Shown here: piece after piece, positions 1 to 64,000 of the stretch | Layout of the letters: every line of letters starts with the position of its first letter | How positions within the stretch are numbered: position 1 is the stretch's first letter | From: a virus | Direction: 5' to 3' (one strand) | DNA: 64,000 bases | IMG/VR virus record: IMGVR_UViG_3300009151_000034 | Span: 85,098 to 149,097 of that record | Notes under the pieces: generated by a model | Told to the model about the DNA's origin: nothing | The model's input: the letters and a program-made list of their open reading frames with translations, nothing else | Databases searched by the model: none | Made by a program: the position numbers and the translations under genes

Positions 1-49
1 ACTCTTCGCGTAGAATCAGATTTCCGAAAATAACTTGTTCAAAACTCAT
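1..49 (-). CDS. gp41: Replicative DNA helicase gp41, N-terminal fragment (runs off window)
   Basis: Manual translation MSFEQVIFGNLILREE, with AGGAG upstream. Position downstream of uvsX matches T4 synteny. Confidence 0.7.
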   Translation of the reverse strand, partial: MSFEQVIFGNLILREE

Positions 50-58
50 AAAAAACTC

Positions 59-274
59 CTATAAAAACTTATTTTCGACTTTAAATATTCCTGCACAATA
101 ATTCTCTGCCATATCATGTGCATAGTGCATGTTATGATCTTTACATTCTTGTAAATCTAACATGATATCATCTTTATAGAATTCTATAAAGATGGTCATG
201 CCAATAACAGAGATGGCAGATTTTAGTCTGCCATCCTTGCTATAATATACTTCATTATGACTCGGTAGACTCAT
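59..274 (-). CDS. Hypothetical protein between uvsX and gp41
   Basis: 71-aa ORF overlapping the uvsX stop, in the operon. Confidence 0.65.
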   Translation of the reverse strand: MSLPSHNEVYYSKDGRLKSAISVIGMTIFIEFYKDDIMLDLQECKDHNMHYAHDMAENYCAGIFKVENKFL

Positions 275-1298
275 TCTCCATCATCTCCCCTTGTGCCATA
301 GTATACTTGTTCTTAATCCATGATGCGAAGTCTGTTGTCTTAAGAACATCTTTCCAAAACTCGGAATTATTATCGATCTCAGATGCACGATAATTCTTGC
401 TGAGTTCACCAGTTTCCTTATCAACCTTGGCATACCATCCGTTCTTTGGCTTTACAATATAGCCTGCTTCAACTGCCAAGTCAAGTAGTCCTGACCATTT
501 ATTGATGCCACCGTCATAAGAAACCGTAATAGGAATTTTTGACTTTTCTTTGACGTAACGAGACTTTTCGACATTAATGATAAAGTGATAACCTTTGATT
601 TCTTTATCATCCTTATCTTGCTGGCGACCAAGAATCCAAATATTATCAGCACCATAATATGAACCAGTGCCACCACCTACAATATCTTTCGGATATAGAC
701 CGATTTCTTTGTAAGTATGATTAATCACAACCATAGGAATATCCTTAAGTGTTAACTTGGCTGTCACAATGCGGAAGAAAGACTTGAGAGCTTTTGCTCG
801 TGTCATATCAGCAACAGTCTTACCTTCGATTGCGTCTTCGGTTTCTTTCTTGGATGCAAGATTTCCAATCGAATCAATAACAATAAAAATTTTATCCTCT
901 CGACTTAGTTCTTTCAATTGAACCGAAAGATCATGCTTTAGTTCTTCCACATCGGTAACGGGTGAGTGAATGACCGAATCGTGCGGAATATTGAAAGTAT
1001 CAAAATATCCTTGAGGCGTTCCAAATTCTGAATCATAAAACAAAATAAGACCATCCTTATACTTACGAAGGAAAGCAGAAGCCAAAAGTAAAGCAAACCC
1101 GGTCTTAAAATGTTTTGATGGTCCTGCAAGCATTGTTACACCTGGGGTAATTCCACCATCAAGTGAACCAGAAAGTGCCACATTGATCATTGGAATTGGT
1201 GTAGGAATCATATCTTTTTTAGAATAAATTTTACTCTCACTAAGCATAGAAGTATGTTCGAGTGTAGAGTTCTTGATTAGCTTATCACGTAGAGACAT
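255..1298 (-). CDS. uvsX: RecA-like recombinase UvsX
   Basis: P-loop AGPSKHFKT, YDSEFG, IDSIGNLAS. Start MSLRDK with AAGGA SD. The frame stays open upstream to 1478 (see findings). Confidence 0.95.
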   Translation of the reverse strand: MSLRDKLIKNSTLEHTSMLSESKIYSKKDMIPTPIPMINVALSGSLDGGITPGVTMLAGPSKHFKTGFALLLASAFLRKYKDGLILFYDSEFGTPQGYFDTFNIPHDSVIHSPVTDVEELKHDLSVQLKELSREDKIFIVIDSIGNLASKKETEDAIEGKTVADMTRAKALKSFFRIVTAKLTLKDIPMVVINHTYKEIGLYPKDIVGGGTGSYYGADNIWILGRQQDKDDKEIKGYHFIINVEKSRYVKEKSKIPITVSYDGGINKWSGLLDLAVEAGYIVKPKNGWYAKVDKETGELSKNYRASEIDNNSEFWKDVLKTTDFASWIKNKYTMAQGEMMENESTES

Positions 1299-1477
1299 TT
1301 TATTTTCCTTTTGTATGCTTATATTTCGTTTTGAAAGTATTTTACGGGCTTCTCTGAATGCTTCTTTAACTGCATCATATCCCTTTTCATGACCACTTGA
1401 TCTATACCACTCACAATCTGGCGGGCATTCTTTTTCTAGTCCACATCCACAGCCGCCACCATGATCATATTTTGCCA

Positions 1478-2585
1478 TTACATATAGTCCTCCAATGTAA
1501 GTTGTCTTTCTGCTTGCCAACCAATAACATCAAGAATTGAAGTAATTGGATCAAGGAAAGTCTTCTGGAACTGCATATCATAATCCACATACTTCTGCAA
1601 GTCAAATTCATCTGGTAGACTTTCAGGGACCGAAATAACCGTATCCTCAATGATATTAGGCATTCTGAGATAAGCAAACTTAATCTTATCATTTTCACCA
1701 ATCAACGGATATTTGTTGCTCAGTTCTTCGTTATTTTTAATAAGATTGTTATATAACAGAGCGCCCTTCACATGGATTGGAGTCCCTTTGATGTATACTT
1801 CTCCGTCTACTTTGGAGGCATACTTATCAAGTCCCTTCACCCCACGAGGAAAAGCAATATCCTCGAAAGGAAGATTTCTGAAATTATCTTTGAATTCAGC
1901 AATAAATGCTTGGGTAGTTTTTTCATCCTTATTCATAATAATTTCGAGTGCCTTCTTGATATTGACACGGGAAGCCTTTGGAGTTGAAGAACGAACCGAT
2001 TCGATACCAGAAACTTTTACTTGTGGTTCAGAAAACTGCACGCCTTCAATATTCCAGGCATTCAAAATATACATCTTCTTTCCTCGCCAAATACCTTTAC
2101 TGGCAATCGTTTCGCGTTTCATAAACATCTTTTGCTTATATGCATTCATGTAAGACGCAAGTTCTTCATATGACTTGTTAATCATAGGTTGAATTTTTTG
2201 TTCACAGAATTCATCAAGCATCTTGACAATTTGTAGTTCGTCAGTGATGCCAACCTTGTTCACTAGACCTTCCATATCAACATAGATCGAGTCCGTATCA
2301 GATGCAATAAGGTAATCGAAATTTTTGGTCTTGAGAATTCGGTTAAGATATTCATTCATTTTATTTCCGATCCAACGAACGGAAAGTTGTCCTGACATTG
2401 TAATGGCTTCAGCAAGATTGAAGTCAAACCAGCGGAACCAGACGTTACCAAGAGCACCATATGCTGAGTTAAAGTTGCACCTTTTTGGCTAGTTGCAAAT
2501 TATGATACTTTGAAACATCCCTTTCTACCTTTTTCTTGAGTTCAATCAATTCGCTGTCACTTAATTTGCTGTAATCGTCTAACAA
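1478..2585 (-). CDS. gp43B: DNA polymerase B, C-terminal subunit (gp43B), with a +1 frameshift at ~2471
   Basis: TTG start after GGAG. MLDDYSK..QLAKKVQL then +1 frame NSAYGALGN (motif B), SDTDS (motif C), KKMY, GIESVRSSTP, PCNA-clamp-binding-type C-terminus QLTLEDYM. Confidence 0.9.
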
Positions 2586-2647
2586 AACTTATTCTCCAAA
2601 TAACAAAGGTTTGATGTTTTCATCTATAAATAAAATTCCATATTTTT

Positions 2648-4126
2648 TTAGCTTTTAGAAATACCTCTTTTGTTTAGTTCATCATCAATCTTTTGAAGTT
2701 TTTTCTTGGCCTCTGTCATCTTCTCCTTATATTCTACACGGTCGTTATACATCTTTTCCATAAGAGCAGGCAAGAACCCTTGCTTATCCTTACGATACAT
2801 TGTGCCGTTGGCAGCATAAGCATATTCGTCTTGAAGATTACCAAGACTACCTTCTAGCAATTCATCAAGACTAGGCCAACCATCTTCGGCTTTCTCAATA
2901 AATGTTTCGGGTGAAATATTATATTGCATAATCAAATGTGGGTATAGGCTGTTCAAGTCAAACGAGACAACCCACTTGCTAAGGCCCAACCTGGGCTCCT
3001 TGACATAACCACCAATAAGTTCTTGGTCGAAAGTATTGATCTTCATTCTTGGAACAACAATGCATCGATCCATCAGGTAATTGTGAATGATAATATCCCA
3101 AGGTCGAACCGTAGTAAAAGTGTCAGCATAGTTTACCTTGGCGTCATATGCGAAGGCGATGACCTGTTCGATAAACTTTAACTTTTCTTCAAGTAGATCA
3201 ATGAGCGTAACGTCATGCACGTTGTAGTCAATGAACATTTCGAAGTTGCGCTGATACATATCATCAAGTGAAACATATCCTTCGGTTTTGTAATCAAGCT
3301 TTTTCTGACCTAAGACCTTCTCGGCAATATGATCTAGCTTATAGCTTTCTTCGTTACCAAAAGAAAACTTCTTATATAATGCATAATAATCAAGCACATT
3401 GATACCGGCAGGAACATACACAGTCATTTCCTTGCCGTGGATTTCAATTTTACGCTCGTTCAAAAATCCCCAAGGCGAAAGAAGATTTGCTTCTTTGTTA
3501 CCAAGTATACGTTTGATACGATTTACTATATACGGAATATCAAAAAATTCTATGTTCCAACCAGTGATAATATCAGGAAGAAATCGACCTGACTGCCATA
3601 CACGGAGAAATTTGGTTAATAAATCATGTTCGTCTTTGCAATGAAGATATGTTACTTTATCTGACTTAGACTTGTATGGTTTAAGACCCAATACTACCTT
3701 TTCACCACGACGACTAACCGTGATTGCCGTGATTTCTTTATCTGCCGTTTCGATATTAGGAAACCCACCAGAGGAATCTGTTTCGATATCGATGCTGATA
3801 ATATTGATCTTACCAACATCATAATGAATATCACCATGAAAATTATCATAGATATAAAGATACGCAAAGTTTTCAAGACCATAGATAGGCTTGCCTGAAA
3901 CATTATCAAAAATCTTAAGATGATCTTTGGCTTCTTTAATAGTATTGAATGGCATCTTGATCAGCGGAGTTCCATCCAAAAGACGAAATTCTGTCTGAGC
4001 ATTCTTTGGTGCTAATTCGAAAAGATAGGGAGAATATGGGATTTTTTCAGCTACACGTTCGCCATTCTTATAACCACGAACATAAACCTTGTCACCTCTA
4101 GCAAAAACATTAGTATAAAAATCCAC
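2648..4126 (-). CDS. gp43A: DNA polymerase B, N-terminal subunit (gp43A: exonuclease and motif A)
   Basis: DIET exo I, GWNIEFFD exo II, YNVHD exo III, SFDLNSLYP motif A. Ends in the fingers region. Confidence 0.93.
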   Translation of the reverse strand: MDFYTNVFARGDKVYVRGYKNGERVAEKIPYSPYLFELAPKNAQTEFRLLDGTPLIKMPFNTIKEAKDHLKIFDNVSGKPIYGLENFAYLYIYDNFHGDIHYDVGKINIISIDIETDSSGGFPNIETADKEITAITVSRRGEKVVLGLKPYKSKSDKVTYLHCKDEHDLLTKFLRVWQSGRFLPDIITGWNIEFFDIPYIVNRIKRILGNKEANLLSPWGFLNERKIEIHGKEMTVYVPAGINVLDYYALYKKFSFGNEESYKLDHIAEKVLGQKKLDYKTEGYVSLDDMYQRNFEMFIDYNVHDVTLIDLLEEKLKFIEQVIAFAYDAKVNYADTFTTVRPWDIIIHNYLMDRCIVVPRMKINTFDQELIGGYVKEPRLGLSKWVVSFDLNSLYPHLIMQYNISPETFIEKAEDGWPSLDELLEGSLGNLQDEYAYAANGTMYRKDKQGFLPALMEKMYNDRVEYKEKMTEAKKKLQKIDDELNKRGISKS

Positions 4127-4156
4127 ATTATTCTCCTATCTCATTCAATGTTCAGC

Positions 4157-4186
4157 AGTATACTATGAGACGGCTGTGGATGTCAA
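4157..4186 (-). promoter_or_regulatory. Sigma70-like promoter upstream of gp43A
   Basis: TTGACA-N18-TATACT on the minus strand. Confidence 0.6.
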
Positions 4187-4797
4187 GAGAAAAGTTCTAG
4201 TGCTTCCTTGTAGATTTCTTCACGTTCTTGAAGTCCGATTGTTCCACCATTAATACGTTTTGTTGCGCCCAAACAATCTTGACGATCAGCAAACCCATTC
4301 AGACCATGTTTGTTCCAAAACCAGCCAGCAGACATACATGCACCTTCTGGTGTTTGCATATAGTCAACAGCCTCATCAATGCTCATTCCATTATCTGTTG
4401 CAAATCCGTGATAATTATCATGTCCTGTGATTTGAATAAATCCACGGCCCCGAAACTTATAGCCATCACCAGATGCTTCGCTACCATTTCCCATACGATT
4501 GCTATAGACGCGGTTAGCAATTTTTTCTGGTTGATGTGCATATTCTGAAGTATTTACGTTATGAAAATACTTTGGAAAAACTACTGCTAGACGTTCTCCA
4601 CGATAATTCAAACTTTCTTCGGTAATTGTAAGACCACCAGATTCATGACCAACTTGAGCCAAGAACATAGCAATACGTTCTGGGGTATTGATTTCATATT
4701 TTTCAAGCGTTTCATTAAGTGCATCAATATATTTTTTTAGAACAACCGCTTTTGTTGATTCAAAAAGTGATTGAAGTTGATTGAGTGTTACTACCAT
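4183..4797 (-). CDS. Endolysin, glycoside hydrolase family 19
   Basis: FLAQVGHESGG, YKFRGRGFIQITG, TKRINGG motifs. Confidence 0.9.
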   Translation of the reverse strand: MVVTLNQLQSLFESTKAVVLKKYIDALNETLEKYEINTPERIAMFLAQVGHESGGLTITEESLNYRGERLAVVFPKYFHNVNTSEYAHQPEKIANRVYSNRMGNGSEASGDGYKFRGRGFIQITGHDNYHGFATDNGMSIDEAVDYMQTPEGACMSAGWFWNKHGLNGFADRQDCLGATKRINGGTIGLQEREEIYKEALELFS

Positions 4798-4810
4798 GTT
4801 TATTCTCCAT

Positions 4811-4843
4811 AAAAAAAGGGAGCCATAAAAAGCTCCCCTTTAT
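4811..4843 (-). terminator. Rho-independent terminator after hsp20-DUF1127
   Basis: GGGAGC/GCTCCC stem followed by a T-run on the minus strand. Confidence 0.7.
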
Positions 4844-5008
4844 TTATCTATCGTAATAGCCTTTTCCGATTGCATGGATATCATATTTGGTGATGCCCAT
4901 GTCTTTTAGTTCGCGCTCATCTAAGTTTGATAAACTAATTAACATACTTTGATGCTTGAAATGGTTTTTCACCCAACTAGTGAATTGGGCGATTGCGTTT
5001 TTAAACAT
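4844..5008 (-). CDS. DUF1127 small protein
   Basis: LSNLDERELKDMGITKYDI signature. Start MFKNAI with AGGAG SD. Confidence 0.8.
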   Translation of the reverse strand: MFKNAIAQFTSWVKNHFKHQSMLISLSNLDERELKDMGITKYDIHAIGKGYYDR

Positions 5009-5015
5009 TTTTTTA

Positions 5016-5513
5016 TTACTCCTGAAGGAATTTTTTGTTTTTACCAGCCTTAGAATCTTCACTAGCATCATTGATATTAATTTTCTTTGGCTTCTTTGAT
5101 TCGGGGATGATGTGTTCTAGCCAGACCTTAAGCATACCGTTAAGTAATTCGGCATTCTGAATTTCTACATTGTCGGCTAGGGTGAATTTGCGGGTAAAAG
5201 CACGATCTGCAATGCCTTTATATACATAAGCCGTGCTGTCTTCTGCTGCTGTATTTACAGCTAGATTTCCTTTGATTAGTAAAGTATTTTCCTCAAGAGT
5301 AAGTTCAATGTCTTGCTTTGAAAAACCAGCAACTGCCATTTCGATAACATATTTGTTATCTTCAACTTTTTTGATATTATATGGGGGGAATGTGCCAGTC
5401 ATTGCGGTATTTGCAAGTTCGGCTAATCTTTTTGCCATATGATCGGCTCCTACGAAGTAACGATCAATATTGGACGTATTAATATTATAAATTTTCCAAA
5501 AGTCTGTTGTCAT
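5016..5513 (-). CDS. hsp20: Small heat-shock protein Hsp20 (IbpA-like)
   Basis: FPPYNI, MAVAGF, KGIADRAFTRKF, NGML motifs. Confidence 0.95.
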   Translation of the reverse strand: MTTDFWKIYNINTSNIDRYFVGADHMAKRLAELANTAMTGTFPPYNIKKVEDNKYVIEMAVAGFSKQDIELTLEENTLLIKGNLAVNTAAEDSTAYVYKGIADRAFTRKFTLADNVEIQNAELLNGMLKVWLEHIIPESKKPKKININDASEDSKAGKNKKFLQE

Positions 5514-5610
5514 TTAAGACCTCCTATTAAGCGAGGGTTGTTGTAGTATTCCATGTGACCTCGAAAGCATCACATAAACTTATTTAGTGCTGGGAAACGA
5601 ATTTTCAAGC
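5514..5610 (-). promoter_or_regulatory. ROSE-like RNA thermometer and RpoH-like promoter of hsp20
   Basis: CCUC-G-CU-UAAU-AG-GAGG hairpin with a bulged G opposite the SD (5520-5536). Upstream hairpin ATGTGA/TCACAT. CTTGAA -35 element. Confidence 0.7.
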
Positions 5611-5612
5611 CT

Positions 5613-5816
5613 TCAGTGATAATTATTTTCCATTTTTTCTTTGGTAGTTATATAAAGCTCACTTGTGTCTTCGTCGTATATAAATACGGGAGTGAGATTT
5701 GCCATTTTGAATTCTATTGATGCATGTAATAATGTATTAAATGCATTATCCAAATCTTCGCTATCTAAATCTGTGGCAGAATTTTTTATAACATGTTCAG
5801 GAATTTCATATAGCAT
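5613..5816 (-). CDS. Hypothetical protein
   Basis: ORF trimmed to MLYEIP to avoid overlap with the divergent spanin gene. Confidence 0.6.
   Translation of the reverse strand: MLYEIPEHVIKNSATDLDSEDLDNAFNTLLHASIEFKMANLTPVFIYDEDTSELYITTKEKMENNYH
5679..5686 (+). promoter_or_regulatory. T4-type late promoter upstream of the spanins
   Basis: TATAAATA. Confidence 0.55.
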
Positions 5817-5841
5817 ATTGTTATAACCCCAGGAGTATCTT

Positions 5842-6195
5842 ATGAATCGAATAGCGATATATTTATTTATTGGAATGTTTGTGTTCGGAACTATTGGCAC
5901 CGCATATTACCAATGGAAAAAAAACATTGAGCACGAAGCCTTGTTAGAATTTAATCAAAAGCAAATGGAAAAGAATATAAAAGACCAACAAGAGTTTTCC
6001 AAAAAGCAACAAGAAATTGCCCAGCAGCAACAAGAAGCTTCAGCAATGCTTATCCAACAAAATGCCCAGCTAACATCAAAAATTAAATCGATTGACGGGT
6101 ATTTAAGTTCTGATGCAGCCAAGAAAGGCGATAGACCAAGCTCAGATGTTATCAAAAAAACTATCGATATGATCCAACAAGGAAACGTAAAATGA
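5842..6195 (+). CDS. i-spanin (Rz-like)
   Basis: N-terminal TM helix plus Q-rich coiled coil, overlapping a lipoprotein gene. Confidence 0.75.
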   Translation: MNRIAIYLFIGMFVFGTIGTAYYQWKKNIEHEALLEFNQKQMEKNIKDQQEFSKKQQEIAQQQQEASAMLIQQNAQLTSKIKSIDGYLSSDAAKKGDRPSSDVIKKTIDMIQQGNVK

Positions 6196-6485
6196 AATAT
6201 TTGTTATTAACCGGATTGTGTGCTCTGGTTGCATGTTCTGACCCTACACCAGAAATCATAACAAGCACAAAACATCTTGTTGTCATGCCAGATTCATCAA
6301 TGTTTGAGTGTCCGTTGATTTCTACTTTTCCTAATACTAAAACTCTTACAGACATTCAGGTTGCTAGTCTAGTTAAAGAATTATATCGAAATAACAAACA
6401 ATGTTACACTAATATTAATGCTGTTAAAGAATTCTTAGAACATGCCAAGAAAACCGCTGATACTAAGGAAGAAATAACTAAGTAA
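6192..6485 (+). CDS. o-spanin lipoprotein (Rz1-like)
   Basis: Lipobox LVAC, Pro/Cys pattern (ECP..QC), ATGA overlap with the i-spanin. Confidence 0.75.
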   Translation: MKYLLLTGLCALVACSDPTPEIITSTKHLVVMPDSSMFECPLISTFPNTKTLTDIQVASLVKELYRNNKQCYTNINAVKEFLEHAKKTADTKEEITK

Positions 6486-6490
6486 TAATA

Positions 6491-6565
6491 GCACGGAACC
6501 CGTTTTCGCACTTTCCGGGGTTTGCTGATATTGAAGGAGAAGTGGTTGGCAGATATCAGACGTGC
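6491..6565 (-). ncRNA. Candidate three-way-junction small RNA downstream of tRNA-Cys
   Basis: Stems GCACG/CGTGC, CTGATAT/ATATCAG and AACCC(C)G/CGGGTT. CU-rich loop. No ORF. Confidence 0.5.
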
Positions 6566-6574
6566 TTTATAAAA

Positions 6575-6645
6575 AGTTCCGTGCCGGAATCGAACCAGCC
6601 TAGAAGGATTTGCAGTCCTTCACATAACCAATCTGCCAACGGAAC
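6575..6645 (-). tRNA. tRNA-Cys(GCA)
   Basis: Cloverleaf with AAGGA-CTGCAAA-TCCTT and TTCGATT. CCA not encoded. Confidence 0.93.
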
Positions 6646-6650
6646 ATATT

Positions 6651-6725
6651 TGGTAGGGACGGATGGATTTGAACCACCGGCATCAAGTGTCAGAGACTTG
6701 CGTTCTACCGCTGAACTACATCCCT
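6651..6725 (-). tRNA. tRNA-Gln(CTG)
   Basis: CAAGT-CTCTGAC-ACTTG, TTCAAAT, CCA end. Confidence 0.88.
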
Positions 6726-6738
6726 ATATTATAATATT

Positions 6739-6812
6739 TGGTAGCGATTGAAGGAATCGAACCCACATTAGCGGAGTCAAAGGCCGCCGTCCTACCGTTG
6801 AACGAAATCGCC
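6739..6812 (-). tRNA. tRNA-Gln(TTG)
   Basis: GCGG-CCTTTGACT-CCGC, TTCGATT, CCA end. Confidence 0.88.
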
Positions 6813-6822
6813 ATTAATTTTT

Positions 6823-7026
6823 TTATGCGTAAAAGTCTGTTTTAATACTAGGGGCAACAGAAACTACTAGCTGCCCATCATCATTAAAAACTTTAGCATG
6901 ACCATCATTTGTTTCTGCTTCTTTTAAGGCTTCTTCAAATGTTCCGAATCGTTTTTCTTCTACATCTAAGCCACCACCAAACCAACGGTGTGTGATAACT
7001 CTATATATTTTTTGAAATAAATTCAA
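6823..7026 (-). CDS. Hypothetical protein
   Basis: 67-aa ORF, TTG start after AGGA. Confidence 0.6.
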   Translation of the reverse strand: MNLFQKIYRVITHRWFGGGLDVEEKRFGTFEEALKEAETNDGHAKVFNDDGQLVVSVAPSIKTDFYA

Positions 7027-7027
7027 T

Positions 7028-8083
7028 TTACGATTCCTTACAATATTTAAGCCAAATCTTTCCGGTTTTGTTCGTGTATCGTGTTAAAGAAAATTGATTC
7101 GCCAAAACATTCAACTGAGGATATTTATAAGAATATTCAAGTTTCTTTACGATATCCTTAGTGCTAGTTGGAACAGCAGTTGTTCCCCAGGCTGCCCAAG
7201 GTAATTCGTTAGATGAAACAACAGGAACCCCTTGGCTAATCATATCTGCCGAAACGATATTAAAAGTTTCGCTAAAACTAACTTGCAGGCCCATATCCAT
7301 TTGACCACAACATTTAAGAAACTCTTCATGAGGCAACCACCCATAATCAAACATTCTATGTCCTCGATTGTATAGATGTTGGAATAATCCACGAAGATTA
7401 TGTAATATAGGTTCACCTTTCATTTCAATTCGGCCTGTATTGACATAAAAATGTAGTTTCTTATCAATATTTTCTGCGAATTGAATAGCTGCATGAGCCT
7501 GAATCAAATGATTTTTTAAAGGTCTTACTGCACCAAAACATCCAATGTCAATATATTCTTTATCTCGATTGAATGATTTACTTTTAAAATATTGTGGATA
7601 ATAATTCGGAAGATAAATTACCCGCTCAGAAGTTTTTGCATCTGTCCAGTAATTCTTTCGTTTCAAAAAAGAAGCAATTTCTTCATAGAACCTTGGAGAA
7701 TTACATGCAATAACAATATTTTTGAAACCAGAATAATCTCCAATCCAATCCATTGCCATACCTTCACCCGCCATAAAAGGCATTTCGCTATGGAGTCGAA
7801 TAATCCATGTGACTTTAGGATGAAGTTTTTCTAGGACTGCAAATTTTGAAGGAACTACCCACAAAGCTTCAATAATAACATGAGTGGGGTTAAATTTTGT
7901 GACTTCTCTATCGATATCGTTATTATCAACCACCACAACCAATTTACTTAATACGCCATTTTCTATAAGGTTTCTGTGGACGAATGACGCAGAATTATAA
8001 AGACCCGTGCTGAGACCAATATGAGAGTGGACAACAGCATTATAGTCTTCGCGGCGTTTTAAAATAAACAAGACTTTTTTCAT
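7028..8083 (-). CDS. Putative GT-B (GT4-like) glycosyltransferase
   Basis: FGAVRPLKNH, SFSETFNIVSADMISQGVPVV. Confidence 0.7.
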   Translation of the reverse strand: MKKVLFILKRREDYNAVVHSHIGLSTGLYNSASFVHRNLIENGVLSKLVVVVDNNDIDREVTKFNPTHVIIEALWVVPSKFAVLEKLHPKVTWIIRLHSEMPFMAGEGMAMDWIGDYSGFKNIVIACNSPRFYEEIASFLKRKNYWTDAKTSERVIYLPNYYPQYFKSKSFNRDKEYIDIGCFGAVRPLKNHLIQAHAAIQFAENIDKKLHFYVNTGRIEMKGEPILHNLRGLFQHLYNRGHRMFDYGWLPHEEFLKCCGQMDMGLQVSFSETFNIVSADMISQGVPVVSSNELPWAAWGTTAVPTSTKDIVKKLEYSYKYPQLNVLANQFSLTRYTNKTGKIWLKYCKES

Positions 8084-8200
8084 AATATACTCATGAGATG
8101 ATAGGATGTGAACAGAGGAACATTCTTATTTATCATCAAGTATATTGAATTAGTGTGACAACAGAATTAAATTTAATTATCTTTACAGACAAAGAATTTT

Positions 8201-8208
8201 TATAAATA
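8201..8208 (+). promoter_or_regulatory. T4-type late promoter of the transporter/holin operon
   Basis: TATAAATA 38 nt before the ATG at 8247. Confidence 0.7.
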
Positions 8209-8246
8209 TACCACTTATAGAAATATCACTAAAAGGTGCCAGCGAG

Positions 8247-9071
8247 ATGAAAAATATCTTAGTTGCTTTAGGTTTGGTTGTTGTTTTATTATTTAATTGT
8301 TCTGCTTTAGGTCAAGTAACCCCACCAGAAATAGCAGAAATTAAAAAATCAGGTCAGCTTGTGGTAGGTATGACTAGTTTCGATAATCTTCCGTTTTATG
8401 CAAAATACGGCGATGATGTTATTGGACTAGATGCTGATATTGCTCGAAAAGTTGCACAAATACTTAACGTTAAAGTTGTTTTTCGTAGAGATGCATCAAC
8501 GTTTCAAGATGTTGTTGAGCAAGTAAAACGCGGCGAATCAAATATAGCCATTTCAAAACTTAGCATAACTCCACCAAGATTGATAGCCGTAAGATTTTCA
8601 GACCCATATGTTAAACTTCACCAGGGGTTGTTGGTCAATCGATTATGGTTGAGCGGGGCTGAAAATGGAAGGTCGTTACCAAAAGTAATGAGAAATTTTG
8701 ATGGTGGGATTGCATTTATTCAAAACACTGCATATGACACATTTGCAAGAAGCAATTTTCCCAAAGCAACCTTTATGCCAAAAGAAAATTGGGAACAAGT
8801 TTTGGAGGCGGTTATCAATGGAAATGCAGCATTAGCTTATCGTGATGAATTCGAAATCAAAAGAATTTCGATTGAACGTCCAGAAAGTAATATAACAACA
8901 AAGGCCATTACATTAACCGATAGCACAGATTATATTGCAGCAGTTGTTGATTTTCGCCACACGCAATTACTAGAAATTGTTAATTTTGTGATCAAAAACG
9001 ATTTTAATGATATCGATGTGCGTAAATTGATTACGATGTATCAGGCCATGCAGAAAAAGTTAAGCAAATGA
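8247..9071 (+). CDS. Amino-acid substrate-binding protein (SBP family 3)
   Basis: Signal peptide. IKKSGQLVVG, GLDADIA, SITPPR..VRFSDPY. Confidence 0.88.
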   Translation: MKNILVALGLVVVLLFNCSALGQVTPPEIAEIKKSGQLVVGMTSFDNLPFYAKYGDDVIGLDADIARKVAQILNVKVVFRRDASTFQDVVEQVKRGESNIAISKLSITPPRLIAVRFSDPYVKLHQGLLVNRLWLSGAENGRSLPKVMRNFDGGIAFIQNTAYDTFARSNFPKATFMPKENWEQVLEAVINGNAALAYRDEFEIKRISIERPESNITTKAITLTDSTDYIAAVVDFRHTQLLEIVNFVIKNDFNDIDVRKLITMYQAMQKKLSK

Positions 9072-10330
9072 TCAAAAAAACACTGACAAGTCCATTCACC
9101 ATATTATTAAGTATTACCATAGGGGTATTGGCTGGTGTCTGGTATCCTGCCGAAAGCCAATTATTTGAAGGTGTTGGTGGTATATATCTTAGTCTGTTAA
9201 AAGTCGTTGTGCTACCATTCTTGTTAGCCACGATATTAGTTGGTATCGTAAGCCTTCTTCAACGAGAAGGTGCCAGCAACATGATCAAAAAAATAATGAT
9301 TGGGTTTATGCTTAGTATGGTCTTATCTGGTGCTATTGGTATTGCGGCAGTAAAATTAACATCAGGTGAAATGACTAACGAAAAGAAAATCATGCTGGGC
9401 AATTTAGTCAATAGCAAAGATAATGGCACCAATAGTTTTGAAATGACTTTACAGGTAACAAACACCCCCGAAGAAAAAACAAATCCATTCGAAATCTTTA
9501 ATAAATTCATTCCAGAAAATATCTTCCAGGCACTTAACCTAGGAGAAAGTCTAAAGGTTGTCGTATTTTGTCTTATCTTTGGTATAAGTCTTGGTAATAT
9601 CAAGAGTGCCGGTCAGCAAGCAATTCTTGATATTTTAAAAACAATTCAGCAGGCATCAATTTCAATTTTCAAATTTCTCAATTATTTGTTGCCATTCGCT
9701 CTACTTGCAATGATTTCAAGTCAAGTGGGCAAAGTAGGAATATCAATTTTTGAAATGATGTTCGAATTCATATACCAACAAGCACTAGGCGGATTGTTGA
9801 TAATTATTGTCGGAACATTAGTTATCTGGATGCGTAGTAAAGTTAGTATTTTAAAAGTAATATCAGAAGTCAAACAAACTTTAATTATTGCGGTTAGTTC
9901 AAGAAGTGCGCTTGCCTGTATCCCATATGCCCAGGATGCACTTACCAAATTAAAATTTGAAACAAATAATGTAGAATTATTGGTTCCTCTTGGCTTCACT
10001 GTCAATCGAATAGGCAGCATTTGTTATTATGCCATTGCCACGATTTTCATTGCGAACATATATGGAGTTGATCTCGGTGTATCGGGTTTGATTATAGTTT
10101 TATTTGGAAGTATGTTAGCGGGTCTTGCATCAGCGGGAACTACAGGTGTATTGACGGTAGCAACGGTGGCGATTGTTTGTGACCTATTAAAACTACCACA
10201 TGAAGCCGCTATCGTTCTTCTTATCGCAGTCGATCCGATAATGGATATGATTCGCACAGCCAGTCACGTATATGGAAACGTTGCAGTATCAAGTTTTGTT
10301 TGTTCAAAGGAATTAATTATCAAGGAGTAA
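9068..10330 (+). CDS. Dicarboxylate/amino acid:cation symporter (DAACS, GltP/DctA family)
   Basis: LLKVVVLP, PENIF, SSRSALACIP, LVPLGFTVNRIG, AVDPIMDMIRT..V.GN. Multiple TM helices. Confidence 0.92.
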   Translation: MIKKTLTSPFTILLSITIGVLAGVWYPAESQLFEGVGGIYLSLLKVVVLPFLLATILVGIVSLLQREGASNMIKKIMIGFMLSMVLSGAIGIAAVKLTSGEMTNEKKIMLGNLVNSKDNGTNSFEMTLQVTNTPEEKTNPFEIFNKFIPENIFQALNLGESLKVVVFCLIFGISLGNIKSAGQQAILDILKTIQQASISIFKFLNYLLPFALLAMISSQVGKVGISIFEMMFEFIYQQALGGLLIIIVGTLVIWMRSKVSILKVISEVKQTLIIAVSSRSALACIPYAQDALTKLKFETNNVELLVPLGFTVNRIGSICYYAIATIFIANIYGVDLGVSGLIIVLFGSMLAGLASAGTTGVLTVATVAIVCDLLKLPHEAAIVLLIAVDPIMDMIRTASHVYGNVAVSSFVCSKELIIKE

Positions 10331-10336
10331 TCAACT

Positions 10337-10933
10337 ATGGATTTTAAAGACACATTCTTCAAAACTTTAGAATGGGTCGGACATAATCCACTCCGTCTAG
10401 TTATATTATTAGTCATAGGTGTATTCGGAATGGGTGCATGGTTCGTCTACACTGAAAAAGATGCATTTATGGCTTCTTATAGAGCACAGCAAGCCTTACC
10501 ACGTATGAATGGCAAATATGAAGAAGCTGTAGGATTTGTTTTAAAAGAAGGCAATGCCGACATGGTTGCCATATTTGAAGTAAATCCGCTTCTTAATACA
10601 AGAAAATTGGTGTATCTTGTAATGAAAGATACAGGCAGAGTCAAATCTTACGATGGCACTGAGGTAGGTCTATTCACAAAAGACTTAGATAATAATAGAG
10701 ATGTTATTGCTTTGATGAGTGGCCAAATGCCATGTAGTGATTATAAAAAACCACAAAGTTATATGGGTTTTGTTTATGTCAGAGCAGGAATAACTCATAT
10801 GTGCAGAGTCAGCGTTCCACCCGATCCTAGCAAATTCATTGGACAGATATCTGTGGGTTGGAAAGTCAAACCAGAAGACGACGACGCTATGCGGACTGTA
10901 ATACGAGTTGGTTCATCAATGCTTTGGCAATAA
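10337..10933 (+). CDS. Putative T4 gp t-like holin
   Basis: Single N-terminal TM helix, periplasmic domain with 2 Cys and a GQISVGW C-terminal strand like T4 holin T. Late operon. Confidence 0.55.
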   Translation: MDFKDTFFKTLEWVGHNPLRLVILLVIGVFGMGAWFVYTEKDAFMASYRAQQALPRMNGKYEEAVGFVLKEGNADMVAIFEVNPLLNTRKLVYLVMKDTGRVKSYDGTEVGLFTKDLDNNRDVIALMSGQMPCSDYKKPQSYMGFVYVRAGITHMCRVSVPPDPSKFIGQISVGWKVKPEDDDAMRTVIRVGSSMLWQ

Positions 10934-10943
10934 AGGATACACA

Positions 10944-11252
10944 ATGTTTTTTAATATTTTATTAGCTTCAAATTTGCTCTTACATAACGTAGATTATCAA
11001 AGAGCGCAAGTTCCTGCCGTCTGTGATATTGATACGGAAGTGTTTTCTAACATGAAGAGGGATGGATTTTCTCCATGGATTTACACAAAGATGGAGAAAG
11101 ATCATAACGAGTTGGTTATTATCGTGTGGAGAACACCAAATAACAATGAAATTTCTGTTACAAGAACATTAAAAGGCGAAGGTAAAACTTGCATTGTGGG
11201 ATGGGGTGACAAAGATACTACTATTTTTGAACCCACACCAAAATCATATTAA
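10944..11252 (+). CDS. Hypothetical exported protein with two Cys
   Basis: Start MFFNILL after AAGGA, hydrophobic N-terminus. Confidence 0.6.
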
Positions 11253-11383
11253 CGAGGCGGCATACTTTTTTTAAGACCGGCTGCAATAATTTCATGAATC
11301 GTCCTATTGCAGCCGACACATTTCTTAGTCTGTTCGTCTATTCTACATATTTTTATACACGGCGATTCTGATGTATTTGACAA
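11249..11383 (-). CDS. DUF1289-like Cys-rich small protein (not in ORF track)
   Basis: Manual translation [32 protein letters not shown].. TTG start with AAGGA. Confidence 0.75.
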
Positions 11384-11400
11384 TGTAATATCCTTTAATA

Positions 11401-11593
11401 GTTTTTATGGCAGGTGAGGTATCCATCTGGTGGTTCCTAACAAGGACTAAGTGCCAGATTGCCCATTCTCCTTTTACCGAATGATCATTTCGGTTCTACC
11501 TATATCGCTTGCAAGTCGAGTTTGGTAGACTTTCCTTACCACAAAACTTTATTGACGACTTACAGTTTATCACTTGCGCCGATATAAGTCAAT
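11401..11593 (-). ncRNA. Candidate multibranched ncRNA
   Basis: Intergenic. Closing stem GTTTTGTGGTA/TGCCATAAAAAC, internal stems TCTACC/GGTAGA, ACCGA/TCGGT, ATCTGG/CCAGAT. TAAATA just upstream. Confidence 0.55.
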
Positions 11594-11597
11594 CTAT

Positions 11598-11885
11598 TTA
11601 TCGTAATAGTTGTGCAATTTCTTCTTTGATGTTTTGTAAATCACGGAGCATATGGTTTGTGACAATACGTGAGTTGACGATTTCAGTTACCATACCTAGC
11701 AATTCATTAATAGCTTTTTCTTTTTCCTCCTGAAGCGTAACAGCACGTTCTTGCAATAAATCAGCAACCGCATTAGCAAGGTTTAGACGAATATCAATTC
11801 CATCAATTGATTTTCCTCCATTATGATACGAATATTGCCACTTAATTGCAGCCTGAATAACGTTTTCTTCAATTTCAGTGTTCAT
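11598..11885 (-). CDS. Hypothetical protein
   Basis: 95-aa ORF with GAGGA SD. Confidence 0.65.
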   Translation of the reverse strand: MNTEIEENVIQAAIKWQYSYHNGGKSIDGIDIRLNLANAVADLLQERAVTLQEEKEKAINELLGMVTEIVNSRIVTNHMLRDLQNIKEEIAQLLR

Positions 11886-11916
11886 AATATAAATCCTCTT
11901 TTTAGGCAGAAAATTA

Positions 11917-12012
11917 TTAAACGTTTGTTACACGGCCAAAAACATAAAATCTTGCGCCATTATACAAACCAATGAGCCAAGTGTTTGTGAGAATATCATA
12001 ACGACTTACCAT
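11917..12012 (-). CDS. Small hypothetical protein (31 aa, not in ORF track)
   Basis: MVSRYDILTNTWLIG.. with AAGGAG SD. Confidence 0.5.
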   Translation of the reverse strand: MVSRYDILTNTWLIGLYNGARFYVFGRVTNV

Positions 12013-12014
12013 CT

Positions 12015-12194
12015 TCAAACTCCTTCAATAATAGGTTTGGAAATCACAAATTCAGTGTTAGAAACATAACGAGAATATTCCACTGCCTTATTTAAGGTAG
12101 GAAACTTCTTTGATTTAACAACAGCATATCCATAATCTTTTGAACCGATATCTTTGTTGCAAATTTCATAGGTAACTTTGTATGTGTTCTTCAT
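12015..12194 (-). CDS. Hypothetical protein
   Basis: AGGAG SD. TTGACT..TATAAT promoter at ~12231-12257. Confidence 0.6.
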   Translation of the reverse strand: MKNTYKVTYEICNKDIGSKDYGYAVVKSKKFPTLNKAVEYSRYVSNTEFVISKPIIEGV

Positions 12195-12285
12195 CTCATT
12201 TTTCTCCTGACTCTCTTTCAATACAAGCATTATATACTATATATGTGTTGAGTCAAGAGAAAAATGACTTAGCGGAGAAGTTTTT

Positions 12286-12996
12286 TTAAGCTAGAGCCCC
12301 AGCAACTTTACCGACAGCGGAACCGAAACGATTTGCGCCAGTCCTAATTGCACCAGTAACACGATTTTTAATATTCGTAATACCAGTATCAATCTTATTA
12401 GCTAATTTGTTAGTTCCATAAACGTTTGATCTGTGAATGCTTTTAGCCAAATCTCTGTTCGCAGCAGTTTTACTTGCTGTAATTGAAGCATCACGGTGTC
12501 TTTGTTGTAATCCAGTAACTTTTGCCTTATGGAATCCGGCTTTAATCGCGCCAGAAATACCAGAAGAATTCGTAGCAGAAGTTTTCATTGCTTTTACTGC
12601 TCCCTGATATTTTTGATTTGTTGCGGCACGAGTCTTAAGAGCTTTTGCAGCAGTATTTTGTTGGCTTTTGGCACGGAATTTGGATACCATGTTACGAATA
12701 CCATGAGCAGCACCAGCAACAAAACCACCAATCGATTCATCCATCATGGCTTCGATTATTTCCATGAATAAGTCTTCGTTGATATCATAACCTGTTACGC
12801 TTTCCATAACAGCATCATTAAGTGTTGGTTGCTTATAATTTTGAATGAAGTGTTCCATCATGATCGAAGCAACATATGCGTCTTCTTCGGTCATCTCATA
12901 ATCTTCGGAAAAATCATAGAGTTCTTCTGCAATAGTTTCCAAAAAATTAATGAACACGTCTTCTCTTAGTGTAATTTGTTGTTCTGTCAAGTCCAT
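12286..12996 (-). CDS. Late protein with acidic N-half and basic C-half (possible processed head protein)
   Basis: GGAGG SD, TATAAATA upstream at 13034-13041, charge-segregated sequence. Confidence 0.65.
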   Translation of the reverse strand: MDLTEQQITLREDVFINFLETIAEELYDFSEDYEMTEEDAYVASIMMEHFIQNYKQPTLNDAVMESVTGYDINEDLFMEIIEAMMDESIGGFVAGAAHGIRNMVSKFRAKSQQNTAAKALKTRAATNQKYQGAVKAMKTSATNSSGISGAIKAGFHKAKVTGLQQRHRDASITASKTAANRDLAKSIHRSNVYGTNKLANKIDTGITNIKNRVTGAIRTGANRFGSAVGKVAGALA

Positions 12997-13052
12997 AGCT
13001 AAACCTCCATTGAAAAACGAGTTATTATAGCTATATTTATAAATAACAGAAT

Positions 13053-13129
13053 TGGTAGCCACAGTTGGATTTGAACCAACACTTTGCAGATTTTGAGTCT
13101 GCTACCTCTGCCAATTGGGTTATGTGGCC
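13053..13129 (-). tRNA. tRNA-Leu(CAA), short variable loop
   Basis: GCAGA-CTCAAAA-TCTGC, TTCAAAT, CCA. Confidence 0.9.
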
Positions 13130-13130
13130 G

Positions 13131-13499
13131 TTACTTCAATCCTCGGTGTAATACGGCAGATTTATAACTGATTGCTTCAAAAAAGTCAAGCAGTGTTTTC
13201 ATTGTAAGGGTTGGATCAGCATTACCACACATAAACACATCAACGGCAGCGAAACCTTTTTCTGGCCATGTATGAACTGACATATGTGATTCTGCAAGAA
13301 CAACAACACCAGTATAACCCATTCCTTCACCAAAATGATGCCAGTTTGCAGTTATGACAGTGGCACCAGCTTCTTTGGCTGCGGATTCAAAAATAATTCC
13401 TGCTTTATCCATATCGAAAAACGAGGTATTATTTATTTCACCCCAGATATCAATCATAAGATGGAATCCTAGTGATGGGTTATCTTCGATGTTTTGCAT
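13131..13499 (-). CDS. speD: S-adenosylmethionine decarboxylase proenzyme
   Basis: GYTGVVVLAESHMSVHTWPE..AAVDVFMCG. Confidence 0.93.
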   Translation of the reverse strand: MQNIEDNPSLGFHLMIDIWGEINNTSFFDMDKAGIIFESAAKEAGATVITANWHHFGEGMGYTGVVVLAESHMSVHTWPEKGFAAVDVFMCGNADPTLTMKTLLDFFEAISYKSAVLHRGLK

Positions 13500-13660
13500 T
13501 ATTCATAACCTTTAAAAAATTTCATGTTGCCACATTTTTCACATCGAAGAATAAATTTTTTACCTATAACTACATCATCGTCGTTTAAAACTGTGCGTTC
13601 TTCATGGACAATCCATTTATGAAAACATCCATGTAGTAAAAAATCAATAATTCTTTTCAT
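13499..13660 (-). CDS. Small Zn-ribbon-like hypothetical protein
   Basis: GCFHKW..CEKCG. Confidence 0.6.
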   Translation of the reverse strand: MKRIIDFLLHGCFHKWIVHEERTVLNDDDVVIGKKFILRCEKCGNMKFFKGYE

Positions 13661-13686
13661 AGTTTTTCCAAACTTTAAATGATAAA

Positions 13687-13762
13687 TGGTGCCGGTTGCA
13701 GGACTTGAACCCACCGCCTGAAGTTCACAAAACTCCTGCTCTACCAGATGAGCTAAACCGGC
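13687..13762 (-). tRNA. tRNA-Thr(TGT)
   Basis: GCCGGTT acceptor, GGAGT-TTTGTGA-ACTTC, TTCAAGT, CCA. Confidence 0.85.
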
Positions 13763-13772
13763 GACACTTTAT

Positions 13773-15713
13773 TTAACTTCTTGTAATTTTAACATTGGGA
13801 TTTTTTTTACCAGAAACTGGAACTTTTGCTTTTGCTTTTGCTTTTTTTGCTTTATTGACAACTTGATTAGGTTGTGGAGCAACATATTTTTTACCGCGAG
13901 CTTCTTCTTGATCTTCTGGCTTATCAATTTCATATTCGCCATTATGATGAACCGCATGTTCTATATGTTCGCCACCAACATGATGAGTGAAATTGGAATG
14001 ATGTTGAACATCACTTGTGGATTCGGTTGGCGTTGTGGCAATAATGCCCCCAGCTATTTTTTTATTTTTAGTTTTGAATCTCTTACTATCAGGGGGCAAG
14101 AATTCATTATCTTTAAATCTAGAATCAGTTGGAATCATATGTGGCGAACCATCATCATTCTTACCTACCTGAACCAATCTAGGATGAAGAATGTGTTGTT
14201 TTTGATAATCATAACGTCTGGACACACCATCATCACCAGTAATGGTTTTATGTCCATAATGAGCCTTGTCCGGTGTTGTTGGTTTCCCGTTTCCATCAAA
14301 ATGTCCTTCTGGACCTTCTGCTTTTTCTGCTTGTGAAAGATCGCGGTCTTCTCTGCCGTGTGACCAATATTTTGCATGAGTTACATTTTTTTCGAATGCT
14401 TTTGCTTCATCACTTCCACGTTTTAGGTTTGTTACCATATAAGAATTCTTAGGTGGAACTTTCTTACCTTCGTCATTTACCAAATCTTTACCACTCGTAT
14501 CTGTTGCAGAAATGGTCTGGCGAATTCTTTGCATATCTTTATTTCTGCGAGCATTTTCTGGAACTTCGCCTTGGTCAATCGAATTTTTACCAGAAGTAGC
14601 GTTATGTTCATTTCTTTGTGGTTTTACTTTTGGACCAGTATTTGAATATGTTACATGCCAATTATTTTCAGGATCATGCATTTCATTGGTCTTACCATAC
14701 GAATTACCTATGATTGGTGGCTTACCTTCTTCTGCACGTTGAGAATTAAGATGTTTAATCGCATGTCTTGAACTTCTATCAGTTTCATCTACAACATTTG
14801 GTCGGAACAAGAAACGCTTGTTTTTCTTATCAGCATGTTCAGCACGTTTGCGAAGAGAATGCGTGTGAGCTAAAATCCAATCATTAGTCATTGCAGGATC
14901 GTGTTTTGCTTGCTCATGTGCTGCTCTACGAACTGCTGCACCAGTATATTGGGATTCCGCTTTTGGTGCAAAACATGTGCCTTTGCTAGTATCAGCAACA
15001 CCAGCATGATTAATTCCGCCGCCGCAACCTTCAGTTTGTGCAGGGCATGTGTTTAGAATATGTTGTTTTTGGTCTGCACCATGACCAGAAGTATATACAG
15101 CATGACCAGCAACGCCTTTAGATGATGCTGCTTCAAAAGAACGTCCTTGTTCATCATGTTCATTTTGGACAGTATCAGTTTTTTCGCCTTCGTCCGTGGT
15201 ATCTTTACTATCTAGATGCCCAGCAGCATGAAGACGCGCGATTGCTTCTTTTTCTAGTCTTAATTGTTCTTTTTTTGGTTTGGTAAAATGATCATCAAGA
15301 GTTTTTTTATGTTGTTCTTCAATTTGATTGATCGTCAGTGGAGCACGATGTTCGCCACCATAAACTGATGCGCGCATTTCATTACGCTCATTCATACCTT
15401 TATAATGTTCGCCTGATGATGATTTACCACCAACCCACATATGTCTTGGGACTGAAATACTAGAAGCTCTACCAGCACCGCCATCTCGTGTAATGAGCAA
15501 ACGATTTTGGTTTGTGGGGTCTTTTTCAACAGATTCATAGATAGAACGAGATGCTTGTCCTCCATAAGGAATATAATCATTAACGCCAAAAAGCATGTTT
15601 TGCACATGATGCTCTTGAGTGAATTTTGGATTATTTTCACACGTAGAAATTGTATGGTATTCTCCAGTTCTGTGTGATGTAGATTCAACAAGATAATTTC
15701 TGAATGAAATCAT
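13773..15713 (-). CDS. Late His-rich protein with capsid-targeting-like N-terminus and GP88-like Cys motif
   Basis: MISFRNYLVE, NTCPAQTEGC..TCFA, RPNVVDETD, NNWHVTYS. TATAAATA at 15764-15771. Confidence 0.65.
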   Translation of the reverse strand: MISFRNYLVESTSHRTGEYHTISTCENNPKFTQEHHVQNMLFGVNDYIPYGGQASRSIYESVEKDPTNQNRLLITRDGGAGRASSISVPRHMWVGGKSSSGEHYKGMNERNEMRASVYGGEHRAPLTINQIEEQHKKTLDDHFTKPKKEQLRLEKEAIARLHAAGHLDSKDTTDEGEKTDTVQNEHDEQGRSFEAASSKGVAGHAVYTSGHGADQKQHILNTCPAQTEGCGGGINHAGVADTSKGTCFAPKAESQYTGAAVRRAAHEQAKHDPAMTNDWILAHTHSLRKRAEHADKKNKRFLFRPNVVDETDRSSRHAIKHLNSQRAEEGKPPIIGNSYGKTNEMHDPENNWHVTYSNTGPKVKPQRNEHNATSGKNSIDQGEVPENARRNKDMQRIRQTISATDTSGKDLVNDEGKKVPPKNSYMVTNLKRGSDEAKAFEKNVTHAKYWSHGREDRDLSQAEKAEGPEGHFDGNGKPTTPDKAHYGHKTITGDDGVSRRYDYQKQHILHPRLVQVGKNDDGSPHMIPTDSRFKDNEFLPPDSKRFKTKNKKIAGGIIATTPTESTSDVQHHSNFTHHVGGEHIEHAVHHNGEYEIDKPEDQEEARGKKYVAPQPNQVVNKAKKAKAKAKVPVSGKKNPNVKITRS

Positions 15714-15785
15714 AATTGATATATTCCTTTAAAAAATAGGATTTTATAAAAAGTGTTCTAGGCTATTTATACAATCTAAAATTTA

Positions 15786-16022
15786 TTAGCTGTCATCTTT
15801 AGGTTTATCGGTGTCAATGGTTTCCCATGTTGTTGTCACAATTTTCTTGAGACGACCAGCAGTTTTACAGGCATAACAATCGTGCCATTCGGTTTCATAA
15901 TAACGATTCCGATAATCAACTAGATTTTCATAGCTGATATATCCAACACCATTACATCTATCGCAAATAATAATAGATGATTCAATTTTTGGTTCTAATT
16001 TTGGTGTTCCCAATGTAGGCAC
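15786..16022 (-). CDS. DnaJ-type Zn-finger small protein
   Basis: CDRCNGVG..CYACKTAG. GTG start after GGAGG. Confidence 0.6.
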   Translation of the reverse strand: MPTLGTPKLEPKIESSIIICDRCNGVGYISYENLVDYRNRYYETEWHDCYACKTAGRLKKIVTTTWETIDTDKPKDDS

Positions 16023-16026
16023 TATC

Positions 16027-16206
16027 TCAGTCCTCCCAATCACGGTGGGCTGGCTTAACACGTCGAACATTCTTTTTTTTGTCGTTCTTAGAAAAATCAC
16101 GCTCATTAGACCAACCTTCACAATTATAACTACAAAAATTATCATTGTCGTCATTACGTGTAATATTAGACCGAATAGCGGATCGATTTTGGCAGGCGCA
16201 TTCCAT
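16027..16206 (-). CDS. Hypothetical protein
   Basis: MECACQ.. with AGGA SD and an upstream TTGACA..TATATT promoter. Confidence 0.5.
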   Translation of the reverse strand: MECACQNRSAIRSNITRNDDNDNFCSYNCEGWSNERDFSKNDKKKNVRRVKPAHRDWED

Positions 16207-16306
16207 AGTTTTACTTTTCCTAAAAAGTTTCAAAAATACACCAGAGGGTCATTCCCGTCTGATGAAACCAATATAGCATGGGAGATTTGGGTGTGTCAAG
16301 CGAAAA

Positions 16307-16470
16307 ATTTACGGCACCATCAACTCTCTTACGGGAGAGCATTGATATTGGATTTACCCACTCTGGATTTTACCCAGTTCAACAAAAACTTTTCTAGGAT
16401 ATCACACTGGTTTTTGTCTTCCTACATTCTATTTGATGCGCGGTCAAAAGGTAATGTAAGTGCCATAAAT
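16307..16470 (-). ncRNA. Candidate multibranched ncRNA downstream of tRNA-Ser
   Basis: 11-bp closing stem ATTTATGGCAC/GTGCCGTAAAT enclosing five hairpins. Confidence 0.6.
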
Positions 16471-16480
16471 CATTATAAAA

Positions 16481-16570
16481 TGGAGGAAAGGGTGGGATTC
16501 GAACCCACGACACCGATGAAGGTGTATCGGTTTTCAAAACCGAGGTAATAGGCCGCTCTACCACCTTTCC
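16481..16570 (-). tRNA. tRNA-Ser(TGA)
   Basis: TCGGT-TTTGAAA-ACCGA, long variable arm, CCA. Confidence 0.92.
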
Positions 16571-16580
16571 AATTGCTAAC

Positions 16581-16628
16581 CTCGTTTTGTATAATAGTCT
16601 TATCTTTTTTGCTATTATACAAAACGAG
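16581..16628. repeat. 17-bp perfect inverted repeat between tRNA-Asn and tRNA-Ser
   Basis: CTCGTTTTGTATAATAG..CTATTATACAAAACGAG. Confidence 0.85.
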
Positions 16629-16636
16629 TGCTTATG

Positions 16637-16710
16637 CTTCCTAGCCTGGACTCGAACCAGGGACATTCTGATTAACAGTCAGATGCTACTACCAACTGAG
16701 CTACTAGGAA
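16637..16710 (-). tRNA. tRNA-Asn(GTT)
   Basis: TCTGA-CTGTTAA-TCAGA, TTCGAGT. Confidence 0.92.
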
Positions 16711-16712
16711 TC

Positions 16713-16752
16713 AAAAATGGAGGACTGAGAGAATTAACTATCAGTCCTCTTT
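16713..16752 (-). terminator. Terminator-like hairpin
   Basis: GAGGACTGA/TCAGTCCTC stem with T-runs. Confidence 0.6.
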
Positions 16753-16762
16753 TATTTAGGCG

Positions 16763-16975
16763 TTATGCTGCCAGACGATAACGGCGGCGAAGTTGCCCCC
16801 TGTTATTAACACTCTCATCTAGAACAACATCAATCCCGTGATCATGACGCGCACGATAAACTAGATCATGAGGATTAGCAACACCAAAGCGATGAGAAAT
16901 TTGTTTTGCAGTAAGAGTAGCACCATTACGAAGTGCGGCAGTGAAAGCAACTAGACGATCACGATTATTATTCAT
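16763..16975 (-). CDS. Small HTH DNA-binding protein
   Basis: LRNGATLTAKQISHRFGVANP..VYRAR. Confidence 0.7.
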   Translation of the reverse strand: MNNNRDRLVAFTAALRNGATLTAKQISHRFGVANPHDLVYRARHDHGIDVVLDESVNNRGQLRRRYRLAA

Positions 16976-17055
16976 AATATAAGTCTCCTATTTGAGTTTG
17001 TAAAGGGTTGTAGCCCATAGCGAAAAATGTTCACTACTTAAGTATGATACCACAG

Positions 17056-17535
17056 TTAATCTAATGGGTCAACGGGCATCAAGATTTTTTCCATACCGAG
17101 AGCGGTTGTGCCATCAATATAAAAATGTTCGTGTTCGATTCCGGTATATTGGTATCCAAATTTTTCATAAAATTTTCTAGCGCGTAGATTTTTGTCAGAC
17201 ACTTGCAAGGAAATTCGAGTGCCTCCATCACGAACAATAAAATTTTCGATAGTTTCCAGCACGAATTTCCCATAATTAGTTTTTTGAAATTCTGGGCGTA
17301 TCGCAATAGACTCAATATTATATGATGAATCTAAATCATGAATTACAATAATATATCCTACTAAAACGCCTTCAACTTCTAGGACATAAAAAAATCCATC
17401 ATAATCGATGCAATCTTCAATATAGTCTTCAAAAACATATTTTGAAAAAGCGTCAGGGCCGAATACTTTATCGATATCAACTATCGAATTAATATCTTCG
17501 GGTTTAACTTTTCTTAAATTTAGTGTTGGGATCAT
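17056..17535 (-). CDS. GNAT acetyltransferase (RimI-like)
   Basis: IAIRPEFQKTNYG, LQVSDKNLRARKFYEKFGY. Confidence 0.85.
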   Translation of the reverse strand: MIPTLNLRKVKPEDINSIVDIDKVFGPDAFSKYVFEDYIEDCIDYDGFFYVLEVEGVLVGYIIVIHDLDSSYNIESIAIRPEFQKTNYGKFVLETIENFIVRDGGTRISLQVSDKNLRARKFYEKFGYQYTGIEHEHFYIDGTTALGMEKILMPVDPLD

Positions 17536-17574
17536 TTACTAGTTCTTTCCTAGTCTTATAGGATAATATAAAGT

Positions 17575-17798
17575 TTCGGGATACCAAGTGTCCTGCATGT
17601 CTTGGGATGACATTTAACGGTTTTACCAGCAGTTCTTAATACTTTTAAATGACTGAACCCATTTCATGTCATCTGGTCCCGAAGTGGCTTGAAGATAGAC
17701 CGACTGAACTATAACGTTATTTGATGGTTTAGAATTTTTAGAAATTCCCACAGTCTTGTCATTAGGTGGAAGAACCCATCACTCCCACTTATCTTCAA
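17575..17798 (-). ncRNA. Candidate tandem two-domain structured RNA upstream of the GNAT gene
   Basis: Two ~110-nt domains closed by TTGAAGATA/TATCTTCAA and TTCGGGA/TCCCGAA. Each has an ATGGGTTC hairpin and a complementary CCA(T)/CCCA segment. Confidence 0.5.
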
Positions 17799-17983
17799 AT
17801 GGTGGATGCGATTTTTGTTTTCGCATCAATCTTTTTTTTCCATATAGAATTATAGAAGAATACTTTAGCCATGTCAATAGGATAATACCAGTATTTTTGT
17901 TTGAACCCGAGAGGCTGGTGATCAAACCACGACCAAAAAGCCTCTCGGAATTCTTCAGTCTCTAGAACATCTTGTTCAGGCAC
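17795..17983 (-). CDS. Hypothetical protein
   Basis: 62-aa aromatic-rich ORF. Confidence 0.55.
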   Translation of the reverse strand: MPEQDVLETEEFREAFWSWFDHQPLGFKQKYWYYPIDMAKVFFYNSIWKKKIDAKTKIASTI

Positions 17984-17989
17984 AACACA

Positions 17990-18499
17990 TTAAAAACGAT
18001 ATTGTGCGCCAGCAGAAAATAGATGTTCGTCCTTAGCAGCAGACTTTAAATCATGCACAGGGCGGACATTACGATATCGAAAATCGAATTCAACCGATTC
18101 AGATACTGCAACACGAATACCAGCACCGGCATCATAAACTGGAACAGCAGAACCAGACTTGATAGACCCTAGCTTATCGAAAGCATATCCGCCACCAACA
18201 AGAACGTATGGAGTGATTGTAGAATTAGGAATTCGATACTGACCGATAACGTTTACGGTTGCCATTTCACCAGCACCAGTTGAGCGCCAAGCACGTTCAA
18301 ATTCGCTTTCAACACGAACAAAATTACCGATTTGATATCCTACAACAGCACCAACATTGATACGATTTCGTTCATCCGTTGACGATCCAAGTGAACCACC
18401 AGCATAAAGACCAGAACGATCAGCCTTGACAGGATCAGCAGCCATAGCAGCACTACCAAAACCAACAAGCATAGCAGCAGCCAACATAATATTCTTCAT
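17990..18499 (-). CDS. Outer-membrane beta-barrel protein (Omp25/RopB/Ail-like)
   Basis: Signal peptide, GLYAGG, TPYVLVGGGY, C-terminal YRF. Confidence 0.85.
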   Translation of the reverse strand: MKNIMLAAAMLVGFGSAAMAADPVKADRSGLYAGGSLGSSTDERNRINVGAVVGYQIGNFVRVESEFERAWRSTGAGEMATVNVIGQYRIPNSTITPYVLVGGGYAFDKLGSIKSGSAVPVYDAGAGIRVAVSESVEFDFRYRNVRPVHDLKSAAKDEHLFSAGAQYRF

Positions 18500-18528
18500 T
18501 TCATTTCCTTTTCATTATAATTAAAAAT

Positions 18529-18602
18529 TGGAGCAGGATACGAGAATCGAACTCGTGTCTTCAGCTTGGAAGGCTGTAATAATACCATTATACCAATCCT
18601 GC
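18529..18602 (-). tRNA. tRNA-Gly(TCC)
   Basis: CAGC-CTTCCAA-GCTG, TTCGATT, U73-CCA. Confidence 0.93.
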
Positions 18603-18614
18603 ATATAGAGTCGT

Positions 18615-18773
18615 TTACTTATATTTCTTTTCGAGTTCTTTAATTCTGCGTTCAAGATATTCTTTTACAATTCCAATTTCTTGGGTCTGAAGATATGGAG
18701 GAAGAATATTAATATTATTAGATAATTCATCAACAAATGCAGACCGTTTAATCATATCACTAGAATAGTTCAT
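18615..18773 (-). CDS. Hypothetical protein
   Basis: ORF trimmed to MNYSSD because the longer version overlaps tRNA-Trp. Confidence 0.5.
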   Translation of the reverse strand: MNYSSDMIKRSAFVDELSNNINILPPYLQTQEIGIVKEYLERRIKELEKKYK

Positions 18774-18822
18774 GTTGTATTTTCCATTATAAAGTAAACA
18801 CGATATGATGTCAAAGAATAAA

Positions 18823-18898
18823 TGGCACCAGTGCAAGGATTCGAACCTTGATCTGACGATTTTGGAGATCGCAATGTTAGCCGTTACACCACACTGAT
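18823..18898 (-). tRNA. tRNA-Trp(CCA)
   Basis: GCGAT-CTCCAAA-ATCGT, TTCGAAT, G73-CCA. Confidence 0.93.
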
Positions 18899-18965
18899 AT
18901 TCTTCGCACTGGTATCATTTGTCTCTTTGATCGGGTATCTTATTTATACCAGTTCATAAGACATT

Positions 18966-19238
18966 TTAGTCGTTCTTGGCTTCCTTGTCAACAGTTTTTT
19001 GCTTGGCTTTGAAGATAACAATGTTAAAAATATTAGGGATATCCACTATGCGTTCGACAAGAAAAATCAAATAAAGAGGTGTTAGGACTGGTGAAAAAAT
19101 AACATAAAAGAATACGTTCCACAAAATTGATCCAATAGTCACATCATATCCAGATTCCCATTCATCATACATAATACCACATGATGTTAACAGACCCAAA
19201 GCAATCCAGACACAAAGTATAATTTCCAGAATACCCAT
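18966..19238 (-). CDS. Hypothetical membrane protein
   Basis: Two hydrophobic segments. Confidence 0.65.
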   Translation of the reverse strand: MGILEIILCVWIALGLLTSCGIMYDEWESGYDVTIGSILWNVFFYVIFSPVLTPLYLIFLVERIVDIPNIFNIVIFKAKQKTVDKEAKND

Positions 19239-19242
19239 ATTT

Positions 19243-19449
19243 TCATCTTCCTTCTTTAATTCTATTGAGTTTTTTTAATTCCATGTGGCAAGCAAACATA
19301 AATTGAAATCTGGTTCCCACAAACCCAAGACTGCAAATCATAATCATGGCATCTAAGAGACAGATAAAACCCATGATAAAATTCTGCAATCTCATTTGGG
19401 GATGTGAAAACCATACATGTAAGAACAAATATTTTATACTATTTTTCAT
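19243..19449 (-). CDS. Hypothetical membrane protein
   Basis: One TM segment, in operon. Confidence 0.6.
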   Translation of the reverse strand: MKNSIKYLFLHVWFSHPQMRLQNFIMGFICLLDAMIMICSLGFVGTRFQFMFACHMELKKLNRIKEGR

Positions 19450-19636
19450 AATTTACAATATTATCCACACAGTCATCTTCGTGGATAATATTCATAAGTT
19501 CTTTTAATTCTTTTCGATAACGCCGAACAATTCCGTTGAGAGCAGTTCCGTTATGATACCCATTTTCATTGATAAACATTTTTGAGCGGTCAAGTTCATT
19601 ACGAATATCATCCACCATTTGTTTTAAATTTTTCAT
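19439..19636 (-). CDS. Hypothetical protein
   Basis: Start MKNLKQ with GAGGA SD. Confidence 0.6.
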   Translation of the reverse strand: MKNLKQMVDDIRNELDRSKMFINENGYHNGTALNGIVRRYRKELKELMNIIHEDDCVDNIVNYEK

Positions 19637-19640
19637 ATTA

Positions 19641-19880
19641 TCATTCCTCGTTTTTGAGTAGCCACTTATTCGAAATCGTCTTAAAAGACATACTACCGTC
19701 ATGAAGATTTTTATATACTAAACCTTCACGCCCGCTCTTATTCCCAATAATACTCTGACCATCAGCCAAAGTCAATAGGCTATCTACGGTTTCGCCGTCA
19801 TTAATTGTCTTGGCATCAATCAGAGGAACGTGATCAAGACCGAGAAGATGTGTCTCGATAGAATATTTTGATTCACTCAT
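19641..19880 (-). pseudogene. C-terminal remnant of an RNA ligase (DRB0094/Rnl5-like)
   Basis: LDHVP..REGLVYK..SFKTISNKWLL (motifs IV/V) without the KxDG motif I. Confidence 0.6.
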
Positions 19881-19927
19881 CTTGTCTATCTTTCATCTTT
19901 TGATAAAAACATCATACCAGGATCACA

Positions 19928-20164
19928 TCAGTCTGTCAAGTAGTCAACCCCGTAATAATATGAACTAACTGTCTTCATTGCCTCTAAAAGATTGCAATAA
20001 TATGTGTAATCTTCCATATGGTGTGAATATTGATCTTTTGTGAGTGCTAGGCGATCAACTTCACTTTTAATATCATGATAATCCTCATAAAGAGTTTTTT
20101 TAAAAGCATTAACCAAATCATCATGATCGATATCTACATTAACTTTTAGTGTATAGTTTGCCAT
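19928..20164 (-). CDS. Hypothetical protein
   Basis: Start MANYTL with AAGGA SD. Confidence 0.6.
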   Translation of the reverse strand: MANYTLKVNVDIDHDDLVNAFKKTLYEDYHDIKSEVDRLALTKDQYSHHMEDYTYYCNLLEAMKTVSSYYYGVDYLTD

Positions 20165-20186
20165 ATTAATTTTTATTCCTTTTATA

Positions 20187-20297
20187 TTAATCGAACATCC
20201 AATATAGATACGTTGTGAAGCAGACATTGATAACCGTTGCCACCACCGAAGATACAATCATTGCCAAAAAAACTGTTGACCACTCGATATTTTTCAT
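20187..20297 (-). CDS. Small membrane peptide (36 aa, not in ORF track)
   Basis: MKNIEWSTVFLAMIVSSVVATVINVCF.. Confidence 0.5.
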   Translation of the reverse strand: MKNIEWSTVFLAMIVSSVVATVINVCFTTYLYWMFD

Positions 20298-20308
20298 AAT
20301 AAACCCTT

Positions 20309-20527
20309 TCAACCAATATCAATTTTTAATGCACGCAAAATATACATGTTAGCCTCAGAGTTGTCAATCTCAATATTATAATCAACTCCCGTGTAAAAGA
20401 ATTTACCTGTTTCGCTTTTCACGTCTTGAAAGGTGTCGATGCAAATTTCAGGTTCACCGAATTCAGGGTCAGCCTTGTCTAGAATGAGTTGTAAGTCCTC
20501 AATGAAATCCTTAAGAAGCATAATCAA
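20309..20527 (-). CDS. Hypothetical protein
   Basis: 72-aa ORF downstream of a TTGACA..TATAAT promoter. Confidence 0.55.
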   Translation of the reverse strand: MIMLLKDFIEDLQLILDKADPEFGEPEICIDTFQDVKSETGKFFYTGVDYNIEIDNSEANMYILRALKIDIG

Positions 20528-20602
20528 ACCTTTCGCGTTGTTTCTAAAAGCAATTATAGCCCAAGTGTCGGGTGTTTGTCAATCGATATTTTAGGCGAAG
20601 TT

Positions 20603-21100
20603 TCAATAAAAAATCGGATTGGTGTTGACAATGGTATCAAAACCTTCATCGAGGGTAGGCATCTCAAGATTTTCCATCATATTCTTCATAACATGTCCGG
20701 GGATAGTTTTACCGGGGCGACTATTAAGACGATCCGAAAGAATATCATTTTTGGGCGTATTAAAAAACACAGCGATCTTATAATATTCTTCTGGAATAGA
20801 CTTAATTTTATTCTTACGGGTTTTGGTCGATGTGTTAGTCTGATCCCAAACGATATCTTTTTTATAATGAATCGCTTCCCGTAAAGTTTCGTTCATGAGT
20901 TTTGTTGCAGCATCTATCATCATATGAAAACATTCGTCATATGTTTTTTCCTGCATCTTAGCCCAGGCGTCGATTGTGTGATCTGTTCCAATCAATGCAT
21001 AATTAGGACGGAAGATATGTTTATTCTTTTCGATCCATGTAGACTTACCAGAACATGGAACACCAACCATCATATAAAGAAACGGACGGGTCTTATACAT
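20603..21100 (-). CDS. Polynucleotide kinase domain (AAA_33)
   Basis: GVPCSGKSTW, WDQTNT..R; adjacent to the RNA ligase. Confidence 0.85.
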   Translation of the reverse strand: MYKTRPFLYMMVGVPCSGKSTWIEKNKHIFRPNYALIGTDHTIDAWAKMQEKTYDECFHMMIDAATKLMNETLREAIHYKKDIVWDQTNTSTKTRKNKIKSIPEEYYKIAVFFNTPKNDILSDRLNSRPGKTIPGHVMKNMMENLEMPTLDEGFDTIVNTNPIFY

Positions 21101-21112
21101 TTTTAATCTCCA

Positions 21113-22291
21113 TTAATCGATAACAACAGAGTTCCATCGAGCAGTCTTTAGAATGCCTCGGGTCTTTTCAAACTGAGTATTTGAACTGAGATGGATATAC
21201 ACGTTTTGCTTCACCATGTCAAGAGAAATTCCTTCCTCTTTTTTATCCCATACTTTAAAAATAAGACCACGCATCGTAGGCTCTGAATCCTGTGTTTTAA
21301 TAGCAAAATTCTTGCGGGAAATACCAGAAGCGGCAATCAACATAAGTTCGCTGTTGATGTTGCCCCAGAAATCATAGATATCCTTCCACACTGCATCCTG
21401 AAAGTCAACCAATTTCTTCTTATCGTTATCGGAAAGAAGTGGCATCAGATCATCAGTCTTTTCGTCAATGATAAGACCAACAACATCACGTTCATTCTCT
21501 AGCATACTTTTGGCACGGTGTAAAGAGATATAGGTATCGGCCTTGACCTTCACCATATGACCATCATCAAAACGGATTACAATACCTTCTCTGTCTTCCC
21601 ATTTGCGGACGCTTTCGGTATTTTCTTCGAATGTTTTAGATGCATCATGAGACTCAACACAAGATACTACTGGAATATCAAAAAACGAAGCAAAAGACGA
21701 TAATGCAGTATGGTTAAGATATCGTCCAGTGAAATTACTACGAACGGCAGTCAAAATAAGTTGGTCTTTTGGGTAGTCAACCACAATACGTTGCTGGCGG
21801 CTGCACCATTCAAAAATAGGCGTCATACCAATATTAATCATATATTCAGCGGCTTTTTGATACTGAGGGTTATTAGCAACAAATACTTCTGCTTGCATAG
21901 AAACTTCGGTCACGCCCATCTTTGTTCCCCAGCGGATATGACCACGAATAGGAATAGGACGGATCATAGAACCATCAAGTTTTTCTAAAAAACGGTGCGA
22001 CTCTGTAATATTAAGATCAGTTACATCGGCTCGTTCGCCATAATTAAAAAATTTGTGATATGGGCGTGAAATAACTTCTCCGGTTTCTGTATCAAAAATA
22101 AGCCCACGAAGTTCACGGCGAATAGCAGAAGCACGATCAATCACGGGAGGAAATGTATCAGACCCCATACGAACATAATTTACGACTGTGTAACTATCTT
22201 TTTCCACAATGATAAAATTATGGTCATCTTTAATCACTTCACGGACTTCTGCCAACGTGATGTTAATCGGAAACTCATAATGTAGGGTCAT
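21113..22291 (-). CDS. rnlA: RNA ligase 1 (T4 RnlA-like)
   Basis: ELRGLIF, SRPYHKFFN, EKLDGSM, REGIVI, KVK. Confidence 0.9.
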   Translation of the reverse strand: MTLHYEFPINITLAEVREVIKDDHNFIIVEKDSYTVVNYVRMGSDTFPPVIDRASAIRRELRGLIFDTETGEVISRPYHKFFNYGERADVTDLNITESHRFLEKLDGSMIRPIPIRGHIRWGTKMGVTEVSMQAEVFVANNPQYQKAAEYMINIGMTPIFEWCSRQQRIVVDYPKDQLILTAVRSNFTGRYLNHTALSSFASFFDIPVVSCVESHDASKTFEENTESVRKWEDREGIVIRFDDGHMVKVKADTYISLHRAKSMLENERDVVGLIIDEKTDDLMPLLSDNDKKKLVDFQDAVWKDIYDFWGNINSELMLIAASGISRKNFAIKTQDSEPTMRGLIFKVWDKKEEGISLDMVKQNVYIHLSSNTQFEKTRGILKTARWNSVVID

Positions 22292-22348
22292 AACTTTTTA
22301 TCCTCTCTTTACCTGATTAAAACATATTATCAGGTTTATTAGTCCATG

Positions 22349-22651
22349 TCAAGCTAAATCTTCCTGGACTTGATTATCGACTTGATCCCAGGCTTGATCC
22401 CAGACTTGATTATCGACTTGATCCCAGACTTGATCCCAGACTTGACTCCTGACTTGATCCCAAACTTGATCCATGACTTGTTTTTTGACTTGATCCCAGA
22501 CTTGATCCCTGACTTGATGTAGGACTTGATACTGGGTTCGATTTCTGACTTGAACATTAACTTGATCGCTGACTTTATCCCAGACTTGATTCCAGACTTG
22601 AATTTTAGCTTGATAACTAATTTGATTACTAATTTGATTTTTAACAGTCAT
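22349..22651 (-). CDS. QV-tetrapeptide repeat microprotein A
   Basis: MTVKN..(QVxx)n..QVQEDL. Confidence 0.75.
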   Translation of the reverse strand: MTVKNQISNQISYQAKIQVWNQVWDKVSDQVNVQVRNRTQYQVLHQVRDQVWDQVKKQVMDQVWDQVRSQVWDQVWDQVDNQVWDQAWDQVDNQVQEDLA

Positions 22652-22817
22652 CTAAATCTTCCCTGACTTGATCCCAGACTTGATCTCTGACTTGAATACC
22701 AACTTGATTCCAGACTTGTTTCCAGACTTGTTGCATGACTTGATCTCTGACTTTATCACAAACTTGAACCCCGACTTTATCATAAACTTTATCACAGACT
22801 TGAATGTTATCAGTCAT
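22641..22817 (-). CDS. QV-repeat microprotein B (58 aa, not in ORF track)
   Basis: MTDNIQVCDKVYDKVGVQV..QVWDQVREDLDDC. Confidence 0.7.
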   Translation of the reverse strand: MTDNIQVCDKVYDKVGVQVCDKVRDQVMQQVWKQVWNQVGIQVRDQVWDQVREDLDDC

Positions 22818-22986
22818 TTAAATCTTCCCAGACTTGATCGTTGACTTGATCCCTGACTTGAATACCAACTTGATTCCAGACTTGTTTCCAGGCTTGATGT
22901 AGGACTTGCCTGCTGACTTGTTGATTGTCAACTTGATCCCAGGCTTGAATTTTAGCTTGATAACTAATTTGTTTTTTAACAGTCAT
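22810..22986 (-). CDS. QV-repeat microprotein C (58 aa, not in ORF track)
   Basis: MTVKKQISYQAKIQAWDQV..QVWEDLND. Confidence 0.7.
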   Translation of the reverse strand: MTVKKQISYQAKIQAWDQVDNQQVSRQVLHQAWKQVWNQVGIQVRDQVNDQVWEDLND

Positions 22987-23170
22987 CTAAATCTTCCTGG
23001 ACTTGATCCCGGATTTGATCCCTGACTTGATCGCTGACTTGTTCCCTGACTTGATTCCAGACTTGATGTAGGACTTGATACTGGGTTCGATTTCTGACTT
23101 GAACATTAACTTGATCGCTGACTTGTTCCCTGACTTGATCATGAATATCATAATTAAATTTATTATACAT
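22976..23170 (-). CDS. QV-repeat microprotein D
   Basis: MYNKFNYDIHDQVREQV..QVQEDLDDC. Confidence 0.65.
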   Translation of the reverse strand: MYNKFNYDIHDQVREQVSDQVNVQVRNRTQYQVLHQVWNQVREQVSDQVRDQIRDQVQEDLDDC

Positions 23171-23324
23171 CTTCGTCGGCGGATAGAACATTTTTGACTG
23201 TATCTTTAATAACTTTCAAAAGACCTATAGAAGCAAAATGGCGCATAGCCTCATCATCAAGATCAAGTGTTAGAGTAGCACCACCATCATCATGATCCTG
23301 GCAGTCAACAACTTCAATTTTCAT
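23163..23324 (-). CDS. Hypothetical protein (53 aa, not in ORF track)
   Basis: MKIEVVDCQDHDDGGATLTLDLD.. with GGAG SD. Confidence 0.6.
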   Translation of the reverse strand: MKIEVVDCQDHDDGGATLTLDLDDEAMRHFASIGLLKVIKDTVKNVLSADEDV

Positions 23325-23325
23325 T

Positions 23326-23685
23326 TCACAATCTCCCTAAACATTCTTTAAATTCTTCTGGTAAAATTACATTGTTTGGCACATTCTTAAACATCCATGC
23401 GATTTCGTGAGGCTTATAACCAGAGAGGCCAGTCCCGACAGCAGTAAGAATGAACCGTAGATCAGGATTATCATACGAAAATTGGATAAAGATGTCAACA
23501 TATTTTTTGATCTCTGTTAATGGTAAAGTATTGATTTTATTATCTTTTGTCGGGATTGCATAGCTGTTACCCTGTAGACCAACACCCTGACCATAGATAG
23601 CGCCATGATACTTCTTAGCAAAAAGTGCGGCACCTTTACCGTGCCTTCCGGCTGTGTTGGAACCGAAAGTGAAAATATCACGCAT
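23326..23685 (-). CDS. Conserved phage protein (IFxFGSN..HG.GAA family)
   Basis: IFTFGSNTAGRHGKGAA, YAIPTK, VGTGLSG. Confidence 0.8.
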   Translation of the reverse strand: MRDIFTFGSNTAGRHGKGAALFAKKYHGAIYGQGVGLQGNSYAIPTKDNKINTLPLTEIKKYVDIFIQFSYDNPDLRFILTAVGTGLSGYKPHEIAWMFKNVPNNVILPEEFKECLGRL

Positions 23686-23854
23686 AATTTAAATCCTCTT
23701 TTACTTGATTTATGACTTGAACCCCGATTTGACCATAAACTTGATCCCAGACTTGATCCCTGACTTGTTCATAGACTTGTTCATAGACTTGATCCCCGGC
23801 TTGACCCCCGACCTGATCCCTGACTTGATACTTGACTTGTTTTTTAACGGTCAT
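23678..23854 (-). CDS. QV-repeat microprotein E (58 aa, not in ORF track)
   Basis: MTVKKQVKYQVRDQV..QVKEDLNYA. Confidence 0.7.
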   Translation of the reverse strand: MTVKKQVKYQVRDQVGGQAGDQVYEQVYEQVRDQVWDQVYGQIGVQVINQVKEDLNYA

Positions 23855-24026
23855 TTAAATCTTCCCAGACTTGACTTGAGGCTTTATCAATAATTTCACG
23901 GTTGACTTTATAACTGACCGGATCATTGGCTTGGCCCCAGATTTCATATTTGGCTTGATTACAAATATGATCATAGAATTGAATGTTGACTTGTTTTGTG
24001 ATTTTAATTTTATCTACAATAGTCAT
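23844..24026 (-). CDS. Diverged QV-family microprotein F
   Basis: Ends QVWEDLNDR. Confidence 0.65.
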   Translation of the reverse strand: MTIVDKIKITKQVNIQFYDHICNQAKYEIWGQANDPVSYKVNREIIDKASSQVWEDLNDR

Positions 24027-24205
24027 AGAAACTTTAAATCTTCATCCAATTGAAATCTTAGATGCACCTTATATTGATTAAATACTATATCTTCAACTTC
24101 TCCCCATATAACAAAAGAAATGTGTTCGGCATAATTTAAGTCCCAAATTTTTCGAAAACTTTCCCTATCTGTGTATGAAGCCATAATTTTATTTTTAACG
24201 GTCAT
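24023..24205 (-). CDS. Diverged QV-family microprotein G
   Basis: Starts MTVKN, ends QLDEDL. Confidence 0.65.
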   Translation of the reverse strand: MTVKNKIMASYTDRESFRKIWDLNYAEHISFVIWGEVEDIVFNQYKVHLRFQLDEDLKFL

Positions 24206-24380
24206 TTAAATCTTCACCAATTTGATTCCAGGTAAACCACCACATATCACCCACAGAACCATCTGCTGGCAATAACATAGTAATTTCATAAGGATAAACA
24301 TCACTATAATATTTTTCTTGACATCGATAACGACAATCCCGCCATACATCTTTTTTTATTTTATCTATAAGTTTATTCAT
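24195..24380 (-). CDS. Diverged QV-family microprotein H
   Basis: Ends WNQIGEDLNDR. Confidence 0.6.
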   Translation of the reverse strand: MNKLIDKIKKDVWRDCRYRCQEKYYSDVYPYEITMLLPADGSVGDMWWFTWNQIGEDLNDR

Positions 24381-24411
24381 AAATTCACCTGACCCAATTT
24401 ATAATAATTTA

Positions 24412-24488
24412 TGGTAGACGGAGCCGGGTATGATCCGACATAATGACCGTTATGAGCGACCCGCATTTTCCATTTATGCTATCCGTCC
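24412..24488 (-). tRNA. tRNA with CAT anticodon (Met or Ile2), atypical T-loop
   Basis: GGACGGA/TCCGTCT-A-CCA, GGTCG-CTCATAA-CGGTC, T-loop ATCATAC. Confidence 0.8.
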
Positions 24489-24505
24489 AAATACCAAGTG
24501 CAGGA

Positions 24506-24856
24506 TTACTTTTTAAGTTTCTTAGTTTCATCCTCAATCCACGCTTTAAGCAGATTAATACCAGGATCAACAACTCCTTGGACTTTTTCATCATTCAAAA
24601 AAGAATTTGTATAACTAGTAGCCACCATCACCATCATCGTCTTTTGATCAGGAATTAAAATTGATAATCCTGAACAAACACACACTACGATAAAAATACG
24701 TTTGCCGATATTAATAATATCTGTTTCATTTTCAAGTAAACCAAAAACGATTGCAAATGAAGATAAAATTGCTCCAAAAATCCCCACGATAACACAGAGA
24801 CCATGAATATTATTCAAAACATTATTCAAATATAAAATATAGGGTAGAGAACTCAT
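24506..24856 (-). CDS. Hypothetical membrane protein
   Basis: Two TM segments, IPDQKT motif. Confidence 0.7.
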   Translation of the reverse strand: MSSLPYILYLNNVLNNIHGLCVIVGIFGAILSSFAIVFGLLENETDIINIGKRIFIVVCVCSGLSILIPDQKTMMVMVATSYTNSFLNDEKVQGVVDPGINLLKAWIEDETKKLKK

Positions 24857-24857
24857 A

Positions 24858-25304
24858 TCAAAAATCTCCTGGTGCTACTTGAGCACATATAATACCATTT
24901 GCACGCCAAGCATCTACAACTCTATTTCTGTCGTCAAATGCAATAAGAGGATTGAAACCGTCTGCCCGAATTTGTTCAAGAAGTTCAATTTTAACAACTG
25001 CATCATCACGATAGTCGCCCTTCTTACGCATATAAAGGTTCTTAGGTGGAAGAACATGATGCCGTAGCCATTGCTCAGTTTTTTCGCGGTAAATTTCTTC
25101 ACGCCCTGAGCAGAACACGATATCCCAACCAGAGTGCCAAAGAGAAACCACAACATCGATAACCGGCTGAATTGGTAAATCATTCTCTACATTTGCATAA
25201 AATGCTTTCCAATTTTTTGGGTTAGATTGAATCCATGAACGGCGATGTTCTAGGTTGGCAATAGTTCCATCTAAATCACAAATTATTGATTTTTTTACGT
25301 GCAT
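24858..25304 (-). CDS. HAD-family polynucleotide 3'-phosphatase (Pnkp phosphatase domain)
   Basis: DLDGTIA, CSGRE, MRKKGDYRDD..K, FDDR. Confidence 0.88.
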   Translation of the reverse strand: MHVKKSIICDLDGTIANLEHRRSWIQSNPKNWKAFYANVENDLPIQPVIDVVVSLWHSGWDIVFCSGREEIYREKTEQWLRHHVLPPKNLYMRKKGDYRDDAVVKIELLEQIRADGFNPLIAFDDRNRVVDAWRANGIICAQVAPGDF

Positions 25305-25326
25305 ATTAAAATCTCCATAATAAAAG

Positions 25327-25524
25327 TTAATCTTTCCAGTTACCGATAGGATCAAAACCAGAATACTCACCTAGAAAATGTTTTTTGGCAATTTCTGCTT
25401 TTTCTTTGGTTTCAAATTCTACTACCTTAGAAAATACTATCTGATCATTTTCAATTTGAGTCATACAAACAAAGAACAAACCACTAGCGGTTTCAAAAAC
25501 ATCAGCGTTACGTTTATCAGCCAT
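25327..25524 (-). CDS. Hypothetical early protein
   Basis: AAGGAG SD, TTGACA..TATATT promoter. Confidence 0.65.
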   Translation of the reverse strand: MADKRNADVFETASGLFFVCMTQIENDQIVFSKVVEFETKEKAEIAKKHFLGEYSGFDPIGNWKD

Positions 25525-25578
25525 GGTATATCTCCTTGATCACATGCATAATATACTACTCAGAAACCTTGGTGTCAA

Positions 25579-26184
25579 CTACTTTTTATTATGATTGACA
25601 ATTTTTTTGCCTGGGGTTCCTAACATGATTTTAGTATGCCATGCCCCACCAATCTTACGCTGATAAGAATGATGTTTATATTCTGGATGTGCCATAATTT
25701 CGGGATCATCGTCTGGTGGCCTTCTAATTTCATCATCTGAATCTAAATGATGATGCACATGATGATATGGAACAATATGCTTGGATAGCTTTTCGCTACC
25801 AACATGTTTTTTCATACTAGCCAATAAATTAGAAGATTGTTCACCATATGCTCTGCCGGTTGTAAGATCAGCAACAACCATTTTACCTGCTGCTCTTTTG
25901 CCTTCTTTTGAACCATCAGAAGCAACCGCAACCAGTTTACGACCATTCTTATCTTTATATAAGACGGCGGCAGTAATTTTTCCGCCTTCTTTTTTAAGTT
26001 TCCACATAGGAATATTTTTCTTCATATCTTCTGTGTCATGAAACCCAGAACCATGAATCCCACCGATTTCTTTATATGACTTATCCAACATATCTTTAAC
26101 ATGCTGGGCGTGTTCTGATTTTCTAGGATCATCGCCTATTAAATTTACAAAACGCTCTGATATGAATTTGGAAAATGAAATCAT
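25579..26184 (-). CDS. Late protein with capsid-targeting-like N-terminus
   Basis: Start MISFSKFISE, GGAG SD, CATAAATA upstream. Confidence 0.7.
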   Translation of the reverse strand: MISFSKFISERFVNLIGDDPRKSEHAQHVKDMLDKSYKEIGGIHGSGFHDTEDMKKNIPMWKLKKEGGKITAAVLYKDKNGRKLVAVASDGSKEGKRAAGKMVVADLTTGRAYGEQSSNLLASMKKHVGSEKLSKHIVPYHHVHHHLDSDDEIRRPPDDDPEIMAHPEYKHHSYQRKIGGAWHTKIMLGTPGKKIVNHNKK

Positions 26185-26216
26185 AAAAATACTCCATAGG
26201 TTTTGAGTATTTATGA

Positions 26217-26435
26217 TTAAAGAGGCTTGAGTTCCCATCGGCGTGATACAATTTGGGTCTCTGTAATCCACCGGCAATCAGAAGGTCCATTTTTACCTTC
26301 CTGAACTGTTTTGATGCAAATTTTATTAGAATGCAGACTTCCGACACCAGCAACTACCCATTCATTCCCAAACTTAGAAATAGCGGTGCGTTCGGTGTTG
26401 CGCGTCGGAAGCCAAACTACGAATTGCTTATGCAT
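26217..26435 (-). CDS. Hypothetical early protein
   Basis: Follows a repeated early-promoter/GGAG cassette. Confidence 0.6.
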   Translation of the reverse strand: MHKQFVVWLPTRNTERTAISKFGNEWVVAGVGSLHSNKICIKTVQEGKNGPSDCRWITETQIVSRRWELKPL

Positions 26436-26596
26436 TAGGTTATCTCCCTCTCTGATAAAAGCATCTTAACAGAATCGGCAGGGTAGTCAAGATTTATTTT
26501 CTATCCAGTCATTAATGCGTATTCCAATCTTACACCCAAGGTATCCAAATCCAATCACAACAACTAGATTGATCCAAGGCATTAAGATATTAAGAA

Positions 26597-26920
26597 TCAC
26601 ACATTCTCCTTGATGACAAAGGTGGTGCCTCGAATGGTGATACGCTGAACGGTATCAAGATTGATCGAACGCCACGCATTGTTCGCCACATCAAAGACAG
26701 GCATAAGATGGGGATTATTGGCCTTACGTGTGACCAAAGCAGCCTTAGAAGACTCAGAGGCATCATCACCCTTCAGAAGAGAGTGACCAGCATGGGTTTG
26801 CACATTCATAGTCCGAAGAGTGCCATCAGCCTTAATAAAGTCCACCCCAATGAAGGTAGAACCAGCAGACTCGATAAGAGCCTTGATGTTTTCACGGCGA
26901 GATTCGATTTGGTTGGTCAT
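26597..26920 (-). CDS. WYL-like/SH3 beta-barrel small protein
   Basis: FIKADGTLRTM..VFDVANNAWRSI. Confidence 0.7.
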   Translation of the reverse strand: MTNQIESRRENIKALIESAGSTFIGVDFIKADGTLRTMNVQTHAGHSLLKGDDASESSKAALVTRKANNPHLMPVFDVANNAWRSINLDTVQRITIRGTTFVIKENV

Positions 26921-26970
26921 TTTAAACTTCCTTGTATATGTTTTTTGTCTATGAAAGAAACTTAGACGGT

Positions 26971-27258
26971 TTAAGCGAGAATGTCAAGCAATTTCTTGCG
27001 TTCTGCCTGAATATAATTTTCAATGAGCCAAGGAGCCAAGGTAGCACGAACTTGGGTTTCTTTGTTATAATCTTTGAATCCAGTGAGGTAGAACCCCATT
27101 GTGCCACAAAAAGTAGCACCCTCATTTTCAATCGTGCTATACGCCATGCTGACCATATAATCCACAAGAGTTTCTTCTGTGAACCGTTCCTTGGCGTGGG
27201 TGTTGACGATGAGAAGAACGCGGGCGACCTGAGCAAAATCGGTTTTATCATAGTTCAT
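26971..27258 (-). CDS. Hypothetical early protein
   Basis: Cassette-associated ORF. Confidence 0.7.
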   Translation of the reverse strand: MNYDKTDFAQVARVLLIVNTHAKERFTEETLVDYMVSMAYSTIENEGATFCGTMGFYLTGFKDYNKETQVRATLAPWLIENYIQAERKKLLDILA

Positions 27259-27317
27259 GGAAACTCTCCGGTGTTGATAAAGGCATCATAGCAGATTTCA
27301 GCCGGTTGTCCAGTGTT

Positions 27318-27656
27318 TTATGGGTTGATTGGAGTATCGTAAAACACAGGAACACCTTGACGCTTGCAGTCCACATTAAGTGAAGTTGCCAGTTTAATCG
27401 CGGATGCCACTTTGGGAGGCACGGTAGTGTATACGTTCCAGGCAGGCACGGCAAGGCCCAAAGACTTGAGGAGTATCACGCGCCAGCGTCCCAATTCATA
27501 GGCATACGCACGCGCTTTGGTGGGTGCGCCATCCACAAGCGCATAGTCAAAAGGTCGGCCATTGCGGGCATCTTCCCACCCGGCTTGGCAATAAGGAACG
27601 CGGGGATCATTTTTTGCCTTGAGACCGTTGCGGTGAGTGCCAGAAACATTTGACAT
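27318..27656 (-). CDS. Hypothetical early protein
   Basis: Cassette-associated ORF. Confidence 0.7.
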   Translation of the reverse strand: MSNVSGTHRNGLKAKNDPRVPYCQAGWEDARNGRPFDYALVDGAPTKARAYAYELGRWRVILLKSLGLAVPAWNVYTTVPPKVASAIKLATSLNVDCKRQGVPVFYDTPINP

Positions 27657-27733
27657 GGTGTGGTATCCCTCAGTGATAACGCTTGGTTGATAAAGACATC
27701 ATACTCGATAGGCGCCGCATAGTCAATAGTTTT

Positions 27734-28099
27734 TTAGGCCCCCAACACTTTTTTTATGGGGTGTTCATTATTATATTTGATACCCCAGCGGAAACAATAA
27801 AAGCCCACATCGTCTTTGCAGTCCATCGCATCCATATCCCATGCGAGGGCGGTGGCGTGATCGATGCCATGGTCGTCCATGAGGGCAGCAATATGCGCCT
27901 CCCATTTAGCCTGGAACACGATCTCGGCTTGCCTCTCTTCCTCAGCGGCACGCTGGGCGGTTTCAATAAACCCATCCCAAGTAGCCTGCAATTCGGCGTC
28001 GGTCATGGCATCATAGTTGAGGCGGAACCGAAACCCATACGCTTCCTTCGACAGATCAGAGATTTCGTTGAGAAGGAATTCGCGGGAGAAAGTGGTCAT
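27734..28099 (-). CDS. Hypothetical early protein
   Basis: Start MTTFSRE, ISDLSKEAYGFR motif, cassette-associated. Confidence 0.75.
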   Translation of the reverse strand: MTTFSREFLLNEISDLSKEAYGFRFRLNYDAMTDAELQATWDGFIETAQRAAEEERQAEIVFQAKWEAHIAALMDDHGIDHATALAWDMDAMDCKDDVGFYCFRWGIKYNNEHPIKKVLGA

Positions 28100-28158
28100 C
28101 TGGTGGTATCCCTCTGTTGATAAAAGCATCATAGCAGAATTATCAGGATAGTCCAGTC

Positions 28159-28359
28159 TTATTTTAGTCCATATTTGATAAAATCCAAAGATGCAAACTC
28201 AGCACCCTCTTCAGATTTCATATAGCGTTCATCCACCTGCACATCATTTTCGAACATGGTGACGATGTAGATCATCTTGGTGGTGTGGGTGTCATAGTCA
28301 CCATAGCAGGCATCTTCGTCATAGGTGTCAACGTCGATCACTGTGCGGCGGTTCGTCAT
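28159..28359 (-). CDS. Hypothetical acidic early protein
   Basis: Cassette-associated ORF. Confidence 0.65.
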   Translation of the reverse strand: MTNRRTVIDVDTYDEDACYGDYDTHTTKMIYIVTMFENDVQVDERYMKSEEGAEFASLDFIKYGLK

Positions 28360-28409
28360 GTGGCTATCTCCTGTCTATGAAAAGAATATAGCGCATTCAC
28401 AAATTAGAG

Positions 28410-28856
28410 TCAAGAATTTTTTTCAGCCTCGACGCAGAATTCTTCACGACTGCCACGGCTCAACTCAGACCAGGGCAAAAAATTGAGCAAAGATTTGGCA
28501 TGAAGAGCACGACCAGCAGTTTCACGGTCAGACATTACCACGATGGTTTTTGAAGAAGTAGGTGCAGGAATGGGCGCAGGAGTAGCCGCAGGCTTGATAG
28601 GTTCCATAATTCGCGCAACAGGAACCGTTGCCACCACAGGCATCACAGCAGTCTCCACCAGAGATGCGCGGAAAGCCTGCATTTCCGCCTTAGTGCGGCG
28701 ATTACGTTTGGTTGCAGTCTTAGCAGTCTTAGCAGTCTTAGCAGTCTTAGCAGTCTTAGCAGTCTTAGCAGAAGTTACAGGAGCCTTAGCTGCCTGCATT
28801 TCAATCTTAGTCCGACGACGCGCACGCTGACCATTGGAAGCAACACCACGAGGCAT
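28410..28856 (-). CDS. Basic histone-H1-like early protein with (KTA)6 repeat
   Basis: Two RRTKxEMQA motifs flanking a 9-nt tandem repeat. Confidence 0.7.
   Translation of the reverse strand: MPRGVASNGQRARRRTKIEMQAAKAPVTSAKTAKTAKTAKTAKTAKTATKRNRRTKAEMQAFRASLVETAVMPVVATVPVARIMEPIKPAATPAPIPAPTSSKTIVVMSDRETAGRALHAKSLLNFLPWSELSRGSREEFCVEAEKNS
28714..28767. repeat. Perfect 9-nt tandem repeat (GCAGTCTTA)x6
   Basis: Directly visible. Confidence 0.95.
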
Positions 28857-28907
28857 GTAGGTATCTCCGTTCTTGATAAAGGCATCTTAGCAGGTTTTGG
28901 GCGAATG

Positions 28908-29171
28908 TCAATCAAAAACTTTGACCACATGAACACCCTCGCAGCGATAAACTACTTCGCCGCGAATCGAAAAGGTATCACCATCCTTAAGGTCATTGCA
29001 AGTCTGAAATTCATCATACAGAGCACAATGCATAGCCTTGCCATTCCTACCGATTGTATCCACATCTCCTTCAGGATGCCGAATGAGCAAAAGAGTGTTG
29101 GTTTCACCCAACCACGTCTTAAGGCCCTTAATGTAATAAGAACCATTTTCTTTGACGAGTTCGTAGTTCAT
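28908..29171 (-). CDS. Hypothetical early protein
   Basis: Cassette-associated ORF. Confidence 0.7.
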   Translation of the reverse strand: MNYELVKENGSYYIKGLKTWLGETNTLLLIRHPEGDVDTIGRNGKAMHCALYDEFQTCNDLKDGDTFSIRGEVVYRCEGVHVVKVFD

Positions 29172-29235
29172 GTCTGTAGGTATCCCTTGTTGGTAGAAGC
29201 ATCATACTCGAAGGCACCGGGATAGTCAAGTCTTT

Positions 29236-29481
29236 CTATTGAGGTTTAGAAAATACCATTCCGATATTTTTTCCCCAATTTTTCGCAACCCACTTCTGCA
29301 ACACGGTTTTGGCGTCAGTGCCTTCAACCCAGACAGCTTTGCCACGCCACATAGAATGCGTGACGCCCATTTTGCCCCGGAAAGCAGGCTTGTCAGACGT
29401 AAGCACTTCGAAATGGTGGCTGCCAAACGCATTACCGTTGGCGATGGTGAAGTTGAAGTGCGCGCGGTTGGTGATGGCCAT
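29236..29481 (-). CDS. Hypothetical early protein
   Basis: Cassette-associated ORF. Confidence 0.7.
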   Translation of the reverse strand: MAITNRAHFNFTIANGNAFGSHHFEVLTSDKPAFRGKMGVTHSMWRGKAVWVEGTDAKTVLQKWVAKNWGKNIGMVFSKPQ

Positions 29482-29550
29482 GACTCAATCTCCTGTTGGT
29501 AGAAGCATCATACTCGAAGGCACAGCATACACAAGTCTTATTTTGTATTA

Positions 29551-29865
29551 TTAGAAATTATAATCGTAAAATTTACGAGGTTTGTCAGCAAGTTTGTAGC
29601 GATTGCCGTTCGAGTCTTGCCAGCGCCCATCTTTATTAAGGCGGATGCGGATGGTGCGATAAGTTTGATTGCTGGTGATAGTCCATTCTTGATCATTCTG
29701 GCGCAAAAAATGCCCAAAGAAACCACCGGGAGCAAAACCAAGTTTATTTTCGGAATTGGAACGAACCGCATCCATCTCACGGATTTCGAGGGTCTTGTCG
29801 CTGACCCTGCGGATGATTTCATAGGGGTTGATATCGCTGTAGCCGGTATGGTTGGCGTAGTTCAT
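29551..29865 (-). CDS. Conserved hypothetical early protein
   Basis: MNYAN..SDINPYEI..KFYDYNF. Confidence 0.75.
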   Translation of the reverse strand: MNYANHTGYSDINPYEIIRRVSDKTLEIREMDAVRSNSENKLGFAPGGFFGHFLRQNDQEWTITSNQTYRTIRIRLNKDGRWQDSNGNRYKLADKPRKFYDYNF

Positions 29866-29921
29866 GTCGTCATCTCCTGTTGGTAGAAGCATCATATCAG
29901 AAACCACAGCATATGCAAGTC

Positions 29922-30116
29922 TTATTTTGTATTATTAATAAGTGCGTCGGTAACAGAGGCGATTTTAGGAATGCATTTGTCGGCGTAATGTTCATTGAGT
30001 TGCGCGCAGTATTCTTCGGCTTGTTTGTATGTGGCGAAGGTTCCCTGGGCGCGGTGTTCGATGGTGCCTTCATGGAGGTCTTCGATGACGAGGCGGATGG
30101 TGTTTTTGAAGCGCAT
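29922..30116 (-). CDS. Hypothetical early protein
   Basis: Start MRFKN; the stop lies in the next cassette. Confidence 0.65.
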   Translation of the reverse strand: MRFKNTIRLVIEDLHEGTIEHRAQGTFATYKQAEEYCAQLNEHYADKCIPKIASVTDALINNTK

Positions 30117-30199
30117 GTCGTGGTATCCCTTGGCTGATGTAAGGATCATATACTAGGTCGTCATCGAGGTCAACACTTATTTTGTATCATTTTATCCTA

Positions 30200-30538
30200 T
30201 TACATCATGGCATCTGCACGTTCACGCTCTGCAATGTAAGGTTCTTCGTCTTGATATGCTTTAGAACCGTAAACAATGCGATCATTCCAGAAATTGAGGT
30301 CAAGTGCTTTTATGCCATCTTTTTCAATTTTATTACGCACTTTGTTAAAAAGAACCTGACAAGCATCATATCCTTCAGCGGTATATGGGAATGCGTGGCG
30401 GTGGGTGTATTCGATACCGTAATCATCATTCACGGTGATACGATAGCAGGGATCATATCGATAGCGGCGTTCACCATCCTCATGATTGACCCAGGTGTTG
30501 ACGATTTCATCTTTGCCGAAGTCTACGACCAATGCCAT
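30200..30538 (-). CDS. Hypothetical early protein
   Basis: Cassette-associated; VYGSKAYQ motif. Confidence 0.75.
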   Translation of the reverse strand: MALVVDFGKDEIVNTWVNHEDGERRYRYDPCYRITVNDDYGIEYTHRHAFPYTAEGYDACQVLFNKVRNKIEKDGIKALDLNFWNDRIVYGSKAYQDEEPYIAERERADAMM

Positions 30539-30604
30539 GTCTTAATCTCCTGTTGGTAGAAGCATCATAGCATCATTCACAGCATACACAAGTCTTATTT
30601 TGTA

Positions 30605-30778
30605 TTAAGATGTTATATTTCCGGTTGAAGGGTCGATCTCATATTCACCACAAAATATCTTATATGGTATCGAACCGTCATCGTTCCGCCATTGAAAATA
30701 ATAGGATTTCTGTGCCTTGGTGAAACTATCAAAAGATTGCTGAATACCGTTGTCATCATGTATCAGATCATACGTCAT
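30605..30778 (-). CDS. Hypothetical early protein (57 aa, not in ORF track)
   Basis: MTYDLIHDDNG.. after a cassette AGGAG. Confidence 0.6.
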   Translation of the reverse strand: MTYDLIHDDNGIQQSFDSFTKAQKSYYFQWRNDDGSIPYKIFCGEYEIDPSTGNITS

Positions 30779-30834
30779 GAATCAATCTCCTGTTTATAGA
30801 AGCATCATATCAGGAACCACAGCATACACAAGTC

Positions 30835-31071
30835 TTATTTTGTATCATTATATTCATAGTTGACTTTAATTTGCCCGATCACTTTAAACAAATCATTAAA
30901 AGCGATTTCTTTTGTATCAAACCCATCGCTGTTGTCTTTATTTGTTTCAATAACGTCAAGCATCTCGTCACGCACTTCCCAATAGAACCTCTTGCCAATC
31001 TGCATCACATTAAACTGCAATTGTATACCTTGAGCCATATCTCTACATTCCTTTACGTATTCACTCAACAC
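30835..31071 (-). CDS. Hypothetical early protein (start uncertain)
   Basis: ORF ending in the cassette (NDTK*). Confidence 0.5.
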   Translation of the reverse strand: MLSEYVKECRDMAQGIQLQFNVMQIGKRFYWEVRDEMLDVIETNKDNSDGFDTKEIAFNDLFKVIGQIKVNYEYNDTK

Positions 31072-31161
31072 CCATATAAGAACACATTATCCACATATTG
31101 TCAAATCATATCATATCAACCCAGCCATGATTTTTTTGCATAGATATATGACATTTCCTCA

Positions 31162-31189
31162 TTGACAGAATTTTGAACCCCTGTATAAT
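31162..31189 (+). promoter_or_regulatory. Sigma70-like promoter
   Basis: TTGACA-N16-TATAAT with extended TG. Confidence 0.75.
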
Positions 31190-31217
31190 AGCTGATGTTA
31201 AACAGGAGTATGCCTAA

Positions 31218-31712
31218 ATGCTAATCGATTTTGACGGTTCACCTAATAAAGTTGATCTAAATGAAATTCATGACGCACTTGAGTTTTATGCAGAAATTTT
31301 GTTGGGCAAACGTCTTTCAAAAAATATCAAGTTGAATGTGACTTTTGTTCCTAACTTGATGAAACGACGCCAGACTGAAGCTGATTGTAATTTTGAAGAT
31401 GAAGATGCAAAAGTTCATCGTGAATTTACCATCAACATCGATTCGGGGTTCAGCCGTCCTAAAACTCTGCAATGTCTGGCTCATGAGATGGTCCATGTCA
31501 AACAAATGTCAAAAGGTGAATTGACTATCGCTTATGTCAAAGGTAGGGGTCATCTCAACCGCTGGAAAAATACCCTTGTTGACGAAAACAAAATCGGATA
31601 TTGGGATGTGCCTTGGGAAATAGAGGCTTATGGAAGGGAGTTGGGTTTATATGTGCGCTACGATCAAGACAAAAAAGAAAAATCCGCCAAAGCCAAAAAA
31701 CTTGGTGGCTAA
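31218..31712 (+). CDS. Zincin-like metallopeptidase-domain protein
   Basis: LAHEMVHVKQ, PWEIEAY. Confidence 0.8.
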   Translation: MLIDFDGSPNKVDLNEIHDALEFYAEILLGKRLSKNIKLNVTFVPNLMKRRQTEADCNFEDEDAKVHREFTINIDSGFSRPKTLQCLAHEMVHVKQMSKGELTIAYVKGRGHLNRWKNTLVDENKIGYWDVPWEIEAYGRELGLYVRYDQDKKEKSAKAKKLGG

Positions 31713-31786
31713 GGTCTTATCGTCACCACTTTTCCGCAAACGTGTTGTGGAATCGAAGGTTATCTATAAAAGAGTTAAGAAGGTAT

Positions 31787-32227
31787 ATGACCACGATGTA
31801 TGAGCCACCTCATTATTTTAATATCTTGGCAAAATTGGCGTCTTCAATGACGAAGGTGGCCAATGCCAGGATTTGCGCTTGCATTGTTCATAAAAACAGT
31901 ATTGCATCGTTTGGAATGAATCAGCTAAAAAGCCACCCGTTCCAGGCAAAATTTAGCACCAACAAAGATTCAATTTTTCTGCACGCTGAAGTTGATGCTA
32001 TTAAAAATGCTCTTAAGTATCTTAGCGTAGACGACCTAAGAAAAAGCACCCTTTATATCTGCCGCATAAAAACGGTAGAAAACAAAGAGTGCTGGGGATT
32101 GTCTAGACCTTGTGAAGGTTGCGCCAGAGCAATTGCTACATTCGATCTTCGTGCGGTGTATTACTCAAACGATTATTCGGCAAAACAGAAGGTGAATTCA
32201 TATCAATCATATAGAGTTGTTTCTTAA
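31787..32227 (+). CDS. Cytidine/dCMP deaminase-like protein
   Basis: LHAEVDA, SRPCEGC. Confidence 0.8.
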   Translation: MTTMYEPPHYFNILAKLASSMTKVANARICACIVHKNSIASFGMNQLKSHPFQAKFSTNKDSIFLHAEVDAIKNALKYLSVDDLRKSTLYICRIKTVENKECWGLSRPCEGCARAIATFDLRAVYYSNDYSAKQKVNSYQSYRVVS

Positions 32228-32375
32228 GTTTTTCTGCTAGTGGTTTGTATTGTGTTTCCGTTCGATCATGCAAAGTTCTATAATCAAATCTTCTTTTATC
32301 ATCGTCCAGATCAATCATGGTCTGGACGAATTTTTGTATGGTATCGAATAGTTCCTCAACTTCTTTAGTATTCAT
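32136..32375 (-). CDS. Hypothetical protein
   Basis: Start MNTKEV; 3' overlap with the convergent deaminase. Confidence 0.5.
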   Translation of the reverse strand: MNTKEVEELFDTIQKFVQTMIDLDDDKRRFDYRTLHDRTETQYKPLAEKLKKQLYMIDMNSPSVLPNNRLSNTPHEDRM

Positions 32376-32721
32376 CTCTGGCTTCCTTAACATCATCATC
32401 ATTTGGTGGTGTGTCAACTATTACATACTGAGCACGTGTATCCATAAAAGGATATGCTTCTAGAATTTTACGGACTTCCATTAATTTTTTAATCGAAGCA
32501 TTGATGCTATTTTGAACCGTGGCATCATTCGTGCCATCTTTAAGATCAGTTAATGCACCGTCTAGATTACTATCAACGCTATAATCTACATGGAATATCA
32601 TACCTTCCGGTGTTGATTCCGTAGAAAAAGGCGGAAAAAGAAGTTGTTCAATTTGAGCTAACTTTTTTTCCGCCTCATTTTTACGTTCTTCAGGAGACTT
32701 CTTTTTTTTCCAAAACCACAT
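32365..32721 (-). CDS. Hypothetical protein
   Basis: Start MWFWKK coupled to the regA stop. Confidence 0.65.
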   Translation of the reverse strand: MWFWKKKKSPEERKNEAEKKLAQIEQLLFPPFSTESTPEGMIFHVDYSVDSNLDGALTDLKDGTNDATVQNSINASIKKLMEVRKILEAYPFMDTRAQYVIVDTPPNDDDVKEARDEY

Positions 32722-33122
32722 TATGTATGTCTCTTTTTTCCTATTGTATATTTTGTTACAAGTTCCCAATCAAATTTTTCTTTGTGGGAAATAATTTTAA
32801 TTTGATTCATGGGAGCTTTAGGTTCTTGGTGCTGCTGTTTGTTGACGATCTGGACTAGATTCCAATCTTCCAACAGTCCTGCAATAGCATTACGTCTGCC
32901 TTTATCTTCTTCGGAAAAATCTGTAGGTTTCCCATCAAGAGCAAAAAGTTCTTTAAAGTGAACGATGAAATAATTTCCTTGTTTATGAAGAATATGGCAA
33001 GATTGGAATATTTTTTTATCTTTGCGTGAAGCTACACCAATTCGTGTCAATGTTTCCTTAACTTTAAGGAAATCTTCTTCACTAGTTAGTTTTACCTCCA
33101 AAAATGTTTCTGTTAGTAGCAT
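32721..33122 (-). CDS. regA: Translational repressor RegA
   Basis: DFLKVKETLTRIG, QSCHILHKQG, VHFKELF. Confidence 0.95.
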   Translation of the reverse strand: MLLTETFLEVKLTSEEDFLKVKETLTRIGVASRKDKKIFQSCHILHKQGNYFIVHFKELFALDGKPTDFSEEDKGRRNAIAGLLEDWNLVQIVNKQQHQEPKAPMNQIKIISHKEKFDWELVTKYTIGKKRHT

Positions 33123-33149
33123 GACTTTTATACCTCATAATGTTCTCCA

Positions 33150-33617
33150 CTACTTGTATTTTATTGGAGATTTGATATCTGGTGATAAAAATTTAGCTAT
33201 GATTTCTGTCTTTTGCTTGTCGGATAAAATCTTCCAGGCAATTTTTGCTTTTGATAACGATAAATCTTCCAGCATAGCTAAACTTTCGATGTATTTATCG
33301 TCTTTGGTTTTTTGCTTCTTTTCCCAATTTTTATAACGGCGATCTTGTGGAAGACTATAAAAATAAAAATCATATTGCATTTTTGGATCGATGCCTGGAT
33401 AAAAATTCATACTCTCGGCAAGATGCAAATATTCTGGGAAGGATGAGATAGCCTTGTTTACGATCCAGGGAACATATTCTTTGGCAGTATCCTCAACATA
33501 CATATAATTCTTATGATTTTTAATTGAGTTGATCATAGTCCATACATCAACCCGTGGTTTAACTTCGATCTTTTCTTCTAGAATTTCTTCTGGTCCAAAC
33601 AAAGTTTCACGGATCAT
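33150..33617 (-). CDS. gp62: Clamp loader small subunit
   Basis: YVPWIVNK..MN..QYDFY; synteny between gp44 and regA. Confidence 0.85.
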   Translation of the reverse strand: MIRETLFGPEEILEEKIEVKPRVDVWTMINSIKNHKNYMYVEDTAKEYVPWIVNKAISSFPEYLHLAESMNFYPGIDPKMQYDFYFYSLPQDRRYKNWEKKQKTKDDKYIESLAMLEDLSLSKAKIAWKILSDKQKTEIIAKFLSPDIKSPIKYK

Positions 33618-34552
33618 AGGTATTCACACTCTCGGATGATCTCAACAAAAAACGATAGAAGATTAATTTCTGGATTGGCAACAAAGCTGCCCTTGAATTG
33701 ATACTCTGCAATCTTCATGACCAGAATAGGAATGGATGACTTCGCAAAAGAAGAATCTGCATATTCATAAATCAAACGAAACAAATCATTTTGGTCAGTC
33801 TCTGGATTCTCTGCCAGCCACTTACGCAGAGAATCAAATTGCTTGTTCTTGCATAGCTTAATAATTTCTTTAACCGGAAGTTCTTCAAACTCAGAAAGAA
33901 TACCAGTATCAATCACACCATGAGCAGAATACTTTTGTAGTTCATTTAGAACACGTCGCCAATCAGGAAAATGGCTGCTAATAACGGCAGCAATAACCTT
34001 CTTATCATACTTGATGTTTTCACTGGTAAGGATAAAATCAACTCGCTTCATGAACTGTGAAGCAAGCTTTGGCATTTCTTCCTTGCCAATTTTGAATTCA
34101 ATCACAGGCGCACGAGAATGTAGGGCTGGAATAATACGGTGTTTCTTGTTACAAGTCAAAATGAAACCGCAGTTACTTGAAAACTCTTCCATGAAATTAC
34201 GAAGAGCGGGCTGGGTAGAATTAGCATTAAGATAATCTGCCTCGTCAAGAATAACATACTTACGCTTTCCACTGAAAGACATACCAGACGCATAATCTGA
34301 AATTTCGTTACGAAGCGTATCAATATTACCGTTCATCGATCCGTTGATGATGATATAATCATTACCAATTTCTTCAAGCAAAGCACGAGCCACGGTTGTT
34401 TTACCAACACCAGGACTGCCATCTAAAATCATGTTAGGAACATTACCCTGGTCCACATAATTTTGAAACATAGACTTTAGTGAAGCAGGAAGAATAGTAT
34501 CCGCGATCTTTTGAGGACGATATTTCTCAACCCAAAGATATTGTTCAAGCAT
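33614..34552 (-). CDS. gp44: Clamp loader large subunit
   Basis: WVEKYRP, GSPGVGKTT, LDEAD. Confidence 0.95.
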   Translation of the reverse strand: MLEQYLWVEKYRPQKIADTILPASLKSMFQNYVDQGNVPNMILDGSPGVGKTTVARALLEEIGNDYIIINGSMNGNIDTLRNEISDYASGMSFSGKRKYVILDEADYLNANSTQPALRNFMEEFSSNCGFILTCNKKHRIIPALHSRAPVIEFKIGKEEMPKLASQFMKRVDFILTSENIKYDKKVIAAVISSHFPDWRRVLNELQKYSAHGVIDTGILSEFEELPVKEIIKLCKNKQFDSLRKWLAENPETDQNDLFRLIYEYADSSFAKSSIPILVMKIAEYQFKGSFVANPEINLLSFFVEIIRECEYL

Positions 34553-34655
34553 TACTTTCTCCAATTACATAATATAAAAAACTTACTAGGAGGGAAGATT
34601 AATCGATAGTTTTGATAAATCTTTCCGCCTAGTAAGATATAGCAGATAAACGATA

Positions 34656-35354
34656 TTAAGTCAAGTTAAGCTTGGAGGTATCTTTCATGATAATCCAATA
34701 TTCGATTTCTGGATTATTCATATAAATCACCTTTAAAGAATTATCCAAAGAAATCTTAACATCATAATCAGCAGAAATCATCTTGATAGTTGCAGGATTG
34801 AAGTAAGCACAAAACTTCTTATCGGTTTGGCCAATAATAGTGCTATAAAATCCAGACTTCACACCAGTATTGCTATCTTCTTTCTTTTCTGCTTGAAGCT
34901 TGATAGTTTCTCCATCACCAACAAATGACATATCAGTAAGATTCATAATACTGATTGCTTTTAGAGTATCCTGAATATCTTTGTATAAAAGCTTAAATTG
35001 AACGCTATTTGAATCAGAAACTTCTAGGTTTGAAAAAGTTGGAATCTTAAATGCCTTCTTAATCAGTTCAGGATCGCAGTAGTTATAAATCAAAGAAGTT
35101 TGTTTGTTGTAAACATTCACATATCGATCACTAAATTCCAGTTCAGGGGCTCCAAGTAAAGTAATTGCCTGAATAAATTGTGATAGGCTGTAAATAGAAA
35201 AGTCTACAGGAAATACTTCCACAACTTTTGCTCTTGACGTGATATCTCGGTTTGGAGAAATTGTTGTCAATTCAGACCCAGCCTTGACCGTAATACATGA
35301 ATTAATAGACGAATAATTCTTTAGAATATCCATAGTCTTAGCACTTAAAATCAT
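34656..35354 (-). CDS. gp45: Sliding clamp
   Basis: MILSAKTMDILKNYSSIN, FSIYSLSQF; synteny. Confidence 0.85.
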   Translation of the reverse strand: MILSAKTMDILKNYSSINSCITVKAGSELTTISPNRDITSRAKVVEVFPVDFSIYSLSQFIQAITLLGAPELEFSDRYVNVYNKQTSLIYNYCDPELIKKAFKIPTFSNLEVSDSNSVQFKLLYKDIQDTLKAISIMNLTDMSFVGDGETIKLQAEKKEDSNTGVKSGFYSTIIGQTDKKFCAYFNPATIKMISADYDVKISLDNSLKVIYMNNPEIEYWIIMKDTSKLNLT

Positions 35355-35420
35355 AATATAATCTCCAAAAGAAGTTGAGGGAATCAACTCACTTTAGTAT
35401 GTTGATTCCATCCTGTCAAT

Positions 35421-36266
35421 TTAAGCTTTCTTGCCTAGCTGTGTAGGATCAGCAGTAGCAGCAGCGCCGATAGATGCAAGATCAGCCAATGATCCACCAA
35501 AGATATAGCTACCAACGTGTTGTAGACGCATCCAAGGGCAATACCAAATTTTTCCACCAATTTTTCCTAGATAATGACAAAACCAATAATCCTCAGAAAG
35601 ATAACGCTTCGATTCTGGTTCAATTTCGGCCTGGAAATACATATGAATTTCACGAGAGCCATCAAAATGGGCCGTGCGAATGTGATCTGGCTTATACGAA
35701 TACTGAGGATAAGCATCACGGAACTTTTCAAACGTGCTCTTACGAGTCATCATAAACCCGGTTCCAATTTCAGAAACTTCGATTGGCTCATCAATTCGGA
35801 AAGAACCACCACCATTCTTTGGATTGAATACGTAATCACCAACAAACTTTTCAAGAACGTTGGGGTCTTCATCTGCCATACCTTTATCTACTGCAAGCTT
35901 GATCTTTTCCCAGCTAATGCACTTTTTAGGATAAGGACCAGCAAGAACATCATATTCTGAATCATCAGATTGGAGAGCAAGTAATGCAAGAACATCACGA
36001 GGATCGAAACCAATATCAGAATCGATAAACATCATATGAGTGCAGTCAGAACGCATAAACTCATCAACACAGTAATTACGAGCACGAGTAATTAATGATT
36101 CGTTAAAGAGAAAGTAAGATTGCATATGAATGCCGTTTGCAGCACACATAGCAGTTAAATCGGCCACAGACTTAGTAAACATACCCGCACACATACCACC
36201 ATACATTGGGGCAGCTAAGAAAAGTTTGCGCTTACGCAGTTCGTCCATTTCAATTTTTATTTCCAT
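35421..36266 (-). CDS. Conserved phage GT-A-fold glycosyltransferase-like protein
   Basis: ESLITRARN, FIDSDI, GTGFM, LSEDYWFC. Confidence 0.75.
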   Translation of the reverse strand: MEIKIEMDELRKRKLFLAAPMYGGMCAGMFTKSVADLTAMCAANGIHMQSYFLFNESLITRARNYCVDEFMRSDCTHMMFIDSDIGFDPRDVLALLALQSDDSEYDVLAGPYPKKCISWEKIKLAVDKGMADEDPNVLEKFVGDYVFNPKNGGGSFRIDEPIEVSEIGTGFMMTRKSTFEKFRDAYPQYSYKPDHIRTAHFDGSREIHMYFQAEIEPESKRYLSEDYWFCHYLGKIGGKIWYCPWMRLQHVGSYIFGGSLADLASIGAAATADPTQLGKKA

Positions 36267-36268
36267 AT

Positions 36269-36733
36269 TTATTCACCTTTTGTTTTATAATGATCAGCGT
36301 GAAGAGTTAACATGATGTAATGCAATGCTTTCATTAAATCATCTTTGTTATTGCCGTTTTTTTTCCCATATCGCCAAAGATACTTAATTGCGGTATTACG
36401 GAAAGTTGGTGCAGCATCACCTAGAGCCATCCAAGCATCAAAACACGTAATTTTTTTATTTGTGTTATAATGTTGTCCATACGTTTTATCAACATATTCT
36501 TTTAATGCTGTGATAATTTCTGGCTCGTTGTATTTATACATCGGACCATCATGATTTTTTTCTACCGTGGCATTAATTTCGTTAAAAACATTATTTTTTA
36601 CATCGACCGTTGTATATGCTCGGTCAGTCATAGGAACAGCTATGCCACCATTCAAAATAGCAGTAGAAAAATTATCATAACCAACAGAAACACCGCCAGC
36701 CATTAAATTATCAGTATTATAAATCTGTGCCAT
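36269..36733 (-). CDS. DUF3310-like protein
   Basis: TYGQHY, AIKYLWRYGKK..DLMKALHY. Confidence 0.75.
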   Translation of the reverse strand: MAQIYNTDNLMAGGVSVGYDNFSTAILNGGIAVPMTDRAYTTVDVKNNVFNEINATVEKNHDGPMYKYNEPEIITALKEYVDKTYGQHYNTNKKITCFDAWMALGDAAPTFRNTAIKYLWRYGKKNGNNKDDLMKALHYIMLTLHADHYKTKGE

Positions 36734-37116
36734 TAAAATGATTTTCCTCCTGTTTTTTCTCGATTGGCAAGTTGGTGGTCTGCTCGATCTGCGTTGTAAT
36801 CATGTTTCTCATCGATTGCACCAGCAATATCAAGACCCTGTAGAGCACCCAAATCAAGAATGCGAATAATACAATCGGCAAGTTCCACCTCAATCATTTT
36901 ACGATTTACAAGATGATCGTCCATCAAATTTTTACGAGCACCTTCAAGTGCCTCAGAAAGTTCGGAATGACAAAGAGCAATCATTGTTCCGACTTCACGA
37001 GACTTAGAATGCCATCCCATTTTTAAGGCTTGGTTGTGTAGTTTTTCTTGAATTGAACGAAAACAATTTATTTCTGTTGTGGTGAGAGAAAATTCAGTTT
37101 TTTTTGTGTTTGTCAT
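36733..37116 (-). CDS. MazG-like NTP pyrophosphohydrolase
   Basis: HSELSEALE, ELADCIIRILD. Confidence 0.8.
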   Translation of the reverse strand: MTNTKKTEFSLTTTEINCFRSIQEKLHNQALKMGWHSKSREVGTMIALCHSELSEALEGARKNLMDDHLVNRKMIEVELADCIIRILDLGALQGLDIAGAIDEKHDYNADRADHQLANREKTGGKSF

Positions 37117-37309
37117 TAATCATCTCCGTAATAATTTTTTTGCTATTCACTGGTCCAATTGTTGTTTCGTAAATCAATTTTGCCGACGATAGCATTGCGG
37201 AAGCCAACATTAGCAACTGAGAAGGGTTATCACACATCATGATAAGACTATCAATGTTGGATAACATCACTTCCATTTGTTTTTTTTCTAAAGCCTCATT
37301 TTCATTCAT
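37094..37309 (-). CDS. Hypothetical protein
   Basis: Start MNENE coupled to the upstream stop. Confidence 0.55.
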   Translation of the reverse strand: MNENEALEKKQMEVMLSNIDSLIMMCDNPSQLLMLASAMLSSAKLIYETTIGPVNSKKIITEMINDKHKKN

Positions 37310-37845
37310 TATATAATCCATGTTGGGGGTTGACGATATTTCCAAGAGTGAAGCGAAGCTTTGCCCACCTTGTAGTAGTTGCGATAGTTGAGCATAGAAT
37401 CAGTTGAAATAATATATTGTTCATCCATACACGAAGGCATTGGGGTCCAATCATTATCCTTGAGATTGTCGGGTAGGTCAATCAAAAAACTTGAAACGGC
37501 ACCGAAACATTTATGAACTTTACCATAACGGTATGTATACTCATCCATTAGGGCAAAGAAATGTTCTAGTAGCCAATTATAATTTTGTTTGGACTGCCGA
37601 CACCAAACAGCAGAAGGATGATTGATATGGGTGGATTGATATAAAACACTATCACGGCTGTCTTTAAGAACGAATCTTTTTACGTTCCGACCTGTATTTG
37701 ACTTTTCAGTCTTTTCCTGTCCATCAAGAACACGATGGGCAGTTGATAGCAATTGGGCAGATTCTAAAATTTGTTTTATAATATGCTTATTTACTAAACA
37801 TACAGCAGCTTTATTTGGGTCGATATCAACATAAAAAATTTGCAT
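37309..37845 (-). CDS. Pyrimidine-dimer DNA glycosylase (DenV)-like protein
   Basis: MQIFY..KHIIKQILESAQLLSTAH, THINHPSAVW. Confidence 0.75.
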   Translation of the reverse strand: MQIFYVDIDPNKAAVCLVNKHIIKQILESAQLLSTAHRVLDGQEKTEKSNTGRNVKRFVLKDSRDSVLYQSTHINHPSAVWCRQSKQNYNWLLEHFFALMDEYTYRYGKVHKCFGAVSSFLIDLPDNLKDNDWTPMPSCMDEQYIISTDSMLNYRNYYKVGKASLHSWKYRQPPTWII

Positions 37846-37846
37846 T

Positions 37847-38377
37847 TTATTCCTTGTTATTAAACATATTATAAAAATTACTCAATTTATTCAATTCGTC
37901 TATAGTTGCATCTTTTTTTAATAGATTGGCTCTTGTTGAAACTATCACTATATTATCTTTTGTATATCCTTTATTATTATAAATTCTATCTATTGATGGT
38001 GAGTTGAAATGTTTTTTTCTATCACCAGTTTCTAGTTTTATTCCTAAAACCGGGCAATAATCTGGAATTATGATATCTTCGATAATCAATGTATGTTCAA
38101 GACCGGCGGCTTTTGCTCTTTGTTTTGAGTTATTCAACATAGCATACGCTGGCTTGGTTTTCCAGTTATTTTTTCGTCTTTCTTTTTCAATTATAGCTTT
38201 TTTGGCTGAACATGATTTACAATTTGGCCTGATACCTTTAGATTCGTCATTTTTATTTATTCTTGAAAATTTACTTTGCCTTAATTCCAATTTACACATT
38301 TTGCAGATTATTTTTGGTTTTGGATCGCCGTATTTATTTTTTCCAGTTCTGGCCATTTGTGGCATAGCTTTTTTCAT
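37847..38377 (-). CDS. HNH-like homing endonuclease
   Basis: CxxC..CxxC, CPVLG, SIDRIYNNKGYTKDN..AN..K; own late promoter. Confidence 0.8.
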   Translation of the reverse strand: MKKAMPQMARTGKNKYGDPKPKIICKMCKLELRQSKFSRINKNDESKGIRPNCKSCSAKKAIIEKERRKNNWKTKPAYAMLNNSKQRAKAAGLEHTLIIEDIIIPDYCPVLGIKLETGDRKKHFNSPSIDRIYNNKGYTKDNIVIVSTRANLLKKDATIDELNKLSNFYNMFNNKE

Positions 38378-38386
38378 TTTTTTCCC

Positions 38387-38434
38387 TTTGTGTAAACTCT
38401 ATAATCTATTTATAATAATAGAGAGTTTACACAA
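38387..38434 (-). promoter_or_regulatory. Late promoter inside a 14-bp hairpin next to the endonuclease RBS
   Basis: TTTGTGTAAACTCT..TATAAATA..AGAGTTTACACAAA. Confidence 0.7.
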
Positions 38435-38445
38435 ATTATTACCCT

Positions 38446-38952
38446 TCAAAAATTAAGTAGTTTCCACTTTCGGTTCTTTCTTATCCAAAGTTTATGTTGA
38501 CGCAAAGCTTTTTCACGGTGGATTGGATTTGCATGACGATAATACTCATATCCATCAAGAAAGTCAAGACCTTGTTGGAAAACTCGTGCAGTAATTCCTG
38601 TAAATGTTTCCGTTCGGATTTCGCTATTAGGTAAAGCAAAACGAACTTTTATATGCTTTGGTCTACTAATTTTAACAGACATTCCTGGCCATGTCAAGCT
38701 AGTTTCTTCAAGTGTGACCAATTCTGTGCTGGGCATGACGACACGCGGATTATAACATACAAAGTTTTGTGGATCACCTCTCATAGCAAACACTCTATAT
38801 GGTATACTTAATTGTGGAGCAGATAAACAAATTCCACCACCATCATACATTGTCTTGACAAGTTCTTGTGCAAATTCGATAGGTTCAAATGGTGGTGTGG
38901 TAAAATCAAAGTTTAAACTTTTTTCTCTTAGAAAGGTAAAATTTTGTGTCAT
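38446..38952 (-). CDS. Peptide deformylase homologue with degenerate catalytic motifs
   Basis: GICLSAPQ, ETSLT (for EGCLS), ARVFQQGLDF (for QHExDH). Confidence 0.8.
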   Translation of the reverse strand: MTQNFTFLREKSLNFDFTTPPFEPIEFAQELVKTMYDGGGICLSAPQLSIPYRVFAMRGDPQNFVCYNPRVVMPSTELVTLEETSLTWPGMSVKISRPKHIKVRFALPNSEIRTETFTGITARVFQQGLDFLDGYEYYRHANPIHREKALRQHKLWIRKNRKWKLLNF

Positions 38953-40664
38953 GCTGCTGATTCCATTTTTGAAAAGTTTTTATGTTTTGTGAACCGAATA
39001 ATATTGTTGAATTTATCGTTCATCTGTTCCTTGTGAGAAATAACAAACATGCTATTATCGGATGCTAACGATTGAATGATAGCCATGAGTTGATCTGTCC
39101 CAGAAGAATCTAAAGAACTATCAAAAACTTCATCTAAGATCAATAGGTTAGTGCTGATAGAGTTACGAAGTTTTGCTATTGCTCTCCATGTAAACAATAA
39201 AGATAAATCAATTTTTTGTTTTTCACCTTCGGAAAATGATGCATAACTAAAATCATCTCTATATCTTGACTTGATGCTTTCTTGAAATTCACTGTTCATT
39301 TCGAAGCTAACAAAGAAATCCATCATTGCCAGATACTTGTTCACCAATTTGTTGATAACAGGAATATACTGGTTGATAATTTTAGTTTTAATACCACCGT
39401 CTTTTAACATAAGAGCAGCAGCAGCTAAGACTTGACGATCTTCCTGAAACGAATTGAATTTTTCTTGAATTTGCGTCAAGTCTTTTTCAAGATCGGCAAT
39501 TTTTGTTTCGGTTGTTTGTTTCACCGATTTTTTTGCGTTATCAATTTCATTTTGAATGGTAATGCAAATAGATTTGTTATGTTTAATAGATTGTTGAAAC
39601 TGCATCAGCAAAGAACTCACTTCACTGATATCGGATTCAATTTTAGTTATATTAACCATTCGATCATTAGCTTTTTTATTAGCCTCTTCCCATTTAATCA
39701 TTGTGTTATCGATTTTAGCAACCTTGGCTTCTCGGTCTTTAACAATATCAGCAGCAAATGAAGGTTCAATGCCCTGGGAACAAGTTGGGCAATTTTCATG
39801 CTTTTTAAAAAACGATATTTCTTTTTTGAAAATATCTTTATTGTTCAAAGATTTAGTCCGATAGTCACGGAGCTTGTTTAAATCATTGTAGACATGGGTG
39901 CGGTCTTCTTTGATGGCTTCTAGTTCTGAAATTTTCACTTGAAGAATTTTTACTTCTTCCATACTTTCTTTAATATTTAAAACATGTTCAGCGATTGTTG
40001 TTTCTTTTTGCTTGATAAATTCTTCATTTTTGGAACGAAGTTCTTTAAGATGCTGATGGACTATTTCAATTTTGGTCTTGACAATTTTTTTGTTATTTTC
40101 TGTTTCCTGCACGTCTTTTTCGTTCTGCTGGATTTGCTCTTTAAGCAGAACATTCATCTTAGTGAAAATTTCAAGGTCTAATAAATCTTCGATGATAGCT
40201 CTGCGATTTGGTCCAGTTAGCTGCATGAACGGAACAAAGGAAGCAGACCCAAGAACCACAACTTGACAGAACGATTTAAAATTAATCTTGAGGATTTGTT
40301 TTTCGAGAATTGCTTGATAATCTTTCATTTCGGCATCTTGATTTATTAATTTTTCATTGCAATAAACCTCAAAAAGATTTGGCTTAATACCGCGAACAAT
40401 TCGATACATGTTTGAACTAGACCAAAATTCAATTTCAACCAACGCATCTTTGCGTGTGATAGAATTGACTAGCTGGCCTTTATTGATATTACGAAATGGT
40501 TTACCAAACAAACCAAAGGTCAATGCATCAAGCATCGTTGACTTGCCTGAACCATTTTCACCAACAATAAGTGTCGTCCCGGCTTTACTCAGATCAAGTT
40601 CTGAGAAAACATTCCCGGTTGAAAGAAAGTTTTTCCATCGAATAAATTTAAATTCAATACTCAT
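38949..40664 (-). CDS. gp46: Recombination ATPase (Rad50/SbcC-like)
   Basis: GENGSGKST, CPTC zinc hook, FSEGE, LILDE. Confidence 0.95.
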   Translation of the reverse strand: MSIEFKFIRWKNFLSTGNVFSELDLSKAGTTLIVGENGSGKSTMLDALTFGLFGKPFRNINKGQLVNSITRKDALVEIEFWSSSNMYRIVRGIKPNLFEVYCNEKLINQDAEMKDYQAILEKQILKINFKSFCQVVVLGSASFVPFMQLTGPNRRAIIEDLLDLEIFTKMNVLLKEQIQQNEKDVQETENNKKIVKTKIEIVHQHLKELRSKNEEFIKQKETTIAEHVLNIKESMEEVKILQVKISELEAIKEDRTHVYNDLNKLRDYRTKSLNNKDIFKKEISFFKKHENCPTCSQGIEPSFAADIVKDREAKVAKIDNTMIKWEEANKKANDRMVNITKIESDISEVSSLLMQFQQSIKHNKSICITIQNEIDNAKKSVKQTTETKIADLEKDLTQIQEKFNSFQEDRQVLAAAALMLKDGGIKTKIINQYIPVINKLVNKYLAMMDFFVSFEMNSEFQESIKSRYRDDFSYASFSEGEKQKIDLSLLFTWRAIAKLRNSISTNLLILDEVFDSSLDSSGTDQLMAIIQSLASDNSMFVISHKEQMNDKFNNIIRFTKHKNFSKMESAA

Positions 40665-41741
40665 ACTTCAAGTGCCACTGCTTCATGATAAAGGTTAATT
40701 ATTACGTTTTCAAGTTTCTGCTTATTTACCGATCCTGATATGTCACTGATATGATTACGAAAAATATCGATTGTGTTTTCAACTTCTTCAGTAATATCAG
40801 ATTCAGTTTCGAGGTCTAAATTCAAATGATCTTCAACAATCTGAATATCTAAAGCCCCGGCTTTTTCGACTTTTTCACAAAACATATCAAACCAGTAAGG
40901 ATTATTTTTATTACGAACCACGATTTTGCATAAAACACCATTAAAGGGACTGAAATCACAATTAAGAAGTTCTTCGGAAGTGCATGTGCTATCATCATAG
41001 AATGCTTTCATAAACATCTTATATGGATTTTCAATGAAAGTCAATTCTCGGGTTTCTGTATCTAAAATATGGAAACCCCTAGCATCTCCATAATCCGACC
41101 AAGTAAATTGACCATGACTACCAAGATAATATACCCCATCATTATTTGACCGATGGTGATAATGACCAGAGCAAGTAAGATCAAACTTTTGACTAAAAAT
41201 GTTCGAATCTTCGCCATGAGTCGAGACATTACCCCTAAACATTTGAAAGCCTCGTAGTTCGAGATGCCCAAGGCAAATTTGAGCAGTCGTATTTTTAATT
41301 TTGTCGAATGTGGCATCTTTATTTTCTTGACAAATCCATGGAACAAAAAGAAATTTAGCATCATATAATACAACTTCGGTTGCTGTATCATACACATGAA
41401 ACTTTTCAGAATTCATTGTGGGACAGCAAAGTTCTTGGATGGAATTTACCGACGTTGTGTTTTTATAGTAAATATCATGATTTCCAAGAATTTGATGGTA
41501 ATCAATACCACGTTCTATGATTGGCTGAATAAAATCTTCACGCAGACGTTTTGCAGTCTGAATGTTAATATATTTTCTACGATCCACCAAATCACCAAGA
41601 TGAATAATCGTATCAATTTTCATAGTGTCAATTAGAGGAAAAAAGATATTATCTAAAAACTTTTTGTTGTTATCCAAAAATGCAACATGATCATTACGAA
41701 CACCAAAAGTGTGTATCAGCTATAAGAGCTAATTTAGCCAT
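40661..41741 (-). CDS. gp47: Recombination nuclease (Mre11/SbcD-like), +1 frameshift at ~41705
   Basis: MAKLALIADTHF then +1 frame GVRND; HLGDLVD, GNHD, SGHYH. Confidence 0.9.
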
Positions 41742-41763
41742 ACCGATTCTCCTTTCACCTTCA

Positions 41764-41937
41764 TTATCTTATTTTTTTAGTATTAAAATTTTTCTTGTTT
41801 AGTTCTTGTTCACAATATTCTTTAATGGCTCGAACCCTATCTTCATAGTTATTGCGAACATTTACATTAAAATTTTTGTTGGTCATCCCCTCCACACAAT
41901 CTATCACTGCGGGAGGAATAAGATGTTTTTGTAACAT
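41764..41937 (-). CDS. Small hypothetical protein between gp55 and gp47 (not in ORF track)
   Basis: MLQKHLIPPAV..RNNYEDRVRAIKEYC; AAGGA SD. Confidence 0.65.
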   Translation of the reverse strand: MLQKHLIPPAVIDCVEGMTNKNFNVNVRNNYEDRVRAIKEYCEQELNKKNFNTKKIR

Positions 41938-41992
41938 ATGTCTGGTCCTTTTTAATTCCTTTGCGAAAGTTTTTCATAGTTCGCATTATAGC

Positions 41993-42451
41993 CTATTTCG
42001 GGGGTTTAGTCAACTTGTCTTCGAAACTTTTAATAATCTCATTTGCAATTTCATCATTGCTTAGGTGTAGTTCTCCATGAACATCTTCAGTCAAACTAAG
42101 ATGCTGCATGTTCTTATATTTGAGATAGGTTTGCTTCTTTTCTTTAGCGATACGTCTTAGCATTGCGTTCCATGCAATTCTGGTAAAATATGCAAAAGGG
42201 TTATTCGACCTTTCTGGATTAAAGCCATGAACAGATTCAACACAATTTTCAACAGCATCCCCAACCATATCATCTCGATAGGTGTAATTAACAAAATTAG
42301 CCTTAGTTGATAGTCTTTTACAAATTTCGTTTATGCAGGCTCCAATATAATTGGGAATAGCCACAAATTCATTGCTTTCTTTAGTTTTATTTTTAAACTC
42401 AACGAGAGCATTAAAGAAATCCACATTGTTCACATAGTGACGCTTTTTCAT
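41993..42451 (-). CDS. gp55: Late-transcription sigma factor
   Basis: HYVNN, NFVNYTYRDDM, NPFAYFT. Confidence 0.93.
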   Translation of the reverse strand: MKKRHYVNNVDFFNALVEFKNKTKESNEFVAIPNYIGACINEICKRLSTKANFVNYTYRDDMVGDAVENCVESVHGFNPERSNNPFAYFTRIAWNAMLRRIAKEKKQTYLKYKNMQHLSLTEDVHGELHLSNDEIANEIIKSFEDKLTKPPK

Positions 42452-42502
42452 ATTGACAGCCTTCTGAGTTGTTGGTATAATCGTTAGTGAAGAGATGATG
42501 AA

Positions 42503-43939
42503 TTATAATAAGTTTATGTTGTATATCTTGTATTCAAACTTTTCCTCTGCGTATATCTTGATACGTTCAACGAAATGAAGCATCGTATGGTTTTTCATAG
42601 ATTTCCAGGAAAGATCATCAGCTATATCATAGAGAGTTGCATTAGTTTTGGTTTCAGACCTTCGAAGCCCACGGCCAATTGATTGTAAATTTCTAACCCG
42701 TGATTTTGAAGGACTAGCGAATATAATGTTATGCAAATTACGAATGTTAATACCTGTGGAGCTAGTTCCGTAAGAAGCAACCACAATAGCATTTTTTTCT
42801 GTCTCAATAGCCTTACGTATTTCTTCACGTTTCTCACCCTTTACTTCACCAGAGATATAAAAAACTTTTCTATCTTTAACTTCTGCTGATATCATGTCAT
42901 ATATGGCCTTACCTTGTTTCTCCACAAATTGAAAAAGCAACAGCGTATTACCTTCAAGCGATAAGGCCAAGTTCTTAATGAACCTATTTCTTCTTGTGCT
43001 TGTTACGATGTAATCAATTTCAGTCTGATAATCTATGCCCGCAATTTGTTTTTTTACTTCATCAGGATGTTTTAAAACGAGACATTTGATGTTAAAATCA
43101 GCAGCATATTTTTGTTCTATAAGTTCTGCGGTGGTAGTTACCTTCTTGACAGGACCAAAAAGACCTTCTAGAACTAACTTATTAGTTTGCGTGCCATCAA
43201 GCGTTCCAGTAAAACCATAACGATATACGCACTGGTTTAATTTCGTCATGATATCAGTAAGCGACTTAGCTTTGAATAAATGAGCCTCATCGCCAACAAC
43301 AACTTCAAATTTAGCAAACCATGATTTTGGAAGTTTGTAAATAGATTGCCATGTGGAAACGATAACAGGACAATCAGATTCTTTATTTGCGCCTTCCATG
43401 ATCTTATGGATTTTATCTTCTGAGTATCCATAGTCAACAAAGTCTGAAGTCATCTGATGAACTAGTGATGTTGTAGGAACGATGATTAAAGTTTTTTTGC
43501 CATAGTATCGAGCCAACATGTAAATCATCAAAGACTTACCAGATGATGTTGGTGAAAGAAGAACCGCTCTTCGTTTTCTTACTGCATAAATAAATGCTTC
43601 GATCTGATAATCTCTTGGATTGTATTTTGGTTTTAGCCACTCAATAAATTCTTTGCATTCGACTAATGAAAATTCTGTATCGCCGTCAATACCATCATAT
43701 TCAATAGCATAATCTCTTGCGGAACAAAATACCTGTAAATGCTGTATAAGACCAACATACAAAAGGCAAGACATAGCATTGAAAAGTCTTATCTTACCAT
43801 CCCACATTTTATTTTTGAATGCAGGCATAAATTTTGCACCAGGAATTTCAAATGTGAATTGATCCGAAATTTCCATTGCAATACCAGGATCACATATTAT
43901 TTTTGCATAAGTTTCATCATATTTTTTAATTGTAATCAT
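42503..43939 (-). CDS. uvsW: DNA helicase UvsW
   Basis: SPTSSGKS, GDEAH, QSIGRGLR. Confidence 0.95.
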   Translation of the reverse strand: MITIKKYDETYAKIICDPGIAMEISDQFTFEIPGAKFMPAFKNKMWDGKIRLFNAMSCLLYVGLIQHLQVFCSARDYAIEYDGIDGDTEFSLVECKEFIEWLKPKYNPRDYQIEAFIYAVRKRRAVLLSPTSSGKSLMIYMLARYYGKKTLIIVPTTSLVHQMTSDFVDYGYSEDKIHKIMEGANKESDCPVIVSTWQSIYKLPKSWFAKFEVVVGDEAHLFKAKSLTDIMTKLNQCVYRYGFTGTLDGTQTNKLVLEGLFGPVKKVTTTAELIEQKYAADFNIKCLVLKHPDEVKKQIAGIDYQTEIDYIVTSTRRNRFIKNLALSLEGNTLLLFQFVEKQGKAIYDMISAEVKDRKVFYISGEVKGEKREEIRKAIETEKNAIVVASYGTSSTGINIRNLHNIIFASPSKSRVRNLQSIGRGLRRSETKTNATLYDIADDLSWKSMKNHTMLHFVERIKIYAEEKFEYKIYNINLL

Positions 43940-44376
43940 TATCCACCATTCTGAAATTTCACCCAGTCCATTGCGGTTTTAAGTAAATACCCTCGGTTAT
44001 TGAGAGTTTTGATGATAGCTTCAAGAGCCTCAACTTTTTCTTGCTGTAAACCGATTTTTAACGAAAACGCAATTATATCTTTGTCTGCATCCATATACAT
44101 CGAAAGGTCTGATTTCAAAATCATTCCCTTAGCCGGTAGTTCCCAACCTTTTTCTTTCGTTTCTTGGTTATGACCCTGAGTGTAAAACTCGTGCTTATCA
44201 AGTTTTAGAATTTTCATTTGAGATTCAAGTGATCTAAGAGATGATCGTTCGGCAATAAAAATTTTATAATATTTGTTATGTAATTTAGGAATTTTTACAC
44301 TTTCCTCACCAAGTTCAGTCTTATCGATAATGCAATCTTTATCCCATTCAACCAAAACATCTTCAAATTTCATCAT
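43939..44376 (-). CDS. uvsY: Recombination mediator UvsY
   Basis: WDKDCIID..KIPKLHNKY..IIKTLNNRG; synteny. Confidence 0.88.
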   Translation of the reverse strand: MMKFEDVLVEWDKDCIIDKTELGEESVKIPKLHNKYYKIFIAERSSLRSLESQMKILKLDKHEFYTQGHNQETKEKGWELPAKGMILKSDLSMYMDADKDIIAFSLKIGLQQEKVEALEAIIKTLNNRGYLLKTAMDWVKFQNGG

Positions 44377-44424
44377 ATCCTCCATACCAAATAATCACAA
44401 TTATAGCGAAATTTGTTAGTAAAG

Positions 44425-44931
44425 TCAAGTGATTTTGTTTATGCTATGCTGAATATATCGAAATGTTGCCGTTGCTTCAAGATAACTAATATCTTCCAAA
44501 GAAGAATCAAAAACTAATGAAGATATTTCAATAGGAAATGCTTCCATAAAAATAATCTCGTAATTTGGATTTCTTTTACTAGTCAAAACTTGTAACGAAA
44601 TATCAGAACGAATTCCTTTGCCCGTATATGTTGGCTGTGAACTTATATCTTTATAAGAGGTATAATCTTGTCCACCAATTGCTTTAATCCAATTAAATAT
44701 TTCCAAATAATTTTGAAGGTTTTCATCTATTTTAAAAGTGATTTCAAGATTATCATATAACAAATGGTCGGCGGGATACGGAATACGAAGTAATGGAGTG
44801 CCTACATCAAATCCGGGTGATGATACTCCTGGAATATTGACTTTCTGAATAAAAAAGTTTACATTGGGTGCTCTTGAAATAGAAAACTTAAAATTAATCG
44901 GTGAAAGAAAATTTACTGGTGCAGTTGACAT
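44425..44931 (-). CDS. gp3: Tail completion/terminator protein
   Basis: NFLSPINFKF, NIPG, DENLQNY; late promoter at 44958-44965. Confidence 0.8.
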   Translation of the reverse strand: MSTAPVNFLSPINFKFSISRAPNVNFFIQKVNIPGVSSPGFDVGTPLLRIPYPADHLLYDNLEITFKIDENLQNYLEIFNWIKAIGGQDYTSYKDISSQPTYTGKGIRSDISLQVLTSKRNPNYEIIFMEAFPIEISSLVFDSSLEDISYLEATATFRYIQHSINKIT

Positions 44932-44965
44932 TACATGTATCTCCATAAACTCAACACTATTTATA

Positions 44966-44997
44966 ATAAAAAAAGAGGGAGCCGAAACTCCCTCTTT
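44966..44997 (-). terminator. Terminator after gp23
   Basis: AAAGAGGGAG/CTCCCTCTTT stem with T-run; two further hairpins at 45003-45079. Confidence 0.8.
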
Positions 44998-45088
44998 AGT
45001 TGGACTGGTTGAATCCAGTCTCGTTGAAGATTAAATTATTCACTATCAGCTACTCTTATTAGGAATAGCTGATAGTGAAAAGTTCATT

Positions 45089-46531
45089 TTACATAAGGTT
45101 GTTAACAATCACGCGACGATAGTAAAGGTTTGATGATACGTTCAACCCACCAAGACCTTTTGTTAGACCCTGAGCGAATGGATTGGCTACCATACCATAA
45201 CGAGTCTTGAAGCCGATCTTTGGCTGGAAGTTTTGTTGATCAACTGCACGAACCATCTGTAGTGGAACATATGGGCAGTAGAACAAACCAGCATCGAATG
45301 CTGAAGAACCACGATAACCAACAGTCAAGTAATTACCACCGATTGCATATGGATCGATGTAAACCTTTAGACGACCATTTAGAACACCAGCGAAAGTATT
45401 ACCAGTATCGTCAACTTGTAGGTTATTAGAGTTAAGAGCAGGAGCATAGTCAAGAACGCCAGCCATCTGCAAAGCTGAAGCAACGTCAGAAGAGCAGATA
45501 ACAATGTTACCCTTGCCTCTACGTGTTTCACGAGCAATACGATTAGATTCACGTTCAAGCTGGAACATTAGACCCTTGAACTTTTCAACTGACCAACGAC
45601 CGTTTGAATCGGTGTCAAGATCGAATACACCAGGAGTTGTTGTATTATCTTGTGCACCAGGGGCAGCAGTAATGTTGATTGTGCGAACAACTTCGCGGTT
45701 GATTTCGGCAAGGATTTCAGCAGCAAGAATGTTGGTTAGTTCTGTTTCTGCATCGAGACCATGAATAGCCTTAAGGTCTTGAGCTAGTTCCATGGTGTAT
45801 TCAGCCTTTAGAGCACGTGTCTTAGCAGTAACAGTGACTTTTTCAATCGAGAATGCCATCTGGTCGAAAGCATAACCTGTTGCTGAATCAGAACCTAATG
45901 ATTCACCTTGTGTTGTTGACAAACCTTGTGCAGTGTTATAGTTTGCTGTGTTAACTAGTGGTGTGGTATTTGTTTGACCAGGAATTGTGCCAAAGAAGCC
46001 TTGTCCGAATGTAGAGTTGCCAGATAGAATACCAGCGCCCGATCCAAATCCACCCTGAGCCAAGTTAGCACCAGTTGCAGAGAACATAGTGTTAACTTCA
46101 TTATAGAATGTTTCGTTGTCCTGATATCCGTTAGCAGCAAATCCACCAGTAGAATTGCCTTGCTGAGTGTAACGTGAACGCATAGCAAAGATCAAGCCAG
46201 TTGGGCCTGTCATTGGCTGTGTGCCACAAATGTCATAAGCAATTAGGTTTGGCATTGCACGACGAACTAAAGAGATCAATACTGGATCGAAAGTATCAAT
46301 AGCACCTGCTGCTCCTGATCCTGATGTTCCCATAGCGTTAACTGGTGTTGCTGATGTTGTTTCCATCAACGAACCATAACGGCTCTGTTCTGCACTTTCT
46401 TGTAGTGCTCTTGCTGTGTTTTCTAGAACGACAGCGGTTACTGAACGACGGGTAATGTCCTTAATTGGTGGTAGGTCGGCATGTTCAAGGACTGGTCCCC
46501 ATTTCTTTTGAAGCTCTTCTTGTAGATACAT
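45089..46531 (-). CDS. gp23: Major capsid protein
   Basis: LVRRAMP, QPMTGPTGLIFAMR, ELAQDLKAIHG, YCPYVPL. Confidence 0.97.
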   Translation of the reverse strand: MYLQEELQKKWGPVLEHADLPPIKDITRRSVTAVVLENTARALQESAEQSRYGSLMETTSATPVNAMGTSGSGAAGAIDTFDPVLISLVRRAMPNLIAYDICGTQPMTGPTGLIFAMRSRYTQQGNSTGGFAANGYQDNETFYNEVNTMFSATGANLAQGGFGSGAGILSGNSTFGQGFFGTIPGQTNTTPLVNTANYNTAQGLSTTQGESLGSDSATGYAFDQMAFSIEKVTVTAKTRALKAEYTMELAQDLKAIHGLDAETELTNILAAEILAEINREVVRTINITAAPGAQDNTTTPGVFDLDTDSNGRWSVEKFKGLMFQLERESNRIARETRRGKGNIVICSSDVASALQMAGVLDYAPALNSNNLQVDDTGNTFAGVLNGRLKVYIDPYAIGGNYLTVGYRGSSAFDAGLFYCPYVPLQMVRAVDQQNFQPKIGFKTRYGMVANPFAQGLTKGLGGLNVSSNLYYRRVIVNNLM

Positions 46532-46572
46532 TTTAGTTCCCTTTCTTTCTGGGTTATATTATTATTTATAAA

Positions 46573-47643
46573 TTATTGTCTTTTGACAGTGCGAGAAATT
46601 GCTGCTGCGTATCTGTTTACTTCTGGGTCAGCAGATACTACGTTGTTGTAGGTTTCACCTTCGAAAGTTTCTTCTTCGATGTTTGACTGCGCTACTTGTT
46701 TATTTGAAAAATAATTTTCTTTAACAACGGAAAGTTTTCTTGCGAATTTTTCTAGATCGCCGTTATATTCAAGTCCTTCAGCCAAAGCGATAAACTTTTC
46801 TGATTGTGTTAGAGTTAGACCATCGGCATATTCTTCAATTAGCTCGTTCTTAAGAGCAGAATTTACATCTTGTCTTAGCTCAACATTTTCATTGATGGCT
46901 TCATTTAGCTTTGCTTCGAGTTGATCGACTTTTGCAGCTAGTGACTCCACCACATCAACCTTATCGGCAGGCACATCAATATAATGTTCAGCGAAAAGAT
47001 TTTTGAGGCCATCGATAAACTCTTCAGTAATTTCGTTACGAAGTGTTGATTCGATAGCAACTTGATTATCTTTCATCCATGTTTCAACAACATAGTCTAG
47101 ATACATATCGATTTTTGACTGAAGTGATTCTTCCATTTCTTCAACGGCTTCTTCAATCTTTGTTTCATATTCTTCTTCTAAGCGAACAATTTCTGTCATT
47201 GCACGTAGATTAACCGCAGCTTCAAAAAGGGTTGAAGCCTTTTCTTTAAATTCTTCTGATAGGTCTTGGCCTTCAAACATTTCTTCAACGTCTTCACGCA
47301 TAGACTGACCTGGGGTTGTGTGATGCAATCTATTTGGAGTTTTTTCGTTTGGTTCTACACCGCCCTTACCAGTTGCATAAGATGGCTTTGCACGAATAGA
47401 GTTTTCGTTGCTCTTTTCGTTTGCATTGCCAGGAAGATTGCGCGCTTCTTTACCAATTAGTGCCATTGCATCATGGAACCATTTTGTTAGATCGTCTCTC
47501 TTCATACCATGCATAGTGGCAAGCACAGCATTCATATGTTCAATTTTTGATTTTGGGTCTGGTCCCGATGACTGTGATCCTGGTTTCAAAGAATCCATCG
47601 CCATTGAGTCTTCGCTTACTTCTTGTTCGTATTCGTTAGACAT
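46573..47643 (-). CDS. gp22: Prohead scaffold protein
   Basis: LSEEFKEKASTLFEAA, YLDYVVE; acidic coiled coil. Confidence 0.9.
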   Translation of the reverse strand: MSNEYEQEVSEDSMAMDSLKPGSQSSGPDPKSKIEHMNAVLATMHGMKRDDLTKWFHDAMALIGKEARNLPGNANEKSNENSIRAKPSYATGKGGVEPNEKTPNRLHHTTPGQSMREDVEEMFEGQDLSEEFKEKASTLFEAAVNLRAMTEIVRLEEEYETKIEEAVEEMEESLQSKIDMYLDYVVETWMKDNQVAIESTLRNEITEEFIDGLKNLFAEHYIDVPADKVDVVESLAAKVDQLEAKLNEAINENVELRQDVNSALKNELIEEYADGLTLTQSEKFIALAEGLEYNGDLEKFARKLSVVKENYFSNKQVAQSNIEEETFEGETYNNVVSADPEVNRYAAAISRTVKRQ

Positions 47644-47679
47644 GTATAAGGTCTCCCTTTAATCTGATATTTGTAATAT

Positions 47680-48363
47680 TTATAAAATTCTATTGTTTGA
47701 CGCCAAGGCTTTAACATAACTTTCGAAAATGCCAAGCTGATTTTGTTCGATTTGATCCATACGCATTCTTCTCAAAGACTTTCTTTTTTCATGAAGTCTT
47801 TCCTCAAGCCACGTGTTTTTTACTGGATCATAAACCCAATCCACACCTTCCATGATTCCTTTTACGAAAGCATTTGGTGCAGAAGGATCAGCAACAATAT
47901 CAGCGGCTGTAGCAAGATGGAAGTCTATCTGAACCACCATGATACCATCTTTTGATTCTAGAGACCCCATACCACGAGAAGATACTCCTAATTTTGCGCC
48001 AGATTCCAAAAGTCCTCTGGCAATATTACCCATAGGAGTATCAGTAAGTTTTGCTTTACCAATAAAAGTGTTTGTATTGCCGTCACGTTTCAAATCAACA
48101 ATCAAATGAGAAACACGATCAAGATTAATTTGCGGCCCTGCTGGATGACCAAGTTCACCATATCCACGATTATTTTTAATATGTTCTTCAACGTATTTAT
48201 TAACAGCACCTTCCATTACATGAATAGGATATCTGCGTTTGTTTTTATTCACAACTTCAGCTTCCATGAATGGCCCGGTGATGTGATGAGTTTTTTTGCC
48301 TGTAGCTTCATCAAGTTGAGTAAAATACTCCATATTCTCAAATAATTCGGTAATAAGTTTCAT
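47680..48363 (-). CDS. gp21: Prohead protease
   Basis: GELGHP, GVSSRGMGS, DIVADPSAP. Confidence 0.95.
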   Translation of the reverse strand: MKLITELFENMEYFTQLDEATGKKTHHITGPFMEAEVVNKNKRRYPIHVMEGAVNKYVEEHIKNNRGYGELGHPAGPQINLDRVSHLIVDLKRDGNTNTFIGKAKLTDTPMGNIARGLLESGAKLGVSSRGMGSLESKDGIMVVQIDFHLATAADIVADPSAPNAFVKGIMEGVDWVYDPVKNTWLEERLHEKRKSLRRMRMDQIEQNQLGIFESYVKALASNNRIL

Positions 48364-48373
48364 TTTACTTTCC

Positions 48374-50434
48374 TTATGACATTGCTTCTTGGGCAATCAT
48401 GTGAGCACCAACGTTAGCTGATGCGCCAGTTGTTGTTACTGCCACGGTAAGAGTATCTGGTGTGTTACCTTGAATATTGTTATAAAGAGCAAACAAGTTA
48501 GATAGATCGAATGTCTGAAGACCAGAACCGCCAGATGGTGCAGTGAAGGCATAAACAACTTCACCAGCACTTGATGCTAGTGTAACTGTTCCTGCGACAG
48601 TGGCCGATTGATTCAACCCCCATGAAGTTCCTGAACCGGAAGCAAGTGTCGTTCCTGCTGGAATACCTGGACCTGTAACGGTCTGTCCAATAGCTAAAGC
48701 GCCGGTTAGAACCGCAACGACAGTCAAAGCTGTTCCTGAAATAGTTGCAGTAATGGTAGCAGCACCTGTGGTCATTGAAGTTGCAGATACATCACGAGTT
48801 GCAAGTGAGTTAATTGATCCAAGTGTAGACATTGGCTCAAATTTAGCGCCAGTAAAAGTAACAGGAGATGACGCAGTGCTAACAATCATTTCTACAACGC
48901 AAAGAGCATCAGAAGAAAGAATCAATGTTTGCGGAAGAATTTGACCACGATTGATTAGTCCAATTTGATAAGACGATGTTAATGCAGGAGCAGTAGCAAT
49001 TGGTGTTGTTGTATTTGAGGAAGTAACCGTTGTAAAAAATGCTGCGTTAACCGTATTATTTACAATACGAGCAGTAGTAGTTACTGAACCATCCTTAATT
49101 GTAAGGCCACGCCCTACAAACTGATTTGGAATCCAAGCCGTGGCGGTAGTGTCATTCATTCTAATGCATGTAGTATTTGCAAATGTAAGATTACCTACTT
49201 GTGTGCTGTTTGCAGAATATTCGATCGTGCCCATGTTACGCATTTGCACTGAAACAACAGGAAAACGAGTATTTGATGACGGAACGTTTCTTCTTGGTGC
49301 GGATGTGGTATTCGCAGCCATACCATAAGAATATGTAAATCCTCTTTGTGGGTCTTGGCGATTTTCGACCATGACCGATACGCCAAAGTGAACAAGAGAA
49401 CTATTTGCAGTAGTGGCTGTCATATTTCTTTGTTCATATCTTACAGGCAAGTTACCAGTTCTCGACCATGCAGATTGTGATTGTGGTCCCTGATAATTTC
49501 CGTTACCAGTGCCAACTTCATGAAGAACATATGGCTCACCATTAAGTAAACAACCCCAACGAATTGCCCCAGCACCATACCATGCATATTCTAACCAAAA
49601 CATTTGAATGCCATTCCAATTAATCAAGGAAGTTACTGGATCACCACGCCAATTCTCTAGTGAAAACTTATAATCTACAGGAAGACTTGAAGTGGTTGTT
49701 CCTGTTGTATAATTTACACTTCCTGCATCTGAACGAATTACTGCATACATTCCTGATGGATTTGCAGTAGTTGCAATTCCTTGTTCAAAGAAAACACCGT
49801 TACCATCATCAAAGAATCCAACTCTTTGAAAATTGCCTGGAACAACAGCATTTAATGTTGTGCTAGAAATATTTGTTGTTGATTGAACACTAAGAGTCCA
49901 AGAAAGCCCAGACCCAGAAACAATCGTTACGTTACCAGGAACATAATTTCCAAAAGCATCAGTTCCATTAATAACTTGACCAATAGCAATAGTCCCAGTA
50001 GTAACGGAAGTCACAGTCAAAGTTGTTCCCGAAATACTACCAACAAATACAGCGCCTGTTGTGCTGCTTGGTGTCGATGTTCCAAAGTTAATAGCAGTGG
50101 CCATGAACATAGTTTTTCCGGGCTGATAACGATGATATGGGCGTGACTGGCGAATAGTTAAGTCACCTGCATTATTACCTACAAGCATACGAACGCCACC
50201 CATACCAGGAAAATGTGCTACGTTAGCAAAACTTCCTGATGTGGCGGTATTGGCAGTAAAATTCTCCCAACGCATAGGCTGAGTGCCATATTCAAAGTCG
50301 GCTTCATAAATGTTTTGAGACATAGAAACTTTAAGTTTACCAAGAACGTCTTTTGTTCTTGTTGGCGTAGTAAACGACTCTGGACGAGTAGACTTCATTG
50401 TGAAATTATTAATGTTTACTGGATATGTTGTCAT
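48374..50434 (-). CDS. Putative virion structural/surface protein in the head cluster
   Basis: T/S/G-rich, RYQPGK motif, two ISGTTLTV-type beta domains. Confidence 0.7.
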   Translation of the reverse strand: MTTYPVNINNFTMKSTRPESFTTPTRTKDVLGKLKVSMSQNIYEADFEYGTQPMRWENFTANTATSGSFANVAHFPGMGGVRMLVGNNAGDLTIRQSRPYHRYQPGKTMFMATAINFGTSTPSSTTGAVFVGSISGTTLTVTSVTTGTIAIGQVINGTDAFGNYVPGNVTIVSGSGLSWTLSVQSTTNISSTTLNAVVPGNFQRVGFFDDGNGVFFEQGIATTANPSGMYAVIRSDAGSVNYTTGTTTSSLPVDYKFSLENWRGDPVTSLINWNGIQMFWLEYAWYGAGAIRWGCLLNGEPYVLHEVGTGNGNYQGPQSQSAWSRTGNLPVRYEQRNMTATTANSSLVHFGVSVMVENRQDPQRGFTYSYGMAANTTSAPRRNVPSSNTRFPVVSVQMRNMGTIEYSANSTQVGNLTFANTTCIRMNDTTATAWIPNQFVGRGLTIKDGSVTTTARIVNNTVNAAFFTTVTSSNTTTPIATAPALTSSYQIGLINRGQILPQTLILSSDALCVVEMIVSTASSPVTFTGAKFEPMSTLGSINSLATRDVSATSMTTGAATITATISGTALTVVAVLTGALAIGQTVTGPGIPAGTTLASGSGTSWGLNQSATVAGTVTLASSAGEVVYAFTAPSGGSGLQTFDLSNLFALYNNIQGNTPDTLTVAVTTTGASANVGAHMIAQEAMS

Positions 50435-50436
50435 GA

Positions 50437-51279
50437 TTAAATTCTCCCATCCCCAAATTGACTACTTGGAGCGCCATATGAATTTGGTGCCATAGAAACG
50501 CTAGAAATACCACCATCTCGTGGGGCTTGCTCATCTTCTTCTGGTTTGTTGTGATCACCGTATACCATATAGTCGTGGACACTATTAATCATTTCTTTTG
50601 CCTGAGCAATCTTTGCCTGAACCCAAGGCTCTACATGCAAATTATTTGGCATTGATAACAAAATGTGGGCTGTTTTGTTTGTGATGGCTTTTAGTTCTGC
50701 ACGGACCATTTCGATTTCTTCTTGAGTATCATCAGCAGTATCATCAACATGTTCATTACGTTGATTGGCATAATAAGCTGCAAGAGCCATTTCTCTACGC
50801 TTTTTTGGCGACTTTCCTGCAAAATTTGGATTATTAGAATGGACAAAATCGTCAATCCATTCTTCAGGTGGTGCAGATTTACCAAGAACTTCCTTAAGGG
50901 TTTTTTTGCCCATAGAAAAATACCTAGCACATTTTTGCATACCATGCATTGGGCAAGAAGTTCCCTGTGGTGTCTCGTTGCAGGACATTACAGACTCACC
51001 ATAAACTTTGTTATCTTCACCTTTTTTATGACCGAAATTTTTCATTTTTGGTGTTTCTAAAGAATATTTTGTTTTGGCGCCGTTATAAACGTCTGGCCCA
51101 TTACCAACACGATCTTCATGTTTTTCGATGCTGTGCTTGGCAACAAATTTACGACCACCTCCAGACTTTGGAGCATAATCAACACCTGGGTCTATACCAA
51201 GTGAACCAGGGGTAATAGTGCTAGATTTTACACCTTCAAGCTTTTTATCTTTTAAGATTTCTTTAAGCGTCTTCGCCAT
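50437..51279 (-). CDS. Putative prohead core/internal protein
   Basis: Start MAKTLKEIL; position between gp67-like and gp21. Confidence 0.6.
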   Translation of the reverse strand: MAKTLKEILKDKKLEGVKSSTITPGSLGIDPGVDYAPKSGGGRKFVAKHSIEKHEDRVGNGPDVYNGAKTKYSLETPKMKNFGHKKGEDNKVYGESVMSCNETPQGTSCPMHGMQKCARYFSMGKKTLKEVLGKSAPPEEWIDDFVHSNNPNFAGKSPKKRREMALAAYYANQRNEHVDDTADDTQEEIEMVRAELKAITNKTAHILLSMPNNLHVEPWVQAKIAQAKEMINSVHDYMVYGDHNKPEEDEQAPRDGGISSVSMAPNSYGAPSSQFGDGRI

Positions 51280-51463
51280 CTTCGTAATATTCCTCTGGTT
51301 CTTCTGATCCGAACATGCTCTGGGCAACTTCAAGCTTTTTGTCATTTAATGCATTTTGAATTTTATCTGTAATAATATCCGAAAATGCTTGCTCAAAATC
51401 GATAGGCTTTTGTTCTGAACTGAAATTGATTAAGTCCGAAACTCTATATTCTATATCTGTCAT
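51263..51463 (-). CDS. Prohead core protein (gp67-like)
   Basis: Small acidic ORF right after the portal gene. Confidence 0.6.
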   Translation of the reverse strand: MTDIEYRVSDLINFSSEQKPIDFEQAFSDIITDKIQNALNDKKLEVAQSMFGSEEPEEYYEDGEDA

Positions 51464-51476
51464 GGTTTATTTATCC

Positions 51477-53207
51477 TTATTTATTTTTAGCAACAATTAA
51501 AACAGAAGAACGAAATTCGTTTTCTTCTTGTGGCGTTCTATTTTTCTTTGCGCCAAGTAATCTCACTTTTGCCTGTGCATTACTTATTTTTCTATTTTTT
51601 TCATCAGTTTCGGGAGTAGAATCAGTATCCTCATCGGAAGCTAATGGTTGAACGCCAGCACCACCAGCACCGTCATCTATACCACCATCTTGATTTGGGT
51701 CTTGTGGAGGAGCATATCTTGGATCAGTTGCTTCTTCATCACATTCTTCGTCCATTTCTTCAATAACATCTTCTGACTGGTGAAGAACATTTTTACGCGC
51801 CCATGTATGTGAATAATACTTTCCAATTAATCCACTTTGTTCCATTTGACTAAATAAATTAGTTCGATTTTCAAGAATTTCAGCATCTTTTAATTCTGTG
51901 AAATAATTATCTTTTGCAAAATCATATTTAACATCAGCAGAAATATTTTGCCAATCTTCAATGGACATGATGCCTTTAAGAACTACTTGCTTTTCCAAAA
52001 GACTAGTGAATAGGACAGAAAAACGACCGCGAAGCCTAGAAATAAAACGAGCAAATTTTAATTCGTCTCTAGTAACTTCTGTGGCACGACCTAATGAGAA
52101 CAGCGCATCAGAATTTAAACGATTGACCGGAACATTTAAAGTTTGGAGTAATTTTTTCTGGAAGTAAAGAACATCATCCATTTCTCCTAATGTCTGACCA
52201 CCCGGAAGAGTTGTTACCTCAGTTCCTTTACCACCTTCTCTTCTTGGTAGCCAGTAGTCTTCAAGCATCGTCATGAATTTTCTATCGTCACGAACTTCAC
52301 CAGTAGCACCATCATAAATTAGACGATTTTTATGTTTGACCATGATATCACGGACATATTGTTCCGCTTTCATTTTAGGTAAATTACCAACATCAATATA
52401 CCAAATACGACGTTCTGGTGCTCTTGCTAGACGATAAATTACCAGAGCATCTTCAAGTGTTCTTAATTGATTAAGAGCCTTAATTGCTTTGTGGAGATAA
52501 GAAAGAACCATCGTTCCTTGAGTATCAGTCAAACCAGATGTTACATGAACAACGGAATCTTTAGCAATACGGAGTCCAGAAGTTGTTGGTCCTACCGTTT
52601 TATTACCGTAATTAAATCCTCGGTCATTGAACATAAAGTATTCATTTTGGGTTTTGAGAATAATGGCTTCACCAGCATCAGAACCGCCCATAGCTTTCTT
52701 TTTTGATACTTCACGGACCTTACGAATTTTTCTAGGGTCAACGTAACGAAGTTCTTTGATACCTGCCTTCACATCTTTATCATCAATAATGACATGATAA
52801 TAAATTCTACCATCAATATACCAGCGGCGATAAATTTCATATGCTCTGTTTTGAAAATTAAGCAAATTCAAAACGTTCTGGAATTCATCACGAATTGCTT
52901 TTTTGACTCGATCCGTAATATCAACATTATCTAGAATGATGCTGACGATATTATCTTCATCGATTGACATTGTTTCGTTAACAATTTCATCTACCGCAGC
53001 ATCAATCTCTGGCTGCAATGACATTTCTCTATATTTTGTAACTAGTTCCGCTTCGGTTCTGACAGTGCCATCAAGATCGATATACGTCCCATACGAAGCA
53101 CCAGCAGCAACGACTACCGCACCATCATCTTGTTCTTTAGGTGCAAATGATGGTGCGATATCAGGTTCTATTTTTCTTTTAAACTCAAATCCAAACAGCG
53201 ATGCCAT
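51477..53207 (-). CDS. gp20: Portal protein
   Basis: YRLARAPERR, EDYWLPRREGGKGTE. Confidence 0.97.
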   Translation of the reverse strand: MASLFGFEFKRKIEPDIAPSFAPKEQDDGAVVVAAGASYGTYIDLDGTVRTEAELVTKYREMSLQPEIDAAVDEIVNETMSIDEDNIVSIILDNVDITDRVKKAIRDEFQNVLNLLNFQNRAYEIYRRWYIDGRIYYHVIIDDKDVKAGIKELRYVDPRKIRKVREVSKKKAMGGSDAGEAIILKTQNEYFMFNDRGFNYGNKTVGPTTSGLRIAKDSVVHVTSGLTDTQGTMVLSYLHKAIKALNQLRTLEDALVIYRLARAPERRIWYIDVGNLPKMKAEQYVRDIMVKHKNRLIYDGATGEVRDDRKFMTMLEDYWLPRREGGKGTEVTTLPGGQTLGEMDDVLYFQKKLLQTLNVPVNRLNSDALFSLGRATEVTRDELKFARFISRLRGRFSVLFTSLLEKQVVLKGIMSIEDWQNISADVKYDFAKDNYFTELKDAEILENRTNLFSQMEQSGLIGKYYSHTWARKNVLHQSEDVIEEMDEECDEEATDPRYAPPQDPNQDGGIDDGAGGAGVQPLASDEDTDSTPETDEKNRKISNAQAKVRLLGAKKNRTPQEENEFRSSVLIVAKNK

Positions 53208-53220
53208 ATATTTTTATTCC

Positions 53221-53249
53221 AAAAAAGGGAGGGTTAATTAAAACCCTCC
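53221..53249 (-). terminator. Terminator after gp19
   Basis: GGAGGGTT/AACCCTCC stem with T-run. Confidence 0.75.
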
Positions 53250-53259
53250 ATACATTATA

Positions 53260-53856
53260 TTAAGGTGTAGCAGAAGAAACGCTACCATTTCCAGGTTCAC
53301 CAGTAGCTATAGGTGCAACAAGTCCATTGGTAGCATAAGGAACCCAATAATCATAAGCAAAAGTTACGCCAAAAGATTGGATTTGGTTTGTAGTATCCCA
53401 GTCCAAATCCATTGGATCAATTTGAACTGGGAATATTCCAACAAAACTATAGTTTTTGATGATTGTTCCATCTTTGCCATATTGAGTGACAAGAGCATCA
53501 GAACTTTTATATGAATTTCCTGCAAGAAGCTTTTGATTCCCTACAAAAGAATTCATTAGATTTGACCAGTTTTCAAACATATCACGAACTAGAAAATCTT
53601 CATCATTCATGACGGTAACTGGCCAATCGTTATAGGTTCTATCACCAAGAAGTTTGATTGTTCTGCCAAAGAAAGGCACTGGAATAGCGTCTACGGTTGC
53701 AGCAGGAATTTGCGAACTTCTGCATGTAAACGTAAATTTACTCAAAGCACCAGCAGTGGCAGCAAAAGGTGTTGCAAGAGTGACTTGGAATAGGGATGGT
53801 CTTGCACCCCCACCCGTAAGACCTTTATTTTTAAAATCACTGATATTAAAAGCCAT
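53260..53856 (-). CDS. gp19: Tail tube protein
   Basis: GGARPSLF, GDRTYNDW..NDEDF. Confidence 0.93.
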   Translation of the reverse strand: MAFNISDFKNKGLTGGGARPSLFQVTLATPFAATAGALSKFTFTCRSSQIPAATVDAIPVPFFGRTIKLLGDRTYNDWPVTVMNDEDFLVRDMFENWSNLMNSFVGNQKLLAGNSYKSSDALVTQYGKDGTIIKNYSFVGIFPVQIDPMDLDWDTTNQIQSFGVTFAYDYWVPYATNGLVAPIATGEPGNGSVSSATP

Positions 53857-53883
53857 TTTTTTTCTCCTATGTTACTTTATTTA

Positions 53884-56403
53884 TTAGAACTGACCAACGA
53901 CTGTCGTGAAATCAACGCCAGTTCTTACAGCAACAAAGTTCAATTGGATGAAGTTAATTGAACGATTTGGTTTAATATAAATGTCACCAACAAATTGATT
54001 CGAATTGATAATTTGGGCAGAATTATTTGTTCCGTCACATACCACTAGGAAGTCAGTAATTCCTCTACGAGCCTGAACATCACGAAGATAAGGAATAATC
54101 ATATTTTTGAATTCGGCTCTTGTAAATTCATCATTGAACTCGAACAATGAACTTTGTGCAGCTTTAGCAATAGCCTTTTCAATAACAATAAACAATCTGC
54201 GAACATTAATACGATCAAATGCCGAAGGCTTAGATGTTGCAGTTTTATCACCAAACAAAACTGTTCCTTGACCTTGCTGTGAAATGACTGGATTAATACG
54301 GTTTGAATAAATTACGTCTCTTGCTGCTTTGTTTGGATTCCAACGTAGCTGAACAACGTTTTTGATACGACCACGATTGAAACCAGCAGGAGACCACCAA
54401 GGATCATTTGTGCTATCAGTTCTTGCACATAGACCAGCAATATCACCATTTAGCGGAACGTAACGGTAAACATCATTATAACGATCATATGTATACTTAT
54501 AGCCAGAGTCAATTACTGCATACGAAGAATCGGTAACAGCACCAGCCCAATTGACTAGAGAAGTAGTTTCATTACCAGGATTGTTTATGACAATATTTTG
54601 ATCTGGTGTTACAAATACTACGCAATCCTTACGAATTTCCGCAATATTTTGAATCAAGTAATTAGCAAGTTGGAAGTTGGTAACGGTTTGACCATTGACG
54701 GTGGTTGATCCCCCAGTTGGTCTACCCTGAAGAATTAACGAAACGTCAAAAGTTTGCTTATCCGCAAAAAAGTTATATCCTGTTGCCAATATTCCTAGAG
54801 GCGCAGTAGATTCAGAATAACCATCTTGACCACCAATAAAATTGACGTTCAATGGCGCATAGTTAGTTGAATTTGTAACAAGAAGTGAATTGGCAGAAGG
54901 TGCATTAACTCTATCATTAGCAAACCAAACATATTTTGAATTGTTATTCAAAACAGTCTTATAATATGTTGATGCATTATCGAAAGTCTGAGCATCAGTT
55001 GCTCTTGAAAGATTTGGGAATATTTCAAGAACCGTATTTGGAATTCCTGAGAACTGACCACCAGCATCCACGACCACAACATGCATTGAGTCAACTGCTG
55101 ATGTATTACCGTAATTTGAAACCCAATAAGAAGTAGCAGGAGCAGTTCCAATTACTGTGGAGAATTCCCATTTTCTTTGAATTGGAACAACTGTGGTAGT
55201 TCCATTTTGTGTGGTGCTTGCAACAAAATTTGTTGACAAACGATATGTATCATAGAAACTGATTGTGGCAACACTAGAAACCGCAGGACTGATTCCAGAA
55301 ACACGAAGTGTCTGAGTTCCGATTGAAGAGTTACCAACCGTCAACAAATCACCAATTGCAACGTTAGCAAGAATTGATGTAAGATAAGTATTTGTTTGTG
55401 TCGTTGCCGTAATCATCGTCAACGTTGCTGTATTTGCGCCAACGGAGATGGTGAATTGTCCAGTGTTTCCTGTTGGAGTGCCGCCACCAGAAAGTTCAAC
55501 AAATATCAAATTTGAGCTATAGGCATTTGCGCTATCACAAACGCTAATACGTAGTGAATTACCCAAAGAACCTGGATATTTTGCTACATAGTTGATACCT
55601 TGATCGAATGATGCAATGGTGTTATATTGTGCAGTATTGAGAATTGTGGCAGCAATCGTATTTGCAGAAGAAATCGTTGCGGTTGATGTTACTAAAATTG
55701 TTCCACTGACGGTGGCTGTTTGACTTAAAGTATATGGTGATGATGTGCCTGAAGCAATCGTTGTTCCTGATGGAATGCCTGGACCTGTGACGGTCTGGCC
55801 AGCAATGATGGTCCCTGATATAACCGCGCCAACGAGAGTCATGGTAGTTCCCGAAATTGTCGCAAAGAATGATGCAGATGAACCACTTGATGTTAGTGTA
55901 ACTGTTCCTGCGACAGTGACCGATTGATTCAACACCCATGAAGTTCCTGAACCGGAAGCAAGTGTCGTTCCTGCTGGAATACCTGGGCCTGTAACAGTAT
56001 GACCAACAACTAAAGCGCCGGATAGAACCGCAACGACAGTCAAAGTTGTTCCTGAAGAAATAGTTGCAGTAAATGTAGCAGCACTACCTATGCCTGATGC
56101 AATAGCAGAAAGTGTTCCCGCGCCAGCAGTTGACGTTGTTGTATTAGCCACACGACAAACATAAAGTGGAGCACCATATGAAAGAAAACTAGCAGCGGTG
56201 TAGAATGTTTCTGGATTTAACGTAGTCGGTTGGAAAAAGGTATTTTTTAAATCATTCTCATTAGAGAGAAGAATTGGCTGGTTAATTGGACCCCAAGGAA
56301 AAACACCTGCTAAAGCACCAACTGAAGCTGAAACATTTGGAACGATAGTAGAAAGATCAACTTCGGTAACATTGACACTAGGACTTAATTGCGGAAAAGC
56401 CAT
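53884..56403 (-). CDS. gp18: Tail sheath protein with N-terminal inserted beta domains
   Basis: SPSVNVTEVD, WWSPAGFNRG, FDRINVRRLF. Confidence 0.95.
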   Translation of the reverse strand: MAFPQLSPSVNVTEVDLSTIVPNVSASVGALAGVFPWGPINQPILLSNENDLKNTFFQPTTLNPETFYTAASFLSYGAPLYVCRVANTTTSTAGAGTLSAIASGIGSAATFTATISSGTTLTVVAVLSGALVVGHTVTGPGIPAGTTLASGSGTSWVLNQSVTVAGTVTLTSSGSSASFFATISGTTMTLVGAVISGTIIAGQTVTGPGIPSGTTIASGTSSPYTLSQTATVSGTILVTSTATISSANTIAATILNTAQYNTIASFDQGINYVAKYPGSLGNSLRISVCDSANAYSSNLIFVELSGGGTPTGNTGQFTISVGANTATLTMITATTQTNTYLTSILANVAIGDLLTVGNSSIGTQTLRVSGISPAVSSVATISFYDTYRLSTNFVASTTQNGTTTVVPIQRKWEFSTVIGTAPATSYWVSNYGNTSAVDSMHVVVVDAGGQFSGIPNTVLEIFPNLSRATDAQTFDNASTYYKTVLNNNSKYVWFANDRVNAPSANSLLVTNSTNYAPLNVNFIGGQDGYSESTAPLGILATGYNFFADKQTFDVSLILQGRPTGGSTTVNGQTVTNFQLANYLIQNIAEIRKDCVVFVTPDQNIVINNPGNETTSLVNWAGAVTDSSYAVIDSGYKYTYDRYNDVYRYVPLNGDIAGLCARTDSTNDPWWSPAGFNRGRIKNVVQLRWNPNKAARDVIYSNRINPVISQQGQGTVLFGDKTATSKPSAFDRINVRRLFIVIEKAIAKAAQSSLFEFNDEFTRAEFKNMIIPYLRDVQARRGITDFLVVCDGTNNSAQIINSNQFVGDIYIKPNRSINFIQLNFVAVRTGVDFTTVVGQF

Positions 56404-56448
56404 TTTTTAATCTCCTTCTTATAGAATACACGGATTTATTTCTTGTAT

Positions 56449-58095
56449 TTATAAAAACCTGTTCTCTACATCGTCTGACATCCAGTTTCTTGATGGTCTT
56501 ATATTATCATCAACGTCATACACACGACCATCATCAAAAAATCCAAAAGGCACCATGTCATTCATAATATCTTCTTCGGTTTTTTCTCTGAGTCTGGCCA
56601 ACGTATTTATGTCCGTAATATCCTTGAAATATGACTGATCTGATAACCAAGCGAAAAGAACTAGACCCATTACCATATCATCATGTGTTCCAGATTCTGC
56701 TTCGTAACTAACACCTTTTCTTGAGAAGGTAGAAAGTTCGCTTATCGTATTGAAATCATTAATAATTAACTGGTTTTGTTCTATGAGCAATTTAAGAATC
56801 GAGCAGCCTACTGACTTAACAGACTTGGTTGTTCTGATGCCTTTGTCTATGCTACCACCAAACCCAGTAGTAATTCTTTTTCCAAGACGACCAGCAGATT
56901 CGGTAAACAAAATATTATCATATTCAAAATCATGATGAAGGGAAGTAGAAACTTGTTCTCCAATATCATTAATTTCAACAAGTGTGGCTGCGTTGTTATA
57001 TGACTTGACAACACGAAAAATAACATCAGCATAGTCGATGGGTGTCACCATATTATTACGATAACAACATACTTGTTCATATGGCATTTTGGTAACATCA
57101 ATGACGCTGAATGCCGAATAATCTAGACCCTTACCTCTAGAAACGTCAACAATACAAACATAGGTATGATTAGGAACAGGATTTTTGAAAAGATATAACC
57201 CATCTTTTTGTGTTAATGGTGTCTGATGAACAAGTTCTTTAAGTTTCCATCCAGCAATAAGTGTTCCCGATGATCCTAGGAATTCGACTTCATATTCTTG
57301 TGCAAACTTTTCGGTATCAAAATTCATTGCGGCAAGAGTATCTTTTTTCCAAACTTCATCGCGTCCTGGAACGTTTTGCCATATTACTTTGATTGGGTTA
57401 TAGTTATTTTTTCCTTCATGTGCGTTCTGCCAAATTTTATAAAAATGGTTTAGTCCGTTAGGCGTTGATACTAGAACAACCTTTGTAGTTTGGCCTGATG
57501 TGATGGTAGGATACACTGAGGTAAAGAATGTGTCCCAATTTTCAATGAATGCGGCCTCATCAATAAACAACAGATTGATTGCAAACCCACGAATGTTGTC
57601 TGATGATGTGGCTGATGCAATAACACGAGAATTATTCTCTAGGACAAATGATCCTTTATTCCATTCAATAACACCTTGCTGTAACCACTTAGGAAGATGC
57701 TGATATGCAAGCTGAATTTTACCAAGAATTTCTCTGGCAGTATCACCCTTGTTAGCAAGTAAAGCCACAACCTTTTCGGAATGAAATAAAATATACCAAA
57801 GAATAAATCCACAGGTTGTTGTCGATTTTCCGGCTTGTCTCGCGGTTCCAATAATTGTGTAACGTTTCTCTGCCATTGAACGTAACATTTCACGTTGATA
57901 ATCATATGGATGAAACGGAATAAGACCACGATCAACGTTGATGATCTTCATGTAAGTCTCAACGAAATATATAACGTCAGTGGAACATTTTATGTATTCT
58001 TGTATCGTTTCAGGTGTCCATTGAACTTCTACACCACTTCTTTTTAAAAGAGGATTTCCAAGATAAGATTTAAAATTTGTAATTAATTCAGACAT
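56449..58095 (-). CDS. gp17: Terminase large subunit
   Basis: RQAGKST, FIDEAAF, STPNG, DVSRG, HDDMVM. Confidence 0.97.
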   Translation of the reverse strand: MSELITNFKSYLGNPLLKRSGVEVQWTPETIQEYIKCSTDVIYFVETYMKIINVDRGLIPFHPYDYQREMLRSMAEKRYTIIGTARQAGKSTTTCGFILWYILFHSEKVVALLANKGDTAREILGKIQLAYQHLPKWLQQGVIEWNKGSFVLENNSRVIASATSSDNIRGFAINLLFIDEAAFIENWDTFFTSVYPTITSGQTTKVVLVSTPNGLNHFYKIWQNAHEGKNNYNPIKVIWQNVPGRDEVWKKDTLAAMNFDTEKFAQEYEVEFLGSSGTLIAGWKLKELVHQTPLTQKDGLYLFKNPVPNHTYVCIVDVSRGKGLDYSAFSVIDVTKMPYEQVCCYRNNMVTPIDYADVIFRVVKSYNNAATLVEINDIGEQVSTSLHHDFEYDNILFTESAGRLGKRITTGFGGSIDKGIRTTKSVKSVGCSILKLLIEQNQLIINDFNTISELSTFSRKGVSYEAESGTHDDMVMGLVLFAWLSDQSYFKDITDINTLARLREKTEEDIMNDMVPFGFFDDGRVYDVDDNIRPSRNWMSDDVENRFL

Positions 58096-59878
58096 ATATT
58101 TTTACACATTCTTTTATGATTTGAATTCTTTTTGCACGGTGCATAGATTCTTTTATTGGCAGTGTCATATTATAAATTAATTTATGGAAGTGTTTATTTC
58201 TTTCTGCTGCACTAGAAACTTGAGAATTTTTATCATTCAATGCCGTTTTATATTGTTCAAGAGTTGCATTAGGATGATTTGCTACTGCTTTACGAACTTC
58301 AATATCTTTATCCTTTAATCCATTATCGAGGTCTTTTTCAGAAGCATTTGGATCACTTGCTGCTGCTATACGTTTTTTTACATCTTCTTCATATTGATCA
58401 CTTTTTGCTTTATGTTCTGGTGTTGCCTTTTTATTATTTACTGCTATCTCACGAACATATTTGTCACCATCTGTTATTGCTTTATCAAGGTTTTCCTTTG
58501 ATGCATTACCATTTCCTGCTGCTGCTTGACGAACATAGGAATGATCATCATTCAAGGCTTTATCTATATGTTCTGATGTAGCATTTTTGTTCAATGCCGC
58601 TTCACGACGAACCCGATCACTTTTATCATTTAATGCTTTATCAAGATGTTCTGATGTAGCATTTGGATGTGATGCCGCTGCTTTACGAACACTAAAGTGT
58701 TCATCATTTAATGCTTTATCAAGATGTTCTTTAGATGCATTTGGGTTTGATGCTGCTGCTTTACGAACTTCATAATCATCGTCATTTAATGCTTTATTAA
58801 GATGTTCTGATGTTGCGTTTGGATGTGATGCTGCTGTTTCACGAATTATTCCTATTTTATCATTTAACGCTTTATCAAGATGTTCTTTAGTTGCATTTTT
58901 GTTTGATACCGCTGCTATACGAACTATTCCACTTTTATCATTTAATGCTTTATCAAGATGTTCTGATGTAGCATTTTTGTTTGATGCCGCTGCTTGTCGA
59001 ACTTCATAATCATCGTCATTCAATGCACGATTTATATGTATTTTGTTGGCATTTGGATGTGATGCTGCTGCTTTTCGAACTTCTTCTTGTTCATCGTCTA
59101 ATGCGTCATGAATATTACCGCTAGTAGCATTTGGGTGAAGAATAGTTTCTTTTTCGTTATCATTATAAACCTCTGGGTGTTTAGTATAAAGCAAACTCCC
59201 ACCTTTATGTTCACCAGAAAGTCTCTTAGCTAAATCTTCTACATGTTGTTTAAACCCTGCATTATCAATACCATAATGCGAATCAACGGCATATGCTGTA
59301 TGGCCTTCATCATTTGTGTGTGGCTGTAATGTGGCCCTTGCAATTTCTTCACCTTTATGGTTGTGGAGATATGCAACAACAGTGCCATGTTTTACTTCAT
59401 GCTCAAGATAATGACGATTCGATCCGGTATTAAAATTTTTACAAGATTGATTTTCCCAGGATTGATTATGTGAAGTCTGGCCAGCAACACCTTCTGGTGA
59501 TCTAGTAATTCTAACACTCAACCCAGTTTGTTTCTTACCTTGTCTTGTATTATCGTTTGCAAACCCATTAATAAGTTTTGGATCGGCTTTTGATTTTGTA
59601 AGCATTCCTCCGATCTTTGTCTTACGTCCATACTTATCATATGTGACACCTGCTCTATAATCATCTGGATGAATTTCATGACCTAGGTGCCGTTCTACTG
59701 CCTTATGGACTTCTGACTTGTCAACGGTTCCAGCAAGTTCCTCATGTTTTTCATCATTACCTTTGCCGAAAAAATGATCGGTGGCTTCTAGAGCTTTTGG
59801 ACCACGAGGCCATTCAGCAACTTGGGCTTTTTCTTCATCGTTAAGTTCTTCTTTGATGAAATTTTTAAATCTAATCAT
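58088..59878 (-). CDS. HEAT/LRV-repeat protein with capsid-targeting-like N-terminus
   Basis: ~11 x 25-aa repeats (HPNATSEHLDKALNDxxxxVRxAAAS); start MIRFKNFIKEE. Confidence 0.8.
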   Translation of the reverse strand: MIRFKNFIKEELNDEEKAQVAEWPRGPKALEATDHFFGKGNDEKHEELAGTVDKSEVHKAVERHLGHEIHPDDYRAGVTYDKYGRKTKIGGMLTKSKADPKLINGFANDNTRQGKKQTGLSVRITRSPEGVAGQTSHNQSWENQSCKNFNTGSNRHYLEHEVKHGTVVAYLHNHKGEEIARATLQPHTNDEGHTAYAVDSHYGIDNAGFKQHVEDLAKRLSGEHKGGSLLYTKHPEVYNDNEKETILHPNATSGNIHDALDDEQEEVRKAAASHPNANKIHINRALNDDDYEVRQAAASNKNATSEHLDKALNDKSGIVRIAAVSNKNATKEHLDKALNDKIGIIRETAASHPNATSEHLNKALNDDDYEVRKAAASNPNASKEHLDKALNDEHFSVRKAAASHPNATSEHLDKALNDKSDRVRREAALNKNATSEHIDKALNDDHSYVRQAAAGNGNASKENLDKAITDGDKYVREIAVNNKKATPEHKAKSDQYEEDVKKRIAAASDPNASEKDLDNGLKDKDIEVRKAVANHPNATLEQYKTALNDKNSQVSSAAERNKHFHKLIYNMTLPIKESMHRAKRIQIIKECVKIYV

Positions 59879-59913
59879 GATAGAATTCTTCCAGTAATTG
59901 TTTTATCAGGTAT

Positions 59914-60318
59914 TTATTTTTTCATGTCTTCGATCATTTTTTGTAGTTCTGCTGTGCTTCCAACGAATAAATTATTAGTTATTTTCTTTTCACCAGTATT
60001 CGTTTCGGAAGCCTTGGTCATTTCTTTGACTTTTTTCTGAATATCTAACATTTTTTCTGATGCATTTGTTACGGTGTCCATAAGTTTTGCTAGGACTTCA
60101 AATGCTCTTGGATTTTGTGATTGATCCGCAATTTGAGCAAGTTTGGCTATTGCGTCAGTGCCGTTTTCAATAACCTCACGAATATTAGCACGAGCAAAAA
60201 TAAAATCTTCCATTGCAGAATCATCATTGACTTTATCAAGAATTGCAGATAAGGCATTTTTATTTGGAGGAATTGGACCTACGCCCAATGCCTTGTTTAG
60301 TGGATCATCATCATTCAT
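59914..60318 (-). CDS. gp16: Terminase small subunit
   Basis: PRAFEV, NNLFVGSTAELQK. Confidence 0.92.
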   Translation of the reverse strand: MNDDDPLNKALGVGPIPPNKNALSAILDKVNDDSAMEDFIFARANIREVIENGTDAIAKLAQIADQSQNPRAFEVLAKLMDTVTNASEKMLDIQKKVKEMTKASETNTGEKKITNNLFVGSTAELQKMIEDMKK

Positions 60319-60320
60319 GT

Positions 60321-61151
60321 TTAACCCTGATCAGTTATTGAAACTACATATCCGTAGTTATTATTTGAGAAAATTTGCGATACAGGAATACTTGCGGCTG
60401 CGTTTGTTGTTGGTTTTCCATTTGCAAGAAGTCCTGGCTGAATATTAATTGCAGAAGTAACACCAGTGTTACCAACCGCATCATCAATATTATCTACACT
60501 GGTTGATCTAAGATTAACATCGATAAACTTAATGATACTGCTGGTGGCTGTTGGACCATAGAAATAACCCTTCATGGTAAATTCTAAGGTCCAGATCAAT
60601 GCACGCCGTTCTTTAAAATCGCCATCATAACTATCTTCCATGTTAACCGAGAGCATCACAAGAGGAACATCCACGGTAGTATCCATTTCAGGAATAAGAT
60701 CGGCAGTCAATGTCCAATCAGGCGTAAAAAATGGAAGAATTTGTTCAATAATTTTATTACCATCCTCGGCATTTTTCACATAGATATAAAGAGCAAATCC
60801 GATGTTATAAGGAACGGCTGTGTATTGGTAAAATTTGCTTCCAGAATTTGATACATTAACGGAAGATTGTCTATTCATGGTTGGTGTCTTACGCATCGGA
60901 TCATACTGAAAACCAGTCATCGTAAATGACATCACTGGTAGTTGAATTGCCGTTTGTTTTGTTACCGTTGGGTCTTCAATAACACGGGCTATCATTTTAT
61001 CTTTTGGTCCGTATGTGATAGGAACCTTAATAAGTTCCGTTTCGGCACCAGAAGAATTTGTCCGTTCGATACGAATATTATCAAATATGTAACCAAACAT
61101 TGTTACATACTTACGAAGAAGCCCGTGATAAAATGGACCTGATAATGCCAT
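60321..61151 (-). CDS. gp15: Tail sheath stabiliser/completion protein
   Basis: VPITYGPK, EQILPFFTP. Confidence 0.92.
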   Translation of the reverse strand: MALSGPFYHGLLRKYVTMFGYIFDNIRIERTNSSGAETELIKVPITYGPKDKMIARVIEDPTVTKQTAIQLPVMSFTMTGFQYDPMRKTPTMNRQSSVNVSNSGSKFYQYTAVPYNIGFALYIYVKNAEDGNKIIEQILPFFTPDWTLTADLIPEMDTTVDVPLVMLSVNMEDSYDGDFKERRALIWTLEFTMKGYFYGPTATSSIIKFIDVNLRSTSVDNIDDAVGNTGVTSAINIQPGLLANGKPTTNAAASIPVSQIFSNNNYGYVVSITDQG

Positions 61152-61870
61152 TATGTTAACTCGCTAAATGGGTTAGTTTCGGTAAAATCTAGGAACGTGT
61201 TGGCATTTGAATCAAAAATATCATTCATTGCGGCATTATCAATATTATTAATATCATATTGTTCTACCGTCAAAATGTTATTATGTTCATCTGTAAGCCA
61301 ATTACTATCTGTATCAAGCAATGCCCAGTCAATAATATTCGTAGAGTAATTGACTTGCAAAATATCGATAGCAGGAATGCCAGTATTAAATTGTTCATTG
61401 CTATATTCGAACAATTCACAGGTCAATTCCCAAGTCTGTAGCGCACCAAACTGATAAAACATTTCAAATTTGTTTACATACTTGATTTGAAAACATTTTA
61501 AATTTAATGGAAAGAAAATAAGATCGCCTTCGTTTGGTCTTTGTTGTGTTGTCTGAATACCAATTTCTTGATTGAATACTCGCTGAGATACTGAGAATAT
61601 TACTTGATCACGAATTTCTACTCCAAATTTGCTCATGAAGTTACCATCGCCAGTAAAACCATCTACTGACTTAATATACATTTCGACCATATAAGCATTA
61701 TTATATTGTGATTGATCATCTTCAGTGAGCAACGAATCATAGTTAGTCAGAACACGAGGAATGTAATAAATGTCATGTCCATATATTCGAATCGATTCAA
61801 TGATCAAATCTTCGAATAGTTCTTGCTCTTTTGACGACTGAAAATTATTGAAGAAGAAATTTGTTGCGAT
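61151..61870 (-). CDS. gp14: Neck protein (apparent ATC start)
   Basis: (M)ATNFFFNNF..EQELFEDLIIESI, RPNEGDLI, CELFEYS. Confidence 0.88.
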   Translation of the reverse strand: MATNFFFNNFQSSKEQELFEDLIIESIRIYGHDIYYIPRVLTNYDSLLTEDDQSQYNNAYMVEMYIKSVDGFTGDGNFMSKFGVEIRDQVIFSVSQRVFNQEIGIQTTQQRPNEGDLIFFPLNLKCFQIKYVNKFEMFYQFGALQTWELTCELFEYSNEQFNTGIPAIDILQVNYSTNIIDWALLDTDSNWLTDEHNNILTVEQYDINNIDNAAMNDIFDSNANTFLDFTETNPFSELT

Positions 61871-61911
61871 GACACTTATCCTTTACTATAATTTGGCATA
61901 GCAGATATAAC

Positions 61912-62652
61912 CTAGCCGATTAGGTCCGTAATTGGCAAACTATAGCTGGAAATCATTTCTTCTTCTAGTTCGTGTCTTTCCGCAACAGCATCGTTATAAA
62001 TTTTTTCGCCATTGAATTGAACACCACCAGGAAGAGTCATACCTATAAATTTGGTAAGATTTTGACCCCATTGTTGTTTAATCAATGTGGATGCGTATCT
62101 TTGAAGCCAACGATCACCCCATACTTTAGGATAAACCGTAGGATCAAGAACCTGATAACATTTTACGATGAGAAATTCCGATGCCGAAATTCTTGACCAA
62201 TCCATATCAATATAAAGTTTATTAATATGGCGATTATAACGGAATGGCTGTTTACCTACTAACATTTCTTCAAGGAACTGGATATGTTGAAGCGCCATGT
62301 AATAAGGGACCATGGATACGGAAGTCAAAGTATACAAATCATTCAAGGCGATCTGGTAACGAATATTGAATAGGTTGTTAGTATTAAGACCCTGACCGAT
62401 AGGAAAGATATCAACAGCACCAATAATATTATCTGGAAGCGTAATGTATTGATTTGTAATATCCTGGGAAGTAATTTGATATTTGTAATAAGTGTCTTGT
62501 GTTCCATCAAAGTGATAGTCAGCATAATATAACAATGCTTCATCGATACGATCATCAACTTGATCTGGGTCAACATTGATTTCAATTACTGGTGCGCCAA
62601 GACGACGTAAACAATATTGGGCGAATTGTGCTCTTGTTGTTGGAACTGCCAT
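61912..62652 (-). CDS. gp13: Neck protein
   Basis: LRRLGAPVIEINV, KQQWGQNL, LPGG. Confidence 0.93.
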   Translation of the reverse strand: MAVPTTRAQFAQYCLRRLGAPVIEINVDPDQVDDRIDEALLYYADYHFDGTQDTYYKYQITSQDITNQYITLPDNIIGAVDIFPIGQGLNTNNLFNIRYQIALNDLYTLTSVSMVPYYMALQHIQFLEEMLVGKQPFRYNRHINKLYIDMDWSRISASEFLIVKCYQVLDPTVYPKVWGDRWLQRYASTLIKQQWGQNLTKFIGMTLPGGVQFNGEKIYNDAVAERHELEEEMISSYSLPITDLIG

Positions 62653-62664
62653 TTTTTTATTCCT

Positions 62665-64000
62665 TTAATAACCCCATGCCTGCCAAAGAAACCCAACCCC
62701 ATAGATTCCGTTAAATGTCACGCCAGTTTTTGAACTAGCCGCGTAACCTATGCCTGTCACCGCAGCATTTGCTGTTGGATTATCTACTATAGTTGAACAA
62801 ACTAATGCACCACCTGGAAAAGCTGATCCATAGGTAATAGTTACAGTTCCGGTGGCAAAGTTAGGAGTTGATGGACCGGCACCAAAAACATACCCCCATT
62901 TTAAAATCATTCCGTTTGGGAATGTCACAGAACTACCTGTTCCTGGTGCATATGTTCCTGCCGTATTCCCAGTAGTGCCATCAGGAAATACAAATCCAAT
63001 TGACGATGAACGAATTGCTCCTGCAACATCAACTTTATATCCAGGAGTTGTTGTTCCGACACCAAGATTTCCATTAGCAACTAAAGTAGCAAACACGGCA
63101 GTTGCATTAGCAAACGTAGCTACGTTTCCTGTATTACTTTGAATATATGCACCAAGATTAGTATTTGAAATAGCATAAAGACCAGCGCCTGTGTTGGACA
63201 GTCCAGCAAGACCAGAGTTAGTAGTCGAAACACCATAAACACCAGCGTCAGTAGTCGAAATACCATAAACACCCTGCAACGCGGTCGCAGTTCCCCGAAT
63301 CGTATTCGCAACAGATAAACCAGCCGCACCTAAAGTTGCATATACAGTGCCAGTCCCACCACCACCAAAAAACTTAACATTTGCTGAAGCAGTTCCAGCA
63401 TAATTAATTGCTAATTCTGAAGCGCCCGATGTGTTTAGCTGGTTGTTAATATTGATGGAGCCACTAACATCAAGTTTATATCCAGGAGTTGTTGTTCCGA
63501 TACCAAGATTTCCATTAGCAGCCAAATAAGCAAGTGTTGTAGTAGCATTAGCAAATTGGGCTATGACCCCTGTATTACTTTGAACGGTTAGCCCAGGCCC
63601 AGTATTTGAAAATGCACCAGCGCCAGTTCCGGTATTTGAAATACCAACAGCGCCAGTTCCGGTATTTGAAATACCAAAAGTTCCTGTTCCAGAAGTATTC
63701 GCCATGCCATAAACACCAGCATTAGTATTCGAAGAGCCATAAACACCAGGAAATGTATTGCTTTGGCCAATAACACCATATCCAGAATTACTTTGACCAT
63801 AAACACCAGAAGCAGTATTCGAATATGCAGAAATGGCATTAGCGGTAGCAGATAAACTTCCTGCAACCAAAGTAGCTGTGTTAGTAGCTGCAACAACATT
63901 CAATGAAGCAACGTTTGCAAGACCAGTTGTGTTCAAGGTTGCTGTGTTAGTAGCTGCAACAACATTCAATGAAGCAACGTTTGCAAGACCAGTTGTGTTC
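62665..64000 (-). CDS. Tail fibre-like protein, C-terminal part (starts beyond window)
   Basis: GVYGxS 11-aa repeats, GNLGIGTTTP motifs, C-terminal PNGMILKWG domain. Confidence 0.8.
   Translation of the reverse strand, partial: NTTGLANVASLNVVAATNTATLNTTGLANVASLNVVAATNTATLVAGSLSATANAISAYSNTASGVYGQSNSGYGVIGQSNTFPGVYGSSNTNAGVYGMANTSGTGTFGISNTGTGAVGISNTGTGAGAFSNTGPGLTVQSNTGVIAQFANATTTLAYLAANGNLGIGTTTPGYKLDVSGSININNQLNTSGASELAINYAGTASANVKFFGGGGTGTVYATLGAAGLSVANTIRGTATALQGVYGISTTDAGVYGVSTTNSGLAGLSNTGAGLYAISNTNLGAYIQSNTGNVATFANATAVFATLVANGNLGVGTTTPGYKVDVAGAIRSSSIGFVFPDGTTGNTAGTYAPGTGSSVTFPNGMILKWGYVFGAGPSTPNFATGTVTITYGSAFPGGALVCSTIVDNPTANAAVTGIGYAASSKTGVTFNGIYGVGFLWQAWGY
63875..64000. repeat. 66-nt tandem repeat (22 aa) in the fibre gene
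   Basis: 63875-63934 is identical to 63941-64000. Confidence 0.9.

Follow-up and report, generated by a model that had tools for sequence, protein, structure and literature searches.

The DNA polymerase of a T4-like myophage found in freshwater (lake) metagenomes is encoded in two pieces, and the second of these, gp43B, very likely depends on a programmed +1 ribosomal frameshift. This view comes from the arrangement and conservation of the nucleotides at the shift site. The explanation that best accounts for the observations as a whole, and which we consider probable, is that gp43B is formed only by a +1 frameshift after codon 38, at a site that lies within a mobile cassette based on a homing endonuclease gene (HEG). 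Full-text literature searches found no published description of the gp43B frameshift site.

The split polymerase gene and its probable shift site

The source record is 149,097 bp long with direct terminal repeats and 37% G+C, and is rated 100% complete. The window, by which is meant the entire stretch of DNA analysed here, is its last 64 kb (64,000 nucleotides). Megablast of the window against named phages gave no match. The nearest named relatives of its gp43 are those of cyanomyoviruses, with approximately 56% amino acid identity, all of which are unsplit. In the window gp43 lies on the minus strand and is split into gp43A and gp43B, with a 62-nt spacer between them; the break falls at the tip of the fingers domain. 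The gp43A gene (2648-4126, minus strand) encodes 492 amino acids, which include the exonuclease domain, the N-terminal part of the palm, where motif A lies, and the first helix of the fingers, followed by a C-terminal extension that ends, in the list of open reading frames, with LQKIDDELNKRGISKS before the stop. It matches the Pfam families DNA_pol_B_exo1 and DNA_pol_B, and it can be aligned to RB69 gp43 from residue 270, its C-terminus matching up to about residue 506.

The second cistron begins in frame 0 with a TTG codon (2585-2583) preceded at 8 nt by a GGAG ribosome-binding site (2597-2594). The frame-0 segment (2469-2585, minus strand) contains 38 sense codons from the TTG start and then TAA. 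It consists of an N-terminal extension followed by SKYHNLQLAKKVQL, which in the alignment of six lineages is homologous to the stretch that the cassette has replaced. The +1-frame segment (1478-2470, minus strand), of 330 codons and a stop, encodes NSAYG of motif B, DTDS of motif C and the thumb. When gp43B is read with one +1 step, the product has 368 amino acids and matches residues 531-897 of RB69 gp43 (E 1e-63). Taken together, the two pieces have the features of a T4-family PolB, namely the exonuclease domain and motifs A, B (KxxxNSxYG) and C (DTDS), and these are collinear with RB69 gp43.

The shift site on the minus strand reads AAG (2483-2481), GTG (2480-2478), CAA (2477-2475), CTT (2474-2472), TAA (2471-2469) and C (2468). 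The preliminary description of this DNA had given the same reading from the TTG start and GGAG onwards, and its coordinates proved to be exact. It had also claimed that motif B is complete only after a +1 shift, and this is borne out by the alignment to RB69 gp43, which is free of gaps across the site and places the AAG codon at K560 and AAC at N564. The slippery CTT_T occupies 2471-2474, T2471 being the extra base, and the frame-0 TAA (2469-2471) is followed by C2468. An internal Shine-Dalgarno (SD)-like AGGTG (2478-2482) lies 3 nt 5' of the shift codon, inside the invariant AAAAAGGTG. The motif AGGTG-NNN-CTTT-stop occurs only once in the 149-kb genome.

The +1 frame is open only from 2488, and AAC TCA GCA TAT GGT (NSAYG) begins at 2470 in that frame, which ends with a stop at 1478. 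No ATG, GTG or TTG is present in the +1 frame of the window before NSAYG, and the other lineages are without the downstream ATG (ITKSGQ, ITLSGQ, ITQCGQ). A search of the complete 149-kb genome for a second family-B polymerase found none. Since there is neither a start before NSAYG nor a second PolB, motif B would be made only by recoding at CTT.

Conservation of the site and the proposed slip

The same +1 shift is required in six polymerase lineages, which have 45-75% amino acid identity. The shifted lineages L001/L102, L003 and L009-L011/L105, the last of which is called here the L105 lineage, came from protein-based scans of viral and metagenomic contigs. A pattern scan added L091/L099, and a scan with the endonuclease as the query, which is blind to the sequence of the site, added L175/L176 and L177. 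No further shifted lineages were obtained in a scan with an alignment of the gp43B N-terminal peptide, and a scan with the gp43B of L175 returned only those already known. An apparent frameshift in L270 was rejected: it coincides with a tandem duplication that spans motif B and is about 70 nt long (L270:315-2104), there is another near the start of the contig, and it looks like an assembly artefact.

The string AAA AAG GTG nnn CTT y AAC is invariant in all six lineages. The slippery sequence is CTT_T in five and CTT_C in one, with CTT itself invariant, and the spacer codon between AAGGTG and CTT varies (CAA, TGT or AGT). A conserved CTT-stop in related gp43B genes had been envisaged earlier; the CTT was found in all six lineages, whereas the stop was not, since TAA-C is present in the window and four other lineages and CAA-C in the L105 lineage. 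The C is invariant. In the L105 lineage frame 0 continues for 14 more codons past the site. In L177 a +1-frame TGA overlaps GTG-AGT, two codons before the site, and therefore the shift in this lineage is confined to the AGT or CTT codon. Synonymous changes in the flanking DNA follow frame 0 upstream of the site and frame +1 downstream. This pattern of substitution indicates that purifying selection is acting in both frames across the six lineages.

These results also bear on the reality of the extra base. The difference is a single base next to a homopolymer in a metagenome-assembled genome, and the preliminary description had cautioned that it might be a homopolymer or assembly error. Contigs assembled by Logan from runs X3, X4 and X6, which belong to three other studies, span 2468-2483 with no gaps, an identical 18-mer is present on independent metagenome contigs, and more than 10 metagenomes have this base as well; the caution is thus refuted. 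None of the runs listed for this stretch was an RNA run. Neither an error of sequencing or assembly nor a polymerase gene that is decaying and non-functional is a credible explanation in view of this recurrence, of the selection in both frames in six lineages, and of a genome that is complete with terminal repeats and has no other PolB.

It had been suggested that the AGGTG would arise in any case from the Lys-Val codons. Unsplit alleles, of which about 55 are unique, read AAR ATY CAR YTN AAY at this position. At the -3 codon 50 of them have ATT or ATC and one has GTG; AGGTG is present in one of the approximately 55, and CTT is used for the Leu codon in only 16. None has AGGTG together with CTT, and therefore ordinary coding at this position does not account for the SD-like element, contrary to that suggestion. 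In the six shifted lineages AAGGTG and its 3-nt spacer are invariant. The codons AAG, GTG and AAC are minor ones in this phage genome. SD tetramers precede 46% of the long open reading frames of the phage compared to a background of 5%, and initiation of phage genes in the host is SD-led. With the 3' end of E. coli 16S rRNA, AGGUG would presumably pair with anti-SD bases about 2 nt further in than those paired by the AGGGGG of prfB, so that the effective spacing may differ from that in prfB.

In the proposed mechanism, peptidyl-tRNA-Leu would occupy CUU in the P site with the slowly decoded UAA-C in the A site, and pairing of AGGUG, 3 nt upstream, with the 3' end of 16S rRNA would stimulate the slip. 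The tRNA-Leu would re-pair from CUU to UUU, or in the L105 lineage to UUC, which permits better re-pairing than UUU. Asn-tRNA would then capture AAC, and K-V-Q-L would be joined to N-S-A-Y-G of motif B. The tryptic peptide across the junction would be VQLNSAYGALGNVWFR, and ribosomes that do not shift would release a peptide of 38 residues. A slow A site is not universal, since the L105 lineage has in its place CAA, a common codon there. A 'hungry codon' account of this lineage was rejected, because CAA is the commoner Gln codon in the L105 phage. No convincing conserved RNA structure was detected around the site by RNAalifold in the six lineages (-6.7 kcal/mol, with mostly invariant pairs).

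The frame might be repaired by other means. Transcriptional slippage would find an A5 run 6 nt upstream and a T3 run at the site, but neither run is long enough for it to be efficient, and in L105 the second is only TT. If the frame were moved by -2 on the A run, K-V-Q-L would become R-C-N-F, with the loss of K560, and a TGA would be met in L177. A tRNA with a four-base anticodon could be sought among the 13 that the phage encodes, which include Asn(GUU) and Gln(UUG); all 13, however, have ordinary 7-nt anticodon loops, and no four-base-anticodon tRNA was found among them. Even as a group these routes are very improbable.

With respect to the phage tRNAs themselves, tRNA-Asn(GUU) (16636-16710, minus strand) reads AAC, the first +1 codon, and tRNA-Gln(UUG) (6739-6812, minus strand) reads CAA, the A-site codon of the lineage without a stop. 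A tRNA called Leu(CAA) (13053-13129, minus strand) is 77 nt in length and is without the long variable arm of bacterial tRNA-Leu; its identity may be mis-assigned.

A mobile cassette and the extra base

In the relative L003 a 263-residue open reading frame (L003:1892-2683) fills the gap between 43A and 43B. Homologous ORFs of 263-268 amino acids are present at this position in L003, L091 and L175-L178, the identity being 47% for L091 and 31-36% for L175-L178. Matches to the ORF include PHROG homing-endonuclease families and, for its C-terminal domain, the nuclease domain of I-Bth0305I (PDB 3R3P, E 0.004); on the basis of the latter the endonuclease is assigned to the Vsr-like/EDxHD family. In the window only a remnant is left (2589-2653, minus strand), which consists, by pairwise alignment with L003, of the last 21 codons and the stop. 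Relative to L003 there is a clean deletion of 767 nt with its junction at 2654/2653. Apart from this remnant nothing in the whole genome matches the HEG profile, and loose ends at 2640/2653 reveal HEG-bearing variants of the same phage in runs X3 and X6. Thus the window has lost the endonuclease gene by deletion and retained the recoding site.

Several further features of L003 may be recorded here. A T4 late-promoter-like motif, TATAAATA, is located just 5' of the endonuclease ORF (L003:1852-1891) and is cut by the deletion junction of the window; its position suggests that the endonuclease would be expressed late. The gp43A of L003 is broken again by a second, unrelated homing endonuclease of 230 amino acids (phrog_655) on the opposite strand (L003:420-1112, minus strand; L003:1-1851), and the pieces each have new terminal extensions. 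The polymerase of L003 would therefore consist of three pieces and a frameshift. The UvsX gene of the window (255-1520, minus strand) is uninterrupted, and the UvsX/RecA-like gene of L003 (L003:3800-4711), which lies downstream of gp43B, carries an intein after GGG, with weak Pfam matches to Vint and Intein_splicing that are below the curated cut-offs.

The HEG-less form of the cassette extends approximately from 2453 to 2712 (minus strand) and contains the gp43A tail and stop, the HEG remnant, the gp43B head and the shift site. From allele comparisons, the cassette is made up of the C-terminal extension of gp43A, the HEG or its remnant, the N-terminal extension of gp43B, the short homologous stretch and the extra base. 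For the terminal extensions split inteins can be set aside, because the extensions are too short and the HN of KYHNLQ is native polymerase sequence that unsplit alleles have as well.

One comparison is between L101, which is unsplit, and L102, which has the cassette. These were recovered from different samples; their identity is 99.7% downstream and 98.5% upstream, and their polymerases are identical in protein. Around the site, the only stretch in which they differ runs from -229 to +30, counted from the AAG codon, and the cassette differences end 18 nt after the extra base. Between the window and L102 the cassettes are near-identical and the flanks only about 78% identical. The gp43B of the window is 94% identical in nucleotides and 98% in amino acids to L100, yet L100 is unsplit and unshifted. 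A contig from run X6 tracks the window and then changes to the unsplit allele at 2467/2468, and both alleles, as well as HEG+ and HEG- forms, coexist in single samples. On a quick maximum-likelihood tree of the downstream polymerase (gp43B) the shifted state requires at least six changes. The split and the shift always occur together: neither a split but unshifted allele nor a shifted but unsplit one was present among more than 200 loci. These allele comparisons show that the extra base, the SD-like element, the split and the terminal extensions belong to one mobile HEG-based cassette, and that the cassette moves horizontally between phage backgrounds and is also the cause of the 43A/43B split.

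Why the cassette should carry an extra base can be answered only tentatively. The reading that we prefer, with a confidence a little below even, is by analogy with MobA and the bypass insert of T4 gene 60: the one-base insertion and the Ile-to-Val GTG change would spoil the target of the endonuclease in the DNA that encodes motif B, so that the carrier would be immune to cleavage. A phage with the cassette could then not be cut by its own Vsr-like endonuclease, naive polymerase genes would stay cuttable, and the prfB-like signal would let ribosomes ignore the indel in otherwise invariant DNA. Most single substitutions in the target of I-Bth0305I, which has a footprint of about 60 bp, are tolerated by the enzyme (PMC3239194), and for that reason an indel would protect better than point changes. 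Motif B, for its part, cannot change at the protein level.

The extra T has been lost by no split allele, even in the three HEG-less lineages that coexist with HEG+ phages. Retention of the insertion by HEG-less carriers would need continued exposure to HEG+ phages or another benefit. A rival explanation is regulation. The frameshift might serve as a sensor, the yield of gp43B being tuned by the release-factor or translational status of the host, with its link to the cassette incidental. This would agree with the prfB precedent and with a site kept by HEG-less phages, at which five of six lineages have a stop directly after CTT, always with C, a weak context, behind it. However, TAA is read by both RF1 and RF2, only TGA being RF2-specific, which leaves no means of RF2-specific sensing; the L105 lineage has CAA and still requires the shift. 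Unsplit relatives whose polymerases are 98-100% identical manage without the site, and it was never found apart from the cassette. A sensor of this kind is quite unlikely, and the CAA lineage and the use of TAA instead of TGA make release-factor sensing in particular doubtful. The earlier proposal that synthesis of the polymerase is coupled to release-factor activity is accordingly a weak one.

It is also unlikely that the insertion is a frozen accident with neither an immunity nor a regulatory role. The base would have arisen once, for example by sloppy repair at the edge of the cassette, and would hitch-hike with it, the stimulators serving only to make it tolerable. The extra base is indeed about 18 nt from the right edge, all carriers appear to be descended from one cassette family, and conserved stimulators would be equally expected. 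Against this, the loss of one T from TTT is easy and would restore a normal gene; no split but unshifted allele has appeared in six diverged lineages, three of them without the HEG; and the Ile-to-Val GTG change alters the same conserved DNA.

A separate observation concerns the DNA at the insertion point. In unsplit alleles the DNA that encodes K-I-Q-L-N-S (window 2467-2480; L100, L101 and others) approximates a 14-bp palindrome, of which AATTCAGCTGAATT is a perfect form. In the close unsplit alleles 4.1 of 7 pairs are matched, the centre, at the junction of the Gln and Leu codons, is the best within 120 nt on either side, and it is 3 nt from the insertion point. A pseudopalindrome of this kind might form the core of the target of a dimeric EDxHD nuclease, and is only a weak lead because the sequences are related and coding.

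Significance and comparison with known systems

To our knowledge, hardly any efficient natural +1 sites of the prfB type are known beyond prfB itself, and the T4 gene 60 bypass family is so far the sole case in which a HEG is combined with a recoding element. The gp43 cassette would be a second and mechanistically different case of a HEG that travels with a recoding element, and its site lies in a catalytic motif of an essential phage enzyme. The spacer codon and the A-site codon (TAA or CAA) both vary naturally, and these variants are directly testable. If the proposed role in immunity is true, it would explain the origin of such odd decoding events and, together with T4 gene 60, would make recoding a recurrent, convergent way for free-standing HEGs to invade sequences that are invariant in protein. 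The endonuclease of the L003 type is a candidate long-target nuclease of the EDxHD family. There is also a practical consequence: gp43 is a common marker gene in viral ecology, and gene callers will truncate or split these polymerases.

The published prfB motif consists of an SD-like element, 3 nt, CTTT, a stop and C, with a tRNA-Leu that slips from CUU to UUU (PMC12421855). The preliminary description had likened the gp43B site to it, and the layout agrees: in both, an SD-like element is set 3 nt before CTT_T, and this leads into an in-frame stop and then C. The SD-like element is AGGTG here and AGGGGG in prfB, and the stop, RF2-specific TGA in prfB, is here TAA or is replaced by CAA. Unlike prfB, the present site is in a phage, inside a catalytic motif and on a mobile cassette. 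As the gene encodes a DNA polymerase rather than a release factor, there is no autoregulatory logic, and the gp43B site is thus prfB-like in its signal but not in its logic.

Split polymerases of the T4 family have been described before. The Aeromonas phages 25 and 44RR have a split gp43A/gp43B with a short untranslated spacer or a putative HEG between, and the gp43A/gp43B products are reported to co-purify and to be active (Petrov, Karam; PMC2988022, PMC2677866). In those phages and in the window a T4-family PolB is encoded as two cistrons. In the Aeromonas phages, however, the intervening endonuclease is of the GIY-YIG (seg-like) type, and these reviews make no mention of a frameshift (PMC2988022, PMC2677866).

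Vsr-like/EDxHD endonucleases are known from 'fractured genes', in most of which the pieces are reunited by split inteins; one case that has no intein, an SbcD-like gene with extra terminal residues, has also been described (PMC2677866, PMC3239194). The gp43 cassette resembles these in having a free-standing nuclease between the halves of a phage replication gene. It differs in that there is no intein at gp43, and a ribosomal frameshift accompanies the split.

The closest analogue of the gp43 cassette is the T4 mobA/gene 60 bypass cassette. In T4, mobA and the gene 60 bypass form one cassette, in which the insert blocks self-cleavage (PMC5009743; Manning and Atkins, bioRxiv 10.1101/2022.08.31.505936; Bonocora et al. 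2011 as cited in PMC5009743). In gene 60 a 50-nt insert follows codon 46 of ORF2, with a stop or 'hungry' codon at the take-off site and an SD-like element, and the bypass insert often outlives the endonuclease (PMC5009743; bioRxiv 10.1101/2022.08.31.505936). In both systems a free-standing HEG splits an essential replication gene of a T4-like phage, with conserved C- and N-terminal extensions. ORF2 in each contains a stretch homologous to the replaced sequence and then the insert, after codon 38 here and codon 46 in T4, and the insert is followed by a stop, or in some lineages a sense codon, and is accompanied by an SD-like element. Both cassettes end at or just after the recoding site, are patchy in distribution and often survive the loss of the HEG. 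In contrast, the insert is 1 nt here and would be traversed by a +1 slip of tRNA-Leu, whereas in gene 60 there is a 50-nt hop of tRNA-Gly between matched GGA take-off and landing codons. The target here is motif B of a polymerase and in T4 a topoisomerase, and the endonuclease is Vsr-like/EDxHD here and the HNH enzyme MobA in T4. Protection from cleavage has been shown in T4; for the gp43 cassette we only infer it. In view of its 1-nt insert and Vsr-like endonuclease, the gp43 cassette would work in the same manner as the MobA elements without being a member of that family.

Follow-up and report, generated by a model that had tools for sequence, protein, structure and literature searches.

Carriers of the DAACS family normally work alone; what, then, is such a carrier doing directly behind the gene of a periplasmic binding protein (SBP) in the genome of a phage? 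The source is an uncultured freshwater T4-like myovirus, whose 149-kb genome is complete, with terminal repeats, and whose T4-like core genes are found throughout the 64,000-nucleotide stretch that was analysed (hereafter, the window). Between positions 8201 and 11252 lies a single plus-strand unit amid minus-strand phage genes, in which a TATAAATA motif is followed by genes for an SBP, a DAACS/SDF carrier, a 198-aa protein with a single transmembrane (TM) segment, and a 102-aa orphan ORF (Table 1). GC skew in the window is positive solely over 8–11 kb, and the GC content of the unit (0.35–0.38) matches that of the remaining phage, in keeping with the phage-like AT content noted in an initial annotation made from the sequence alone. 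That annotation had also described a late operon opposite in strand to its neighbours and beginning at a short motif, with an SBP and a DAACS carrier joined by an ATGA overlap; the flanking genes are indeed on the minus strand, TATAAATA is present at the start of the unit, and the Pfam and NCBIfam matches as well as the sequence bear out the pair.

Table 1. Features of the plus-strand unit and its 3′ flank, in window coordinates.
Feature	Position	Strand	Remarks
TATAAATA, T4-late-promoter-like motif	8201..8208	+	38 nt 5′ of SBP ATG; window enrichment
Secreted family-3 SBP, 274 aa (P0001)	8247..9071	+	Pfam SBP_bac_3, 56 bits
Full-length DAACS/SDF-family carrier, 420 aa (P0002)	9068..10330	+	Pfam SDF, 218 bits; ATGA overlap with SBP stop
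198-aa protein (P0003), one TM segment and GAF-like domain	10337..10933	+	AF2 model, structure matches
102-aa orphan ORF (P0004 from its ATG), status uncertain	10944..11252	+	AAGGA ribosome-binding site; weakly hydrophobic N-terminus
11-bp inverted repeat/hairpin	11278..11315	+	Just 3′ of last ORF; −19.7 kcal/mol, z −2.1

The motif at the head of the unit recurs across the window. We counted 14 copies of TATAAATA against 6.3 expected, a number that none of 100 shuffles reached, and six further copies lie 11–50 nt 5′ of minus-strand genes, including those for capsid, scaffold and sheath. A related TAAATA stands 5′ of the SBP gene in three related loci (L003, L005 and L006). By analogy with T4, the copy ahead of the SBP gene would be a late-type promoter, and the operon would be transcribed late in infection. 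At the opposite end, the hairpin has a stem with no trailing U-run and might conceivably mark the end of the operon. A search of positions 6000–13500 against Rfam returned tRNAs only.

The first gene product has the hallmarks of an exported amino-acid-binding protein. It matches SBP_bac_3 (PF00497) at 56 bits, well beyond the cut-off of 26.4, and carries an N-terminal signal peptide with a cleavage-type A-x-(A/G)↓Q site; since Cys18 is not conserved, we do not regard the protein as a lipoprotein. Ligand binding in solved amino-acid SBPs such as 4h5f and 4i62 involves an Arg and an Asp, which contact the alpha-carboxylate and alpha-amino groups of the ligand; both align with residues here, the Arg in S-x-x-S-I-T-x-x-R and the Asp in Y-R-D-E, such that profile, export signal and ligand residues all place the protein in SBP_bac_3. 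The lack of an ABC permease or ATPase in the vicinity, pointed out initially, extends to the whole 149-kb genome: no permease (BPD_transp_1) was found in it, and the sole match to ABC_tran is sub-threshold and falls in an SbcC-like nuclease gene, leaving the SBP with neither the cognate permease gene nor the ATPase gene of an ABC-importer component.

The second gene product matches SDF (PF00375) at 218 bits (cut-off 27.9) over profile positions 4–384 of 387, and its closest solved relatives are aspartate/glutamate transporters (9bgz, GltPh, GltTk and the EAATs, with PDB profile E-values down to 6e-50). By profile, it is a member of the SDF/DAACS family, of a divergent subfamily. It shares with the DAACS/SLC1 carriers (GltPh, GltTk, 9bgz, E. 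coli GltP and DctA, and the EAATs), besides the full-length profile match, a Ser-rich HP1 and, in TM8, D-x-x-x-D-x-x-R-T, which in aspartate transporters contacts the amino and side-chain carboxylate groups of the substrate; the D..R-T of 9bgz has its aligned counterpart in D393 and R396-T397, residues that are kept throughout the phage clade. Unlike those carriers, it has N-R-I-G-S in place of the NMDGT of TM7, and its TM8 reads D..D..R-T..H..G-N, with His and Asn standing where the Na1 site has Asn and Asp, such that the canonical NMDGT and TM8 N..D Na+-site residues are missing. The same holds well beyond this phage: all 53 aligned SBP-paired carriers have lost the NMDGT Asp and the final TM8 Asp, and x-R-x-G replaces NMDG in every one of them. 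A further departure from DAACS/SLC1 practice is the SBP that accompanies the subfamily in every case.

That pairing recurs in both phages and bacteria. SBP and carrier genes are tightly coupled in approximately 39 related phage contigs, and the gap between them runs from −20 to +6 nt across phage and cellular loci. Among 301 Burkholderiales genomes, the SBP was found in four, each time with the carrier adjoining (4/4). In Alphaproteobacteria, the carrier adjoins the SBP in 13 of 28 loci, and in 9 of the 11 loci at a profile E-value of 1e-44 or better; in one genome, the carrier is preceded by three SBPs in tandem. Lower-scoring alphaproteobacterial SBP homologues have no adjoining carrier, so that a carrier is not a constant companion of the SBP family. 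The cellular copies clearly sit on chromosomes, and polar-amino-acid ABC genes adjoin neither of the cellular loci L007 and L008. In a quick tree search, the phage carriers and one copy from a Burkholderiales metagenome-assembled genome formed one clade with 100% support; on the best reading, the uptake pair is host-derived. Purifying selection acts on all three genes, with dN/dS values of 0.07–0.13 for the SBP, 0.04–0.09 for the carrier, and 0.04–0.16 across these two and the holin-like third gene. The initial annotation had proposed looking for co-occurrence or fusion of the pair; co-occurrence was found in phages as well as bacteria, and a search of this subfamily for longer homologues, which is weak evidence on the point, turned up no fusion. 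A 703-aa ORF (locus L016) considered as a possible fusion proved to be the carrier ORF with an out-of-frame extension at its 5′ end.

Taken together, these comparisons support the view that the SBP and DAACS carrier form one conserved unit in phages and bacteria, in which the gene for an SBP is coupled, across taxa, to that of an elevator-type carrier, the elevator mechanism being that of the GltPh family. Modelling of the SBP–carrier complex, also proposed at the outset, gave a score of 0.53, against 0.00 for the best of three controls, with a contact agreement of at least 95% between runs and a partner pLDDT of at least 83. Of 80 solved complexes, 58 reach the mark applied to such predictions, as do 2 of 110 mismatched pairs, and the range of 0.60 and below, which holds this score, contains 7 of the 80 solved complexes plus both passing mismatches; the prediction was classed as weak. 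On the combined strength of the gene pairing and this model, the carrier is probably SBP-dependent.

The third gene was initially described as that of a T-like holin. Its product has an N-terminal helix, a TM segment at approximately residues 18–39, and a C-terminal GAF-like domain with two conserved cysteines, of which C133 is invariant and C156 nearly invariant in the family. With the AF2 model (pLDDT 96, pTM 0.81) as query, ranks 1–3 in VIA-align all went to the periplasmic domain of T4 holin T (Z 13.4, 13.2 and 12.9; rmsd 3.0–3.3; 131–132 residues), the best match covering 132 of 141 residues at an rmsd of 3.1, and Foldseek concurred. GAF domains tie with the holin T match to within 1 Z, and the fold alone is thus not diagnostic; structural neighbours in BFVD include proteins annotated as holin and as T holin or class III holin. 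At the sequence level, the protein has no Pfam match, none of 49 family members matches Phage_holin_T at E-values up to 0.1, and an hhalign comparison of the family with T4 T gave a probability of 0.4%, which is not significant. What stands of the holin description is therefore the resemblance in fold and architecture (some 200 aa, one N-proximal TM segment and a globular domain of holin T fold), and what falls away is membership by the Phage_holin_T profile. On its modelled structure, the protein resembles T4 holin T as a distant relative would, and a holin function appears plausible on that basis.

The genomic surroundings of the holin-like gene vary. Phage_holin_T (PF11031) was not found in the genome, an absence that carries little weight because control genomes were likewise unmatched; the lysozyme-type families PF00959 and PF01464 are absent from the genome, and no endolysin gene adjoins the holin-like gene. 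In phage MW202825, a homologue stands two genes ahead of a lysozyme gene, and transporter-free homologues occur in MW202825, in Cronobacter phage S13 and in 6 of the 45 related loci. A 215-aa ORF 3′ of the carrier in the cellular locus L007, considered as a possible relative, is unrelated and has no Pfam match. Regarding the small ORF that closes the operon, it is absent from related loci and matched nothing in the phage database, Pfam or NCBIfam; Atlas scores of at most 0.86 are to be taken as leads only, and its single-sequence model (pLDDT 53) is unusable. Kinship with the small ORF that follows the homologue in locus L072 was rejected, as the two have no similarity.

We favour, with moderate confidence, the reading that this late accessory operon encodes an SBP-dependent importer of acidic amino acids together with a relative of T-type holins. 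The uptake part would be a two-gene module of bacterial origin that the phage lineage gained once and then kept under purifying selection. In the periplasm, the family-3 SBP would bind an alpha-amino acid (Asp, Glu or another acidic one being the likeliest) and pass it to the divergent DAACS elevator carrier, which would operate without the usual Na+-site carboxylates; the TM8 Asp and Arg that serve the amino group and side-chain carboxylate are retained in the carrier. An Asp/Glu racemase gene lies 3′ in 24 of the 37 related transporter-bearing phage loci, and none was found in this genome. The presumed benefit would be a greater supply of amino acids to the infected cell, and the third gene would add a class III (T4 holin T-like) membrane protein, most likely lytic, followed by the small orphan ORF.

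Several other explanations deserve weighing, the most basic being that the cassette entered the record through chimeric assembly or bacterial contamination. Its genes are of bacterial type, and in the GenBank phage collection there is no match at the DNA level, the SBP has only weak and partial matches, and the carrier's matches (at most 33% identity, and no more than 26% for alignments over most of its length) are mostly mislabelled records, recognisable as bacterial contigs by their size and annotation. However, both junctions are covered by contigs from independent studies, one of them sequence-identical and spanning positions 7759–8813 across the left junction; the same three genes sit among phage genes in dozens of other contigs; and the shared GC content and the terminal repeats of the genome point the same way. 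We consider a chimera practically out of the question, and the initial view of a module well integrated into the phage fits what was found, namely, one long established in the lineage. Granting that the genes belong to the phage, the SBP and the carrier could still act independently, the carrier as a stand-alone DAACS symporter and the SBP as a feeder of a host ABC importer or as a periplasmic sink. Family-3 SBPs usually serve ABC importers, as the NCBIfam names and solved relatives attest, the more distant homologues lacking an adjoining carrier agree with such a role, and the complex score gives only weak support to a joint one. Nonetheless, we judge independent action unlikely, given that close homologues of the SBP, phage and cellular alike, immediately precede this same carrier subfamily, that loss of the canonical ion-site residues fits an altered mechanism, and that ABC parts are absent from the phage and from beside the cellular copies.

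Returning to the favoured reading of an importer accompanied by a holin relative, the role of the third protein is where the remaining alternatives lie. It might be no holin but an accessory or sensor of uptake, whose periplasmic GAF domain binds the ligand or the SBP: the gene sits between carrier and racemase within the uptake operon in 24 related loci, GAF domains often bind small molecules and score as high here as holin T, and a Phage_holin_T match is absent. Set against this are the absence of the gene from the cellular SBP–carrier loci, the transporter-free homologues (one of them, in MW202825, near a lysozyme gene), the length and architecture shared with T4 T, and the annotation of some viral structural neighbours as T or class III holins; we therefore take an accessory role to be improbable. 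A bolder proposal, raised in the initial annotation as a link between nutrient status and lysis timing, and one to which we assign a distinctly smaller chance still, couples uptake to lysis, with the ligand-loaded SBP or the flux through the carrier modulating the T-like holin, and with extracellular Asp/Glu or D-amino acids setting the timing. The three genes travel together through differing genomic neighbourhoods, in sister phages the carrier and racemase genes flank the holin-like gene, and T4 holin T is itself controlled through its periplasmic domain by the periplasmic RI (going by the titles of PDB 6PSK and 6PX4). In its fullest form, scarcely to be expected, SBP and carrier would double as a sensor, the ligand-bound SBP or the activity of the carrier acting on the GAF-like domain in the manner of RI, such that acidic or D-amino acids outside the cell, for example from lysing neighbours, would time lysis, all on top of an undescribed SBP-dependent DAACS class devoid of canonical Na+ sites. 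Yet the holin-like gene can stand free of the transporter, as noted above, and co-transcription may therefore reflect merely a shared late operon; the gene also evolves faster than the pair between close phages (73% versus 97% identity for loci L075 and L082), which argues against tight co-adaptation.

Among known proteins, the third gene product is best compared with the class III holin T of T4 (PF11031; 6PSK, 6PX4 and 6PXE, with the antiholin RI), which opens lethal holes in the membrane that let endolysin out. Both are approximately 200 aa long and begin with a short cytoplasmic stretch, followed by a single TM helix and then, in the periplasm, an alpha/beta GAF-like domain bearing conserved Cys, and the third gene belongs to a late operon in a T4-like phage with no PF11031 gene. 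They differ in that sequence similarity is not significant, the N-terminal segment is some 20 residues shorter, the gene lies away from the T4 t position, inside an uptake operon, and neither an RI-like partner nor an adjoining endolysin was identified. The comparison would amount to a fold-level extension of the T4 holin T family to distant T4-like phages.

The cyanophage pstS offers a precedent for the uptake pair, as a phage-borne periplasmic binding protein of host type that serves nutrient supply during infection. The present phage differs in also bringing a membrane carrier, and would hence have no need of a host transporter. Here, a freshwater T4-like phage lineage carries a binding protein and a carrier, often with a racemase, under purifying selection; if the reading holds, this would be a self-sufficient viral module for nutrient import, beyond mere help to a host transporter.

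GltPh-type carriers are textbook elevators, and the wider comparison is with elevator-type secondary transporters that use an SBP. Until TAXI-GltS of Bordetella pertussis (BP0403 and GltS) was proposed, the known secondary carriers working with a soluble SBP were confined to TRAP and TTT transporters, further SBP-using classes have been predicted among elevator transporters, and it has been asked whether the elevator mechanism is what permits SBP use (PMC12344293, 2025). The pair described here shares with TAXI-GltS, as with TRAP and TTT, an SBP gene translationally coupled to an elevator-type secondary carrier in the absence of ABC parts; with TAXI-GltS it also shares an acidic amino acid as likely substrate, and both proposals draw mainly on gene coupling and modelling. 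It differs in both components: the SBP is of family 3, with the ABC-type polar amino-acid fold, rather than TAXI, DctP or TctC, and the carrier is of DAACS/SLC1 type, with the GltPh fold, rather than GltS, DctM or TctA. Moreover, there is no small Q-like subunit, no fused form was found, and it is a phage that encodes the system. As the Pfam matches are to SBP_bac_3 and SDF, and not to the DctP/TAXI/TctC and DctQM/TctAB/GltS families, the pair is by sequence not a member of these systems and at most works like them. In the literature we found no description of an SBP_bac_3–DAACS system or of this phage cassette; if the carrier is SBP-dependent, the pair would represent a class of secondary transporter new to print, and, with its rewritten ion sites, a direct test case for the role of the elevator mechanism in SBP use.

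The initial annotation described a family-3 solute-binding protein (SBP) coupled to a full-length DAACS carrier, and this observation is confirmed: two ORFs with SBP_bac_3 and SDF matches share an ATGA overlap. Its account of the surroundings also holds, as the plus-strand ORFs lie amid minus-strand genes on both sides, GC skew is positive only over the operon, the operon GC content (0.35-0.38) is that of the remaining phage, and ABC permease genes are absent not only nearby but from the whole 149-kb genome. The possibility of a chimeric contig is ruled out, since contigs from independent runs cross the operon junctions with no differences. The motif TATAAATA lies 38 nt upstream of the SBP start; it is enriched within the window (14 found vs 6.3 expected), with further copies 11-50 nt upstream of the capsid, scaffold, sheath, and other genes, and a T4-type late promoter is a reasonable reading by analogy.

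Features of the operon and its surroundings (window coordinates)
Feature	Coordinates	Strand	Remarks
T4-type DNA polymerase	1478-4126		two ORFs, 492 and 306 aa
Hsp20 small heat-shock protein	5016-5513		host-type accessory gene near operon
SBP_bac_3 protein	8247-9071	+	Pfam
SDF/DAACS carrier, full-length	9068-10330	+	Pfam
Third gene (P0003), holin-like	10337-10933	+	
P0004 ORF	10908/10944-11252	+	102 aa from 10944
Non-coding region	11271-11772		~500 nt
S-adenosylmethionine decarboxylase (speD)	13131-13499		host-type accessory gene near operon

The IMG/VR record (149,097 bp, with direct terminal repeats; the window is bases 85098-149097) belongs to a phage whose window codes for T4-type major capsid, scaffold, portal, sheath, large terminase, and UvsX proteins, as well as a gp46-like nuclease, a helicase, and a split DNA polymerase. 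Its capsid protein shares 62-66% identity with the counterparts in Stenotrophomonas phage DLP_6, Sinorhizobium phage phiM12, and Pelagibacter phage Mosig, and near-identical DNA is present in freshwater and lake metagenomes of several studies. In a contig of one independent metagenome, the non-coding region 3' of the operon is replaced by 301 other letters, showing that this region varies among strains. The P0004 ORF, 3' of the holin-like gene, starts behind a good AAGGA ribosome-binding site and encodes a weakly hydrophobic N-terminus, with no relatives in sister loci or databases; it could encode a small secreted partner protein or be spurious.

A proposed check for co-occurrence in phages and bacteria shows that the pair recurs in both. 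Hundreds of metagenomic proteins match the carrier at 65-97% identity, several of them from 145-192 kb contigs. Searching with the third gene yielded 45 IMG/VR loci: 31 contain SBP, carrier, and third gene in this order, 8 show the carrier before the contig ends, and 6 have the third gene only. Flanks are unlike between loci (RNA ligase at one, speD at others), indicating that the cassette moves as a block, and the SBP-carrier pair is a conserved unit. One 'viral' contig, IMGVR_UViG_3300027749_002876, carries an SBP, carrier, holin-like, and racemase cassette; at 524,565 bp it is far longer than its 145-190 kb relatives, which could reflect concatenation, misassembly, or a phage of much greater size.

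The closest SBP homologues turn up in few of the cellular genomes sampled (4/301 Burkholderiales and 19/401 Alphaproteobacteria), and all of the better-scoring ones have a carrier of the same subfamily directly 3'. The Burkholderiales and Rhodobacterales loci appear chromosomal from their CO-dehydrogenase-type, channel, amidase, and GH94 neighbors, and no polar-amino-acid ABC genes are found near them. In one small-genome alphaproteobacterium, three tandem SBP paralogues precede a single carrier. A second SDF paralogue, extremely divergent, often comes after the cellular pair to form an SBP-SDF-SDF operon (12686-16274 and 7962-11612 in cellular loci L007 and L008, respectively), and this paralogue might be a heteromeric partner. 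A quick maximum-likelihood tree unites the phage carriers and a Burkholderiales MAG copy in one fully supported clade (100%), within which the MAG copy is weakly placed, and has Rhodobacterales copies as the sister group. This topology fits a single ancient exchange between phage and bacterium, in either direction, after which phages kept the genes for a long time. Pairwise comparisons give dN/dS values of 0.07-0.13 (SBP), 0.04-0.09 (carrier), and 0.05-0.16 (third gene).

Aligned with solved aspartate transporters, the carrier retains the Ser-rich HP1 and the TM8 D-x-x-x-D-x-x-R-T, but has N-R-I-G-S where NMDGT is expected, and His and Asn in place of the TM8 Asn and Asp. The TM7 Asp is absent from all 53 SBP-paired carriers aligned, phage and cellular, and almost all have Arg before Gly; by these sequence features, SBP-paired carriers form a distinct subfamily. 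As established for GltPh, the altered positions belong to the Na1 and Na3 sites, and ion coupling is thus probably changed. In solved family-3 SBPs, an Arg and an Asp bind the alpha-carboxylate and alpha-amino groups of the ligand, and the phage SBP retains both; together with the carrier D/R pair, these residues point to an acidic alpha-amino acid as the substrate. A further hint is an Asp/Glu racemase gene 3' of the third gene in 24/37 related transporter-bearing loci; none was found in the present phage genome or its near relatives. Modeling weakly supports docking of the SBP on the carrier: the predicted complex of carrier and mature SBP scores 0.53 (best of three controls, 0.00), with at least 95% of contacts agreeing between runs and partner pLDDT of at least 83. 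The mark used is reached by 58/80 solved complexes and 2/110 mismatched pairs, and scores of 0.60 or below at that mark come from only 7 of the 80 solved complexes plus both passing mismatches.

The third gene had been called holin-like. The fold supports this and the sequence does not: P0003 matches nothing in Pfam or NCBIfam, 49 diverse members of its family all fail to match Phage_holin_T, and by sequence the protein is not a member of the T4 holin T family. The P0003 family, which clusters at 50% into 113 representatives of mostly 190-240 aa, has one invariant and one nearly invariant Cys. The AlphaFold model (pLDDT 96) comprises an N-terminal helix, a TM helix, and a C-terminal alpha/beta domain; its top Foldseek matches include the periplasmic domain of T4 holin T, which also takes VIA-align ranks 1-3 (Z 13.4, 13.2, and 12.9; rmsd 3.0-3.3; 131-132 residues, model 57-198 to T 78-216), with ordinary GAF domains at most 1 Z unit below. 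Viral structural neighbors are phage proteins of ~200 aa, a number of which carry the annotation holin, class III holin, or T holin, and in a 34-kb spring-water phage the homologue lies two genes ahead of lysozyme. We consider P0003 rather likely to be a distant T-type holin relative. Cronobacter phage S13 (KC954775.1; cultured, Straboviridae), whose homologue S13_076 stands alone on the opposite strand near head genes, offers a tractable system for asking whether the family is a holin; PF11031 has no match in S13 or the present genome, although the control genomes gave none either.

The initial annotation's interpretation, an SBP-assisted transporter with a possible link to lysis timing, is partly supported. 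Two observations favor a coupling of uptake to lysis: the SBP, carrier, and holin-like genes travel together, and sister phages have the holin-like gene nested between carrier and racemase. Against it, at least three phage lineages have the holin-like gene but no transporter, and among close phages this gene diverges much faster than the pair: in two comparisons of phage loci (L075 vs L082, L064 vs L084), holin-like proteins are 68-73% identical and adjacent carriers 90-97%, suggesting that the holin-like gene evolves faster or recombines. A common late promoter is the simpler explanation, and the lysis link is speculation that we regard as very improbable.

According to PMC12344293 (2025), TRAP and TTT were the only transporters known to work with a soluble SBP before the TAXI-GltS proposal, and the same paper predicts more SBP-using classes among elevator transporters. 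Our literature searches did not find a pairing of family-3 SBP and DAACS carrier described. Compared with known SBP-dependent secondary transport, the present pair is phage-borne and brings new families on both sides; we regard it as a variant of such transport, with putative SBP dependence.

Follow-up and report, generated by a model that had tools for sequence, protein, structure and literature searches.

Which purpose could be served by a chain of very short, overlapping open reading frames (ORFs), built largely of one 12-nt unit, in the genome of a T4-like freshwater phage (gp23, gp20, gp18 and gp17 were all found)? The question is raised by IMG/VR record IMGVR_UViG_3300009151_000034, from which a stretch of 64,000 nucleotides, hereafter the window, was analysed. 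An initial annotation of the window had reported the chain and interpreted it as a recombining library of short helical peptides, possibly for anti-defence or host binding; the observation is confirmed by the present analysis in each of its concrete statements, and the interpretation is partly supported. We favour, at a probability of roughly 55 per cent, the reading that the coupled micro-genes are a free-standing form of the QV (Gln-Val) tract found within DUF6745 proteins, and that the encoded mini-proteins bind a repeat-less DUF6745 core, possibly as exchangeable specificity parts.

Layout and junctions of array 2

The chain (array 2) covers window positions 22349-24380 on the minus strand, in a tRNA/RNA-repair region, and comprises eight ORFs of 58-100 aa linked by stop/start overlaps. 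Its features and immediate context are as follows.

24412..24488, minus strand: tRNA-Met gene; context, immediately upstream of H and in the same direction
24195..24380, minus strand: ORF H, 61 aa; heads the chain; no QV units, family likeness in the last 13 residues (junction) only
24023..24205, minus strand: ORF G, 60 aa; no QV units, family likeness in the last 23 residues only
23844..24026, minus strand: ORF F, 60 aa; degenerate QV member with a discernible period of 4; 31% identity to E
23678..23854, minus strand: ORF E, 58 aa, 177 nt; canonical QV mini-gene with MTVKK start and EDL end
23326..23685, minus strand: A1S_2505-family/phrog_2072 gene, 119 aa; inserted, outside the repeat family; NCBIfam E 1.9e-43
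23163..23324, minus strand: inserted acidic ORF, 53 aa; no family match; cluster of 5 members
22976..23191, minus strand: ORF D, 71 aa; QV mini-gene, MTVKK start replaced at the insertion
22810..22986, minus strand: ORF C, 58 aa, 177 nt; QV mini-gene
22641..22817, minus strand: ORF B, 58 aa, 177 nt; QV mini-gene
22349..22651, minus strand: ORF A, 100 aa, 23 units; closes the chain and stops 57 nt short of the RNA ligase gene
21113..22291, minus strand: T4 Rnl1-type RNA ligase gene (rnlA); context and strain anchor, immediately downstream of A
22647..22661, 22813-22827, 22982-22996, 23850-23864 and 24201-24215, minus strand: junction copies (motif search)

Two unrelated genes (23163-23685) split the array between E and D, and the end of E overlaps the start of the inserted A1S_2505-family gene, for which no confirmed relative was found in the viral contig collection. 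ORFs A-E are made of 12-nt CAAGTC-NNNNNN units, F is degenerate, and G and H have only the junction tail in common with the others. Since the profile of the QV family matches these last two ORFs at the junction alone, the eight paralogues originally described reduce to five clear QV genes, one degenerate copy and two small ORFs that share the junction. Likewise, A-E belong to the class of detached QV mini-genes of DUF6745 phages (12-nt QV units in an ORF of less than about 170 codons), a class defined in this analysis and not in the literature, and G and H fall outside it.

The overlapping ORFs with fixed ends and a recurring junction are borne out by the ORF coordinates and by the copies of the junction itself. 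Over the 149 kb of the genome, the motif GAAGATTTA[AG]ATGAC is confined to five copies in the window and four in a second array. In it, the EDL codons are combined with a G-rich ribosome-binding site and the ATG of the following gene, and the upstream stop comes 8 nt past this ATG; start, stop and ribosome-binding site stand in fixed register. The fixed EDL end noted earlier is indeed there, but it is not a feature of the protein alone, because it overlaps the translation signals (ribosome-binding site and start) of the gene that follows, and its constancy may be caused by that ribosome-binding site rather than by binding. Sigma-70-like sites number 20, against 19.6 expected from shuffles, although the phage's own promoter types may differ; terminator-like sites in the same scan are few, with none at the junctions. 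A TATAAAT sequence lies 20 nt ahead of the start of H.

E, C and B are exactly 177 nt long and had been noted as uncalled; their exact sequences were not found in a collection of 15 billion proteins, consistent with their being overlooked by gene callers. Standard callers miss three of the eight mini-genes here, which points to under-counting of such genes in phage annotation. No match was obtained by megablast of window positions 21000-26000 against GenBank phages, nor by tblastn of ORF C against phages, the latter probably because of the low-complexity filter, and none of the 25 candidates from a word-indexed protein search with ORF E was significant. Matches of the mini-proteins to DUF4816, EnY2, phrog_5189 and other PHROG and Pfam families were sub-threshold and of low complexity, and were rejected.

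The repeat unit and its turnover between strains

The composition proposed for the ORF bodies, CAAGTC-NNNNNN units encoding a constant QV and a variable pair, agrees with both repeat periods and codon counts. Repeats of period 12/24/36 (TRF) extend over 22367-22803, 22828-22898, 23000-23140 and 23714-23829. On the plus strand of the genome GACTTG occurs 123 times (about 30 expected), and 86 of these copies fall in three 1-kb bins that correspond to the two arrays. QV is encoded by CAAGTC in 87 of 98 cases, whereas among 83 QV pairs of the genome's long ORFs only 10 use this hexamer. Variation falls on unit positions 7, 9 and 10, all of them non-synonymous; positions 3, 6 and 12, which are synonymous, hardly vary.

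A hexamer that is nearly invariant even at synonymous positions, and that draws on codons seldom used by this phage (GTC makes up 13% of its Val codons and AGG 5.7% of its Arg codons), might act as nucleic acid: one CAAGTC per 12 nt would form a binding array such as an iteron, a centromere-like site or a sponge, and the ORFs would be incidental. We consider this very improbable, given that QV is retained elsewhere by means of different hexamers. In a codon-blind scan of viral contigs, after which CAAGTC was dropped as a universal signal, the hypervariable QV tracts found elsewhere use CAGGTC, CAAGTG, CAAGTT, CAGGTG or CAGGTT, with a near-single hexamer in each tract, which argues for selection on the peptide and not on a DNA motif. 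Moreover, the tract is plainly coding inside fused DUF6745 genes (see below), and the junctions keep translation signals in register. The codon uniformity of a tract reflects duplication of units.

Mosaic blocks are shared within and between arrays. As initially reported, a 65-nt block of A (22511-22575, minus strand) is identical to one of D (23060-23124), being maximal at that length, and B and C share a block, here 39 nt exact. A further block of 33 nt, which includes the rare CAAGTT, is common to array 1 (the second array) and ORFs B and C, and suggests exchange of sequence between the two arrays. The M-x-x-V-K N-terminus and the acidic C-terminus recur in arrays of unrelated nucleotide sequence, and 40 loci carry at least two QV mini-genes.

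The array was compared with that of a strain-level relative (L273), whose flanking genes are 98-99% identical to those of the window (99.1% at the 5' end of rnlA, 98.3% of nucleotides in the A1S_2505 gene and 98.2% in the spacer). Its mini-genes show dense amino-acid substitutions besides indels and replaced ORFs. In L273, E has 66 aa, with 24 nt added in frame and 80% identity, and D is longer by 12 nt; C, B and A (58, 58 and 100 aa) are replaced by ORFs of 28, 58 and 60 aa; another ORF occupies the place of H; the body of G can be aligned only over roughly its last 10 codons; and F is shifted in frame by a 1-nt deletion, yet remains open. Run X4 showed yet another arrangement, which lacks E, F and G and has a 15-nt in-frame deletion in H at 24308. 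Runs X1-X3 gave contigs identical to the window and broken inside the array. The alternative joints 22462>22967 (X1) and 22518>22967 (X2) have only 30 nt on one side and may therefore be paths of the repeat graph rather than co-existing variants.

The array thus differs among strains with nearly identical neighbouring genes. What stays constant from lineage to lineage is the peptide QV. The array evolves as 12-nt units, and whole ORFs at the conserved junctions, are gained, lost and exchanged. Together with the mosaic blocks, this upholds the description of a recombining, fast-diversifying family, against which an array invariant across strains had been named as evidence; both L273 and X4 differ from the window. 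Untranslated ORFs with frame-breaking indels in relatives, which would point to a role at the DNA or RNA level, had been named likewise. The E and D indels between the window and L273 are multiples of 12, and the reading frame is maintained throughout this variation with the exception of F. The pN/pS ratio between the window and L273 is 1.8 for E and 2.5 for D, an excess that may partly stem from the alignment of non-orthologous units; the RNA ligase and A1S_2505 genes have values of 0-0.28, and the 53-aa ORF has 0.65. Individual members are dispensable, since L273 and X4 lack some mini-genes altogether or have other ORFs in their place, and F is frameshifted in L273.

Such losses, the open but shifted frame of F and the three mini-genes skipped by gene callers would also be expected of a near-neutral minisatellite in a hyperplastic region, produced by slippage of the 12-nt unit of a small ancestral gene and yielding functionless products. 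Frames would stay open in this case because the unit lacks a stop in any frame, and all six frames are indeed open through the tracts of array 2. We nevertheless judge this explanation quite improbable. Many lineages keep QV with different codons while the other frames change, and the E and D indels preserve the period. Start, stop and ORF length are preserved even in the members of array 2 without repeats; the M-x-x-V-K starts and acidic ends recur across unrelated nucleotide sequences, and the 40 loci with several mini-genes are also against it.

A twin array and the internal tract of DUF6745 proteins

Two elements had escaped the initial annotation: the twin array, and the likeness of the QV repeat to a tract inside DUF6745 proteins. 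Array 1 lies 39 kb upstream of array 2 and abuts the only DUF6745 gene of the genome (a single PF20530 match in 149 kb, E 2.3e-30; genome positions 68969-69850, minus strand), which encodes 293 aa and has no internal tract. Array 2 itself is not adjacent to this gene; the distance of about 39 kb indicates that there is no operon link. A search with the mini-protein profile retrieved 2205 representatives (protein clusters), the best being proteins of 300-600 aa with a tract that starts near residue 75-120, and the long proteins that contain a QV tract internally belong to PF20530 in 10 of 10 cases. In the fused relatives the tract, of up to about 250 residues, enters a loop after DUF6745's own residue 79, beside the docking site predicted below. 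Mini-genes are present at 19 of 20 repeat-less DUF6745 loci and at none of 31 fused loci. Culturable carriers of DUF6745 include the Microcystis phages Ma-LMM01 and MaMV-DC and the Mycobacterium prophage prophiGD102-1. At E <= 1, none of ORFs A and D-H matched PF20530. The mini-proteins correspond to the insert of DUF6745 and not to its domain, and the QV repeat, judged by sequence likeness, would be the detached form of the internal tract.

On this basis, we propose that the micro-genes of array 2 are coupled in translation and that each encodes a single helix of about 58-100 residues composed of four-residue units, with constant Gln-Val and two variable residues. The mini-genes would be a free-standing version of the hypervariable QV tract that is inserted in one loop of thousands of phage DUF6745 proteins; to the phage's own DUF6745, which lacks it, the mini-proteins would supply the tract in trans, and a single core could take up any one of some ten interchangeable peptides encoded by the two arrays.

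Structure prediction is consistent with such a complex. Modelled alone, ORF E forms one helix (residues 2-57, pLDDT 77.5), in line with the short helical peptide first suggested. The model of DUF6745 with E, which rests on a small self-made alignment and is not a measurement, reaches an ipSAE of 0.81 (0.83, 0.70 and 0.81 in three runs), the best of three controls being 0.00; this mark is attained by 58 of 80 solved complexes and by 2 of 110 mismatched pairs. The runs have at least 41% of contacts in common, with a partner pLDDT of at least 82, and the modelled contacts of E include the nearly invariant DUF6745 residues W25, G29, Y48, P65, W97, P141, I160 and G173. We infer that the mini-protein binds a conserved groove of the repeat-less DUF6745 through Q/V and its C-terminal end, next to the site of the tract. 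The 'one variable face' attributed to the helix holds in the model for the fourth residue of the unit, which is free, but the third residue touches the core together with Q and V. A helix of 58 residues is long relative to a DUF6745 protein of 293 aa, and fused tracts of about 250 residues exceed what the predicted groove can hold. DUF6745 itself is predicted with a pLDDT of 93.6, and no fold match was found by Foldseek (best E 0.21) or VIA-align (best Z 4.4).

The stable helix modelled for the peptide alone would equally suit mini-proteins that act independently of DUF6745, as helical decoys or inhibitors of changing host or rival-phage targets or by self-assembly, the likeness of the tracts being due to common descent. 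The location of array 2, so far from the DUF6745 gene and among tRNA and RNA-repair genes, also favours this, as do arrays without DUF6745 in the stretch examined (e.g. L034, L107 and L261). Many of these 'orphan' arrays are, however, at contig ends, so a DUF6745 gene may lie nearby, and array 2 exchanges sequence with array 1, the neighbour of DUF6745. The split between fused and mini-gene loci is strictly complementary, and the docking model combines a high score and clean controls with conserved residues beside the insertion point of the tract. Independent action is therefore unlikely in our view. Among 50 loci with a relative of the RNA ligase (37-50% identity), none has a QV tract up to 8 kb away; at this distance the location of array 2 is thus not retained.

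For a mini-protein docked on DUF6745, the analogy of Tweety gp54, whose counter-defence is tunable by repeat number, would suggest that the complex serves an ever-changing specificity, most likely counter-defence. Only tentatively would we extend this to both arrays and DUF6745 forming a split combinatorial specificity system, a diversity generator free of reverse transcriptase that would match changing host defence or other targets. PADLOC gave no match for DUF6745, the gene upstream of it or the small ORFs, and nothing was found that links DUF6745 to defence. No published description of QV mini-gene arrays or of DUF6745 was found in the literature searched. If docking in trans is real, it would be a simple, previously undescribed viral route to many versions of one complex from a recombining gene library, and would provide the first testable hypothesis for DUF6745, a large family without known function or fold.

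Comparison with known systems

The internal tract of DUF6745 proteins resembles array 2 in its units of QV plus two variable residues and in the use of a near-single hexamer per tract. In array 2, however, the tract takes the form of separate genes of 58-100 aa that have individual starts, acidic tails and coupled junctions and are located 39 kb from the DUF6745 gene, and six of the ORFs (A and D-H) lack a PF20530 match.

In the PeSL cassettes of T4-type phages, conserved promoter/stem-loop motifs mediate the shuffling of small ORFs as modules within hyperplastic regions (PMC2839356; PMC4122927). As in array 2, close strains swap, lose and replace small ORFs, and the break points fall on a short motif conserved between genes. 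The motif found here appears instead to be a coding overlap (ribosome-binding site, start and stop) and not a promoter with a terminator stem-loop, and promoter-like (sigma-70-like) sites occur at the frequency of shuffles. Diversity-generating retroelements are similar in that variation is concentrated on the first two positions of codons within a short segment, with frame and scaffold residues preserved. In contrast, array 2 has no template/variable repeat pair, its variation is not adenine-specific, and its diversity arises by recombination of units and ORFs and by point changes. The earlier suggestion that no reverse transcriptase is needed is in keeping with a search of the complete genome for RVT_1, which gave no match.

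The best analogue is mycobacteriophage Tweety gp54 (also Che8 gp57 and PMC gp51), a tetrapeptide-repeat protein with mutationally tunable counter-defence activity against Phrann gp29/gp30 (PMC2884959; PMC9262239); its gene is dispensable (PMC2884959), and its function was established through escape mutants (PMC9262239). Both systems consist of tandem 12-nt units encoding two invariant and two variable residues (PMC2884959), with fixed third and varying first and second codon positions, and in both, close phages differ in repeat number and content. The invariant pair is Ala-Ala in gp54 and Gln-Val here, and gp54 is one protein of 374 aa, whereas array 2 consists of micro-genes. Tweety gp54 was rejected as a member of DUF6745 (no Pfam family; hhalign probability of 0.13% against the DUF6745 alignment), and we regard it as the closest analogue and not as a homologue. 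It is the one experimental case known of a hypervariable tetrapeptide-repeat protein. The number of clusters retrieved by the mini-protein profile suggests that this kind of repeat is widespread, and in a large group of T4-like phages it appears to have been excised from the protein carrying it and now to form arrays of coupled micro-genes whose content changes from strain to strain.

Organization of the two QV arrays

The phage genome is complete (149,097 bp, with terminal repeats; the window is its final 64 kb) and T4-like, with gp23 capsid, gp20 portal, gp18 sheath, gp17 terminase and UvsW all found, together with 13 tRNA genes. The row of mini-genes studied here (array 2) has a twin (array 1) 39 kb away, at genome 67.9–68.7 kb. 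Both contain ORFs built from QV units, 12 nt coding for Gln-Val and two variable residues; a run of such units is called a tract. The features of array 2 are, from 5' to 3':

From window 24380 downward, minus strand: ORFs H (61 aa), G (60 aa), F (60 aa) and E (58 aa)
Between E and D, after E, minus strand: A1S_2505-family gene, 119 aa
Between the A1S_2505-family gene and D, minus strand: ORF of 53 aa
Down to window 22349, minus strand: ORFs D (71 aa), C (58 aa), B (58 aa) and A (100 aa)

Tandem Repeats Finder reports arrays of period 12, 24 and 36 over ORFs A–E. The initial annotation had described eight paralogues, three of them exactly 177 nt long, with a recurring junction, an identical 65-nt block in A and D and blocks common to B and C. 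The blocks and the three lengths were confirmed (these ORFs are absent from the big protein collection), as was the junction: GAAGATTTA[AG]ATGAC occurs in five copies in array 2 and four in array 1, and nowhere else in the genome. The count of eight does not hold for G and H, which the family profile matches over the last 23 and the last 13 residues only. On their sequences, they are junction-sharing neighbours whose paralogy with the QV family is not demonstrable.

The A1S_2505-family gene (phrog_2072) and the acidic 53-aa ORF form a two-gene cassette inside array 2 (window 23163–23685, minus strand), which takes its ribosome-binding site and start from the EDL junction of E and replaces the MTVKK start of D. 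One homologue is annotated as a macro-domain protein in a GenBank phage record; Pfam gave no family.

The neighbours of array 2 are a tRNA gene, an Rnl1-type ligase and separate polynucleotide kinase and phosphatase genes, a setting compatible with an accessory or counter-defence island, as context rather than evidence. The kinase-like (AAA_33/zeta-toxin fold) and PNKP-type phosphatase domains are carried by two genes (window 20603–21100 and 24858–25370, both minus strand) that flank the RNA ligase and array 2, unlike the single T4 Pnk-like protein. The window also contains a full-length sodium:dicarboxylate symporter family gene (9068–10330, plus strand; Pfam SDF, E 2.7e-64), encoded against the direction of most genes in this T4-like phage; an OmpA-like outer-membrane beta-barrel gene amid the tRNA genes (17990–18499, minus strand), near a GNAT acetyltransferase (17056–17535); and a HEAT/leucine-rich-repeat-variant protein of 596 aa (58088–59878, minus strand), whose gene immediately precedes that of the large terminase. 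The G+C content is 0.45–0.46 at window 26000–30000 versus 0.33–0.41 in the remainder, and this segment may be foreign or RNA-rich.

Codon usage, junctions and level of selection

Unit statistics are based on 124 units parsed from nine clear QV ORFs (A–E and four of array 1), with CAAGTC-NGG-GAT as the consensus. Positions 1–6 are nearly fixed, synonymous positions 3 and 6 included, and position 12 is mainly T; positions 7, 9 and 10 are near-random, each change there being non-synonymous. In the twelve small ORFs of both arrays, 87 of 98 QV pairs are written CAAGTC; the genome's long ORFs use this hexamer for 10 of 83. Two codons that dominate the units, GTC and AGG, are rare genome-wide (13% of Val and 5.7% of Arg codons, respectively). 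Many dominant residues or rare codons of the units (CAA, TGG, AGG/AGA, GGG, AAT, TAT, TGT) are served by phage tRNAs (two Gln, Trp, Arg-UCU, Gly-UCC, Asn, Tyr, Cys, Ser, Leu-CAA), which may be ordinary T4-like content.

A codon-blind scan of a viral contig collection (CARGTN with a 12-nt period, six times) revealed hypervariable QV tracts written with CAGGTC, CAAGTG, CAAGTT, CAGGTG or CAGGTT, a single hexamer being near-exclusive in each tract (e.g. 58 of 59 or 35 of 35). Lineages thus keep the dipeptide QV but not the hexamer, so that the remaining frames and the opposite strand differ from one lineage to the next. These comparisons disfavour a role of CAAGTC at the DNA or RNA level and support translation in the QV frame. 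The best explanation for codon uniformity inside a tract is that units are continually duplicated and lost.

At the junctions, the upstream ORF closes with E-D-L-x-x-x-stop, a stretch that already holds the next ATG and gives an overlap of 11 nt. The G-rich codons (A/T)GG GAA directly before EDL fall at −12 to −7 relative to the next ATG; across 137 of the genome's long ORFs, an excess of G is seen at −14 to −9. In part, the fixed C-terminus thus reflects translational coupling, as it doubles as the next gene's ribosome-binding site and start. Arrays in unrelated contigs also have acidic tails of this type, written in other nucleotides, and starts of the form M-x-x-V-K, so that a protein-level role for the mini-gene ends is likely too. 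Every unit (window 22349–23854) holds a Shine–Dalgarno-like GGGA in its consensus (A/T)GGGAT, making each tract a dense series of sites at which ribosomes could bind internally or pause, of which the true junction ribosome-binding site is the last.

Variation among strains

The metagenome contig L273 (2,315 nt), from a strain-level relative, covers the entire array-2 locus. Its identity with the window is 99.1% in the 5' end of the RNA ligase, 98.3% in the A1S_2505 gene and 98.2% in the spacer between A and the ligase. Within the array, E has 66 aa versus 58 (+24 nt, in frame; the rest 80% identical), D has one additional 12-nt unit, and ORFs of 28, 58 and 60 aa stand in place of C, B and A (58, 58 and 100 aa). 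G is alignable only over its last ~10 codons, and H is replaced by a Cys/His-rich ORF of 70 aa (L273:152–364, plus strand), zinc-finger-like and without match anywhere in the window's genome. The pN/pS ratio reaches 1.8 in E and 2.5 in D, an excess that may partly reflect alignment of non-orthologous units; it is 0.65 in the 53-aa ORF and 0–0.28 in the RNA ligase and A1S_2505 genes. All three lower-array starts are MAVK in L273 and MTVK in the window, a concerted change within the array.

In contigs from a sequencing run of another study, representing a third strain (X4; flanks ~96% identical), the A1S_2505 gene is joined almost directly to H, E–G are absent and H has an in-frame deletion of 15 nt. 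The initial annotation had regarded invariance across strains and frame-breaking indels in relatives as arguments against its reading: the array clearly varies, in L273 and X4 alike, and frame breakage is confined to F, through a 1-nt deletion in L273. ORFs B and C have a 33-nt block with the rare CAAGTT in common with array 1, indicating that the two arrays exchange sequence over 39 kb.

A detached counterpart of the DUF6745 tract

A single match to DUF6745 (PF20530; E 2.3e-30) is present in the genome, a tract-free protein of 293 aa encoded directly upstream of array 1. Of 10 long proteins that carry a hypervariable QV tract in their interior, all 10 are PF20530 members; alignment of 44 family members places the tract (36–246 residues) in a loop, after residue 79 of the phage's own protein. 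Among the fetched loci, mini QV ORFs accompany none of 31 fused DUF6745 genes, a count unaffected by the locus-finding route, and 19 of 20 repeat-less ones, a count partly forced by it. Two or more mini-genes are present at 40 loci, several with more than one array. The mini-protein profile retrieves 2205 representatives from 1.84 billion proteins, and its best matches are proteins of 300–600 aa in which the match begins near residue 75–120. For the repeat-less 293-aa protein, 873 relatives pass E ≤ 1e-5, and many of them come from contigs of 100–160 kb. The QV micro-genes are shown to be a translationally coupled, recombining and strain-variable family, the detached counterpart of the DUF6745 tract.

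The structure of DUF6745 is predicted with high confidence (pLDDT 93.6) and has no match among solved folds; ORF E modelled alone is a single helix (residues 2–57, pLDDT 77.5). Their modelled complex has an ipSAE of 0.81 (runs 0.83, 0.70 and 0.81) and the three controls reach 0.00 at best; the same mark is attained by 58 of 80 solved complexes and by 2 of 110 mismatched pairs, a rough guide only, as own alignments were used. The runs have at least 41% of contacts in common, with partner pLDDT of at least 82. The best-defined contacts of E are the constant V/Q residues 27, 31, 35, 39, 46, 47, 50 and 51 and the tail residue L55, and the fourth residue is contact-free in most units. On the DUF6745 side they include the near-invariant W25, G29, Y48, P65, W97, P141, I160 and G173, and encircle the loop that holds the tract in fused relatives. 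The model supports binding of E to DUF6745 but does not show it. QV peptides may bind the repeat-less core in trans and, by analogy, the complex would serve specificity under an arms race.

A diversity-generating retroelement is ruled out for array 2, since the whole genome has no reverse transcriptase. Our literature search found no mention of DUF6745 or of typical QV strings and, as far as searched, QV mini-gene arrays are undescribed in print. The known kind behind them is that of hypervariable tetrapeptide-repeat phage proteins. In the Ala-Ala-x-x repeat of Tweety gp54, third codon positions are invariant and first and second positions variable, which was read as selection for variation (PMC2884959); the array units follow the same pattern. 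Its repeat number tunes counter-defence against Phrann gp29/gp30, the one experimental precedent (PMC9262239). Tweety gp54 is analogous rather than related to the QV system: it belongs to no Pfam family, and its hhalign probability versus the DUF6745 alignment is 0.13%. New here are the three-strain comparison at the array-2 locus, the codon-blind evidence of peptide-level selection and the observation that an array may sit far from its presumed DUF6745 core.
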